In this document: piece by piece, positions 1 to 64,000 of the stretch
Numbering within the stretch: the first letter of the stretch is position 1
Layout of the letters: each line of letters begins with the position of its first letter
Assembly (NCBI GenBank): GCA_010909165.1
Contig: VJWM01000234.1
Span: 124,001 to 188,000 of the forward strand
Length of the DNA: 64,000 nucleotides
From: Anthoceros angustus
Taxonomy: Eukaryota; Plantae; Anthocerotophyta
Reading direction: 5' to 3'
Notes under the pieces: generated by a model
Databases searched by the model: none
Seen by the model: only the letters and a program-made list of their open reading frames with translations
Told to the model about the DNA's origin: nothing
Position numbers and translations under genes: made by a program

Positions 1-494
1 CGTGCTCACTGAGCAACGCAGGAAGAGGCGACCACTGTGGACGAGAGCAGTCGCAACTCCCAGAGGCTGGCAGCCCAACAACCACGCTGGCCGAGCTTCT
101 GACTCAAGGAACCAAGAGGCGGAAGCGCCCAGACTTGCTGGGCCGTGTTCTTGCCTCCGCTGACCTGAAAGTGGAGGCGGAGGAAGCAAGAAGGCGGAAA
201 GGACACCGCCCAAGTGAGGGAGGGCATCAACAGCCCCCACCCGAGCCTGGCCCTGCCTCCGACCGGAGGGGCAGGGCCAGCCCCGACCCTTCACTCTCCC
301 GAGCCCTGTGCGGAGGAGGGCGGAGAAGGAGTCATACCAAGAGGGCCAAAGAAGTAGAGGCTCCGGATCACACTTCAGACCCGAGGTCCCCGATTGATCC
401 CGGAGTAGTCCGACTCCCTCCCGACCGCAGACGGTCCTTGATTGGACGATCGGGAGATGCCCACCTGACTTCGGTATCTCCGGGCGGCCAGGAA

Positions 495-3400
495 GAAACA
501 CTGGGAGTTACATACTCGCCTCGTGGTAGATATAGCGAATGCACGATCGCAAACGAGATCGCCATGAGATCGCCTCCAAAGCACGTGAAGACATAACTCG
601 ATGTGGACCTCCTTTGTCCATATCCTCATAATCAGATCTGTACCCAACCACACATGCATCTTCACTACCAAAACATATGCACAAAAGCTTTTGTACCATT
701 CGGATACCTCATAACTCCTTTTCACGCCTCCCAATGCTTCTTGCGAGGTTTGACATAAACACCGCTAACCACTCCACTGCAAAGGCAATGGCGTGTAGCA
801 ATCATTGCATACATCAAACTCCCTCTGGTGATGAGTATGGGACCTTCTCCATTTCGACTTTGTCCTCCTCGAGCTTGGGCAATCCGGCTTGAAAGTTTCA
901 CATATGGAGGCAATGGGTACCCAATGGTTTCTTCCATGTTGAAGCGTTGAAGCACTGTGTTAATGTATTAAAATGCGAGACAAATAAAGCGGCGCTTGTA
1001 TGCATTCGGCGAATCGCATGCCAAGTATATGGCTCGCCTCTCCCAAGTCATTTTCAAAGTGAGCATTCAACTTTGACTTCAAGAAATCTCATCGATCTTG
1101 TTAATTAGCATATCATCATAGAGGATCAAAATGAGCAAGCTTTGATCCTTAGCTTGCTCGTATAGAGGCAATGATCCTCTCATCGCTTCGTTTGTAGCCT
1201 TGAGAAAGCATAAATGAGTGGAACTTGTGATACCACTCTCGGGTTCTGTTTCAAACCATAAATCCTCAACCGCACACGGATGCTCTTTGCCCTTCTCAAC
1301 AAAACCTTAGTCTTTGCATGTACGTCCTCTTGAAGGTCACCATGCAAGAATGCCGTCTTGACATCCATCGTACAAGTTCCATATCATTCCCAAAGCAAGA
1401 ACACATAAAGTTGTCATTTTGACTCTTTGGTGAGAAAATCTCATCAAAGTCAATGCACAGTTGTTGCTTGAAACCCTTAGCAACCAATCGTGCCTTGTAC
1501 TTTGGTTTGCCATCATGAGGTATGACCTTCATCTTGTACACCCATTTGCGGTAGTGCCTTCTTATCCAACACCAACTCCCAAGTTTGGTTCTTATCGTGA
1601 TCATTACATTGCATGGCCTTCTCCCACTCTCTTTGTTACTCGTTGACATGGCCTCTTTGTAAGAAGAGGGTTCCCCACAATCTGTCCATAATCCGAGATG
1701 GATCATACACAGGAGGTGGTGTAATCTGCCCGCGACTCTGACCACCTCTATAGGGTGCTTGTTCGACTCTTGGTTCATCTCGTGGAGGAATGTGCTCACA
1801 TTACCACAGTTATCAACCTGATGATCATGTCCATCTTCTTGGAAGATCACCCTTCGCACCTCCACGGTTGGAGTAGGCTTCGCATCTTGTTCTCATTGAA
1901 GAACACGTCGTTAGTCTGAACAACCTTTCTAGCTCTGGATCCCACAAGCGGTATCCCATCACTCACGAATCATAGCCAAGAAAAATACATTTCTTGGACT
2001 TAGGTGCCAACTTGTCGAAACTCTTTTGGAACATGGCGGTATGCCTCACAAAACACTTTCGCAGATGCTTGTAGGATGGTTTCTTTCGGACCATAGCTCC
2101 TGGAACACCTTTTCAATGACCTTATTAGGAGATCATTAATAAGATGAACTGCGATGAACAATACGCCCAAAACCCATTAGGCAATCGAGTTTGACAACAC
2201 TCGCATCCTCTCTGAATGGTTACATTCTCATCCGTCACCATTTTGTGGAGGAGTATCTGGTATGATCTTTGATTCTCTTTTGATTGGAATCACGGAATGG
2301 GAAAGCTTTGAAACATACTCTCCACCATTATCGTCATGACACTTCAATCTGGTGATTCTCTACAAGGGTGACAAATTTAAAAACAGTCGAACTTCATCCT
2401 TTTTCCTCAAAGGATAAACCCACACCTTGCGTGAGAAATCATCTATGAAAGTGACAAAATAGGAGGCCGCCTAATGATGCGATGAGCATAGGTCCACATA
2501 CATCACATGAACCAACTCAAGAGGTTTACTTCTACTTTTACTCTTGTTCGATGTGATGATTTTGTCATTTTCCCATATAAGCAGTGCTCACACATCGAGA
2601 GAAGTTAAGAATAGGATATAACGAGCGAGATAAAACCTTCATTCCCTTAGACACATATGTCCTGCAATGCCACAAGGAAACATTTGGTGCTCATTATATC
2701 ACATGATCTTTTGGATGTTTACAAGTGAGTACAAAGTGCCACACTTGATCCGAAACTAAGAGAACCTTTGGAGATCTTCCAAGAGTGATCCCCAAACCAG
2801 CGTAAGTAATCCAGCATCCGCTAATCATGCTCTTTGTCAACTTGAACATGCCTAACGTCCTTGACATGAATGAAGATCCGTTGTCAAACTTGAGTTGCGC
2901 ACATCGCTGCGATCGGCATGCGTAGTTATTTCAAGCCTAACGCATCCTTTCCTTGTAGCATCATCGTGCTAAACCACTCTCTATGAGGAGTAACATGGAA
3001 AGATGCACGAGTCAATTATCAATTGCGAATAAATGACTATCCACGGTATTAATTGCGGCATTCAAGTAAGAGATAAGGACATCTCCCTCTCAAATTTAAC
3101 TCTTCCAACGAAATTATTCTTGTCCTGCTTCTTCTCTTTTCCTTGGTCCTTTTGAACTTCGCACTCTCTTTGAAGTGACCTTTTGTGACAATAGTGACAC
3201 TCCACATTCTTATTCGACTACAGTTTACTTTCTGAGAAAAGCACATCCGGTTGCTTCCCATGATGGACCTCCCTCTCACTATGAGGGCACTGGAACCTTT
3301 GGAAGGTTCCATATTTTTCTGTTCACCTCCTCGGTTAACGAGGCTACCTTCTACATTACTGATGGTAAGACCACTAGCGAGGCGAGTAAGTGAAATTACT

Positions 3401-3800
3401 GTCCCAACTCTCTACGGTAATGTGACCCAGCGCATAGCTCTCACGGAATGCAGGAATGCGATACCTTGAGATGAGGAGTGGTGAAAATAGTATTGAAATC
3501 ATTCGGATGATCGGACATCCTTCCTTCCTTCATCTTCAAGTCCACTCAACCAATACGAACCCGCACAGCTTCTGCATCTGGTCGCTGACCACGCCAGGGT
3601 TTGTGGTCTTATCTTTGCGTTGAAGTACAATTTTGTGATATTAGCATGATAGTGAATCTATGAGCTCATCCGGTCCCGCCACTCATCCGCCATACTATAC
3701 GCTTTGGCCCCAGGCGATGCTTTACGCACTGGAACATTATACACTTGTTCTTTCCAGCAGGAAGTTAGTACCATCTAACTTCGATATTGACATGGCGTTT
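495..3800 (-). pseudogene. Copia gag-pol, frameshifted in this sequence
   Basis: Motifs as above spread over several frames; boundaries approximate. Confidence 0.8.
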
Positions 3801-4251
3801 TCATTGATGAAGACATTTAAAAAACGTCTGATAAACACCGCACCGCCTTGTTCGTCAAGAAAAGCGATCGTGCGTGCCCGTTTATTTTTGTTGTTATTTC
3901 CACCGGGTATTCCGCTGAATATTTTGCCTTGGCTTACTTTCGCCGCTTCGATTATTTGTGCAGGTTCTTGAAACCGCCAGCGCTCGCCCCTTTCCTTCGC
4001 GGCGTTGCTCAGCAACTCTGCTTGCTGCGTACTACGGAGAGTCACTGGGGGTCAGCGCTGGTCATGGCTGGCCGTATGCCTGTGCCTGTGCGCCACGCTG
4101 CCGCGCCCCGCACTGCCGCTGCCCGGCCACAGGCCAGCCCAGCCTGCATGCAGCACCATGTGTGCCACATGCACGCGGCACCCATGACCCGGCATGTGTA
4201 CGCCTTGGCCCTCTGGCCCACGCCGTTGGCTTAGCCGGCGTCGGTGATCCA

Positions 4252-4485
4252 TGATATGGTGAAAGAGAGAGGAAGAGGAGGCAAGTAGCTCTTTCACATT
4301 GAGATGAGGCTTGAGGATGTATTTATACCTCTCCAACATGGCTCCCTAGGAAGCTCCACAAAAGCCACTAGGAAGGAGCACAAGAAGCTTCCTAGTGATT
4401 GCGCGGCTAAACTAATGATATAAGCGACACCTAACTTAGACTAAGTGTATTAGTCAAAGTACATTGAGCTTTAATACTCCTTACA
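4252..4485 (-). repeat. Probable 5' LTR of the Copia element
   Basis: Starts TGTAAGGAG on minus (4485) and ends CA next to a garbled iMet-type PBS (~4240-4251); TATAAAT on minus at ~4321-4327. No partner LTR in the window. Confidence 0.55.
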
Positions 4486-4489
4486 CGGA

Positions 4490-5465
4490 CTCATTTAGAC
4501 AAAATTACACTTCGGGAGGAAGAGATCCATTTCAAACTGATCGATCCAAGGTAAAGGAAGGGCGAGTAGGCGATCACCGGAGCAAGGACACATCTGGAAC
4601 CGAGCACGTGAAAAGCACTCCACCAGGATGTGAAATTATCAACGGGAGGATACGGATTATTCCGACCCCAAGTGAGGAGTGACTACCTGGCGGAGAACAA
4701 CTGGATGCTGTACAAGACAGGAAGACGATAGCAAGGGAGAGGGCCCTCCGAACGACGAGGTGGTGGAGCCCGAAGAAGTGACCCGTTTCACCTCAAACGA
4801 GCTCTTCCGGGAGTGGGGAATGCGGGAGGATGAACCCCGGATGGAGGATGAAGGGTTTGGACGTAGCAAAGTTGCGAGGGAAAGGGAGACAGTCAATCCG
4901 AACGATGTAGAAGACGTGGAGGTACGACCTGGCAAGTTCCTAAAGTTCCGGAAGGGCATGCCAACGGAGTTGAAGCGAGACCTCACACAGCTGTTAGGGG
5001 AGTTCAGCGAGGTATTTGCTTTCAAGGTCACGGATATGAAGGGCATCCCGAAACAGTGGGGAGAACAGCGGATAGACCTAAAGTAAGGTGCTGCTGCAAG
5101 ACAAATCAATCCCAAACACTCGCTGAAGGTCAAGGAGGTCCTGGACAAATACTTGGAGGCGGACATCATCTTCCCGATCGTAAATAGCGAATGGGTAGCA
5201 TCCATTGTTGTGGTGCCAAGAAAATGTTCTCGATGATTCAAGGCCTCGCCAGATTGGAGGAAACTCAATGCCGCCACCGAGAAGGACCACTTTCCCATGC
5301 CTTTCGTGGATGACATACTGGACAAGGTGGCAGGCCGGAGTACTTACTCCTTCCTAGATGGCTACTCCGGCTATAATCAACTATACCGAGGAGCTCTGAT
5401 CGACAAGACAACGCTCACGACGAGTGGGGACGTCACACAAGAGAAGCGCCTCGATGACGGAGCGC
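4490..5465 (+). mobile_element. Ty3/Gypsy pol fragment (protease end, RT N-half), interrupted by a Copia insertion
   Basis: EVFAFKVTDMKGIP, MPFVDDILDKVAGRSTYSFLDGYSGYNQ; continues at 11833. Confidence 0.9.
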
Positions 5466-5736
5466 TGATGAAATATGACCTATTTAGGGCACTCTTCACT
5501 AGGGCACCTAAGACTATTAATTGATTTAGTTCTTAGGGCTTTAGGTAGTTTATTGAGTAGTTAAACCACTTAGAGGTTAGAACTACTTATGGTTACAACC
5601 ACCTTATGGTTATAACCACTTAGCCTATATAAAGGCTTTGTACTTTCTATTATTATCAATGCATACAACTCTTTTGTGCAAAGCTTTCTACTATCACTTG
5701 CTATGTTTTGCTACCTAGAGCTATGATTCATCATCA
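5466..5736 (+). repeat. 5' LTR (~271 bp)
   Basis: TGATGAAATATGACC...TCATCA; matches 11554-11832; contains CCTATATAAAG. Confidence 0.95.
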
Positions 5737-5748
5737 TGGTATCGAGCC
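5737..5748 (+). promoter_or_regulatory. Primer-binding site, tRNA-iMet type
   Basis: TGGTATCGAGCC directly after the LTR (canonical TGGTATCAGAGC with one base missing). Confidence 0.9.
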
Positions 5749-5899
5749 TTTTCTGTTGCATTGGGCAACTTGACATCTGATCTACTCTTCTTCTTCATCT
5801 TCTTCTTCATTTCTTTTTAGAAGATGCATAGATTCTTTAGATTGCATGTCATAGATTGTCATCATGTTTGCAGTTCCTTAATCTTCAATAATGCACAGT

Positions 5900-8800
5900 G
5901 CATCCAATCCTTGCTTCAACGCGATGGACCCTTCAATCCTCGCAAGCAAGGCTATTGGAAGAAGATTAAGGCTGCAAGACAAGATACAGAATATAGGAAT
6001 GCAAAGATTAGAATTGCTAGGAAGTATAGCTAGATAGTAGGAGATTCTATACTTATTGCTAACTTCATTAGCTCTATTCTAATCAAAGTAGAAGATCAAG
6101 GAAGGCAGATAGAAATTGCTAGAAGAAACTTGCTTACTATCTTTAGTTTAAGTCAAGTGAAAGCAATAGAACTCGCTCTTGATCATATCCCAAATCTACA
6201 TGCGGTGTCCTCTTCCTCTTCGTCTCCAATGCGGAGTTCACAACAACGCAACAAGCATAGAGGATTTATCAAGAAGTGCGTGATCTCAATGGCGCCTCCG
6301 AGCCGATCCACACATGCCGAAATGTCTTCATCACAAACTTTCCCTTATTGCCGTCATCCCGACAAACACGCAGAGAAAAGATTCTTCTTGCTTTCCTTCT
6401 GATGTTCATGCATGATGATGAAATCGAGGCGCTCGCCTTTCTCTAAGCTGCAGTACATCATGAGCCCAAGTCCGATTCGGCCGGTGATATCTGGGAAGGC
6501 GGAAGGGAGCGAGGGCAGATGAAGTTCTCCTTCAATAGACACCTTATTCCACCAAACAAATCTCATGGCGAATCCACCTCTTCCACGCCTTCGGAGGTAA
6601 CAAAAGAGTGGAATTATTTGTAATTGGTGCGAATTCCTAATCACATGGAAAAGTAGAAAGAAGAAGAATGGGAACCTAGATCGAGGCCCGCCGCTCATGT
6701 TGCTTGAAGAAACACTCTTCATCAACAACACGTGCTCACTATTTGCCTTGCATCCTCTAAGCCGGCCACCGCTTATTGGTACAGACGGTGGAGCAACATC
6801 ACATATCTGCTACAACAAAGACTCCTTGAGTCATACACAGAAGATGGACTCATAGATTCTTGGTGATCACACATTATCTAGCCTCCCAACATTGCCAACC
6901 AACACACGATGCTCGCATTGTAGATTAGGTCATCCTAATGTGATTACTCCATGTCTAGAGACAACCTTCACCCTGTCTCCAGTTCACAACTTAGATTGGT
7001 GAAAACCATTGTCCTCACAAAACATCACCAAGAACCTTTCAAAATCCATCTCCTGCCAAGTCACCTTTAGAATAGAACACATACATTTGTGGATCTCTAC
7101 ACCCTAATGGTAGTAGATGCTTCAACTTTTACCGAATTCCGTAGCCTCTCCACATCCTCACCCAAAAGAGTGAAACTTATCGCAATTCAGGATTATAGCT
7201 GGTCACCTTAAGAAAACTCAGAGACAACTCACACACCTTGTTCCCCAAGGTTCACACTTAGAGCTGCAGTCACAAAAGCATCCATCACCAAAATCCATTT
7301 GAAAGTCACTAGAATCCCCTCCAAAGACACATAGTAGATACTTAACTTATCTTGGTGGATCCTTCTCTCCACCCTCTCTCTCGCATGTTGTTGCTCCTCT
7401 CTCATCGGATTTCTGGCATGGGCGTAAAGGCTTCTGATCACAAACTCAAGACCTTACGTTCCGACAACGGTGGAGTTTACATCTCATAGATTTGCTGAAT
7501 TTTGTCGAGCAGGCGTAGCTCAACAAGTGTAGTATACACTCCTCAGAAATGGCGTGTGAAAATAAGAATCTCCGCCTCCAAGAGATCACGGGTTGCTGTT
7601 AACACAAGCTAACTTATCCAAAGCTTATTGGTGAGGCCCTCCTTACGACAACCTATCTCATGAATCGCGACTTCGAGTTCAAGGTATGACTCCATATGAA
7701 GCATTCACCGGCAACAAGCCTTCCATAGATCACCTTGATTTTTGGATCTCAGCATATGTCTTTATCCCTAAAGTACAACGAAGTTAGATCCAAAAATGCC
7801 AAATATCTATTTGGCTACACAAGGCATCAAAGGTTACAAGCTATTTGAACCCACCACGGAAGCTTATATATGCCGAGTGTTACTTTTCATGAGTCTTACC
7901 TCTTTTCCCCAGTGGGGGTGGTACATCCGAGGGCGTCTCTTCCAAGAGCCCTCGAGATACCTCCTCATTTGATGATATCGATTATATCACTCAATTTCCA
8001 GTTCACTGCTCGTGTTCCGTAGTTGAACCTCTTGCGGAGGAGGAGGAGTTAGCATCTATTCCATGAAACACCACCGGATGGCGACAACATTCAAGTCGAG
8101 GAGCCGGTTGACACTCTTATGAAGAGCATGATGACCCTCCGTGAATGACATGGAGCACCATGATCCTATTGATGTTCCTCCGATGGAAGATGCACCGTAA
8201 CCTACACAAAGGTACAACTTAAGAACCCGTCCGCAATCCCGGACCCGCGGGATGGAAGGAACCTCCTTTAGGATATCTAGCTGTTTTGATGATCCTATTC
8301 CCCTGTATCACTTTACTCACAAGCTGTATACAGGCAACCATAGATCAAGAACCTCTTACCTTAAAACAAGCTTTCTCTTCTCCGAAAAGCCTTATGGAAG
8401 GTAGTAGATTCGAATATAACTCTCTCATTAGTAACTCTACATGGGAATTGGTTAAGCCACCTAAGGGTAGGAAGATAGTCACCAAATGGGTATTCAAAAA
8501 TTAAGAGAAAAGGAGATGGTTCCATTGAGAGATACACGCGCCTTGTGGCGATTCACCCGGATCGGGTTTAGATTACCTCCCATGGGCCATTCCAGAGTAA
8601 AGTTTGCTTCCCTTAGAATAATCTTCGCCTTATGACCCATCATGATCTTGAGCTCCATATGATGGATGTGAAGACAACATATCTCTATGGCCGTCTTCAA
8701 GAAGAAATCTACATGAAACAGCCCAAGGTTATGAGGTTAAAGGCAAGGAAGATTGGGTATGCAGACTAATTAAAGGCTTGTATGGCCTTAAGCAATCGGT

Positions 8801-9820
8801 AAAATTGGAATATGGACATACATGTGAAACTCATCAAAGAGGCTTCCGCAAAGTGATGCCGATGCATGCATGTATATCCTAATATCGCAATGATACCTTT
8901 TACTTATTGCTCTCGTCGACGTATGGCCACAAACTCTCTTACTCTCCTAGCCGAGATCAAAAGTCGGCTCAAGACTTTTATGAAATGTCGATTTAGAGAA
9001 ATGACATATGCACTTGGTGTCAACATTATTAGAGATCGAGCAAACAAGACTCGAGTATTGTTCAAACCAAGTACATTAAAGAAAGTTTAACCAAGTTTGG
9101 ACTTGAAGATGCGAAACGCTACACCTTTGCTAGCGGGGTCAGCTTACCATGGATATGAGTCCAAAGACAAGACAAGATAAGTTGGAAATGTCGCATCCCA
9201 TATCGACATCTTGTTGGCACACTTATATATTTATCCAACTTTACTCGACCAGATATATCTTTCGGTCATTCACAATTCACGGAGAACCACGGGCGTGAAC
9301 ACCGGATGTCAACTAAGCGCATATTCGATACCTCAAGGGTACCATGCACAGGATTGACATTCAAGTATACACCGAGCATAAAGAGGCGTTGACATTAACT
9401 TACGCCGACTATCTTTGGTGGACCTCGTGATCCGTGTCGAGTTACGTCGCTATTGGGGAGCACGATATCTGGTCAAGTAAGAAACAACCAACCATAGCCT
9501 TGTCCAAGCCGAGTCGAGTATAGAGTACTAACCTCAGTTGCTAAAGACATAGTATGGACTAGGCTAACCTTGAGTGAACTTCATCACAAGCAGGAAAAGC
9601 CCACCTTGTTGTTGAGTGATAGTCAGGGAGCTATAGCCTTGTCAAGGAACCCTGTCTTCCACTCTAGAACTAAACATATTGCGTTGTCGAATATCATTAC
9701 ATCGGAGAGAAAATAGAGGATAAAACTATAGATATTAGTTATGTTCAAACTTTAGATAACGCAGTTGATTTATTAACAAAGTCACTAGGCATTGAACGCA
9801 GAAACATATGAAATGTTTAG
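5900..9820 (+). pseudogene. Copia gag-pol, frameshifted in this sequence
   Basis: CCHC knuckle ~6610-6655, protease DGGATSHIC ~6790, RLGHPN ~6920, LRSDNGG ~7455, WELVKPPKGRKIV ~8440, MDVKT ~8663, SDSQGAIALSRNPVFHSRTKHI ~9615-9682. Confidence 0.88.
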
Positions 9821-9899
9821 GTATATTGGACACATTGTCTAAGCCTCCACTATAGTTCATCCTAGCGACTAAATTGGTCTACTTGAGATAACCTTAGTA

Positions 9900-10860
9900 A
9901 GTCCAATATTCTATTCTAAGTCTTGAACAATCATCCTCAATCTCTTAACATAGGCTTTATCCTCGTCCTCTCCTTCATACATAGTTGAGGCTCTAGAAAA
10001 TAATATTAAAATATTAAATAATATTTTGCTAATTAAAACTTTTCCATATTTTCTTAACCTCAAGAATACTCACGATAGACATGGATCATATGCGGAAATT
10101 CTTCACAGCATACATAACATATCATGTATCTTAGTTTCACCGGCAAACATAGGAGCATGGTGGTGCAATTCTCCCTTTCATATTAGTGATTATATAGATG
10201 AGCTTCACATCATCACCCTTGGGATATATGCGGGTTTCCGAACCCTATGTTTCCTATTCTATGTGTCTTCTTGGGGCGGAAAAGAAACCTAAAAATGGGC
10301 AAGTTTTAGCAAGAGAAAAATAAGTTAGAACACCTTTTTAGAATCACAAAAGCATGTCTACCTTTTCATTTTTCTCATTTTCTTCATTTTCATTTTCATT
10401 TTCCTTTTTCCCATAATTTTCCATACATAAATCTGCAAAAATAGTATCAGAAAATTCATCACAATTAATATTTTTGAAACTGAAAATGGTCATTTGAAGA
10501 TGCCCACAAACGGGCTTACAACTAGGTGCCTCTCCCTCATGACAAAGGGGGCATCCATCTGCTCAAGGTGCCTCCCTTCACGGAGGAATGCCTTATACCA
10601 TATCTTACTTGAGATTCAGCCTCTCCATCATGAGCGGGAAGCCCTTCAATGAAGATTCTTCCAAGCACTTGATCGAGAGAACAATCTCGATTTCTTCTCC
10701 ACAAGCTTTTGAATCTTCCTCGACGATCTCTCTCACACGTGGTGACGACATTTGATTGAGTGCTTGGGATTAGCGAGCACTTTGAGACAAATTGAGACAA
10801 GACATGGGGCATCTTTAATTTTCCGGCTTGGGTGAGACACTCCGCATATGGCAGCACTCA
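9900..10860 (-). other. Putative antisense multi-exon gene in the Copia 3' region
   Basis: GT-AG introns on minus at 10519-10433 and 10361-10289 flank a stop-free 71-bp exon (LCMENYGKKENENENEENEKNEK); a third acceptor at 9994-9993. Confidence 0.5.
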
Positions 10861-11544
10861 CACATCAATTGGCGATCTTCCGGCACTGCGACACCTCCAC
10901 CTCTCCGGTGACTTCAACATCAACGAGCTCCGGACCACTTCATCCCACGAAAGCGTGGTGGGCTCTCCACAAAGGTTGGAATCCATTTAGAGGCGGGAGG
11001 ATCACACGCCGAGGGGCGTCTGCTCTTGAGCGCGTCCCTCCCCGGGCGCCTCCTCTTCTTCTTCCACGCGTGGCCACTTCTACATGGCCGCACCACCGGG
11101 ATCCAGCACATGGGCGGGCGCCCGAGGGCCCGCGCCCTCCTGGCGCGCCCCCCAGTTTCTGGGCCATAGGCCAAGTTCTTTCTTTGCGGGAGCGCGGGAG
11201 GCGGGGAGGCGAGGCGAGGGAGGAATAAAACCGTATGGGAGGGTACATAACCCCCCCATGGCATACGGCATCATATGGCATGCCCATTAATGGGTTTTCA
11301 CTTTTACCTCTTGGTTTTTTAAGATTAACCTAGTTTAAGTTTTACTTTTACCTTTTTACCTTGTTTGGAATTTACCATTTCCTAATTAAGTTTTTGGTAA
11401 TTAATTTTGATTACATTAAATTCTGCTTAAATGTAACTTAAGCCAGTTTTAATTGTTTTCTTAGTTGGATAGCTTTCAAGTTAGTGGGAGCTAACTAGCC
11501 TTTTAGTCTCATTTTGAAGCCATTCTTCACACCTAGTTCATAGT

Positions 11545-11553
11545 GAGTGGGAG
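11545..11553 (+). promoter_or_regulatory. Polypurine tract
   Basis: GAGTGGGAG immediately before the 3' LTR. Confidence 0.8.
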
Positions 11554-11832
11554 TGATGAAATATGACCTATTTAGGGCACTCTTCACTAGGGCACCTAAG
11601 GCTATTAATTAATTTAGTTCTTAGGGCTTTAGGTAGTTTAATGAGTAGTTGTTACAACCACTTAGAGGTTAGAACTACTTATGGTTACAACCACCTTATG
11701 GTTATAACCACCTAGCCTATATAAAGGCTTTGTACTTTCTATTATTATCAATGCATACAACTCTTTTTGTGCAAAGCTTTCTACTATCTGCTTGCTATGT
11801 TTTGCTACCTAGAGCAGCTATGATTCTCATCA
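11554..11832 (+). repeat. 3' LTR (279 bp)
   Basis: Direct repeat of 5466-5736, followed by AGCGC. Confidence 0.95.
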
Positions 11833-12630
11833 AGCGCCGGGGTCATTCATGCGGATGGTGACCAATGTCTTCCGGGATTTCTTGAGGGACTTCATGGAGG
11901 TATTCCTGGACGACTTTTGTGTGCACGGTGAGGAGGACAAGCATGTTGGCCACCTGCGGAAGTGCTTGAGCAACAGGGAAACCCATGCCTCTGGGAGAAA
12001 TGCTACTTGACGGAGGAATCCTGCAGCATCGGCATCGTAGCGAGGATAGAGGTGGACCAAGACAAAGTCCGGGTCATCCAGTCCCTGCAACCGCCCACAA
12101 ATCTAAAGGAGTTGCGAGGATTCCTGGGCATGGTGGGTTACTACAGACGGTTCATTAAGGACTTTGCTAAGTTGCTGCCAATTTTGAGTTGCCCGGAAGG
12201 AGGAGGAGTGGGCTTGGACATCGGAGAGAGAGGCAGTTGAGTTTGCACCACCTTGATAAGTGCTCCAAGATGAAAGGTCCGGATCGGGGTGGCGGTTTCA
12301 CGTATATGTGGATGTGGCGTTTGCCACATCGGAGTTGTGCTCAGCCAAAAGGACGATCAGCGGAGGGATCATCCGATCTACTACGCTGGAAGGCAGCTCA
12401 CGCATGCGGAACGGAGGTACACTACCACGGAGTGGGAGGCGCTGGGTATGGTGTACGCGGTCAAGAAATTCAGGCACTACCTCCTACCCAACGAGTTTGT
12501 GTTCTATGTGGACCATTTTGCGCTCAAGCATCAAGTGAATAAGGCGGACCTGTCAGGGCGAATTGCGAGGTGGATTCTGTTACTCCAAGAGTTCACCTTC
12601 GAGGTGGAGACCGAGCGGCGGCACTAAAAC
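11833..12630 (+). mobile_element. Ty3/Gypsy pol continuation (RT C-half, RNase H)
   Basis: FMEVFLDDF, LRGFLGMVGYYRRFIKDFAK, YYAGRQLTHAERRYTTTEWEALGMVYAVKKFRHYL. Confidence 0.92.
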
Positions 12631-12637
12631 GCCGACT

Positions 12638-13660
12638 TCACGCCGCTAAATCGAGCCAGTCTGCCAAAATCGGAGGGCCTTCCCGCGAGAACCGGTGGCC
12701 ATGGAGGCACAGTGGAGGAGGCCTTGTCGGAAGAACCGCAAGCTTGTGGACGCCATTGCCACAGCGAAATGGAGAAGGGGAGCAGCCGGAGGGGACGGCC
12801 AACCTATGCGGAGCTGGAGCGGTACCTGTGGGAGATGGAGATGCCAAGCGGATTGACTCGTAGCCAACAATAGGCCTTCGTGCACTATGCCCGCCCTTCT
12901 TGGATGTATAACGGACCTCTCCTCTTTCTTGCTCCTGTGGGGGAAAAGATTCCCACTCCGGCAACCTTGTTGCCTCCACATCCTCCTCCCTTGCTCCTAG
13001 CATGCTTGTGGAGGTCTGACCTCCCACTGTCTTCCTCAAGGCAAAAGGCAAAGGCCTTTCCAAACTGGGCTGGAGATGAATTATCTCCGAAGGATGCCAA
13101 GCATCTTCCAACTCCTTGCTTGTGAGAAGCCCTTCCGTTTCCCACAAATGCACCAAATAGGTGCTAAGGTAGCAGGGCCTTGGCCCTTCCTCATCCACCG
13201 AATTTGGCTTGAGGAGCTTTTCCCGGTGGTGGATATAGGCTTCATACATGATGGTGCCCCAATCTGGCTTGGCTCCTCTCGAAATCTTCCACAAAAATTG
13301 CAGGAAGTTGGTGCTGAAATAGGACGTCCTCTGGTAGTTTACCAACCCCAACACAATCTTCGCAAAGAGCCTCCACTTCAGCTCTTTGATGCTGTCTGTT
13401 TTCCAGCCATTCTTGGCATGGGCCTTCACTCCTCCGTCCATCATGTCGAGGAGCTCTTGTGGAATGTCGAGAGGCCGCCTCTTTCCTCCATTCAACCTTC
13501 GAGGAGAGCAATTCCCGAGCTCTCCTCCGCCTCAGACACTGCCGAATGCTTCTACGGTCCAGCAGCCGAGGATCCGTCGAAAGCATTCTTTTCCGTAACG
13601 CAGAGGTCGCCCGATTGATGGAGGTTGATGTAACACTCCTCAATCAATTCCAATCCCTGA
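12638..13660 (-). CDS. Gypsy accessory ORF2 fragment (plant transposon protein-like)
   Basis: 285-aa ORF 12638-13495 with KWRLFAKIVLG...GAKPDWGTIMYE; nucleotide homology to 32280-32900. Confidence 0.65.
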
Positions 13661-13779
13661 CGTCACACTGGAGTCGTCGAGGAAATCGAATTCCACCTTC
13701 AAAGACGGGCGGTTACCGTAATCGCGGTCGTGGTTGGCTCGTGTCTCCTCCGCCGCAGTTCGTGAACGACTCCCGCGCC

Positions 13780-15729
13780 GGGTGCCATGCTTGCGCTCCA
13801 ACACCTAGGATCCCCCATCTTATGCCCCAATTCTTTGCATACCTGGCAAAAGGGGACATACCCCACTTGCTTTCAAGAATCTGGGCAATCATTCGAGTAA
13901 TGTCCGGGTGTTCCGCAGTTATAACAACATCCCTGTGGAATTGCCATTGGTCTTTGGGATGGATCGCCGCCACGGGCTCATGGCGATGTCGTGATCCATA
14001 CCTCAAGGAACAGGTGTAAGTCGCCTCATTGATTGAGGTGGCCGACTTCCAGTGACCGCTTACACCTGATAAGCTTCATCCACATACCAATATTCCCCTG
14101 GCATGACGGTTTCCACATGATTTACAGCATGCCGTGGTGCGCGAATACATTCCCTGTTGGTGTGTCCCGTTTGATGGCAAATTGAGCAATACATCAAATG
14201 TCTCGCCGGTGAGGGAGACCTTCGTGGAGCTTGGTTCTTCACTGCCTTGACCTCTAGCTCGGTCAATCTCTTCGTTAGAGCCCTCCACTTGTCCAGCAAT
14301 TCCGCCTCCTGTGGCTGATGTTTCTCCCTTCTCCATTCGACGAACCGTTTTCCCTTTCCTCTCCTTCTCCAACGCGCGTTCCGCTTCTTCCTGCCTCTTC
14401 TTGACCTTCTCTAAGTCCTTTCTCATCCGATGCTCGTAGGCCCTCTCTGATTCCTCTTCCGATGTGGAGCTTTCTTGAGTTCCACTGTCCTCACTCTCTG
14501 AGGAGGATGATGGCGACGAACTAGAGGAGGTAGAGGAAGACGAGGAACTTGATTGCCTAGATCCTTTCCTTTTCTTATGACTTCGCCTCTTCTTCCTCCT
14601 TCTCCCCAGCTCGGCAGATTCTCATTCCTCAGCCAATCGGATGGCTCCAGCCAGCGTCTTAGTCCCGCGTCTGCAGTGCACCTCCATTTTTTGGGATAAT
14701 CCGCCCACAAACCAATCCAGCGCTTGCTCTTGTGAGTACCCAGAGGTGGGTGGATCCCCCTGCCTCTCGGGCGCACACTTTGGAACTCGATCTAGGTAAC
14801 CATAGAACCTCTCCACATAGTCAAACAGGGATTCTCTCTTCTTCCTACGGAGGGTCCTCAGTTTTGCCAGGGTATGATGAGCGTAACTGAGTCCTCGGAA
14901 GCGATTCAAGAAAGCTGCCTTGAGAGCCTCCCAATCCGTCGGTGCCACCGCGCTATAGGTGCGACCATACCATTGTTGCGCGTGCCCTCTCAGCAGTCCA
15001 GGAAAGATGCGCAGTCGATCGACTCCATCCTCCAAATTGGCGTGGGAGACGTGCTCAAAAGTCCACACAAACGCCTCCGCGTCATCGCCCTTCTTCTTCT
15101 CGCCAAATTTGACGTATTGCTAGCGGCTATGGAGCTGTGGCAGCCCTCCTCCTCCAGCGGCTCCACTCATATTGCTCGTCCCGGCTGCTCCCGCTACTTC
15201 TGTGCTTCTTCTTCCCTCGGTGGACCAGAAAACCGATAGGGTCTTTGGGTGCTGAAATTCTGAACCCGGAGGAGTAGCGACCTCCCCTGTGGTCCGTCCC
15301 AAAAGATCAAGCTGAGCAGTGATACGATCGAGGCATTCAGCCAAATCCTCCGACCAGGCCTGAAACTCCCCGCTACTGACGACCTCGTCGTCGTTGTCAG
15401 TTTCGCTCGAAGTCGGGGTGGTTTCACCGCCTCGAGCGGCCCATCGTTGTGGAAGTTCCGCGACGGTCGCGGGGTGCAGTCCGAGCTCGGGAGAGGACGT
15501 CTCCTCCTCACTCCTCGACACCAACACTTCCTCCACAACCTCCTTCCTCTCGCTATCAGTGAACTCCACCCCTTCTTCCTCCAACCCGTCCTCCCGTCGT
15601 CCACCGTCCTCGCCTACGGGCGTCACGGCAAGGATGGCCTCCTCTTCACTCACCCGTAGCTCGTTTTCTTCCTGCTGTCGATCGGGTGGCGGCAGCAGCA
15701 ATTTCTTCTCTCAAACGATCCCTCCGTGA
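13780..15729 (-). pseudogene. Gypsy gag with three Zn knuckles, frameshifted
   Basis: LRIFPGLLRGHAQQWY...DWEALKAAFLNRF; CSICHQTGHTNREC (~14147-14190), CYNCGTPGHYSNDC (~13885-13926), CQVCKELGHKMGDPRC (~13802-13848). Confidence 0.85.
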
Positions 15730-16009
15730 AGCTCGTAAACCTCTTGCGGTGACAGGTGGGGGCGATCTTCTGCACTCTTCTCCTCGAGTCCTTCCCCTAC
15801 CAGTCATCTGCAAGCATCCTCATGATCTCCAACCCACAGTTGTTAAGAAGGAAGCAACCCACACCCTTTAGTGTCTCATCCGTTCACCCCTATGACAAAT
15901 AGAGTGTATGAAGTTCCCTCTTCACCACATATGGTCAACCCTCAGTCCCTTCTTCAACATTCTGCAGCCTAACGATGGAAATCACAGCATTCAAATTTCC
16001 TGCGACAAG

Positions 16010-16027
16010 TCCCCGGCAACGGCGCCA
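16010..16027 (-). promoter_or_regulatory. Primer-binding site, tRNA-Asp
   Basis: TGGCGCCGTTGCCGGGGA on minus, 18 nt complementary to the plant tRNA-Asp 3' end; the Athila-type PBS. Confidence 0.93.
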
Positions 16028-16033
16028 AAAATG

Positions 16034-17297
16034 TGGGAGGTAGAGGATTTAGAGTTAGAGCCCGGCAAGGTAGTCACGATCTCTAGGTATCTAGGAGAGG
16101 TGAGAAAGAGGAGTTCCGTAGTGTGCTTAGGGAGTATGGATGTGTTTGCTTTCAAGATTACTGACATGACAGGAATTCCGGAGGAGCTAGGTATACATCG
16201 GATTGATCTGAAGGAGGGAAGCGCTCCTGTGAGGATTAAGCAGTATAGATTGAATCCCAAATATTCCATGGTCGTTAAGGATCAACTCGACCAATATTTT
16301 GAAGCAGGGGTGATCTACCCGGTGCTCACTAGAGTGGGTCGCTCCTATTGTGATGGTGCCCAAGAAGCAGCAGGGAAAGGTTCGGGTGTGCCAAGATTTC
16401 AAGAGGCTTAACGAAGCCAGGAAGAAGGATCACCACCCCTTAACCTTCATGGACAGTGTGCTGGATACGGTAGCCGGACATGAGATGTATAGTTTCTTGG
16501 ACGGATACTCTGGGTACAATCAGATTTCGCTAAGGAAGGAAGACCAGGACAAGATGACATTCACAACAGATTGGGGCACTTACGCTTATTCGAAGCTCCC
16601 TTTCGGGTTGTGTAATGCGCGCGCCACTTTCCAGCGAGTAGTGAACGCTATATTCCGAGATTTCTTACGGAAGTTCATGGAGGTATTCCTGGATGATTTT
16701 TGCGTGTTTGGGAGAAGGAAACTGCATCTGGACTATTTGAGACAGTGTTTCCAGAAGTGCAGAGAGTCGAACATGAAACTTCATCCGGGGAAATGTTATT
16801 TTGGTATAACGGAGGGCATATTATTGGCACATCGAGTTTCAGTACGAGGATTGCAGGTAGATAGGGAGAAAGTAGCAATGATAGCAGAGATGGATGCCCC
16901 GCAAACGGTGAGGCAGGTGCGAGCTTTTATAGGACTAGTAGGGTATTACAGGAGGTCTATCAAGGACTTCGCCAAGAAGGCAGCCTTGTTGACGCAGCTG
17001 ACCAAGAAGGATGTACCCTTTGAATGGACGATCGCGAGGCAGGAGGCCTTTCAACAGCTGAAGGTTAGTTTGGTGAGCGCACCAACATTACAACCCCCAG
17101 ATTGGGAAAAGCCGTTTCATGTATATGTGGATGTGTCCGCTTATGCCATTGGGACCATCTTGAGTTAGAAGGACGAAAAGAAACGGGATCACCCGATTTT
17201 CTATCCTGGGAGGCAGCTCACGGATGCTGAGAGGAACTACTCAACCACGGAGCAAGAGGGTCTTGGGATTATCTACTCCTGTAAGAAGTTTAGACGT
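16034..17297 (+). mobile_element. Ty3/Gypsy pol fragment (RT, start of RNase H)
   Basis: 272-aa ORF 16350-17168: CQDFKRLN, SFLDGYSGYNQI, PFGLCNA, VFLDDF, FIGLVGYYRR. Confidence 0.95.
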
Positions 17298-17839
17298 AAA
17301 GTCGCGGCCTCGTCTGGGGCCTCGACGCGCCTAGTTGGTTTTTTTTCGGGGGGTTGGAGGTGGATTTCTAGAGAGAGAATTGACCTTTTGGTCATTATTT
17401 TACTCAATATAGTAAATTTTGTTACAATCGGGTGAAAAACATGCCACATGGGGTGAAAATAATCCACCATCAATGTTACAGGCAGAGCAATAGGGTAAAA
17501 AAAAAATGACCACCAAGTGAACACCAGGTACTCTACTAGAAGCTCATTCTAGAAATCCCACCAAAATCGCTAATCTGGCAAAAAAAAATTTTGTTAAGTA
17601 ATATTCATGCGGATCCAGGATATACAAAAAACCAACAAAGAAACGTCTTCTTTACAGAGTTTCCTGTATATCCAGAAATGGCATGAAATACAAATTCAGG
17701 TAATGCAAAGAAAATACCAGAATAGATTGAACTCTGCTTCAACCGGATAAAGCCTAAAACCAAAACAAAAATTAGCACCAAAACAATAATTAGGCTGATA
17801 ATTAAGGACACCATAAAAGCTTAGGCAATAATACTCACC

Positions 17840-18220
17840 TTATTTTGCGAAATTGACTGTACAATTGTACAAATTGAATATGAAATTTTCACGACCACTT
17901 GGCTTGATTGGCATAACTTGTCCAACATTATCATAGTTGGCAAGAAGAAATTGATGAACTTGAGGACTACGAAAAAATTGTCCATCTTCCTGCAAGGACA
18001 CCTAATTAAAAATAATAATTAGATTTCAATCTGCTAGAACTGATTTAAAAGAGCATTAGTACACTTACTGATCCAGACGGATTTTGTCGAATGGCAGTGA
18101 GCATATCTTGAGGCACATTATCATTCTTTTGCTCCTATTGTCTTTGTCACTGCAATCTTCGAATCTCTTGCTGCTCTTTCTGCTGCTGCTTGAGGAACAT
18201 AGTCACGACAACACCACAAA
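17840..18220 (-). pseudogene. Last two exons of an unidentified spliced gene
   Basis: Exon 18220-18069, intron 18068-17990 (GTAAGT...TGCAG, phase 0), exon 17989-17840 of exactly 50 codons ending FNLYNCTVNFAK*. Two in-frame stops in the upstream exon. Confidence 0.55.
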
Positions 18221-18719
18221 CTGTATCCGAACGTATCGCACACTTTAACAGACTACACTTACAACAAAGCTTTCCAAACAACCTCCCAGTAGTCCGTTAG
18301 GTCTTCCAACGTAAGGCATTTCCTGAAACGGCAAGACCGAGAATCAAACTATGCACAAACAGATAACAAACACGCGCAGAACAATCTGCATCTGTAACAC
18401 AAAAACAACAGGTCAAAAAATTTAAAACGTTAATCGCGCGTCTCCCAATGGTGCATCACACCACATACCGCTTCGAAGCGAACAAGGGCGAGCGCTAGAC
18501 TACAAAAAGTAGGCATCAGAGAACACCATGCGGTGAAACAAAAGCGAGAGAAAGTCACGAGACAACACATAGTCACGACAACGAACACGTATCTTGAGCA
18601 CGGTAAACAAACCATGCCAATCGCAAACTCGGAGCGTCAATGGACTTCTTGCAACAAAACTAATCAGCGAACAACGAACACACTAACGCCGGCATAGAGC
18701 ATGAGCGAACGACATATAT

Positions 18720-19580
18720 AAAAATGGCCTGAAAGGACCGAGACAACAGAAACAGCAAGCGTGGCGGGAAGTGCAAGCCACAGAGGACCCGCAACAACAA
18801 TCGAGGCGAAAACAAGCGCACATCAAGCAAAACCGGAGACCAGCCAAAAGACCACATCGGACAAAGTGCAAAGCGAGCACGATCTTGGCCTTTACAAGAA
18901 CACCAGATATCTCGCAAGACACATGCAGACACTACAAAACTAGGAGGACAAGAACACATGCAACGCCTACAAAATGAGAAGGAACCCAAAGCGCCGCACA
19001 AAACAACACGGAAAAGACACCGGCCTTCAAGCTCGGAACCTTCGCCTTGACAACAACCGCTCGTTCGAAATGAAAAACGTTGACGAAATACAAATGGCCT
19101 TTGGAAGGACCGAGATAGAAGCCAGCACAAGCAAATGTGACAAGGAAGTGCAAGCCGCACACAAAGGACAAGCAACATCAACAACAATCAAGGCCGAAAA
19201 CAACTCACAACGCAACACCGAGCAGACAAAAAGACGACATCAAACAAAGGTGCAAACATAAGCAGGATCTTTGCCTTTAACCTCCAGAAACTTAGCCGTC
19301 AAAACCAAGCAACCTTGGCCTTCGGGAAGAGGCAGATGGCCTACTGGATGAAAAACGAATCACCGTCACAACAGAACAACAACTACTAAACTAGACCAGA
19401 CCTTGGCCTTCGGACATACCTATCCCTGCAATAAGGACACAAACCAAGATGACCTTGGCCTTCGGACGTGCAATATACGGAGAAAAACGAAGCAAACACA
19501 GGAAGACCTCGGGCTTGGACGTTCAAAACTAAGACAAAGAACAAACCAAAAGACAGAACCTTGGAACCTTGGCCTCGGAG
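18720..19580. repeat. Degenerate A/C-rich repeat region
   Basis: About ten copies of an (A)CCTTGGCCTT(C)-like motif; 18720-18895 resembles 19090-19280. Confidence 0.6.
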
Positions 19581-19734
19581 CGGGAAGTGGAAAAAGAAAT
19601 GTGGAGAAAGCGCTTAAATAGCCTACCAAACCCTAGGGTTTCTCCTCTGCCGATGCGTAGTTCTCTCTCTACCAGGCCTCATTTCAATTTTCAACACGGA
19701 TTTCCGGAACAAAATGCAACGAACGAGAGCTACC

Positions 19735-20979
19735 TTTTGCTCTTCTCCACAGCAACAATACCACACAAAATTCTGAGGATCTTCTCCTTCAATACTGGAG
19801 CTGCCCGCCTTAGGACAGTCACCAGTGGCTTCAGTCCATCCATGGAAACGATTCGCTTGTACTTTGAGTCAGCATCAATCAGAGACTTTATAATATGCAC
19901 TGCTTCTTCGTGCTCTGCAGGGCTATCTTTTGAATCTTCTCAAGAGCTAAAATAAGAGTCTCGTGACCCCTCCGATCAAAAAACTCTTCCATGGCCTGCC
20001 GAAGATTTAGGTTGGGCACTAGCTCCAAGGAATCCAGTTCTTTCCCAGTGTCTGGACATGTGCGATTCCCTCTGTGGAACCACTCCAGGATGGCGGATTT
20101 TCATACGTATAACCTGCCTCCAAGATCATCACGGCTCTAGCATAACTTGCCTAGTAATTGGACAAATAAAAGAACTTGGGATGGGAACGCTGCGATCTGG
20201 ACTGAGTGGGAAAAATCTTTGAGATGCTAATCTACGTGCGTCGGCGAGAACAGCTGCAGGTCTGAGAAGCTGACACAACTCTGTCAACACCTGTATATCC
20301 GATTCCAGATTCTCCCGTTCAGCTGTAGCTAGGTCATCCTCCAGCTCTACCTTGAGCTCAGCTGCCGACAGGGGCACCTGGAGGAACTCAGCAATAGATC
20401 GAAGCAAGCTAGTGGCATATGGCTCATCGGTCTGGCATCGATCCAGACCAACTTTAATAGCTATAGCCAACTGCTCCAGACCAGGATCCAAAAGAAGGCC
20501 GCCGACTCTAACTTACGCCTCAGGTTCTTCACATGTGCCTCAAAGGGCAAAAGAGACAAAGGAAAGAGGTCTAAGCTGTCCATCATATCCTTGGTCAGCG
20601 CTTTGATCTTTAAAAGAAGCGCACTACTCTGGTGTACCAGATAGATGCGACTATGCGCGATGCCTGCTTGGTAACCATGTAAACCTTGTCTGCCAAAATC
20701 GCAAGCTTAAACAGAGCCAGCTTCATGTCCAATGACTGAAAAGCTCCGGCTGAGTCAGGTGTTCCAGCAAGGCTTCAACTCCGCCAGGTGAATCGCCATC
20801 ACCAAGAAGTTGGTTTTATTGATTACCACGCTGTTCACAATCTTCTTCGTCTCATCAATGGAGGCCAAAATGGCAGCCACCTTATCCGCACACTCCAGTG
20901 TGGTCCCCATGTCGATCTTCATGTCCGCTGGGCGAGCGATTGGTGCCCCACTCGAGCATGCGTCAGGCATGCTCACCAC
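19735..20979 (-). CDS. Plant U-box (PUB) E3 ubiquitin ligase with N-terminal UND-like region and start of ARM repeats; first coding exon
   Basis: SRIYLVH N-terminal motif; U-box PSSFICPITRQVMLEPV...GYTYE..AILEWF..GNRTCPDTG..L....LVPNLNLRQAMEEF (~20200-19985); ARM-like IVSMDGLKPLVTVL; donor near 19735. Several frameshifts needed. Confidence 0.9.
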
Positions 20980-21949
20980 TAACCGAGGAGCTCAGGGTCT
21001 GAAAGTCATACCTGCCATCTTCCTCAACAAGGAGCACAGATGAGTAACCTGATGCTATCTCATGAAAGGACATGAAGAGCATTTCACCAGCTGTGAGTCA
21101 ATCGCAACCCTTCCAGCGACCCTACGGTGCAACCAATTCTCCAACCACGGGAGTCACGCTGCATTCCATGAACCGGGCGCAGAGCAAATCGCTAAGAACG
21201 CCTCCCTCTTCTACGACAGGATCTTCTATCGACCTAAAATTGCGACACAAAGAACCACTCCCGTGACCTGAGGCCGGCCTCCAGCAAGACGTCTCCTCGT
21301 GCTGCGGTGCATTTTGAGCCGACCAGGAGCTGCAGAACTCGGAGCAGACAGAAGAGTGACATCCAACTCGAGCGCCCAATCGCGAGGAGCCGACCTGCAT
21401 CACGTCATCGCCCCAGCTTCAGGCAGAATACAGATATCAGCCTGCCATGCTGTCCTGCTCCATCCGGATCCGATCCATGGAACTGTTAGAAACGCAAGCC
21501 CGTGCGGTCAACATGTGTGAGCACTTGCGCGTCCTGAGTCTTGACCGGCTTGACCAGAATGTGGCACTGATCAGCCAAGCTCGTACGACGGGCGGTGGCG
21601 GACTTGCGAAGGAAGCCTATAATAGGAAGGAGGAAGGAAAGGAAACCACCGGCCCAGGCTCCGGCTCCAGCTCCAACTTCAACTAGAAGCTGACCATCCG
21701 TTCGAAGTCAGCTGAATCGTTCGCAAACGTGAATATGAGAAACAACATTTTCTCGCCTCGTACGTTTTCCCTCGTTTACCGGACAACCGAATATACCCTG
21801 AATCCACAAATTGCAAAATGTAGCCTGCTTGATTTCCCTTGGTATCTTTCGTGTAGGTAACCAAGGCGCACCTTCTCTTTGCTATCCCTAACCTCAAACA
21901 TTCCCGGTCCAACCCGACATTGTCGTCGTGGGAGACGGAAACCGATGGA

Positions 21950-22380
21950 GGAGGAAAAGGAAAAGTCGAAAAGACGGGGAGGAGGGAGACTCGGGGAATT
22001 GAGGAAGAGAAGAGGGGAAGAGGGGGAAGAGAAGAGGGAAGGGGGTCATGCCATCACATTGCCTTCCTCCTCTTCCTCCGAGCCGTCTTCCTCCTCCTCC
22101 TTTGCATCGCTATTGAAAAGCCCAAACCTTTTCTTGGAATTGCCTTCCTCCTCTTCCTTTGAGTCATTTTCTCCTCCTCCATGGTGCCACAAAACCCAAA
22201 GCTTTTAAATCATTCTCTCCCTCCGATTCCTCTTCCTCCGATTCCTCTTCCTCCGTGTCGCTGCCAAAAACCAAACCTTTTTCCGGAATCACTCTCCTCC
22301 CGCTGCCTTCCTTCTCTTCCTCCATGTCACCGCCAAACCTTTTCCAATCATTCTCTTAATTTTTCTTGTTGAAAGGAGCT
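21950..22380 (-). repeat. Four degenerate copies of CCAAACCTTTT..AAT plus CT-rich tracts (acidic peptide repeat on minus)
   Basis: Copies at ~22118, ~22194, ~22268, ~22333. Confidence 0.6.
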
Positions 22381-23116
22381 CCTCATAGCCTCCTCCTTTG
22401 GAAGTACTAGCGGAACCTCGGAAGTTTGGTCTTGCACCTCTTCCTCGGTTAGACGTGTAAAGGGCTTGTTGTTTACCTGCACGCCTATAAGAACCTCTGC
22501 TTGCTTCCTCCTGAAGCAATGCTCCCACTAGCTCAGAAAAGCTTATTGCTAGCAATGTCCTTTTTGCTGCATCAGCTAACGCCTCTGCTTGTGTTTGTGA
22601 AGCAATGTAGGAGGTCACAAAGTGTGACCATGATTCGGGCAACAAAATGAGAAGCCGGACACATAGCTTCCATCATTCAGTATCTCCCCAAAAGTTCCTT
22701 GAACCTTAGAAGCTAAGGTTCTAAACACACCAATGTGTTTTTCTATTGAGTCTCCATCCCTCATCTTGTAGTTCTAGAAATTCCTCAATGCTACCATTAC
22801 ACTCATGATATTGAGTCCTCGAACAGTCCTTCAATCTTTGCTGATCTGCAGCTTGACCGAGCCCACCAACTGCCTCTCAACATGTCGATGTTAGGCCACT
22901 ACATATGGTACATGGTTGCGTTCTTGATTGTCCATACTTCAAGCGCATCCGATCCAACACTTTCTGCAGTCTTTCCTTGTCACTAGTTATGACTTTCCAA
23001 AGTCTGCAGTTTTGAAGTGCTCCTGCCATTCCGATGACCCAAATATCATAGTCGGTCCCTCCAAACCTATCTTTTTCTTTGAAACCATCTCCAAAGAATG
23101 CTTGACGATTCGCCAT
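22289..23116 (-). mobile_element. Copia gag fragment
   Basis: FKEKDRFGGTDYDIW...LWKVI; LPESWSHFVTS...LVGALLQEE; same family signature as 45429-46132. Confidence 0.85.
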
Positions 23117-23551
23117 TGTGTATGCAAGCTACGTGTGCCTTCAAGATGTTTCACTTATCTTGGTTAATGTCAAAGAGGTCACTAAGGAATGTCAGCCATG
23201 CAACAAAGCTTAAAGCATGGAAGTTATTTGGCTCGAAAAGAGTAACTGCCGCTCAAAATCCTAGTCTGTCTCATCTCCCATCTCCATTATATCATAGGTT
23301 GAGCAGGAAGGGCGCAAATTAGGAGTATCAAATTTGTTGTTACCATTGCTTTTGTTAGTGCCTTTATGTGCTATTCCTCTAAATGCAGGATCTTTTTGCA
23401 ATTCAGATTTAACCAATGTAAGCAATTTGAAGTCCAAATGCGCAATCTGCTCCTGCAAATCATGTACATCCATGTGCTTGCAACATTGTGATTATAGTTG
23501 TGATAACATTTGTCCACGTTTTTGTTGATTGTTTGAGGTGCAGCGTGCGTT

Positions 23552-24556
23552 GTGAGAAAACTACGAGGGCTTTCAGTTAGAATGTTGAATGCAGATAATC
23601 ATACACATGTCCTGTTTACTAATACAGAATGCCAGGTAATAGACTCTTTTGATCATAGGAAGATACTTGCCTATGGGTCATCAGATCACGACATGTTTCG
23701 CCTCCATACTCAGAGTGGAGCAGTAGGGTCACACCTTGCCAAGGATGTCTCCCAAGCCTCTGCACAACAAATAACAAAAACTCAATTGTGGCATGTTAGA
23801 CTAGGTCACCCCCACAGTGCTAAGTTGCAGAAACTAGCTACTAGTGACCCTATGAAGATAGATATTGGTGTCGCTTGACTACCTTACCCTTGTGTAAATC
23901 ATGCGTCTTGTCTAAGAGGCATCAAGCAACTTTTCACAATCAGGCTCCCCATAGAGCCTCTGAAGTGCTTAATTTAGTTCACACAGACCTATGTGGACCT
24001 CTTTTTCAAGAGTCCATAGGTGGCGGGAAGTACTTCTTAACCTTCACAGATGATAAGACACGTTTTGTTACCTCTTACATCTTGAAGAACAAGAGTGAAT
24101 GCTTCTCTCGTTTTAAGGAATATATGAAACATGCTGAGAGATGACTGGAAAGCAGTTAAAGACTCTTCGATCTGACAATGGAGGGGAATTCACATCAGGA
24201 GAATTCCCCACATATTGTGCAGATGAAGGGATAGGTAGACAACTTACAGTTGTCTATACACCTCAACAGAATGGTGTTGCTGAGCGCCTAAATTTGATCT
24301 TGCAAGAGATGACTTCCTCTCTTCTCCATCAAGCTCAGCTACCATTGCCCTATTGGGCAAAAGCTCTTATGACCTCTACATACTTACGGAACAGACTGCC
24401 AACCAGTGATGTTGTCGGGATGACACCCTATAGGTCTTCACTGGCAGGAAGCCATCTCTTCTCCACTTGAAGATGTTTGGTTGTCTTGTCTATGCCTTCA
24501 TACCTAAAGAGAAGCGCAAGAAATTCTCAAAAGGCAAGCTTCTAATATTGGGCTAT
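23552..24556 (+). mobile_element. Copia pol fragment (GAG-pre-integrase and integrase)
   Basis: LWHVRLGHP, CKSC..SK, VHTDLCGP, LRSDNGGEF, YTPQQNGVAERLN; cut by a Gypsy LTR end at 24557. Confidence 0.92.
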
Positions 24557-25250
24557 TGTGGGAGAGAAGCCGGGGCTTAGATTCCCCTCTACGCCACACT
24601 TATCCCACTATCGCCTGCATACATTGGGTTTCATCCCATGAGACTTGTGTGAACAATCGGATTCTGGAGAACCAATCGCTATTTGTAGCAACACACTACC
24701 TCAGCCTTCTAAACAAGCAAGGCGCTCTCTAAAGTTCCCTCTACAGTAGCTGCACCTCCTGCACTGCTCTGAAAAACCGCCAGTTCTCGACCTACAACGA
24801 CACTACACAATTGCAGGTCATGCCTTAGCAGCAAGGAGTCTATCGCGGGCGCCCAGGGACCCCCTGACCCACACCGCAACTTCGTCCCTACTTCTAAGAC
24901 CAATCTCTACTCGGGGCGCCCTATTACTTGCAGTTTGGGATTCGGCCCTTAGGCTCGCTTGTGGCCTTCCACTATTACCTACACTCTAATCCGCTACCCA
25001 TCATCCACTCATCATCCTCCTCAATGCTCAACTCATCTCCTCGTCCTCCTCCTATTCTAACCTCAATTCAGGCTCACTGGCCTCGGCTCACCCTTACGGC
25101 ACAACTACCTGGGGTCCGCCTACAAGCTAGCAAGTTCTTCCTTGGGCCGGTTGCTATGAGTTTGACACTGCAATGAGAACCTCTGTGAGTCTTTCCCCGT
25201 AGTCTACCCTCAAGCCGAGTTCCTTGGGCATCGCCACAAACCCAAATAAT
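24557..25250 (-). repeat. Gypsy LTR fragment
   Basis: Reverse-complement homologue of ~44600-45212; ends CTCCCACA on minus at 24557. Confidence 0.8.
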
Positions 25251-26200
25251 TGGGAGGAGGAAAGATAGGCATGATGGAAGGATGAGGAAGCAGGAGGTTA
25301 TCGTACGGGATTTGGTTCTTCTATACAGACTGGACTTCCTGTGAAGCTTAAGGTGAGATGGATGGGACTTTATGAGGTGGTGGTAAGATACAGAGGAATG
25401 GATCTCAGTAACTACGAGTGTTGGATGGAGATTTCATCACGACTGTGAGTGAATGGGTGGAAGGTTAAGAAGCAATTTTCACTGAGACTGCTGTTGCGAG
25501 GACGCAAACAGGTGAGGAGGAGTATGTGGAATGCAAAAGTTTGGGCAACCAGCCAAAAGAGCGGAGGAAGAACGAACTTGATCTTTTTTTGCCGAAATCG
25601 ATTGGAAGGGATCATGCCAAGAATTTTTGAATCCTTTGGAGCTGGAGTTGTAGGATACTGTTAGGAAGGCGTAGGGATATCTTGGGAAAAGAAATAATAA
25701 AACGACCCCGTGCGAGACAAGAAGGCATCCGGCGGGCGGTAGACAGACCACCGTAGGTTGCCACACTACGGGGGTAGGCTGAGAGGAAGAGCAGGCTACC
25801 ACGGTAGGCTAGCAGACTACCGCGGTAGGCTGACAAAATCTCGGCTAGAAAGAAAATTAGGATGGGGGATATCCACTATATATGCTCACCAATAGGGGAA
25901 TAGATAAATAGGATTAATTAGAAGGTACTTAGTTAGGGGTTGCCAATAGGACAGGGAATTTAGGCAGGATTAGGAATTTTAGGATGGAAAACCAAATCTA
26001 GGGTTGAGGGGCCTCTAGGTGGCAGACATCCAAGGAGGGCAAAGTGCAGTTTTGGCAGCTCCTCCTTCACTTCGCGGCAGACTGGAGCGTAAGAAGAAGG
26101 ACACGGAGAAGGAAGGGGAGGCTACCATCGCCGTCGCTGTCGCCGTCGCCATCGCCATCGCTGCGAGTTAGAAGAGAGAAGGAAGCCGTCATCGCCACAA
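25250..26200 (+). mobile_element. Gypsy integrase C-terminus and post-pol spacer
   Basis: Homologous to ~30820-31700, including CCACTATATATGCTCACCAATAGGG. Confidence 0.8.
26126..26163. repeat. (TCGCCR)n hexamer microsatellite, about 6 units
   Basis: atcgccgtcgctgtcgccgtcgccatcgccatcgc. Confidence 0.8.
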
Positions 26201-27399
26201 GCGAGCTGGGAGGGTTATGAAGGCTAGGTCTATGTTACGGACGACTCAGTTATATATCAATACTGATCTTACACCATTGCAATGGAAGATTAAGAAGGAG
26301 AAGTTACCGCTTTCAGAGCTGCTCGTGGCCGCAAAGTCAACGGCTTTCTTTCATGGGGATGAATTTGGTGGTGTTTAGCCCTCGCTCATGCATTTCATTA
26401 ACATTATTGATTGATTGAAGATTATTTGTCGTAGAGGTGGCGACCCACAGTAGTCCGACCATTACCATCCTTTGACCGCCTTCACGCCTCGTCTGGGGGG
26501 TCGTCATTCCTGCTTTTCTTTTCCGATATCCCTTCGCCTTTCTAACAATATTTTACAACCCCGACGAGGTGTTAGCCTTAAACGTGCACACCTCCTTGTT
26601 CTTTCCTCATGTCCCGTTTTCGCATCGCTCGTTGGAGGCCGCTCTAAACTCGCTCTAAAAAGACTCCTTGTAACATACAACCCATGACCACTTGCTTCGT
26701 TTTCAGTTTGTTTGCACACTTCAAACACCAAGTTGCATTTGCCAAAATCAAGAACGTGTGTCGAAAGTTTGTACTCCTAACATCTGACTGCTCGCGTTTT
26801 GCAGAAAGCGGACGTGCAAGAACGGGCGTTGCATCTGACGTCAACAAACACAACTCCAATAAACGGCAAGGTGAGAGGCTAATGTAAATTTAGTGTCGAT
26901 AAAGTCTCAAAGTCTCAAGGTTTCAGCTTGAAACGCTATCCAACAACACTCAATTTTCCGCTCAGCCACCAATGAAATGACAGTTAACCCGTTTTCTTGA
27001 TGCATAGTTTCTTACATTGTAATTGCCTATCGAAATATTCGCGTTTGGACAAGATACTCGAAATGATAAACTTTCTATCCGGACCGTACAATGAGCAGAG
27101 GAAGAAATATGACTGTGAAGACCAGGCACATCCCAAATCACGGTTGTACACTCCTTCAACCCCGGTAGAATATACCTAGGAAGTATCTCACAAGTCCGTA
27201 AAACTATAAAAGTGCTCTGGTAAAACGGTGGAAAATAGCTCGAACACTTTAATGTGCGAAAGTAAAAAATTGATAGGTTTTTTACTTGAAAGAGAGAGAA
27301 AAGGGAGTTGTGTTTGGATGCAGGCAACAGCCTTTAGTGCGTGACAGACTTGGCTATCCCTGGCCTCACCGAGGGCGGCTCGGCCCCAAACCCCGGCCG

Positions 27400-28820
27400 C
27401 CTTATGCCGTGGAACGACGCCAAGACGGCTCAGAACGCCTTCGCCCATGCCTCGACTGTTTCTCGTGCCATGACGCCTCCGTCCTCTAATACATTATTTG
27501 CTAGCTTGACATTTCATGTGGATCATTTCACGTTGAAGTACCTCAGAACAAGTCGATTTATCGTGACGTGGTAAAATGCCGTACAAGAATTGATGTGATA
27601 ACCAAAGTCAGCAAGACTGATGCGTACTTCATTTCGTCTCAAAACCGGAGAACGACTTGAGGCCACTGATGACCAGTTCCCTGACGAAGAATTGGTCGCC
27701 ACAACGAATGTTGAGGGAGATGAACAGAGCGCAGCTGAGTGATTGAAACCCACGGGAGATGGTGGAGTGCCGGGCACACATTGGGCGAGAGCCGCGACTG
27801 TGGTGAGCAAATGAGGGCTGCAAAGCTTGAGGCCAGGAATCCAAGAATGATGAGGGACTGCAGAGGAGCGCAGCGGAAGGAAGGGAGGACGCACGTGGCG
27901 CCGAGGAGGTAGAATGCTTAGGGCCCGTGAGCGAGGATGGCCTCGAGATGACATGCTAGAAGGAGATGGTGGAGAGTCCACATCCCAAGAAGTGCTGCAG
28001 TGAGCTACAAGAGAACCACCACGACCATGGGTCGATACGTGGATGGTCGCACAAGAGGTACAGCCGCCAAGAGGTCACCCAAAGAACTGGACCCGAGCGT
28101 AAGGTCAAATCAATAAAGAATCTGTGGAGGAGAGAAGAACTTACACAGAAGTACAAGACGATGCTACGAGGCAGGGCTCTACGGTCGAAAGGTGAAGGAA
28201 GTAGATTGGCAAATGAGACACTATCCGGATCGCCAATAGGCGATCCGCCGAAACGGTATGAATGGAAGGAAGAGATTTGAACGTGAGGGGCGTTCATGCC
28301 CAAGATACCGTTGAATGGTGAGGTACGAAATTTCTAGAGCATGGCATCATGCCCGATGGTTTGTCTAGGAGGGCGAGTTTTTTCCATAAGGCAGCCCCTT
28401 ATTGTCTAAGGGAAGGAGTCCTATACAAGCTGGGCCCGGACGAGAAGATTCGGCGGTGTCTCGAGGTCGAAGAGGCTGCACTTGTCACGGAGGCACTGCA
28501 TGCAGAAGAGGCCGGCGGACACTATTCGGTACAGGTGACAGTAAAGAAGATCTTAAATGCAGGCTTCTGGTGGGCCACGATGCAAAAGGATGTGTGGGAA
28601 TTCACTCGGAGGTGTGATGCGTGTCAGAGGGTTGGGCGGCCTACATTGTCGACACAATGGCCCCTCGCCTATATACTACCGCTAGCACCATTCGAGAAGT
28701 GGGGAATCGATTTCGTGGGGCCAATCAAGCCACCTACCCAGTGGACAAGGAAGCAGTACATTTTGGTGGCCACGGACTATTGCACGAAGATGGTGGAAGC
28801 GAGGACGAGAAGGACGACGC
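27400..28820 (+). mobile_element. Gypsy RNase H end, linker and integrase N-half (copy 1)
   Basis: [36 protein letters not shown]. Confidence 0.88.
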
Positions 28821-28889
28821 ACTGCAAGAGCAAGTTTCGAGAACATCATGGCTATCGCCCGGTCGAGTGGGGCGTCGGCCCCAAACTCG

Positions 28890-31060
28890 CCGCCTTATGC
28901 GAGGAGCAGAGCGATGACGCCTTTAGACGGTCCGCCTAACGGCCTCGACCTTCTCGGCCATGACGCCCCTCTTCCTAATACATTATTTGCTAGCTTGCAA
29001 AGTGACATTTCATGTGGATCATTTCACGTTGAAGTACCTTGTGAACAAGTCGTTGTCGTGACGGATAGCTGTGGTATCTGCGCCGCAGAATTGATGTGAT
29101 AACCAAAGCCGGAAGCAACATCTGCATGCAGACTTCATTTCTCGTCTGAAAACCGGAGAACGACTTGAGGCCATCATGACCGCCACCGAAGAATTGGTCG
29201 CCACAACGAATGTTGAGGGAGATGAACAGGAGCAGCGGCAGTTGAGTGATTTAGAAACCCACGGGGAGATGGTGGAGTGCCAGCAGGGGCACACAGGGGC
29301 GCGAGAGCCGCGACCCCAGGGTGAGCAGTCAGGAGGGCTGCAAGCGGAGGCCATAGGAATGGCGAAGAATGATGAGGGACTTGCAGAGGAGCTGCAGGCG
29401 GAAGGAAGGGGGAGTGACGCACGCACAGGGCGTGCTGAGGAGGTAGGAATGCTAGGGCCCAGGAGCGAGGATGGCCCTGAGATGACATGCGAGAAGGGAG
29501 ATGGTGGAGAGTCCACATCCCAAGAAGTGCTCGCAGTGGAGCTACAAGGAGAACCATCGGTCGACCATGGGTCGATAACAGGGATGGCTGCACAAGAGGT
29601 ACAGCGGGGCGAAGAGGTCACCCAAAGAACTCGGTCTGGACCCGAGCGTAAGGTCAAATCAACAGCACCAGGAGGAGAGGAAGAACTTACACAGGAAGTA
29701 CAAGACGACGAGCTACGAGGCAGAGGCTCTACGGCTCGGGTCGAGCAGGAAGGAAGTAGATTGGCAAATGAGACGACCCTATCCGGGACTGCCAATAGGC
29801 GATCCGGCCGGAAACGGCGTGGTATGAATGGAAGGAAGAGACTTGAACGTGAGGGTCAACCATGCCCAAGACATTTGCTGAACGGCGAGGTCCGCAAATT
29901 CCTGGAGCATGGAACCATGCCTGATGGTTTATCTCGAGAAGGGCGCGCAGTCTTTATCCATAAGGCCGCACCCTATTGCCTAAGGGAAGGAGTCCTATAC
30001 AAGCTTGGCCCGGACGAGAAGATCCGACGGTGTCTCGAGGCTGAAGAAGCAGCACTCGTCACCGAGGCATTACATGCAGAAGAGGCCGGCGGCCACTATT
30101 CAGTACAGGTGACCGCGAAGAAGATCTTAAATGCAGGCTTCTGGTGGGCTACAATGCACAAGGATGTGTGGGAATTTATTCGGAGGTGTGATGCGTGTCA
30201 GAGGGTTGGGCGGCCTACACTGTTGACACAATGGCCCCTCACCTATATATTACCGCTAGCACCGTTCGAGAAGTGGGGAATCGATTTCGTGGGACCGATC
30301 AAGCCACCCACCCAGTGGACAAGGAAGCAGTACATTTTGGTGGCCACGGACAATTGCACGAAGATGGCGGAAGCGGAAGCGACGAGAAAGGACGACGCAC
30401 CTGCAATTGGTCAGCGACCGGGGAACCCATTTCCTCAACTCTGTCGTGGAGTCCCTAACCACCTACTTCAACAGTCGACATCGAAAGACGACCCCAAGGC
30501 GAACGGATTGAGAAGACGAACGGGTTGTTATGCACGATCCTCACCAAGGTAACTGTAACACACATGTATGATTGGGATGCTAAATTACATTTAGCACTGT
30601 GGGCTTACAGGACCGCGGAGAAGGTAACCACCAAAAAGACCCCTTATTATCTGACATATGGAATGTCCCCTGTTATGCCTGTGGAATTCGAAGTACCTAC
30701 CTATAGGATCATAGAGGATGAACGCATGACAGTAGAAGATAGTCAAGTAGCTAGGTTAGAGACCTTCGTAGAATAGGAAGAACGTAGAGAAGATGCCTTA
30801 GAGGAGACCCAGGGGATTCAGGAACTCAGGAAAGACCGACATGATGGGAAAATGAGGAAGCAGGAGGTTATCGTAGCTGGGGATTTGGTTCTTCTATACG
30901 ATAGTCGGTACCTGGACTCTCCAGGGAAGTTTAGACTGAGATGGATGGGACCCTATGAAGTGGTGGCAGTATATGAGAATGGATCCGTGCAACTGCGAGT
31001 GCTAGATGGGGATTTAGATGCCAACTAGGGTAAACGGGTGGAAGGTTAAGAAATACCTCC
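28890..31060 (+). mobile_element. Gypsy RNase H end, linker and full integrase (copy 2)
   Basis: 458-aa ORF 29176-30552 with H-H-C-C zinc motif and WGIDFVGP; WDAKLHLALWAYRTA; C-terminal RWMGPYEV. Confidence 0.92.
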
Positions 31061-31391
31061 AGCCCGAGGTGCCTGTTGTTTGCGAGGACGCAAACAGGTG
31101 AGGAGGGGAGTATGTGGAATGCAAAAGTTTGGGCAACCAGCCCAAAAGAGCCGGAGGAAGAACGAAATTGATTCTTTTTGGCTAAAATCGATTGGAAGGG
31201 AGCATGTTGGGAATTTTCTGAGAAACTTGGAGCTGTAGGGTAGTGGTGGGGAAGCAGAGAGGATATCCCAGGGAAAAGAAACGGGTCCAAATGACCCCTG
31301 GGCGAGAGGAGCGGCAGCCCGGCGAGGTCAGACTACCACTGTAGTCAACGAATCTCGCTAAAAAGGGAAACTAGAATAAATGGATATCCAC

Positions 31392-31408
31392 TATATATGC
31401 TCACCAAT
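31392..31408 (+). promoter_or_regulatory. Candidate internal promoter (TATATATG) upstream of ORF2
   Basis: TATATATG recurs at equivalent positions: 25877, 31392, 53369, 63766. Confidence 0.45.
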
Positions 31409-32062
31409 AGGGAAGTAGATAAATAGGATTAATTAGAAGGTAATTAATTAAAGGAGATAGTGCGAAAATAGGAAATTAGGTAGGCTTGGGTAATTTAGGT
31501 GTGAACCCATCTAGGGTGGAATTAGTGTGGAATCCAAGGAGGGCAAAGTGCACTTTGAGGCAGCGCCAACTCCCTCTTCGGACTGAGGCATCCTCACTCG
31601 CAAAAGCCGAGACTCGGAGCAAGAGGAGGAGAAGCCATCACTCACAACCCCCAAGCGGCCGAGAGAAGGAGGGAGCCAAGGAAAGGAAGAGGGGAACCCC
31701 AGCTAGCGAGGAGAGAAGAGGAAGGCGCCAAGCGCCCGAGAAGCGAGGTCTCAAGCAAGTCAGGGTGGCGCAGAGCCGCGAGCATCGGAGGCCGCCGAGG
31801 GCGTAAGGCAGGACCCGAGGTGCAGGGCGGTGCTAGACAAATTGGGAGTTGGACAAGGAGAGCGACTATTTCCCACCCTGAAGGAGAGCCAAGGAAACTT
31901 GGCAACAAATTGAAGCATCAAGAGCCTAACATTGAAATTGTGTGTTAGGAGAAATTTTGCTGCCAGTCTCGAGGATAAGGAGCGTTTGAGAGCAAAGTCT
32001 TGAGGCCGCCAATTGGGAAGTAATTCAATCCCCTAGCAGCATTTGGGAAGGAGAACGCCACC

Positions 32063-34111
32063 ATGCCTCGAGCAGGAAAGGGCAAGGGAAAGGAACCGCC
32101 TGCCAAGGGTTCCTCCTCGCGAGGAGGAAAAGGAAAGAAAGCGTGAGCCTGGCGCCAGTGTGAGGGGTGAGGTCGAGATGCCTCAATTCACTGCTTTGTG
32201 GGCACCAACCCCGATTGGTGATTTCGCAAGGCGAGGAAGATGACATCCAATTGTATGGCCGCCAATGGGCCTACACCAATTTGGAATTGATTGAGGAGTG
32301 TTACATCAACCTCCATCAATCGGAAGCCCTTGCGCTGCCGAGAGGAATGCTCGAACGGATCCCCTGGCCGGACCAGCATTCAAGTGTATGGAGACCGAGG
32401 AGGAGAGCTCAGAATTTCTCCCTCGAGAGGACAAATGGAGGGAAGAGGATTGCCTCTCGAGATTCCGCAGAGTCCTCGACATGATGGATGGAGGAGTGAA
32501 GGCCCACGCCAAGAATGGTGGAAGACTGAGAGATCAAGGAGTCAAGGAGGCTTTCTAAAGATTGTGTTGGGGTTGGTAATATCCAACGGACTTTATTTCA
32601 GCACCAACTTCCTCCAATTTTTGTGGAAGATTTCAGAGGAGCCAAGCCGGATTGGGGCACCATAATGTATGAGGCTATACATCACATGTGGAGAAGCTCC
32701 TCAAGCCAAATTCGTGGATGAGGAAGGGCCAAGGCTGCTATCTTAGCACCTATTTGGTGCATTTGTGGGAAACCGAGGGGCTCTCACAAGAAGGAGCTTG
32801 AGGATGCATGGCATCCCTTTGAAATAATCCATCCAAGCTTGAAAGGCCTTTGCCTTTGCTTGAGGAAGACATGGGAGGTCGACTCCACAAGCAGAGGCCA
32901 AGGGCGGAAGTGAGGCAACAGGTTGCCGGGAGGAGGCCTTTCCCACAAGAGCAAGGGGAAGGAGAGGAGGACTATGTGGAGGGGTGACAACCCCAAGGGT
33001 GGGGGAGTCCCCACCATCTCGTGGGTGCCTAGGGAAGAGGCACTCCCCACCCCAGGGAGGCACCACCCAAGGTGGCAGTATCACCGAGGCAAGCCCACCA
33101 CGGTAGGTAGGCATCACCGAGGGAGCATCACCGCAGCAGGCACCACGCCAGGCAAGCACTGCGGTGGGGGGGGAGAAGGCGGTGAGCGCCTGGCAGCCGC
33201 CATCACCGCTACCGGGTGGAGAGGATGGAGCGACGGAGGGGACCCGCTGCCGGAGCACGAGGGAGCTGGAAATTTCCAAAGCAAGAAGAAGGGGTGAATT
33301 TGGGCCCCTAGACGGAGTGCTTGTGAAGCACTCACCATGTGGATTTGAAGGCTAGAACTAGCACCTTGTGGGCATGCAAGAGGAAGTGCAACCCAAGAGA
33401 TGGCAGGAGAAGACCAAATGGCACCAGGCCATGGAGTCCGATGAGAAGGCAGCCAAGTTGGAGAAGGTGGAGAAACTCACAACCTTGTGGATCACGCGCT
33501 GGAGAAGGTCTTGAGGGAAGTTGTCCCAAACGGAGGAAAGAGCCATCCGAGCAACCACCCAAGGACTCATGGAGATGTGGAGGAGCATTTTGCCCAATTA
33601 GAGCAAAGGAAGGGCAAAACCGAGGCTCTAGGAGAGAAGGCGGTCCAAAGAAATGGACGAGGATGTGTGATGGCTACCCAAGCCATCAAAATCCGGGACA
33701 TGGAGGAAGAATTGAGACGAACCCGGTACAATCTAGAAGAGAAGAGCGCGGAGTTGGAAGCTCAAGACCAACAATTGCAGGAGCTGGAGCACAAGAAGAG
33801 TGCCTGGCAAGCGGAGAGGGAAGGGCTTGCTCAGCAGCTAGGGGACTTGGAAGGAAGGAGGTCCCAAGAAGAGGAGTACCACAAGAAAGTGGTACATAGG
33901 ATGCTGGTAGTAACGAAGCGGAGGTTCTGGGCGGATTATGCCCTTCTGGTAAAGATGGCCAACCAGCTGAGAGAAGCGAGGGAGGAGAATGTAACCCTCC
34001 ATATGAAGGTGGGGGAATTGACCACCGCGAGAGACGCCTACAAGAGTAGGTGTGAGGATGGAGAGTGGCCCACGGAGATTGATGATCTCCAAATGCAGTA
34101 TCATAGCTTAG
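32063..34111 (+). CDS. Gypsy accessory ORF2, 5' part (interrupted by the DNA transposon)
   Basis: GCCACCATG start, GKGKGK, PDWGTI-type domain, coiled-coil ORF 33487-34111; frame continues at 43175. Confidence 0.65.
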
Positions 34112-34145
34112 AACATGCTATTTAGTGAAGGGGGTGATTATTCAA
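34112..34145 (+). repeat. Left TIR
   Basis: AACATGCTATTTAGTGAAGGGGGTGATTATTCAA. Confidence 0.93.
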
Positions 34146-34969
34146 CATGAGGGTTTTCTGCTATTTATTTGCTGAAGGGGGTTTTGGATGGGTGTTGAAT
34201 CCGATGTTCACCGCTTGTGTTGGAAAAGATGATCAGAAAGAAGGGTCAACAACTACACGAGACAGTGCTTGCCGGTGCGTGACATGTGGAGCAAGGGTTC
34301 TAGTTTACACCTATGACGACTTTAGAGCCCATTTACAACCCAAAATTGAGGGCCATGACTGCCGGTGAAGATGAGTACATTTGACGATGCCCCACAAACA
34401 ATCGGGAAAACATGGTCCAACCAATGTCGAACTCTCATATTTCAAGTTTCCCCAGAACGCTTCAGCGGGTGGTGGTGGTATGGGTCATATGAATCCTTCG
34501 ACATGGAATTCATGGAATCGTGGGTGCAGGGCGCCGGCCAGCGCCCGCACCGCCTCCCACAACAATCCGTAAAGTGATGTCATCTCCTATCCCTTGGTAG
34601 GTTGGAGGAATCGATTTTGAGACAAGAGGTCTGTGTGTCACCAACCATCCGACAGATGCTATGTATAGTCATGTGACTAGCCGTGATCAAAACGAAAGTG
34701 CCGGGTATGGATGCATTATTAGTGCATCGTCGCAAGCCCTAAATGTGCACATGCTCTAAATGTGCAAACAAAAGGGTGCCCCTCGAATCGCTAGTGCTTT
34801 AGGACGAAAACTGCTCAAGGTTTGGAGGGTGGAGTTTCCATCGGCTAACATCTTGTAGAATATATGTCGCTTTCAAACTTTCCCCAAGGAGAATGGGCTA
34901 CAATGAACGATCGAATGTGTCTTACGGTTTCCTTCTCAAAATAAATGAGGCTATGCGCACTTTTAACAT

Positions 34970-37900
34970 TCAAGTGCAATCTACTCTCCTTCTAAATTGA
35001 CGCTCATCTTCTAGGATCACCGCCATCTTCACTCCTCGTGCCACTTTGACTTGCTTGTATGAAGCCCGCAATTCATTTTGTCCTTGATTGCCTCTCACCG
35101 ACATAGATGTTTCCGAATTCAAGGTGAAACCATAATACAAGATGACGGTTTTGTGTACATAAACTTCAATATTTTTTAGGTTCAACCCTTCGACCCCTTT
35201 TCCTTGCTTGTTGCTCGCATCCCCAATTATGTATTCTTCAACGTACCTACCCTCAAACGCATCTGTGTGCTCGCTATCGGAACAAGTAAGTGAGGTCGGG
35301 TCATCAAACAAACCGTCAATCACCTTCCCAATCCAAAATGGTCTCACAGCGTGTCCCCGCCGGGCCGGAACTGCAATGAACATGCCCTTATTTATTTCCA
35401 ACACATCACCATTCAAACGTGTCATTCCCTCCTTGTCTTTCCAAGTTTTGGTATCGTCCCAAATACATATCTCGTTGTGGAAGGTCCTCAACAACGCCTG
35501 TAATAAAGCTTCATCATCAAGTCGCAGAGGTTGGGTCTATTCTACTGGACCTCGAATACCACTTCCAAGGATGCCGGAGGAGCCCAATGTTGTTTTGAAC
35601 AATAAAGAATCTCTTGTTGGTCCACCCGAAAGCTTCCCACCATTTGTATTCCTCCGATGTCACATAAGGCCTAAGGGCCGAAAGACCTTCCTTCAAATGA
35701 GCCACACCATCCGTAGGTGATAAGTCCGCCAACTTTCCTTTTCTATCCCGACCGGAGGGCGGTTAAGGGAGTCTATGTGTCCAACGGCACGAATGTCAAA
35801 AACTCCAACCCGGCCTCGCCTCCCAATAGGTGATGTGGAATCTTGCTCGATGCGATAAACCCACGGTCACCTTTGGCTTCTCTCGTAATTTTGAATTGGT
35901 GAAAGAGGTTGTTTAATTTTTGACCGCCTTGTATGCGTGTCCACCTTCCCTTGCCTTATGGGCCAAACATATGACCGGAAGTCCAGAACTTCAGTCAATA
36001 TCTTCACCTCCGGCTGTGGAGTGTATGCACTAATCAAAATCTCTGACAGTGCAGGAAGAGTGTGAGCTTCCTTGTGTTTTAAGCTTTTTGAAAAGCATGA
36101 AAACATTTGGTCGATTTGATCATGCGTGCCCCACCAACAAAACCCCACTTTCACCTTTTCAAACGTCCCCATGTCCACGAGCATGTTGAGATATGCAAAA
36201 GCAGCTTGATTCTTGTTCTCTCTGCATGTTGTCCAATTGCAAATATAACACTTTCGGCAATACTCCTTCGTAGTTATGAATAACATCACGGATGATGGTA
36301 ATCGTGAGATTGGCATCATTCCAAGTTCGCATAATGCAAGTAAGCTCTTGCCTTAAACGTGTAATTGTGGATCATGCACCCAACCACATGAACTGAATAC
36401 GGCACTCCTCATCCAAGTTCTTTGGCCATCAAGTAGATGGGGAATCTCCTTCTTTTGGTCCATTCCATCGATTGAAAGTAGAAGGTACATATGTGGTTCT
36501 ACATAACTCTCCTCGTTTCGCCATCTTCACCGCCTCGATGTAACCGCAAACGATGGGCATCTAAAGCCGCTTGATATTTTTCTGCTTGAAAACATACACA
36601 CTCGTACATTTGAAGAGACATCGAGTTAGATATGAAGGACCCTCCTATGCTGGGACAGTACACTGCCTGGGCGGCGTCCCGCCCCAAATCAACGGAGGAA
36701 GAACCTTCATGTTCCGTCCTAGCGCATTTGTCGCTGGCAGCAACCACAATCCATGCCATCGGTTAGGAGGCGGGCCGCCACCGCCCACATGTATAAATTG
36801 TAGGGTGACCCCATGGTCCTTCGCCATGTGGCGCGTATCCCGAGGAACCTAGGTGCCTGAGACTGGAGGTGGGGCCGGCCGCGCCCATCTCCGTGGGCTC
36901 TTAACGCACCATAGGGTTCTTGGCCCGGCCCGGCGTCCCACCACATGTCGGCCTCTGGGTTTCATCCCAAGGGCTTTGCATATGTGGGACGACGGTCGGC
37001 TGGCATCGCACCCCATCCCATCATAGCAAGAATTGTAAGACTCGATTCTAGGGTTCTTGCCCATAAGGCCTCGAGTTCAAAACAGCTATTCCCCACTCAA
37101 GAAAACCATTTCCATAAGTTCCCATGCATGTCAACCAGCCCCGTCAATAGTGGTAAGAATTACCTTAATCGGATTTGTGGATTGTGTTCCTATTAGTGCT
37201 CTTCAGACCTGCGCATAGTGAGCACGTGGAAAACCTGTTGGATTTCGGTATTTTCACTCTTGGGAAGTTGCTTTTCCATAACTTCAAGAACCATGGATAT
37301 TTCACATAACGGATCCCAGAGGTTTCGCATTGCCGACATACTCCATATTTCCAACCTTGTGTATGCGGAAGGTTGAAGACCTCCACGTCGGCACCGCTAC
37401 CATCATCAGAAATGTCTTATCCATCCAGGATATCGCTCCCAGCGCATAAGAAGACTGTGGTTTGGGGTTAGGCCTGAAACCATCCCACGGGGCATTTGAA
37501 ATGATTCTACTCTTAATTCCTCATATCTGTTGTGCCCTATGCAATATACTCTTCTAAATGCCTTCAAGCCGAGGAATGGACCCCAAAATGTGTGTGCATA
37601 CTTTACCCCTTTCACATCCCCTCTCCGCTTGAACCAAGGACTCTAGAAATGTCTCTTGCCCGCCCATCCTTAGGAATCGGTGCTCCGAAACTTTTCTTTG
37701 TCACCGCAGCACATTTGATTGCAACATGGTTTTGAACCGCCGTCACTACCTCTCCTTCACTTTTCTTCAATGTGACACCAGGCTCTGAGGTGCAATGCTT
37801 TGCTGATCCGTCTCACCGCTTGGGATGGAACGACGACGGGTGTGTCCGGAAGTGGTCACCTTCATCTTCATCCCTGAGGGTTCGCCCGGTGGGAGGTCTT

Positions 37901-38520
37901 CACCGTGACCACCATCAAACAATCCCTGGCAACAGTGGTGGTCCATGCCAGCTTGAGGGATGAGGACTCGAATTGGATCGGGAGGTAGATGGGCTCCCCT
38001 CAATGGCTGCGATAGATGCAAATTCCGGGTGTGAGGCACACCGCATGTTTGGTGACGCCAAGTGTCGACGCCTGTAGAGCCTACATGGGCGGTGCAATAA
38101 AGACTTAACAAGCTACCGACGCCTCTTCCAAAAGTGGGAAAAGCGGTAACCACAACAAACCTTCATGTGGAGGACTCCTATTGCCGAATATGTGAACTTG
38201 GAGGAGCGTTCAAGATAGCGAGCCTCTTCCTCTGGACCATGTCTCCATTTCTTTGGAATTGCGAGGGGCCGTCCTCCACTTGAACCTCCGCGCTGTGCAT
38301 GGTTGCAAGTTGCATATCGTATCATGAATGGTATGCGGGGAAAAGACAATGGCGAAACAAGACCAACCTCATCTCCAGCGCGTGCGTCAAATGCAACATC
38401 GCACGCACTTATCGCAATGCGCAAGGAAGGAAAGCACAAGACTTTGCAGCAGAGGTAGTGGCTAGCGATATCGCCTCCCTGCTTTGCTATATGGCGTGGA
38501 CGGCCTCGCATCCCGAGTGC
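34970..38520 (-). CDS. DDD/E transposase, Sola/DUF7869-like (frameshifted)
   Basis: FPRVKIPKSNRFSTCSLC (~37260-37210), SIDGMDQ (36475-36455), DANLTIT, LYLQLDN-CRENKN (~36248-36208), frameshift-corrected LLVGH-HDQIDQMFS (~36140-36100), C-terminal RPFWIGKV. Start uncertain. Confidence 0.75.
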
Positions 38521-39022
38521 CACCGCCTAAGAGGTTGATGGGATTGCCTCAAATAAGTGCGGGACAATGAAGTGGTTGACGGCGTGTACGTGATTGTAAC
38601 GGAAAATCCAAGCATAAGCAGCCACCGGGCGAAAAGTTGATGGGGCGGTAAAATAGTAAGCTCGGTCAAAATTGAGTTTAAGGTAGCGGGTTATTTTAGA
38701 AAACACGGTTATGAAAACCATTTGGGGTTATGGAAGAAAACCCTACTTTTACACGCCGCTTAACTTCTCGTTAAGGCCTCCTCTTTGAACTTAAGTTCAA
38801 GGCACTTTGCCGCCGGTATGTCCGTGTTCGAGCGCACCCACCGCCAGATCGCCGAGTGAGTGAGCACACACCGCCCGTACCGCAGCTCGTTGGAGCGCAA
38901 CTCACTGCGGATGCGCAAGCTCAGCTAAGCGGCGCCAAGCTCGAGAGGCAAAGGATCTCTTGAGTTAGCGGTCAGGCTTTGTGCATCTCTTTGTGATTAC
39001 GGAGGTTGAATTGCAGAGATTG

Positions 39023-42000
39023 AAGATGGCAAGGAGGAGCAAGAAGGACCAGCCTTTGGAGGAATATGACCGCCCGCCATGCGAAGCCCAAGAAGGCGAG
39101 GAGGCTCAAAGGCGAGGCACCCGCGCCCACGGCGGACATCGGGAGGCACCTCCATCCGTGTCGCCGGAGACATCTTGCCATCCGCCATGCTCCAACAATG
39201 AGGGGAGGGGCATTCTTGGGCAAAACGCAGCGATCCTCCGCCAAAATCAGTTCCACAAAGGTTGGAGAGCAAGGGACGAAGAAGGTTGGTAAGAGCGAAA
39301 CAACCTATTCCACCGATTCCTCAACCTATGAGAGAGTCCATATCAGCGTATCCGGGCAGCTCGACAATGTTGTGGTTGTGGAGAAGGATGCTGTGATCCA
39401 CAACCCATCGACCGCAATGCGCCATGGACCCTTTGTTGAAGTTGTGGATCATGGGATATAGGGGGCTCGCCAAATCAGAGCAAGAGCGGGTTGTTTTGGG
39501 CTACTTTGGACTTCAATGAAGGGAGCGAGTTCACTTTTTGTGCACCACAAAGGCATACCAAGATGAGGAAGTTTCCGGGATCCGCTTTATACAAGTCTCT
39601 TGTTCTTAGCAAAGGGTTTCATTGGAAGAAGTGTGCACCTCGTGGCCTTGTTGAAGATTTCCGCGATTCCATGCGGAGGCAGTATTGCCTTGCATTCCTT
39701 CGTAGCTTCTTCACATGTGAGAGTCATTGTGGATATTCCTACCATCTTCCGTGCACCACTAGTTGCGAGGGCACTCATACGAGCTATGCGAAAAGATTAC
39801 ACAAACTATGAGGGCAAGAGGGAAATGTCTATGCCGAGCCCAAGCCTCCATACAGAACTGTGATGTGGTGGAAGGTATGGAAGAAGATCATGGAGAGTGA
39901 GCTTGGCCCATCGACGAGGAAGATGGGCTTTACCATTGGTCAAGCGCATTTGCACAAGGATCCGGGGCGTGAATCGGACAGAGATGCCGAGGACCTTCCC
40001 AATCTCTAACTCCGACTCCTATGGTTCCCACCATGCAATATGACCCGGATGGCAAGGCGGCCGGCCGCGCCCTAGTCATGTCAGTTCCCCAAGAGCGCCA
40101 ACGCCGATCCGGACGGTTTATAAGATTCAAAGGAAGGTGGTTTGGGGCGCGCCGGCCGGCGCCCTCGAATCCTCCACCACACAGGCAAGAGAGCAAGATG
40201 GCAGGGCAAGCAGTTCGTCCCGGAGAAAAGGACATGGCGGATGGGGATGTGGGTATGGAGGAAGAGGAGGGGCGCGGCCGGCGCCTCCTCAACCTTCATG
40301 CCCCAAACAGAGTGACCTCGAGTGGCGCGCAAGGGCAAGGGAAGTGCAGAAGCACCGCACGCTGGGACGGAGAATTGGGAAGGAAACCAAAAAGGCAAAG
40401 AAGGGTGGAAGAGAAGATGCCATAGGAGGGGACATAACCACGCTCATATTCAAACCGACGAGGAAAGGTTGGAAGAGGCTATGAGGGATGCGATCCATTG
40501 ACTCGCTTAAGGGATTATACTCAAGAAGGTGGTGCAGAAACGTTAGTGAAGTTGGAGAACTTGAGCCGGCAGATACATATTACCCGCACGCAGGGAGGGT
40601 TGATGAGGCTTGGGCAAACTATCTTGCCCGTGTTATAGCGAAAGGGCGGATAGAGGAGGGAGTTCCTTTTGTGTATGATTGATCCGAGCGATGATCCGCA
40701 TCGGATCGAAGCAATGGCGTGCAAAGAAGTATGTCATGGGAGTTCTTGGTGGTAACCACACCTACGCAGCTATGAAGCACTTATCGGATATCTCACCCGG
40801 AAAGAAGCGGTTCCAATATGTTGAAGCACATGTGTATTGTGGGCTTACTGTGCATGAGATGCGGGTGCTTGCAACAGATCACAATATGATGTCCGACAGA
40901 AGAAAGAAGATGAACTTTATAGAGCAAGTCAGGTATTTAAGGGACGAGTTGATCATCGCAAAGAGGGAAGAAGTGCAAATGACCATGTCCTGAAATACAA
41001 CTGCATAAAGTCCTAGGTTTGATTGAAGACGGCGAAGGGCGGAGGACGAGTGTACAAGCGTAACAAAGTGGACAATCGGACCCACATTCTGTATTGCTAA
41101 GGTGATGGGAAGGTGTGGAGAATGTGGACAAGATTTTTTCCAAATGGGAGGAGAGCCTAATGAAGAAACACGCTCGCAAGGAAAGGCAAGCGGTCATGGA
41201 TGACCCGCAAAGTTGATAGTGTATGTCAGAGCCAAGACATGTTGGAAATCTTTTCGTGAATACCATTGGAGAGTGTGGCCAAGAAAATCGATAAGCGCCA
41301 CCGAGAAGGTGTTAATGATGATAGATCCTAAGGGGATGGAGGAAGAGATCACATCGGAAAAAATTTCATATCATACAAGTAGCAATGGTGAAGCATCTGC
41401 GTCATTTGAAGAGGTGCGCGAGGAGTATCCTTTACATTCTACGGACAATATGCTAGCACGATTCCAAATTTCTCCGGAAAGGTATGTCCGCATCGTTTTT
41501 TCGTCATTAGGGGACCGGGATCGATGCGCCGGCCGGGCGCCGGCACCGCCCCGCCCTCGCATATGTTTCATGATGTTTTACCGTCATGCCCACTCATATG
41601 GTTTAGGCCGCCAGCCGCCTTCAATCCAACGCGAAAAAATGAGGGCCGCCGGCCCCTCTCCAATGACTAACGACTTTCGCAGCAATTGAAAGACATCAAG
41701 TCGACAAAACTCCCAGACTTCCAAAGATTTTATTTTCGAGATAAACAATTGGAAAGGGGCTTGAAGACGAGCTACAGATTAGCGACAAGGACCGGAGGAA
41801 GGTCTTGAGGTTTTCAAGGCCCATCAACAGAGTACAACAATACCAAATCGAAAGTCGTGATGTACAAGATATGGTTTTGTAAGGCAAGACACACTTCGTC
41901 ATGGATGTGCCCCGAGGTTTTAACATTGGACCTATGGACAAGAGGGTGGATAAGCAATGATGGATTCTGCCTTCCAAAGCTTTTGAGAAGACCACTAGCG

Positions 42001-42770
42001 ATGAACCGAGGATGATTGTGATGCATGGAGTGGAGGAGGCACATACGCTAGAGAATCAATGCGAAAGTGGAGGAAAGGGGCTTGGTGTCGCTCGTATGGG
42101 ACAAGACAAACATGAACAATGTGGGTGGATTTGAGACTGTGGAATACATAACTATCTGGATGGGAAGGATGGGAGCAAAGGAGAATCAATGCTACCAAAT
42201 GCTATGCATGGAACATTCAACAATGGAAGGTCCGGCTCTCATGACACGCTTGTCAAAAACAGTTTACATGTCACATGACAAGTTGGTGGTCCGCCTTACC
42301 GAGACCACTAGGGTTGATGACGAGACTTATTACAACCTTCTCCAAAGAGGGAGATTGGGTTCGGATGCATGCTCGGGAGCGGCACAACTCAGTTACTTGT
42401 GAAGGAGTTGTATCGCCATCGACTTGAGATGTGCGGTTATATTTCACAAAGAATTCATGGATTTGAGGTGCTGCAGTTGAGGAGTTGAATTTTGAAGCCC
42501 ACCGAGAGGACTTGACGCCTGGGCAAAGGAGGTTTGCATTAGCGAAGGACTCCTTGAAAGCACAAGTGGTTTCTTTGAGTGCCCGTCGGAATAAGAGCAG
42601 ATGGCGATTTGTTGGAGGCTGGCCAACAAACACTCGAGAACGCTGGGCGCGCGTATGGTAATGATGAAGACAGATGGGAACGAGGACTCGAGGGCTTTGG
42701 TTGAAGTCGACACTTTCGATGAGGAAGAACTTGAGCGGATACGAACTTGTAGTTTATGATTCGGTGTCAC
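39023..42770 (+). CDS. ParB-like domain plus beta-class N6A/N4C DNA methyltransferase domain (one fusion or two ORFs; frameshifted)
   Basis: VLGGNHTYAAMKHL...LATDHN (~40740-40885); MDVPRGFN (41901-41924); LVWDKTN...VEYI (~42091-42150); RPLGLMTRLITTFSKEGDWV(L)DACS(G)SGTT (42302-42389); CIAID (42409-42423). Outer limits approximate. Confidence 0.8.
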
Positions 42771-43140
42771 GCAAGCACCGTTGAGTCGTTAGCCTGACGT
42801 GTAGACGTTTGTAGTGTGAACTTGTATGTGCTAGTGGTCAATTTTGGCGGAACCTGTGGGATGGTCTCCAACTTGCGAGATGACGTGCACATACCTAGTT
42901 TTGTTGTGTTATTACTAGGCCTTTGTCAATGTGGAAATGGATCATCGCACAAAACAAACTACTTTTGAGGACTGCGCCGGCCCCGCCCCTTGACCCTTCC
43001 TTCCGGTTTTGTTGTTTCACAACCGCGATTCAACAGAGGAATCATTGTCCATGGTATGGGACACCTGGAAACCCGAAAAAACACGGTTTTTGGAACCATG
43101 TGTTATTAGTGAAGGAGGTTTCGTTCAACCAAAAGGGGGT

Positions 43141-43174
43141 TCGGATATTCACCCCCTTCACTGAATAGCATGTT
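43141..43174 (-). repeat. Right TIR
   Basis: Reverse complement AACATGCTATTCAGTGAAGGGGGTGAATATCCGA. Confidence 0.93.
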
Positions 43175-44200
43175 TTAGGGGCTCACCTCCACAACAGAAT
43201 TTTGAAGGTCAACAACGAAGTCTTACGTTTGGCCAAGACGAGGACAATAGGTCCTCATGATGATGACCGGAAGGAGCTGCAACAGGTGCAGCTGGAGGCC
43301 TCAGATTTTGATGAGGCCACAAGTGACATGGACTCAAGAGTCGGGAGCCTGAGAGGAGAAGAGACCGCGCGCCCAAAGGGCGAAGTGGGCGAGAGCAAGG
43401 AGGGGGACAGCCGCCTCCGGGGTCACCACCTGTGATGACCCCTACCACGGTAGGTGACCACCACCACGGGAGATCTACCACGGTAGTCCGCCAGACTACT
43501 GGTAGACACCACCACGCCGGTAGTCCGCTGCATCACCGCAGGTGTGGCGCGGAGCCCTGGGGAGTTGGGCCACGGAGGCTTGGCTGTGAATGAAGAAGCC
43601 GGGGGGTCCGGTAGTATACCCCCTGGAGAAGAAGGCGAGGTGGTGGGAGAAACAGCCCCACCGGAGGAGATCAAGGGCGGAGTCAGATCCGCCGAGGAAG
43701 GGAGAGGCGTGAGAAGTTCCCTCACCCCACGAATAAGGGAAGAGCCAGGGCCAGGAGAGGAGACCAACGCTAAGAAGGCCCGGAGGAGTTAGTGGAGGCA
43801 TCGGCCAACAACTGGGGGAAGAAGACTCTTTGAGAATGCTCCATGATAGGTATGGACAAACCAAACAGAGGAAAGGAGCAAGAGGATTCCAAACCAAGGG
43901 CACCGATGGAGAGAAGAAGAGATGGGGACCGACTACCATGGTAAGTCACTACCCCGTAGTCCGCATCACCGCGGTATGTCGAGGGAAGGAGCGCCAGGAG
44001 GCGAGGTCGAGAGAAGGGCGCCCCGAGTGCGGAGGGGGGCGATGATGATGAGAGTCAAGGCGCCGCCCGCATGGAGTTGGAGGAAGGGGCAATTGTACTT
44101 GCCCCACACATTAGGAAGACGATGATCTGGGGAAGCAGAGCAAAAGGAGGGCGAGGGAGCCAATCCAAGGACACGCCACCCCAAATGGTGAGACTAGGTA
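43175..44200 (+). CDS. Gypsy accessory ORF2, 3' part
   Basis: In frame with 33487-34111 after removal of the transposon; then low-complexity Pro/Glu-rich sequence. End approximate. Confidence 0.6.
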
Positions 44201-44239
44201 TGGTCAAAGACCATCCATAAGAGGAAGAATAGAAGGATA

Positions 44240-45212
44240 GTGGTGTAGATCGACATCCTTTAAGGATGATCTTAGGTGAAGTTGCTAGAATAGAATTTAC
44301 CAAGGATCGTGAGACTTAGATGCTAGCCTTAAATGTCAAGTGTAGGAAATAATAAAATATTGGAAAAGGTGACCCAGAGGGTCACACCAAGGGAGGTTGT
44401 ATGTGGAAGGCCTCCTATAAGAGGAGGAGGATTTCACAAAGTAAAGTATCATGTCTTGCGCCCATACCAGTCCTTTGCTCGTAAAGGAATGCGGGTCAGG
44501 AGCCAACGTCTGGTAGAGAGGAAGTCGCTGGTCGGAGTGCGGAGGACTTGCTCCGCAAGTGCCTAAACGAGTTGCTTGTGAATGGTTGCGTGAAATTGCT
44601 TTGCTTTGGGTGTGTGGCAATGCCTGTGGAACTCTCGGCTTGAGGGTAGACTATAGGAAAGACTCGGAGGTTCTCGCCCGTGTCAAACTCAGCAACCGCC
44701 CAAGGAAGAACTTGCCGGTGGAGGCCGACTGTGCCAGCTGAAGGGCCAGGCCAAGAAGCCCGAACTGAGGTTAGAATAGGAGGAGGATGAGGAGATGAGT
44801 AGAGGATTAGAGTGTAGGACATAGTGGAAGGCCACAGGCAGAGCCTAAGGGACGAATCCCAAATCTGCAAGTAAGAGGGCGCTCCCTGAGTGGAGAAGAT
44901 TGGTCTTAGAAGTAGGGACGAAATTGTGTGGACTGGGGTCCTGGGCACCCGTGATAGGCTCGCTAAGGCGTGACCGCAATTGTGTTGTCGTTGTAGGTCG
45001 AGGATTGGTGATTTTTCAAGCAAAGTGCGGTACCGCCGAGAGGGGAGAGAGGGCGCCTTGCTTGTTTAGAAGGCGAGAAGTGTCACCGCAGTAGCAATCT
45101 ATCACAAGACCTCGAACTTTCACGAGTCTCATGGGACGAAACCCAACATACGGGAAAGTGATAAGTGGCTGCCAGAGGGGAAGCCTCGGAGCCCCGGAGT
45201 TTTCCTCCCACA
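44240..45212 (+). repeat. 3' LTR of the Gypsy element (left boundary uncertain)
   Basis: Homologous to 24557-25250; ends CTCCCACA at 45212, the same terminus seen next to the PBS at 16032; followed by Copia gag sequence, not a PBS. Confidence 0.7.
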
Positions 45213-45259
45213 TTGGAGGTCGAGGCCATATTGGCGACTTTGAAGGGCGCCGAGGCTCA

Positions 45260-46132
45260 CCAGCCTTTCTTCTGCGGCAACAGTCCAAAGGCTCGAATCT
45301 GCACCGCTGTAACATTACTGCCGAACCACCTGTGCTTGGAGAAGGAAGGCGAGAAGGAGCCGGAGAAGGCGTTGAAGTGTCGCTCATCGTGGAGGACGAC
45401 GCCGCCGAGGTCGAACGCTGACGGCCTTTTACACCCAACATAACTCATTCACCACCATGCTCGCCGGGCGTGAACTGGAAGCCTCTTGAAGGAGAGCGCC
45501 TGCAATTTTGGAGATGGAATGTGTGCGGCCACCATCACTGATGAGCCTCGAATAGAGCCATTCCGAGAGGACACAATGCTTGAAAGTCAAGTGGAAGGGA
45601 GGCCGAGCTTGGACACAAACTTCGAATTTCGATAAGGGAGTACCTAAAGCAGCAAGCTGGGCCCGAAGATAACGAAACTTCCCAACATAAGTACCAATGC
45701 TCTCATTATGATGCATGCGTAAGGAATAAAATTCGTTACGCACTGTGACTAATGTCATAACATTGGTAGATTGAAAAATATCTACTAGCTGCCGCCAAGC
45801 CTCTGCAGCAGTAGTAGCCCCATCTGTATGATGTAGTGTGACTTTGTCAAGGCCTAAGGTGAAATAAGAATGTGAAGTGCAAGCTTGTCTTGTTTGATCC
45901 AAGAGTCGAGAGCAGCAGAGGGACCAGCAGGCCGTTGAATGGTACCATCCACTATGCCAAGCAAGTCACGAGTGTTGAGTATGGAACGCATACGCTTGGC
46001 CCATATCTCAACTTTTGTGCCGTCAAAACGGTCTTTTTCTTTGAATTCAGAAGAGACATTCATATAATTAATAATTGGTGTAGGTGGCATCGTCAAAGAA
46101 GAGGACGGCAATGCCATGGTTCTGATGATCAA
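45260..46132 (-). CDS. Copia gag (frameshifted)
   Basis: FKEKDRFDGTKVEIWAKRMRSIL...DLLGIVDG; TTAAEAWRQL..IF; LRMHHNESIGTYVGKF. Confidence 0.88.
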
Positions 46133-46259
46133 GCAGTAATATAATAATATAAAAGAAGGAACACCGGTTGTAAGTTATGACTGCAGCCGAGAGGGCTTCT
46201 AATATAGTAATATGAGAAAGCTTGATGAGCAGAAATATTATGAAAACAAAGATTAAAGT

Positions 46260-47411
46260 CAAATAGCCCAGTGAACTATGCCACGATCACTGGGAGCATA
46301 GATAGTAGCAAGGTGCTGAACCGCTTGCGCAGCAGAGGTCACTGATTCTGGAAGCTGGTTCAACTTGTCCCAAATGTGATGACACTCCAATTGGAATAGC
46401 TCTTGAGCTGTGGCACCTACAGATTCATACTAGTGTCGCTGAAAGGCTAGAGATTCAAATTGATCTCAAGTCCGAGGGGCTGAGGGAAACAGTTCTCGCT
46501 GATAATAAAATGCGGGCCAGAGGTAACGTCGGTGGCGATTTTAAAGTGTGCCCCGAGATCGGAAGAGAGGTACCAGCCAGGAACCGGAGATCCAAGAGGG
46601 CAGGATGTATGAAACCGGGCCGTTTACATCCCCATAAGAAACTTATGTGAGTTTCTGCCCCGAAAGAAACTTATTTAAGCTCGACCGGGCACTGCTTCGC
46701 CTCGTCGGGTGGCACAGACACGGCCACACACAGAATCGCTGCCGGGCGATCCGTGATCCGCGCCCGATCCGATCGATTCGGGATTCGGATTGGGCGACTG
46801 CCGCAGGAGGGGCGCCCTGCTGAGGTGACCCTGCTGGCTGGAGATCTGAGCCGGCGTCATCCCGGATAGCCACTGAACGACTGAATCTTCAACAAATCAA
46901 ATTTCACGATTGAAAAATCGAAGGTGTGTCTGCTGACTCGAGCCGCCGTGGCGCCTGTGCGCTGTAGATTGAGTAGTCATGTGCAGCAATTTCGTCGTGA
47001 GACTTCCATTCTGATCTGCATTGTTTTCCAACAATTTTTCCGATGCGATTAGCCGGAAATTCTCCAAATCTGGAAAACATGATGTTGTTAGAGAGGCCAG
47101 AGATCTTATAGCTGCTTCCCTTGAGATCTCATTTACAGATACATGATCATCCTTCCGAAAGTGCGAGAGAAAACCCGCAGCAGCAGCAATCTCTGCTTGA
47201 ACTTGAGCATAGGAAGTTGTCGATGGTAGAGGCGGAATGAGAGTTGCTTTTGATGCAATAGGTGAACTCCCCATGGCAGGTTGTTGAAAAATGTAGAATT
47301 CAGCCTATTATAGTTATGAGAACATCGAGGATGCACTCTACGTCTACTTCTCCTCTCTAATTCTCCATTTCTCCTTGCATGATAGCTCTTGTGATTGTTT
47401 CTTCTTGCCAT
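46260..47411 (-). CDS. Unknown ORF upstream of gag in the Copia leader (frameshifted)
   Basis: Overlapping ORFs 47411-47133 and 47274-46897, with open coding-like sequence down to ~46260. Confidence 0.4.
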
Positions 47412-47728
47412 GTTGTAACTTTATGTAAAACAATAAAGGAACAATATTTTGTGCAAGGAAGAATGAGTAGAGTGCTAGAGGGAATAAGAAGAAGAATGAG
47501 AGAGTGGCAATGAGCCATGAAACTTTAATGAATATAAAGGTTAATCATAGAAGAAGCCAAACTATTTTATTAGAAAAACATGTTTGGTTGAATATTCATA
47601 AGAGAAACTACGAATAAGTATAAAATAGCTTTATATTACAAATACCAAAGGCATAAGAAAGACGTTGCATATTAGAAGAACATCTAGATTCACATCATAA
47701 TGCATGATGAACTTAGTAATCAAACTTT

Positions 47729-47740
47729 GCTCTGATACCA
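47729..47740 (-). promoter_or_regulatory. Primer-binding site, tRNA-iMet
   Basis: Exact TGGTATCAGAGC on minus. Confidence 0.93.
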
Positions 47741-47929
47741 AGTTTGAGGTGCTTTGCGGAAGCGTTTGATCAAAGTTTAGTGCTTTACTAATTGATGCAA
47801 TTGATTACAAGAGGTGGGATTTTATAGCTCGGTCTCAAGAGTTGTACTCTTCAAAGACAAGATACCAAAGGGTATGACCACGGGTTACGCTAAGCTTAAC
47901 CATAACCAACGCAACTGCAGATTTAACTC

Positions 47930-49150
47930 CTCACCACCTCCGAGCCCCAAGCGAAGATGGGCAGGAGAAGGAGCCAGCGCCAAAGGGCTAAGGAGGGTGG
48001 AAGGTCCTACCAAACACTCAAGACCCGAGGTCCCTGATTGGGTCCGGAGACATTGGTCCGCCTCCTGATCGCAGATGGCGTCCCTAACGGACGAGAGATG
48101 CCCGCACCCACGACGACTTCGCCTCTCCGTGGCCGAGAGGAGACACGGGCGGTTCTGCAACGCCATGGACGATGCTCGGGGTCTCATGAACGCGGAGAAG
48201 ACCCAAGAAGTGGAGGCCACCAAGGCCACGGGATGGTGGAGCCCAGTGGACAGTGGAGGCGCCCAAGCGCCAAGAGGAAGGCGGAGACCGCAAGAGTCGA
48301 GGAGGAGAAGCGCAGGCGGAGTCGGGCGTAGGGTCCGCCAACAAGACTGGCCAGATCCTCTACCGTGGTGAACAATCAAGCAAGCACAGGAGGCACGGGC
48401 AAAGGCGGAGGACCTTTGCAAACGGAGGGAAGCAGCCTGTGAGTTGGAGGAAGCCTCAAGGCAAAGTGAAGGGCTAGGACCCGCCGAGACGGCTCGGCAG
48501 GAGCAACACCAAGCCTTGGAGGCTCAGGTAAATGTGGCGCGGGAGGCCGAGGCCGCGGCTAAGACAGATAGGGATCACTACCGCCGAGATCGAAACCGGT
48601 GGAGGGAGACAATGGGTAGCCAGGCCAATCAAGGCCGAGCAGTGGCGGCAGAGCGGTACTGCAAGCCGTGAAGAAGAAGCAAAGCACCCGTGAGATAGAC
48701 AAATGTGGGCATGCTGGAAGGAGCGGAGGAGCGCGCTGGAGCCGGAGGATCGCAGGAGACCCCTGAGTCACAGTCCAAGACACGTGGAACGACATGGAAT
48801 TCTCAAAGGGAGAATCATGGACCACGAGCAGAGATCGAGCGCCCAGCTGGAGGGGGGAGGAGAGCCGACGGCAAACCAAGGAGATGGACATCGCCGAGTT
48901 GAGAAGGAGCCGAAGAAGCAGGCCAGCTGAGGTGCCGGACCGCTTTGGGAGGGAGATGGTATCGCTGCGGCACATAGGATGCTGATGATGTGATGATTGT
49001 GATGCGACGGTGTGTGTCTCGGGTCATGAGCGATGTTCATAGGCATTGATGACATATGCTCGCGCATGGGCATGGATGATGGGAACACATAAACCCATCT
49101 CCGCTTATGAACGGAGCGTGACAACAGCCTAAGCATGAAAGGCCGAATCA
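47930..49150 (+). other. Coiled-coil, Glu/Arg-rich coding fragment, probably the accessory ORF of another Gypsy copy
   Basis: QALEAQVNVAREAEAAAKTDRDHYRRDRNRW; composition like 33487-34111. No direct alignment made. Confidence 0.35.
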
Positions 49151-49199
49151 GAATCACGCAAGAAGATCACGATCCCCGCCGGATTACGGACGGCACCGC

Positions 49200-52100
49200 G
49201 CCTCAAGCAAGTCACCCGCGACAATCACGGGCGCCGAGCGGAAGGAGGTTTGTGCGGCAGCAATCCGAGAACAAGCGGATTGTCATGTTTGTTCGCACAT
49301 AGACAGCCAACTACTGTGGTAGGCGGTGGTGTGAGGCTCGGAATGAGAAGGGTGTCGATGGAGTGCTTGCAAGAGCGCCAAATAAGCTTAGCCGCTTGTA
49401 CGCTTTTAATGTGCCCGAAGGACGCCAACGAGTTTTTGCACATCACAATCCTCTCCGGAGCTTGACATTGCAACCGCTAACGAAAAGGCTCGCGGAGCGC
49501 CTGCACGCACCGACGAGCCAAGGGGCCCAATCACGGATGCCAATCACTAGATGGTGGACCGTGAAGAGAACATCGTGATTTTTGCTTGCCGTTTTATGCC
49601 GGTCGCTCCATTGCCGAGTTAGCCGCCTTTGGCGTAGATAGAGCCCGCCACCGTGGGCGGGCGTGGGAGGAGGTGATTGACAAGTTGGCTTGGCTAGATC
49701 GACTAGCGGCGGACCGACACTAACTTTGACGCAATGCCGCATATAGTGTCACGCAGGGGCGGATTGACACGGTAATGGTGCTCTTACGCAGCCGGACGAA
49801 CGAGTACTCCGGTGTCGCTCGCAGCCCCACCATTCAACACCCTTTGTGCGCAGGCGGCTTAGTGGAACCGTAGAGCCCAATCCGCACTATAGCATTTGAA
49901 GAAAGCGGTGGCGCAGGGGATGGAATATGAGCCATCACCGAGTAAGAATGACGCCACGGGTTTACTGGTACGTCGCACGACTCAAGAGAAATTCGATGGG
50001 CGATTGATGAGATGGTGCTCAAATACAACCTGAGTTCACCCCGAGATGGCCCCGAGGAAAATGAGCACGCTTGGCCGGAGAGGCTCTTACGTGTTACCGC
50101 GACTCCAAGGAGCAGATTTTGCAAGATGCCCGATCCGTACAGAGCCAAAAGGGCTTTGAAGGGAGACGTAAGAGGGAACATCGTCCAAGACGACGCAAGG
50201 CTGCCATCACATTCTCGTGGATGAAATGTTCAACAAGTTCGGAATGGAAATGTTCCTGTCCTCCATCGAGAAGATCCGTGAGTTGTCCAGATTCACCATT
50301 AGGAGCCCTCGGACAAGATATCCTAGATTAAGACAACCGTGAAGGACACACGAGTAAAGACCATGTGAAGCCGTGACAAGGCAGCTGCCAACTTTCTCCA
50401 CATGACATGGCAGAAGGACCAGAAGGAAGGAGATGCCTCGCGACGCAAGGGAAGAACAAGGCATGGCACGCCCGCTAAGGAAGGAGCCTCGCATCGCACT
50501 AGCCGCCAAGGCAAAATTAAATGCCAAGGCAGCATCAAATGCCTCACACAAAGCCTTTGAGTGCGAGTATCGAATTGGTGGGGCCAAGGAAAAGGAGGTG
50601 TGCAGACTGCCAAGACAGGCAAGGGCCGCATGTCACAGGCTCACCCGCAGTTCGCACTCCAAAGGAAGTGGAGATCGGGGAAGTGACAAAACAAAACAAA
50701 CCGGAGGTTACACACGGAAGGCACTCTGAGGTACACCGATTGCGTGAACAATTGGCAATGTAGTGCACACCAATGGACGCCTGTTGCCTTTGGAAGAATA
50801 GGACCAAGAAATGTATGCGTTGATGACCGTGGGGTGGCCTCAAAAGCGGAGGGCGGCGTCGATATGGGGAAGTCATTAAGGGAAAGAGAATTGGGGCAAG
50901 AAATCAACTCAAAATGCCCAAATCATTCAGTTGGAGGATTCCGAGCCCACTAACACCGTAAGGGATGCCGCTAATGGAGCTCCTATCGAGAAGGCTATGG
51001 ATGTCCCCATGGTCGCTTGCGCGACCTTGGAGTAAAATGCAACCATTCAAGAAGGCAATGCATATGGATGAGAGCCGCAACATCGAGGCCGAGGCAATGT
51101 CCGGGTTCACTAGCCTATGCGGAGAACACTTGAAACCGCGGCTCGAGGAAAAGGAGGAGTCGCCATGGTGGACAATCGGGTCGAGTAACTGTGAATGGTT
51201 TCGCCCTAATGTGTGTTGGTGGATACAGCGGATCCAAGAAAGTTATTTGGGGCCCGGGTGCGGCACTCCGACGGGACAAACTAAGGCCATGTGAGGTGCG
51301 ATCACCACGTCCGGGTACCAAGGAGCAAGTGATGGAATCACACGGATCCGATTCGTGATAGAGCTCAAGCCCGCACCGAGGATGCGCTGCTATTGAAGTG
51401 CATTGTTTGGTATCTAACGCAAGGAATTATGATGTGCTGTTTGGCGCCCGACGCCACATGGACCGCAATGGAGTAGACCCATTACACTCGTAGCATTCTA
51501 CGTGCCGCTGGCGGACGGGACTTTTCGCACATAGCCGTAATTCCGCCAAGATGAGGAGAACTGGGAAAACCGGCAGCCCATTAGCGTGTGGAGCGGGAAG
51601 CGCCTGTGGCTGAAATATGGGAGGAAACCAAGAATTGATGAGGGAAGAGACTGATGATTACGGTGTTTTGTTTGTGTGTCGAACACTCGGCAATTGGTGC
51701 AAAGCGCCGACACGAGAACACCTCCGACCAGATCGGCTCAGAGCGCCTTTAACTGCTGGTTCAGAGAACACCATCAAGATGCCGGGCTTTGAATCCGCCG
51801 AAGGCGGATCAACAATAAGGTGAGGAAAGCGGAAGGACGGGCATCCATCCGATGGAGCTTTGTTCCGGATCAGCAGGGTTGGAGGCGATGAGGAGTGGCA
51901 TTCGCAAAGAAATACATGTGTCGAGCCGGACGAAGGGCGCTGCGTGCGGCTGCTGTGGATCATTCGGCCGCGAATGGAGTACCCCGCTGATGAGCCGAGA
52001 GGCAATCAAAGGATGCCAAAGCAAAGGCTCGCAGATATCTTGTTGGTAGGAAGACGACGCCAAATTGAAGCCATTACGCAAAGTGGACATGTTAATCATG

Positions 52101-52840
52101 GATGGGAGTGTAAAACTTTTTCCGTGAGCTGGCCGTGGCTCGTGCAAAGGCATGGAACCAGCCGGAGGTCATCCGGATCTTGGGATGTGCGGCCAACCCA
52201 TCCCGCCGTATCTACTGAAAATGTGTGTGGTGCCTTCGATAGCGTGAGAGTGGGAACAATATGAGCAACTCGTGTTGGCTAGGGAAGAGTTTATTGTGGA
52301 TGCCGCAGACCGCTCATATGCACATCGGCACGGAGCTCGACCAATGTGGCGATGTGACAACCCTAAGGCATCACCCATGCTAATGGTACCGTAAGAACGT
52401 GGTGGATGACATCTTGGACCCAAAACGACGGTCACAACCAAGACGCAAGGAAGATAAACCACCCCACTATCCAGTAAAACGTGGGAAAGCCAAGGAGAGC
52501 CCCACACTCGCCAAGACCGCAATCATATGCGTCAGAAAGGGGAGAAGGCATGGTTCGGACACAAAGGGAATGAAGTGGGGAGCCGAATAACGGAGCGAGA
52601 ACGAGCCATGGGATTTGGTGCGTGGTACTTACACGCCTGTGTGTCAATCATTCGGCAGTCGGGCAAGCGCTCGACATGACTTGTATGCGCAAGGTTAGTC
52701 ACTACGGTGTTTGGCCATACAGCCATGGGTCGAAAGAATGGCGAGAAGCATCCGCTGATTTGTCACGAAATGATGAACTTCATCCGCACCTAAGAAGCAA
52801 GAGCTTGTCGCCAACACGGGCAGCCTGCTACTCCGCCATG
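49200..52840 (+). mobile_element. Possible KDZ (Kyakuja-Dileera-Zisupton)-like transposase relic
   Basis: WKCSCP (~50245), RCADC (~50600), RTKG...CCG-II (~51925-51963), FIVDA...H...CDNP (~52290-52365), in KDZ-like order; heavily garbled. Confidence 0.35.
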
Positions 52841-52844
52841 TGAA

Positions 52845-55800
52845 AGGAACCATGAGAACTCGTTGATGATTGGCAAATATGTGAAGATTTACAACCGTGG
52901 AATGGGCAGAGGATCCGAGACATGTTACTCGTAAACGAGGACCTTCGCCTGGGCCTGGGCCGAGTTGGGGAGGTATGATCGCATCAAGTTCAAAATCACC
53001 ACGACCACCGATGAGCCTCGTGGTTCCGCAAGACATAAACCGAGTCCGGGAGGGATATCGTGGACAAGTGGAACGAAGAATTTGGTCACCCAAGACGCGC
53101 GGTGAGAGACCGACGCCAAGGATGAATAGCCGTGGGTTCAGCAGTAGGTAGGTAGGTCGATAGAAACAGTAGGAGGAAGATGGTAGGACGTCCGAGGGAG
53201 TTCGGACTTAATCAATCGGCATCTGTAGGAGGTCTGATCGGGTAGAAAGTATGGGTAGATAGAAGCATATATAGGCATGATAGGTTCCGAAGTTCCTTGG
53301 ACCATGGGGAGTAGGAATATTCGGGATAGGAAGTTCCTTGGCCTTCAATTATTTAGGTTCCGCATGGCTATATATGCCAAAAAGGGCTAGTTAAGTTGTA
53401 GATGGAAAATGGCTAGGAGTTTTGAACCGACACGTGGGCCATCGTGAGGAGAGCATTAAGGCAGACGGTATGCACCGCAAACTCGTTAGCTGTGGTTTTG
53501 AACGGGCTCAGCAAACAGGCAGCGGCGAGGGGAGTAAGTGGAGTTGCGTCAAGAAAGGGCAGGAGCGGGCGCCTTCCGACAGAAGGCCAGGGGAGCGCGA
53601 ATCAAGGCGCCGAGGAGCAGCGAGGCGGCCATCTGAGGAGCGGGCATGAGCGATTGCCGGAAAGGAGTTCGTGAGGGGGATCCGCAAGGCGCCATGAGTG
53701 GAGGTGCTCGAGCGGAGGCGATTGTGTAGAGGCGCCGAGGGGTGAGCTGGGCTACCGACGTCAAAAGGCGAGCAAGGTGGAGAAGTTGCTGAGGGGAGAT
53801 TGAAGGGGCCAAGGCCACCTCTTAGTGGTGCGCTTGAGGCCGACGCCGAGGAGCGGGAAGAACTCCCTGTCGCCTCACCCAAACCACCACCTCTTTGCTC
53901 TCCACTCTTAGCCCGATAGATTACTCTCCAATCTCTCCAATTTTGCTATCCTTGTGTGTGCTCCTGCAGATGGTAAAGATAGTGAGGACGGGAACGGGGT
54001 ACTCCCACGGGAGGAAACCTCCGCCGCCACACCGCCCACAAAGGGAAAAGGTAAGAAACACCCACCCCGAAGTTCGAGTGTAGGCCGCCCAAATTTCACC
54101 TCGAGATTTGAGGCCTCGAGCGCACGCCCGAGATGAAGATGGAATGGCTGTACTTGGCACTTTACAGCCCCCGCCTTGGTTCGTGAGTGTGCGCGATTTA
54201 ATGAGAGTGACCAAGCCGCCCGAGGATGCGACATCAAGTCATCCCGGGATGTGGAAGGTACGGCATTTCCGTGATACGATTTGATACGGAAGCCCACAAG
54301 GGAGGGATCATTCGCGCTCAGCCTCCAAGAATCGATCCCGAGGAGGTTATGAGCATGTTCCTACGACCAAAGGAGGAAGTATGGTCGCAAGGCAATGGCT
54401 GGAGGATCTCTTTGTTCAAGGAGCGGAAGTGGAATTTATTCGCCAAGATATGGCGACTAACGGCGCGAGGAAGACGACTGGAAATTCCCATTTAATGATG
54501 ATGTATGAGATGTCCTGTGGGAAGTTGGTGGATTGGGCCACCATTCAGTATGAACAAAGCGTTCATCAAACCATTTGGTGATGGAGGGAGCAAGAATCGC
54601 TTTGTCTCTACCTTCCTCGACACCTATATCGAGGGAGGAGGTTCTTACATGACGAGCTGGAAGAAGCCAAGATAGAAGCTACCGTGAGGGTAGAAGGAGA
54701 GCCATCACGCCCCAGAGGATGAAGAGCGGATGAGGCCCCGGGCAAGAGACCGCCACGCCCGAACCAACATGAGGCCTCGTGATCGTGAACCCAACAAGAG
54801 AAAGGGAAGAAGGCCATAGAAGCACCTCCTACGAGGAAGGAGGAAAGGATACGAGACCACCACCGAGGGTTGAGGATTGGAAGGCCGACAACACCAAAGG
54901 GTAGGGAGTGAACCCCTACCAGAGGGACCTGTGGAGGACGGAGGACCTACGGTAGGAGCTTTACCTCCCACCAAGAAGTAGTAACAAGACTTGAGTGACG
55001 GAGAAGAACGCCGAGGAGCGTTGGTGACCTACACACCAACAGGAGGAGCAGTAGGAAGTGTTTTGAGAACAGCCGGCATCCTACAGAGGGTAGTTGCTGA
55101 GCTGAGGGAAGTGGGCGCAGAATCTATGGACGCCCTAGTGGACAATGTCAGGGAGGTAGCCGAAGTTCGGGCCGAACTTCGAGACCTACGAAAAGGAGGA
55201 GGACGCCGAGAAGAAATTAAGAGGAGCTCTGAAAACCACCTCCGAAAAGCAACACTGCTAGATCCGCCAAAGAGCGACAGATGACCACCAAGTTGGTGAA
55301 TGTGTGGAAATGATTGACTGTGTCTTAGGAGAGGCAAAATCAGCCAAGAGGGCCGAGGAGTTGGCCGCCAGAAGGAGGCGTAAGAAAGTTGGAAGCTACC
55401 CTAGCAAGGGTAGGACACATCGAACGCAGCAAGGAGGAGGCAAGATCTACTAGCCCCGGGACCTTGAAGACGAAGGACCTCCTACGAAGAAGTTAGTGCC
55501 ATGGAGCAACGGAAGGAGCATTACAAGGGAAAATACACTTGGTGAAGGAACGACAAGGATGGGACAATGTGACTAAGGGTCACAAAGAGGAGCTTCAGAC
55601 ACGAGAACTTTTGGAGCAAAGAACGAAGAAGGCACGACCTTACCCAATGAAACGGAGGCAAGGAACCCCAAGGAAGTTTTGATGGCCCAACGATCTTTGG
55701 AGGGTCTTCGTCATTCGAGGAGCAAGAGAGCGACCGCCATAGTGAAACATGGCGATGGAAGCCATGGAGAAAGATAAGGAGATTGGGAGGCTTGCCCCGG

Positions 55801-56480
55801 AGTTGGAGAGAGAGTGGAGAAAGAGGCCGCATTGGTAGGAGTGACAAATCGCCGGTGGGACGAAAAGGCCATCCCACTAAGGGTCCGCATCATGGACGAC
55901 AAAAGAAGGAGAGTGGTAGGGTGGCGACCTACTACAACAACCTCCTCGAAGCGATTGAGGAACGCTACAGGAGGAAGACGAAGAAATGGACCTCACCGCT
56001 CGACGCCAAGTGGAATGGCAACCGGAGGTCAAACTTTGAGTTGGTACAAGGAAAGCAGTCGACATAGCCGAGCGAAAGAAGCACCTACGGCGACGCCGAG
56101 AACCTCCCGAGACGGTGGAGCTTGCCGGAGGAAGAGATGGTGGTAGGATGGTACCAAAGTTCCTACTGTAGGAACTGCTGAAGAGGAGGAGGTGACCCCA
56201 AGGAAGGGTACCCGGCCTACGAAACCCAGCCGTGAGGGAAGGTACCCCATAGCAAGATCCAAACAGAGGTAGGAGACGAACCGCCTACCAAGAAGACGAG
56301 AGGGGAGGAACCCATCGAGGATGAACGTAGGAGGAATGGAACCTCCTACCACAAGGGAAGACCTACCACCGAGACGAGGCGCAACCAGCATAGTCCCGAG
56401 AAGACTCGGAGGTGGGCAAGGCTAACGACCCATCAAGGGGAAGACATTGAAGCCGAGGGCAACAACAAAAAGCCGAACGA
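52845..56480 (+). mobile_element. 3' half of an Athila-like Gypsy: integrase tail, spacer, ORF2
   Basis: 53060-53600 is homologous to 63480-64000; ORF2 from ATG 53970 with KGKGK and GKLVDWATIQYE. Confidence 0.8.
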
Positions 56481-56482
56481 GG

Positions 56483-57370
56483 ATGTCGAGGACCTTTCAA
56501 GAGGACGTTTTGTCCCAAGTGGTGCACACCTTGGGAAGTGTGAGTATTTAAGAGTAGATGACAGGATATTCGTCAAGGTGAGCCGGATCGAGCCGTGAGG
56601 ACGAATCAAGGGACAAGAGTCCTATTGTTGGACTTGGCAAGTCGCCTAGCATTAAACTAGCACGAGTGGCGACTCCACCTATAAAAGGGAGGGTGGAAGA
56701 ATGAATAAACACCGACCTTGCTTTGTCATGCATTCTTCGCCTCCGGCGCATCCCTTTGTGTGTGTGCTGACTGCCGCCCGCCAAGCGACGAAGGCAAGGG
56801 TGGGGTTCGGTCGAGGCCCTCGCGGTGGGGTTCGCCAACGCAGCTCCTCCTCGTGAAAGATTGTTGTTGGATGTGCTTTGTGTTTCGTTGGTGGCCTCGC
56901 AGGATCGGCGCACCACGCCGCTGGCTGTGTGTTCGCATACGCAATCGCCCGAGAGAAATACCCAGTCCACCCCTGTGCAGCCGCAAGGGAGGCGCAAACC
57001 GCGAACGCTAAGTAGTAGAGTAGATTTGGGGATCGAATGAAGTGAGTCATGTGGTGGTCCGTGAGCTATGTTTCTTTGAGAATGGTGAAGAGGTTGGCTA
57101 TGGGTGTGTCGCTAGAGTGAATTGATCCAGTTGGCGAGGAGAGTGTTGAGGTGGAGGGAATCTCGAAGGCGGAGCGCGCGGCCGATAACCCAAACGCATA
57201 ACACCGCTTGTTGCCCACACCGGACAAGTAGACAAGTAATGACGTGAGTGAGAGAGTGAGAGGAACGCAACAATCCGAACCAAATCTCTTGGGATCGAAC
57301 TCACGATTCAACGAGGTGGATAAGTGTGGCCACCGAGGCGAGCTCCGGTGACCGAGGCAAACCTACCACA
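56483..57370 (+). repeat. Gypsy LTR (left boundary uncertain)
   Basis: TGTCGAGG...ACCTACCACA, CTATAAAAGGG at ~56680, directly followed by a PBS. Confidence 0.75.
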
Positions 57371-57373
57371 TTT

Positions 57374-57390
57374 TGGCGCCGCTGTCGGGA
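57374..57390 (+). promoter_or_regulatory. Primer-binding site, tRNA-Asp type (degenerate)
   Basis: TGGCGCCGCTGTCGGGA, 3 nt after the LTR CA. Confidence 0.85.
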
Positions 57391-57444
57391 TTTGCTGCTT
57401 GAGGATTGTGTGTGAGTGAATGATGATAGAGGGAGTAAACGACA

Positions 57445-60400
57445 TTGCGAATGGTCCCCCTTTCAACTCGCGTAAAGGGCGCCGAAGGGATGAGTATCGA
57501 CGCGGATAGAGGCAATCCCGAGAGGTTAGAGCCAGCCATGCCAGAGTGGAGGTGCGAACAGCCGGGCGAAGCTCACCGAGGAAGAAAGTACGCAGACAAC
57601 GATCACCACGCTAGGTTGTCTCGATTGTTTTGCAGGAGAAAGGTCCGACAGCGCCCACCCACGGACGGGAGCCGTGGTACTTTGGAACATCAAGAAGACA
57701 GAGGAACCAAGAACGGAGGCCGAGCTCATTCCTTTGCGAACCTTCGAGAGTCACGACGTGGAGTTAGTATCACCCACGAACGGTGTGAAAGACTCGAGGG
57801 GAAGTAGGGTGGTCCCGCCGCTACCACCCGTCCGAACGCACTCGCATCCTCTTCTCGACACGACACCTTAGAAGATTTTTCGACTGAGCCAAGAAACGCC
57901 TTGTTTGAGAGATCATCTCCGGGGGAGTCAACGAGCGACACGCTGAATTTGTTACCGAGAGGGCTCGGAGGCAGCCATACGCGGCGTTGATCGCATCAGG
58001 GAGCAAGGATTGGGACACTTACAATCGATATCTCGATCATTTGGCTCGACAGCGGAAGTTGCGCAGCGAGGGCGCGAGAAGAAGCAAGAATTGTGGGAGC
58101 CGAGCACACAATCAAGTCCACAACCCACGAGCAAGAGCTGCCCGAGTTTCACTTACTCAGCAGACGACTCACAGACGACACCTTTGCCCATAGCCATGAG
58201 CGGAGCGGAGGAGCCAAGACGGAGGAGCAAGCCCATCACCCGCGCAGCCCATATCCCAAATTTGGATCCAAGAAGGAGGACGACATCGATGCCGAAAGTT
58301 TTGTAAAACTTTTCAATCCATTTCGAGGGCTAACATCGAGGATTCGATCGAATTTTTCCAGATCATGAGGACCGCGCAACAATGGTATGCCGAAGTTCTC
58401 TACCCCACCCACCGCTTGGCAGACGAGCTGATTTTTATTCGTTTCGTGGTTTGAGCCACACTACCCATGTGTTAACAAAACTGTGACTGCGAAAGAAGAA
58501 AGAATCCTTGCTCGATGTAACGGTTTTCTGAGAAGATACCCGAGAGTGGACAACACGGAGGAGAATCACAAGCGTATTCGGAAGAACAAGCGTTGGATTG
58601 GTTCGTCTGTGGACTACCACGAAGATGGAGATTCACCGCAGGGCAATGATACCTTGAGGAAGGCAAGCGAGCACCAAGCATGGGAGGCCGCCCACTGGGA
58701 GGAGAAGACGGAAGAAAGCGAGTGGCAAGAGGAAGAAAGGAAGAGACATCGCCTTCAAGTTCGAAGAATCGACGTCCAAGACACTCACTGAACCATCATC
58801 ATCTCAAGAGAATTCAACATCCGGACGGATGAGCGAATCGGAAGAAGCACATAAGCGAGTGAAAAAGACTTGGAACATTTGTCAAGAAGAAGGAGAGAGA
58901 CAAGAGAAACGCCACGAAGGTTGGGGAGAAGGGAAAAGGGAAATGGAAGGTCGCCCACCAAGACACCAATTTGGAAGACGTGATGAAACGGCCGCGTACA
59001 TCGAGATCAAATTAGTCAAGAATCGACCCCGACGACGATCTCCTTCCCTACCCGGCAGAAAGTCTTTGTAGCAATTGTCATCACCAGCGCCATACGCATC
59101 GAATGCCCTCAAGACACGATGGGTCAATCGGTGGAGTACGATCTAGACCCATACTATTCGTGAGAGGAGGTATCGATGCAGCCGTGATGTGAGCTCGACC
59201 TCAATCCATGAGAGCCACCTATCAACCCCAAGATCACCCAAAGGGATGAGGTATGGTCCAAGGCAAGCAATCGCGAATCAATGGGACGGAATCCTCAACG
59301 ACCCTAATGTACCGGCCATTGTTACAACGTGGCATCATTATGCGAATGCATGTCCGTAACCAAGGCGATGATTGGGTACACCCCTTCCGTCAAGGCGTCA
59401 CATAGCGGGAGATGCAAGATGTACGGGCCCAAGACCATTCTCGCTGCACTGTGGGTACGATAACCCAAGTGGTGACAGAGGAGATTCCACCAAACCCAGA
59501 GATGTGCCCACCCCCCAGACAGGTGGAAGAAGACGAACGTTGGGGAGAGGAGCAAGAAGGCGAATGGTTGGAAGTGGAAGTGGACTCGGGTATATCCGAG
59601 AAGACGAGTTGTCACGCCGCCACCGGCCAAGACTAAGGAGGGACGACACTACGACAAGGGGAATGCTCGAAATTGGAAGTTCGCGGAGATGGGCGAATGA
59701 GCGAAAGAAAAGAAGAATGCCGAGGAAGTACATCGAGATGAAGAAACGCCACGAGACCGGGCCACGAGGGAGGGCGGTCCAAAGGCTTCAATGCACCGAC
59801 ATCCCAGAGGTGGCGTGCATGCCGAATTACGAAACTCACTCAAGAAAGGAAGAAACATGCACCCCGTAAAACCATGGGTCCAGAGGAGTGATGACAAAGA
59901 TGGAGGGTTACCGCTCAAGAAGAAGTAATCAAGGGAGGAAAGAAGACCCTCTCACCGAGAAGGTCACCGCTTTGTAATCTCGGATCAAGAATTCCTTGTG
60001 ACATTTCGACAACTCTTGTCCGACAACCCCAAGTATCGACGATGATGCGAGAAGCGATGAAAGGGACTCTACGTAAAACCGTAACGAATACGGATGTACG
60101 AGTTGTGGAACTCATGGATTTGCGGTGAAATATCGGTCAAGTGAACGGATGCTTGATAAGGCGGTACCGGACTCCTGTGGTTAACTGATGATGGAAGAAA
60201 CGCCAGCAAACTAGGATACACCAAGTTCGAGAGGACGCACCATTCTACGAATGGCGGATCGACGCGCGCGACCGGGGTACGGTACCCACCAACATTGGAG
60301 GCATTGTTTTCCTTTGACTTATGTGGTCATGCGACCAGTCCGAGGGGTATCAAGTGTTGATAGGGAGGCCATGGCTATACGGCAGCAAAAGCCGCTTGAT

Positions 60401-63400
60401 TGGGAAGAAGGAAAATTAATTTTCAGATCGCTCAAGGGCATGCCGCTGGCTCATGCCTCGTGTGGAGCAAGGAAACCTATGAAGGGGAAACTAATCCTCA
60501 CCGAGGAGTACACCTGAGGTTGGGGAGGAGAGAGGGAGAGGAAAATTCTTCGATCGATGATCAAACGTATTGTCCCGCTGCTTGTTGACGCTTCCAAGTC
60601 GAGATAGAAGAAGAATGGAGTACAATGGAGAAGGGACGGAGAACGATCCTTGGATAAGGAAAGCCGACAATGAAGATTTTCCGGATGAAGGAACGGGCGC
60701 CACTACAGGAAGTTGTCCGGACGGACTGGATCAAGCCTTAGAGGAAATGGAGCCCCGGAAGAAAGTCATGGTATGTGCATCCGCAAAGAGAAGAGAAACA
60801 ACTCCATCACCGTTGTTGGAATACATAGATTGTTTCGCTCAAGGTAACCGAAATGACCAGATACCAGAGGAGTTGGGAGTGCACCGAATCGACTTGAAGG
60901 AAGGAGCGACCCGTGAGGATCAAGCAAGACGACTCAATCCAAAGTATTCTAGTGGTGAAGGAGCAATTGGATCAAGATTCGAGGCGGAGTAATCTATCCC
61001 ATCACAAGCGAATGGGTGGCACCGATTGTGATTGTGCCTAAGAAGCAACAGGGAAAGTTCGGTCCGTGATTTCGTGAAGTTGAATGAGGCAACTAAGAAA
61101 GACCATCACCCTTTGCCGCTTATGGATAGTGTATTGGACACGCCGCAGGGCATGAGATGGGGCCTTAGACGGGTATTCGTGATATAATCGATCACTCGAG
61201 AAAGGAAGATCAGACAAAACAACGCTTACTATCGATTGGCATATGCCAAATTACCCTTTGGTCTTTGCAATGCCCCGCCACCTTCGAGAGTAGTGAATAC
61301 CATTTTCCGAGAGTACCGAGGAAATTCATGGAAGTATTTCGGATGACTTTTGTGTGTTTGGGAAGAGAAGCTGACTTGGGACATCTTCGCCGTTACGTAT
61401 GTAGAGAAACCAATTTGAAGTTGCACCCAGCAAATGTTATTTCGGAATGAAGGAACTCACATCGTGTTTCAAGCGAGGTTTGAGGTGGATAGGAAAAGGT
61501 CGAGTCATCACAGGATGATGGATGCTCAAACGGCCCTTCATCGCTTAGTGGGATACTACAGAGATTCATCATTGATTTTGCAAAGAAGGCGACCTCTCAC
61601 GCAACTATCAAGAAAGATGTTCCTTTGACCGACGGCCGAGCGATGTGAAGCCCTAAGTTTGAAAAGAGCTTGGCGGCACCGATTGCAACCCCAACCGGGA
61701 AGAACCTTTTCATGTCTTTGTGGATGTAGTATGCCATAGGGGCCATCCCGAGTCAACGTGATGGAAAGAAGCATGATAGGCCGATCTTCTATGCAGACGC
61801 CAACTTTCGGATGCGTAACGGAACTACTCCACGATCGAAAGAGAAGCTCGCATCTATTCCTCGCAAGAAATTTCGACACTATCTCCGGCTTGCAAAGTTG
61901 TGTTCCATGTGACCATTTCGCATCAAGTACTTGGTAACAAACCCGATCTATCTACGAATCGCGCGATGGATATCTATTGCCAGGAATGATTATGAGGTGG
62001 AAACACGGCGGAAGCAACATGTGAACGCCGACTTCATTTCTACGAATGAAGGGAAGAGTCACCACCGAACGATAAGTTCCCGATGAGGAGTTGGTAGCCG
62101 TAAGCATGATCGAAAGACGGCAGGAGGCACCGGAAGGACGGATCGAGAAACGGCGAGCTCGGGACTCCCGGATATCGCGAGCATCGAGAAGGAGGGGACG
62201 CCACAGACCAAGGATCACGCAAACCCCGCGACGAAACCCCGCACCGTAAGAAGGTGAGGGGCGGCGTGTCCACGACACTCATCAACGCCGAGGGAGGTAT
62301 TTAGAGCATGGGGAGTTGCCGTGGATTTATCAAAGGAAGGAGTTGCCGATTCATACGGCTGTATATTGCATCAGCAAGGGAGTATTGTACAAATTCATGA
62401 GGTGATTCAAGATGTTTGAGGGGAATGAGAAAGCCATGGTGATAGAAGCCTTGCACACGAGGAAGCAGGAGGACACTATTCCGCCACAATCACAACAAAG
62501 AAGATTCTAACCAGTGGTTTTGGTGGGATACAATGTATAGATGTATGGTTATTCATCGAGTTGTGATGCTTGTCACGAACGGGAGGCCCACGCCGACGAC
62601 CCAAAGGCCTCTAACGACATCCTACCACCGCACCTTTTGAAAAAATGGGGAATTGATTTTGTGGGACCTATTCGACCACCACGGACCAGCGACAAGACAT
62701 TCTGCTGCGATGACATCGCACAAAGATGGTAGAGGCGTTTATGAGGAAGGATGATGCGCCCACCGCCAAGTTTTTGTTTGAACGGATTATCACAGGTATG
62801 ATGCCCACCGGAACTTGTTAGCGATCGAGGGACGATTTCAACAAAGATAATCGAGTCTCGGATCGCTTATTTCAACATTCGACACGTGAAGACTACGCTT
62901 ACAACCAAAGCCAACGGACTCACTGAGAAGACAAATGGGTTACTATGCAACATTTTGACAAAGTGACCTTCTCATATGTATGATCGGGATACCAAGCTAC
63001 ATTCGCTATGGGCTTTCAGATCATGGAGAAGGTGACCAAAGAAGACATCAGATTATCTCGACATACCAGATGTCACCCGTAATGCCCGAATTTGAGGTAC
63101 CAACGATAGAATTATGGAAGATGAGCGAATGGAAGATAGTGAACAAGCCAAAGTTGGAAGAATTTGAGGCATGAGGAAACTGACGATGCCTTAGAGGAGA
63201 CACAATGTACAGTGAACAGAGGAAGGAGAGGCACGATGGGAGACTTCCAGACCTCGTAGTAGCGGGAGACTTGGTGCTCCTTTACGATAGTAGGTATTTA
63301 GATTTTCCGGAAGCTACCGAGATGGATGGGGCCTATGGGTTGTAACTATGAAAATGGGTCACAGCTTGGAAAGTTTACTCGGGGAACTACTTCCTACCAG

Positions 63401-63480
63401 AGTGAATGGGTGGAAGATCAAGAAGTACTTTACACTCGAGGATGTTTATAGGGCGCAAACAAATGGGGAGAGGAGCATGT
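57445..63480 (+). pseudogene. Gypsy gag-pol (gag, PR, RT, RH, INT), heavily frameshifted
   Basis: YPKFGSKKEDDIDAESFVKLF (~58250), IPEELGVHRIDLKEG (~60860), KKDHHPLP (~61095), FMEVF-DDF (~61325), LVGYYR (~61545), [10 protein letters not shown] (~62640). Confidence 0.88.
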
Positions 63481-64000
63481 GGAACGAAGAATTTTGGTCA
63501 CCCAAGACGCGGGAGAGACCGACGCCAAGGATGAATAGGTGTTCAGTGTAGGTAGGTAGGTCGATAGAAACAGTAGGAAGATGGTAGGACGTCCGAGGGA
63601 GTTCGGGACTTAATCAGGCACTGAGGAGGTCTGATCGTAGAAGTATGGGTAGATAGAAGCATATATAGGCATGATAGGTTCCATAAAGTTCCTTGGACCA
63701 TGGGGAGTAGGAATATTCGGGGATAGAAGTTCCTTGGCCTTCAATTATTTAGGTTCCGTGATGGCTATATATGCCAAAAGGGCTAGTTGTTGTAGATGGA
63801 AAATGGCTGAGTTTTGAACCGACACGTGGCGCCATCGTGAGGAGGAGCGCATTAAGGCATTTGCATGTACCGCAAACTCGTTAGCTGTGGTTTTGAACGG
63901 GCGCCTTCAGCGAACCGCAGGCGCCCGAGGGAGTAAGTGGAGTTGCGCCAAGAAGGAAGGCAGTGAGCGCTCACCGATTGCGCCAGCCGGGGAGCGAAGG
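63481..64000 (+). mobile_element. Post-pol spacer of the same Gypsy element, runs off the window
   Basis: Direct repeat of 53060-53600, including TATATATG at 63766. Confidence 0.85.

Follow-up and report, generated by a model that had tools for sequence, protein, structure and literature searches.

Remains of a ParB/Srx-like and beta-class DNA methyltransferase accessory gene in a probable Sola1-like transposon of Anthoceros angustus

Introduction

Sola1-1_Ec32, a 21.5-kb transposon of the brown alga Ectocarpus, carries on the strand opposite its transposase an accessory gene whose 1104-aa product combines ParB-like and N4C/N6A DNA methyltransferase domains, and its authors proposed that the product binds and modifies the element's own DNA (Genome Biol 2025, PMC12477816). 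ParB and methylase accessory cargo (PAG2 and PAG3) has also been described in Plavaka elements of red algae (Bostrychia) (bioRxiv 10.1101/2025.02.11.637652). These belong to another superfamily (Plavaka/CACTA-like), and in them separate genes encode a fusion of ParB with a 2OG oxygenase and a fusion of the N6A methylase with SET. [quoted passage not shown]

Both domains also occur together in phage proteins (e.g., Monoglobales phage CHVD 5762, XPP57955.1), which have a canonical ParB_N domain followed by a beta-class PF01555 methylase. Among eukaryotes, beta-class PF01555 enzymes descended from prokaryotic ones include N4CMT of bdelloid rotifers and DN4MT1 of Marchantia. Both are host genes making 4mC and have an SPPY or TSPPY motif; N4CMT carries a chromodomain and is devoid of ParB.

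Here, we analyze a 64,000-nucleotide stretch of the Anthoceros angustus genome (contig VJWM01000234.1 of assembly GCA_010909165.1, positions 124,001 to 188,000; hereafter, the window), in which a sequence-only reading had placed a bacterial or phage-type beta-class methyltransferase inside a plant cut-and-paste transposon. We conclude, with a probability of about 0.85, that positions 34111-43174 are one old, dead cut-and-paste transposon of ~9 kb with a DUF7869 (Sola1-like, DDD) transposase and, on the opposite strand, an accessory gene for a ParB/Srx-like domain and a beta-class N6_N4_Mtase. The element resembles Sola1-1_Ec32 as a Sola1-type transposon with an accessory ParB-methylase gene opposite the transposase but differs from it in length (~9 kb), in its decay and in a motif IV that reads D-V-P-R-G, the two being likened by description and not by sequence.

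Results

The element is delimited by a left terminal inverted repeat (TIR; AACATGCTATTTAGTGAAGGGGGTG..., 34111-34141, plus strand) and a right one (43145-43174, minus strand), both recovered by repeat search and by pattern search with a 25-mer, the right one with 1 mismatch. The TIR arms (33 nt) are 91% complementary and 9003 nt apart, and the 25-mer was found only at the two element ends, with 0 occurrences expected by chance. The tetranucleotide TTAG adjoins each repeat as the target-site duplication, on the left at 34107-34110 (catagc TTAG aacatgc) and on the right at 43175-43178 (...gcatgtt TTAG gggctc). A TA duplication at the ends (TA followed by RAACATGC) would be possible, TTAG being more economical for the window copy. 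Copia and gypsy elements flank the transposon, and the best named matches of the gypsy pol are from liverworts.

Between the repeats, the minus strand retains the remains of a DUF7869 (Sola-like, DDD) transposase (35321-37732), identified with Pfam and by collinear, frameshift-aware alignments to the transposase ORFs of the relative L004. One ORF (35867-36319, minus strand) matches Pfam DUF7869 with an E value of 5e-25, and the acidic motifs IDGMDQKK, LQLDN and GHTHDQIDQ are common to the window and L004, with at least 14 frame changes in the window. Two relatives on independent contigs, L001 and L004, show one and the same arrangement, with a DUF7869 transposase encoded by the minus strand and the ParB-methylase gene opposite it on the plus strand; in L001, perfect 35-nt TIRs enclose both genes (its ends read CTAA...TTAG, with no clean direct duplication). 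Given this equal layout in L001 and L004, the ParB-methylase gene is integral cargo of the transposon. The earlier placement of the methyltransferase inside the TIR element was therefore correct, as the TIRs and TTAG repeats of the window enclose the gene too. Alignment detected nothing in the window that corresponds to the L004 N-terminal exon or to the third L004 gene (a weak DUF8039 match). L004 also has subterminal and intergenic palindrome arrays (TTCATGATATCATGAA and GTTTCACGCGC...GCGCGTGAAAC), which recall the inverted-repeat arrays adjoining the ParB gene in Plavaka elements. We class the element as Sola1-like by analogy, from the 4-bp target-site duplication, the DDD-type motifs, DUF7869 and the Ectocarpus parallel, rather than from a comparison with Repbase Sola1 sequences.

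On the plus strand, the methyltransferase remnant, the domain to which the coordinates of the sequence-only reading (41850-42430) refer, comprises three blocks. The N-terminal half (41799-42071), which includes motif IV as D-V-P-R-G (41904-41918), aligns to exon 3 of L004 and to orfB of the relative L003 and contains 2 in-frame stops. A central block (GLVSLVWDKTNMNNVGGFETVEYITIW, 42082-42162) carries the family motifs W-x-K and E and aligns to FVTWCKPNTTNPGGPKLV of Chara and to the consensus W-x-K-x-N-V-K-N-x-G-G. The C-terminal half (42232-42436) was delineated by frameshift-aware alignments to L003 and L004 and contains (K>R)PxxLxxxLI, GDWV, motif I (LD-x-CSGSGTT) and CIAID, with frame changes at about 42304, 42362, 42376 and 42405. 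All the motif strings quoted in the sequence-only reading lie on the plus strand at the places it gave, spread over three frames: YQIESRDVQDMV (41841-41876), FVMDVPRGFN (41895-41924) and GSGTT (42375-42389) in frame 3; LVWDKTN (42091-42111), VEYI (42139-42150), DACS and CIAID (at about 42410-42424) in frame 1; and RPLGLMTRLITTFSKEGDWV (42302-42361) in frame 2. The one-base changes it had proposed, at 42362/42363 and 42376/42377, coincide with +1 shift sites in the frameshift-aware alignment to L004, which is intact. Motif IV precedes motif I (GSGTT) in the window as in its relatives, the permutation of beta-class enzymes, and the SAM-binding motif I follows KPxxLxxxLI and GDxVLD, although scattered over three frames.

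The separate reading-frame pieces of the window methylase, too short and too broken for such searches, had no Pfam or PDB match, and homology was therefore shown through relatives. Frameshift-aware DP against the L003 methylase domain scored 119, compared to 35.0±5.5 (maximum 61) for 150 shuffles and 41 for the reverse complement (z 15, Gumbel P 1.6e-9). The L003 counterpart of the C-terminal half matches PF01555 (E 3e-9); hence, a frameshift-aware link to this Pfam family was obtained through relatives that match it, whereas single pieces gave none. Further, six-frame translation divided the window into 2779 pieces, and when the family HMM was run over every one of them, ranks 1-3 went to 42245-42424, 42052-42399 and 41883-41957, which are all on the plus strand and fall, in collinear order, at HMM positions 164-183, 85-104 and 24-39, respectively.

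The relatives matched PF01555 above the gathering score in all cases (L003 orfC, 3e-9; P0049, 2.5e-12; P0046, 2e-8; Chara, 6e-7), and the family reads QKPRxLLDWMVxHFSxxGDWVLDLCSGSGTG around motif I. A family profile searched against the PDB retrieved M.MboIIA (5e-11), then M.BceJIV, DpnA/M1.HpyAVI, CcrM (whole domain aligned) and RsrI; N4CMT, at only 6e-4, was much more distant by this measure than the N6A enzymes. The AF2 model of P0046 (core pLDDT 85-98) matched CcrM best in a Foldseek search of the PDB (6e-14), and every one of the top 38 matches was a beta-class DNA MTase, the N4CMT structure among them (8.6e-12). The PF01555-positive family, the PDB profile and the fold bear out the assignment of the window segment to the beta-class N6_N4_Mtase relatives. 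CcrM, M.MboIIA, M.BceJIV, M1.HpyAVI and M.RsrI have the fold and motif order in common with the family (profile E 5e-11 to 1e-7; Foldseek 6e-14 to 3e-10). Unlike CcrM-type enzymes, however, the family has D-[IVLA]-P-Y-G rather than DPPY, is without a restriction partner or cell-cycle role and is cargo of a eukaryotic transposon; its D-x-P-Y-G motif and cargo status also set it apart from N4CMT and DN4MT1. In sequence and predicted fold, the family is closest to N6-adenine enzymes (CcrM, M.MboIIA, M.BceJIV). Its motif IV starts with Asp, like that of N6A enzymes, and this residue and the nearer N6A neighbors would favor 6mA over 4mC as the product. A homologue search by words with the methylase region of P0026 returned 2 proteins only. 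Between L003 and L004, the cargo gene has a dN of 0.22-0.39, saturated synonymous sites and no stops. Synonymous saturation leaves dN/dS undefined and we use the qualitative conclusion alone: this pattern indicates, at the level of sequence, that purifying selection has long acted on the cargo gene in some other hosts.

Upstream of the methylase, positions 40665-41464 (plus strand) hold the decayed ParB/Srx-like domain (GGNHTYAA motif, ORF 40679-40993) and the middle region of the cargo gene. They align to exon 2 of L004 with 86/251 identities, 3 stops and 6 frameshifts. A phmmer search of ORF 40679-40993 against 1.8 billion representatives gave 23 matches, including Chara braunii GBG86584.1, which has PF01555 downstream; Adiantum and metagenomic proteins among the matches likewise carry the methylase downstream. 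Pfam ParB_N matched neither the window ORF nor ten relatives, and a profile of the domain against the PDB came back blank. The hhalign comparison to a phage ParB-methylase gave an E value of 0.34, though aligned on the GxxRxxA box. The AF2 model of the relative P0019:345-520 (pLDDT 75) had ParB, Spo0J, Noc, PadC and KorB as its ten best Foldseek and seven best VIA matches, all weak (E 0.2-1.2, TM about 0.3, Z 4.4, 66-68 residues at 3.1 Å). The domain has invariant G-x-x-H and GL...N columns, which presumably sit at the positions of ParB GxxRxxA and Srx GGCHR. Taken with the model, these columns point weakly to a ParB/Srx-like domain upstream of the methylase.

The phage-type character noted earlier for the methylase was confirmed, as the family finds its best prokaryote-side matches in phage ParB-methylase fusions (24-29% identity) with an equal domain order. 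Where the phage proteins have a canonical ParB_N, members of the transposon family show a divergent GGNH[ST]xxA motif that escapes recognition by Pfam. They further contain a long middle region, and the coding sequences of L003 and L004 are divided among several ORFs.

Aligned to L004, the ParB-methylase frame of the window (40665-42436) contains at least 5 stops and at least 9 frameshifts. With its cargo a pseudogene, its transposase broken and its TIRs only 91% alike, the window copy is dead and does nothing today. No transcript of it was found, the sequencing covered being one DNA run (X1). Motif IV adds a further anomaly. In relatives from other organisms, aligned on the DPPY of M.MboIIA and M.BceJIV, it always reads D-[IVLA]-P-Y-G, whereas the D-V-P-R-G of the window departs from the canonical (D/N/S)-P-P-(Y/F/W). 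In the DNA read run X1, the Arg codon (41913-41915) had no alternative letter at a summed depth of about 265, as counted in short, fragmentary contigs and only in those at least 80% like the window. The sole run X1 contig across 42302-42445 has additional indels of its own. The coding blocks reach a high summed word depth in this run, which shows that the family is multi-copy in this genome, and the Arg is apparently common to most of its copies, as judged from the fragmentary contigs. DVPRG in place of DPPYG had been attributed to an error or an inactive variant. The Arg is indeed aberrant, but a second position other than Pro is the norm for the family, and its apparent presence in most copies of the genome speaks against a read error.

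Discussion

Amino-methyltransferases use an aromatic side chain in motif IV for stacking on the flipped base. The active N6A RNA enzymes KsgA and Erm read N-[LI]-P-Y and thus also have a residue other than Pro at the second position; by this precedent, the D-x-P-Y-G form of the family may be active. We know of no active precedent for Arg in place of the Tyr. Since the Arg replaces the base-stacking residue, the enzyme of the amplified lineage was probably either impaired in catalysis or dispensable by the time the family spread.

We consider two further explanations extremely improbable. The resemblance to a methyltransferase could be a chance product of repeat-derived DNA, in which brief motif-like stretches fall in three frames, and every window piece is insignificant by itself; yet such a coincidence would have to produce the DP score (z 15, P 1.6e-9), the collinearity of the top three of 2779 pieces and, 900 nt upstream, a ParB-like ORF homologous to proteins that carry the methylase (E 1e-13 to 1e-17). 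It is just as hard to view the segment as bacterial or phage contamination, or as a recent direct bacterial insertion, instead of a eukaryotic transposon gene. Phage ParB-methylase fusions are its nearest named non-eukaryotic relatives, but they are only 24-29% identical. The closest relatives of all are eukaryotic (the Chara braunii and Adiantum proteins, and L003 and L004, with their cargo split into separate ORFs), and the surroundings comprise eukaryote-type TIRs, a neighboring DDD transposase and copia and gypsy flanks.

The transposon reading leaves the activity of the gene product to be weighed. The sequence-only reading had suggested that the element may write its own 6mA or 4mC mark. 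A working methyltransferase that modifies the window copy is extremely unlikely and is contradicted by the sequence: the motif order and the SAM-binding residues are still recognizable, but the catalytic Tyr is replaced, no fewer than 5 stops and 9 frameshifts interrupt the frame, the transposase is broken and the TIRs have diverged to 91%. At the level of the family, and as a refinement compatible with the transposon reading, we tentatively consider that the ParB-methylase lineage was amplified here with a D-x-P-R motif and that, if anything preserved it, this was DNA binding or recruitment and not methylation. The contrast between the DVPRG of the window and the Tyr of all relatives from other organisms, the uniform Arg codon in run X1 (summed depth about 265) and the normal stacking role of the lost aromatic residue argue for such a pseudo-enzyme, a possibility that we nonetheless regard as the less likely outcome. 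The run X1 contigs are short and limited to at least 80% likeness, and the Arg may merely mark a master copy in which the methylase was already irrelevant.

Within the dead-transposon reading, the accessory gene product would have two parts, an N-terminal ParB/Srx-like domain and a C-terminal beta-class amino-DNA-methyltransferase. In intact members of the family (D-x-P-Y-G, F-x-G-S-G-T), the ParB-like part probably binds the element's own DNA, and the methylase probably acts at or close to the element, on adenine N6 or, less likely, on cytosine N4. By analogy with the proposal for Sola1-1_Ec32, the methyl mark could identify the element as self, or else influence how it is silenced or transposed.

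The association of a transposon with a methyltransferase, which had been put forward as possibly undescribed, is already published for the Ectocarpus Sola1 element, together with an equal self-modification hypothesis (PMC12477816). The new findings are the presence of the ParB-methylase Sola1-like module in Chara, a fern and a land-plant genome of the bryophyte kind, and the Arg variant. The brown-algal combination of Sola1 and ParB-methylase thus occurs in the plant lineage too (Chara, fern, Anthoceros), and the true catalytic motif of the family is defined here as D-x-P-Y-G. More speculatively still than the pseudo-enzyme, a ParB-methylase Sola1-type family may be widespread among streptophytes (Anthoceros, Chara braunii, the fern Adiantum) and have been amplified here to high copy number with the Tyr-to-Arg change, as either a retained DNA-binding pseudo-methyltransferase or an enzyme of altered chemistry, and it might be a source of host amino-methyltransferases of land plants.

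The window locus, as a dead copy, adds little mechanistically, and the intact members of the L004 and P0046 types are the ones worth assaying. A DNA-modifying enzyme borne by a transposon might place epigenetic marks on its own element or help it avoid them, and the Tyr-to-Arg variant would provide a natural test of whether the spread of the element needs methylation.

Methylase homology in the window

The methylase motif strings quoted in the sequence-only reading were all present on the plus strand at 41841-42426, spread over three reading frames, and included the translated strings FVMDVPRGFN (41895-41924), RPLGLMTRLITTFSKEGDWV (42302-42361) and GSGTT (42375-42389). Searched singly, the pieces had no match in either Pfam or the PDB sequences, so the question was whether the ordered pattern reflected homology or chance. 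Using our own protein-to-DNA dynamic programme, with frameshifts allowed, we aligned the methylase domain of L003, a contig with a relative of the element, to window positions 41700-42520. The domain scored 119, compared to 35.0 ± 5.5 (maximum 61) for 150 shuffled proteins (z of 15, Gumbel P of 1.6e-9) and 41 for the reverse complement; the more distant domains of contig L001 and of a Chara braunii protein gave z scores of 4.7 and 3.9, respectively. An HMM built from the family alignment was also searched, without frame guidance, against the 2779 stop-to-stop pieces that make up the entire window. The three top-ranking pieces (42245-42424, 42052-42399 and 41883-41957, in that order) all came from the plus strand and aligned collinearly to the HMM, at positions 164-183, 85-104 and 24-39. 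The two one-base corrections proposed earlier were reproduced by the alignment to a third contig, L004, which placed +1 shifts at the same sites, 42362 and 42376. These results confirmed the methylase motifs in the window and recovered the homology by frameshift-aware search.

Relatives and identity of the cargo gene

We identified 900 nt upstream of the methylase strings an ORF (40679-40993, plus strand) with a GGNHTYAA motif that matched 23 proteins in a phmmer search of 1.84 billion cluster representatives. The matches included Chara braunii GBG86584.1, titled 'DNA methylase N-4/N-6 domain-containing protein' and carrying PF01555 downstream of the matched domain, two Adiantum nelumboides proteins and several metagenome and Logan proteins. 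The contigs behind the matched proteins, retrieved as L001, L003 and L004, encode a ParB-like region and then the methylase domain. The methylases of the relatives carry the motif series found in the window: D-[IVLA]-P-Y-G-F, W-x-K-x-N-V-K-N-x-G-G, Y-Q-K-P-R-x-L-L-D-W-M-V-x-H-F-S-x-x-G-D-W-V-L-D-L-C-S-G-S-G-T-G and C-V-A-V-E-x-D. The cargo genes of L003 and L004 differed by a dN of 0.22-0.39 over 138-333 codons, with synonymous sites saturated and stops in neither, and twenty-two further fragments (53-74% identity) retained all motifs. These comparisons indicate that purifying selection acts on the cargo gene in other hosts. The Chara gene model (1825 aa) combines a single methylase with two ParB-like domains (at residues about 148-219 and 1120-1195), and is probably two element copies joined by gene prediction.

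The assignment to N6_N4_Mtase was borne out by relatives that passed the Pfam gathering score (an L003 reading frame, orfC; the related proteins P0049 and P0046; and the Chara protein). Against solved structures, the family profile matched M.MboIIA (5e-11) as well as M.BceJIV, DpnA/M1.HpyAVI, CcrM (aligned across the entire domain) and M.RsrI, with bdelloid N4CMT at only 6e-4, and the profile alignments placed the family D-I-P-Y-G on the D-P-P-Y of the solved enzymes. P0046 as modelled by AlphaFold (pLDDT 85-98 in the core) matched CcrM at 6e-14, and all of its first 38 Foldseek matches were beta-class DNA amino-methyltransferases. The best matches among AlphaFold DB clusters (1e-27 to 1e-25) were 'DNA methylase N-4/N-6 domain-containing' proteins with accessions beginning A0A388, a prefix shared with the Chara entry; the several separate clusters suggest an expansion in Chara. 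The nearest relatives on the prokaryote side were phage genes (24-29% identity), several of them annotated as ParB-like and containing ParB_N and PF01555. Based on the Pfam, profile, fold and phage-relative evidence, the family belongs with the phage-type ParB-methylase fusions, as a divergent branch in eukaryotes. Motif IV with Asp in first place and the greater proximity to N6A enzymes both point to a predicted adenine-N6 specificity.

The N-terminal cargo domain is a putative ParB/Srx-like domain, less firmly supported than the methylase. The ParB_N Pfam model found no match, nor did the ParB-like profile against PDB, and hhalign to a phage fusion gave an E of 0.34 for this part. For a model of residues 345-520 of the related protein P0019 (pLDDT 75), the Foldseek and VIA-align lists were topped only by ParB, Spo0J, Noc, PadC and KorB, through weak structural matches (E of 0.2-1.2, Z of 4.4). 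L004 carries two kinds of repeated palindrome (2294-10004 and 12222-13921): TTCATGATATCATGAA, with about 10 intergenic occurrences, and subterminal arrays of GTTTCACGCGC(N3)GCGCGTGAAAC, with half-sites similar to bacterial parS. The palindromes are possible candidate binding sites of the ParB-like protein and parallel the inverted-repeat arrays that adjoin ParB cargo in red-algal Plavaka.

The transposon and its surroundings

The element ends in 33-nt terminal inverted repeats (TIRs; 34109-34141 and 43145-43177; 91% complementary) flanked by TTAG on both sides, and its terminal 25-mer is absent elsewhere in the window. Transposase remains span 35321-37732 on the minus strand; one ORF matches DUF7869 at 5e-25, and the entire region is collinear with the L004 transposase, with which it shares the motifs DGMDQKK, LQLDN and GHTHDQIDQ, once at least 14 frame changes are made. 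The layout of the window recurs in L001 and L004, with the DUF7869 transposase on one strand and the ParB-methylase on the other, and in L001 perfect 35-nt TIRs (CTAACACGCATTCGCGAG...; 219-253 and 8272-8306) enclose both genes. This shared arrangement rules out a nested insertion of the methylase and upholds its placement inside the TIR element: it is integral cargo of such transposons. Both L001 genes are apparently intact, which suggests recent activity of that element. Its end tetranucleotides (CTAA left, TTAG right) form no direct repeat; they may belong to the TIR, or represent flanking bases of two insertions that the assembler merged. L004 has a third gene downstream of the methylase (10783-11895, minus strand; 370 aa, weak DUF8039 match), with no counterpart detected in the window copy.

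Copia, gypsy and DNA transposons together form a mosaic across the window. The host of the element is a coiled-coil-like ORF (…EIDDLQMQYHSLEHAI and …NNEVLRLAKTRTIGP…; 33487-34125 and 43179-43435, plus strand) that resumes past the right TTAG. Copia-type gag remnants (Retrotran_gag_2, E of 1e-12; 45429-46132, minus strand) lie directly downstream, and a gypsy pol ORF (29176-30552) has its best named matches in the liverworts Calypogeia, Riccia and Marchantia (47-55% identity), which supports a plant host, probably a bryophyte.

Decay of the window copy and variation in the family

Alignment to L004 revealed 3 stops and 6 frameshifts in the ParB and middle region (40665-41464), 2 stops in the N-terminal half of the methylase (41799-42071) and at least 3 frameshifts in its C-terminal half (42232-42436). 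The single RNA run from this sample gave no contig on the window cargo copy, and the copy was not listed as present in any RNA run. The window copy is a pseudogene within a dead element, and the working, self-marking methylase that had been proposed is not borne out for it. The spacer that separates the ParB/middle and methylase blocks contains a GC-rich run, ggggaccgggatcgatgcgccggccgggcgccggcaccgccccgccc (41515-41560).

Logan contigs of a small DNA read run (X1) stacked on the ParB and methylase blocks, with summed word depths reaching 200-680, and were absent from the spacers 40142-40597 and 41510-41623. This block-wise depth points to a multi-copy family in which the coding blocks are the most widely shared parts; the X1 contigs also show that other copies carry differing small indels. 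The DVPRG string had been regarded as an aberrant motif IV, a view that holds in part. A second position other than Pro would, in our reading, be normal for the family. The Arg is unusual: every relative from other organisms has Tyr there, and the Arg codon (41913-41915) showed no alternative letter in run X1 at a depth of about 265. Replacement of the base-stacking Tyr is apparently a lineage-wide change in the host genome.

Known counterparts

The functional interpretation fails for the window copy, though the observation is correct, and other authors had earlier put forward self-marking for the family. Our literature search found no report of the module in land plants. In chlorophytes and chytrids, Iyer et al. 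described ParB-HTH-fused Dam-type enzymes (PMC4738411), and Plavaka cargo in Bostrychia comprises ParB-2OG-oxygenase and N6A-methylase-SET proteins with inverted-repeat arrays nearby (bioRxiv 10.1101/2025.02.11.637652). A survey of Ectocarpus transposons reported the 21.5-kb Sola1-1_Ec32 with a ParB-like and N4C/N6A DNA methyltransferase gene, encoded, as in the hornwort element, on the strand opposite to the transposase (PMC12477816). ParB-methylase cargo is thus of a known kind, and the Anthoceros element is a further member.
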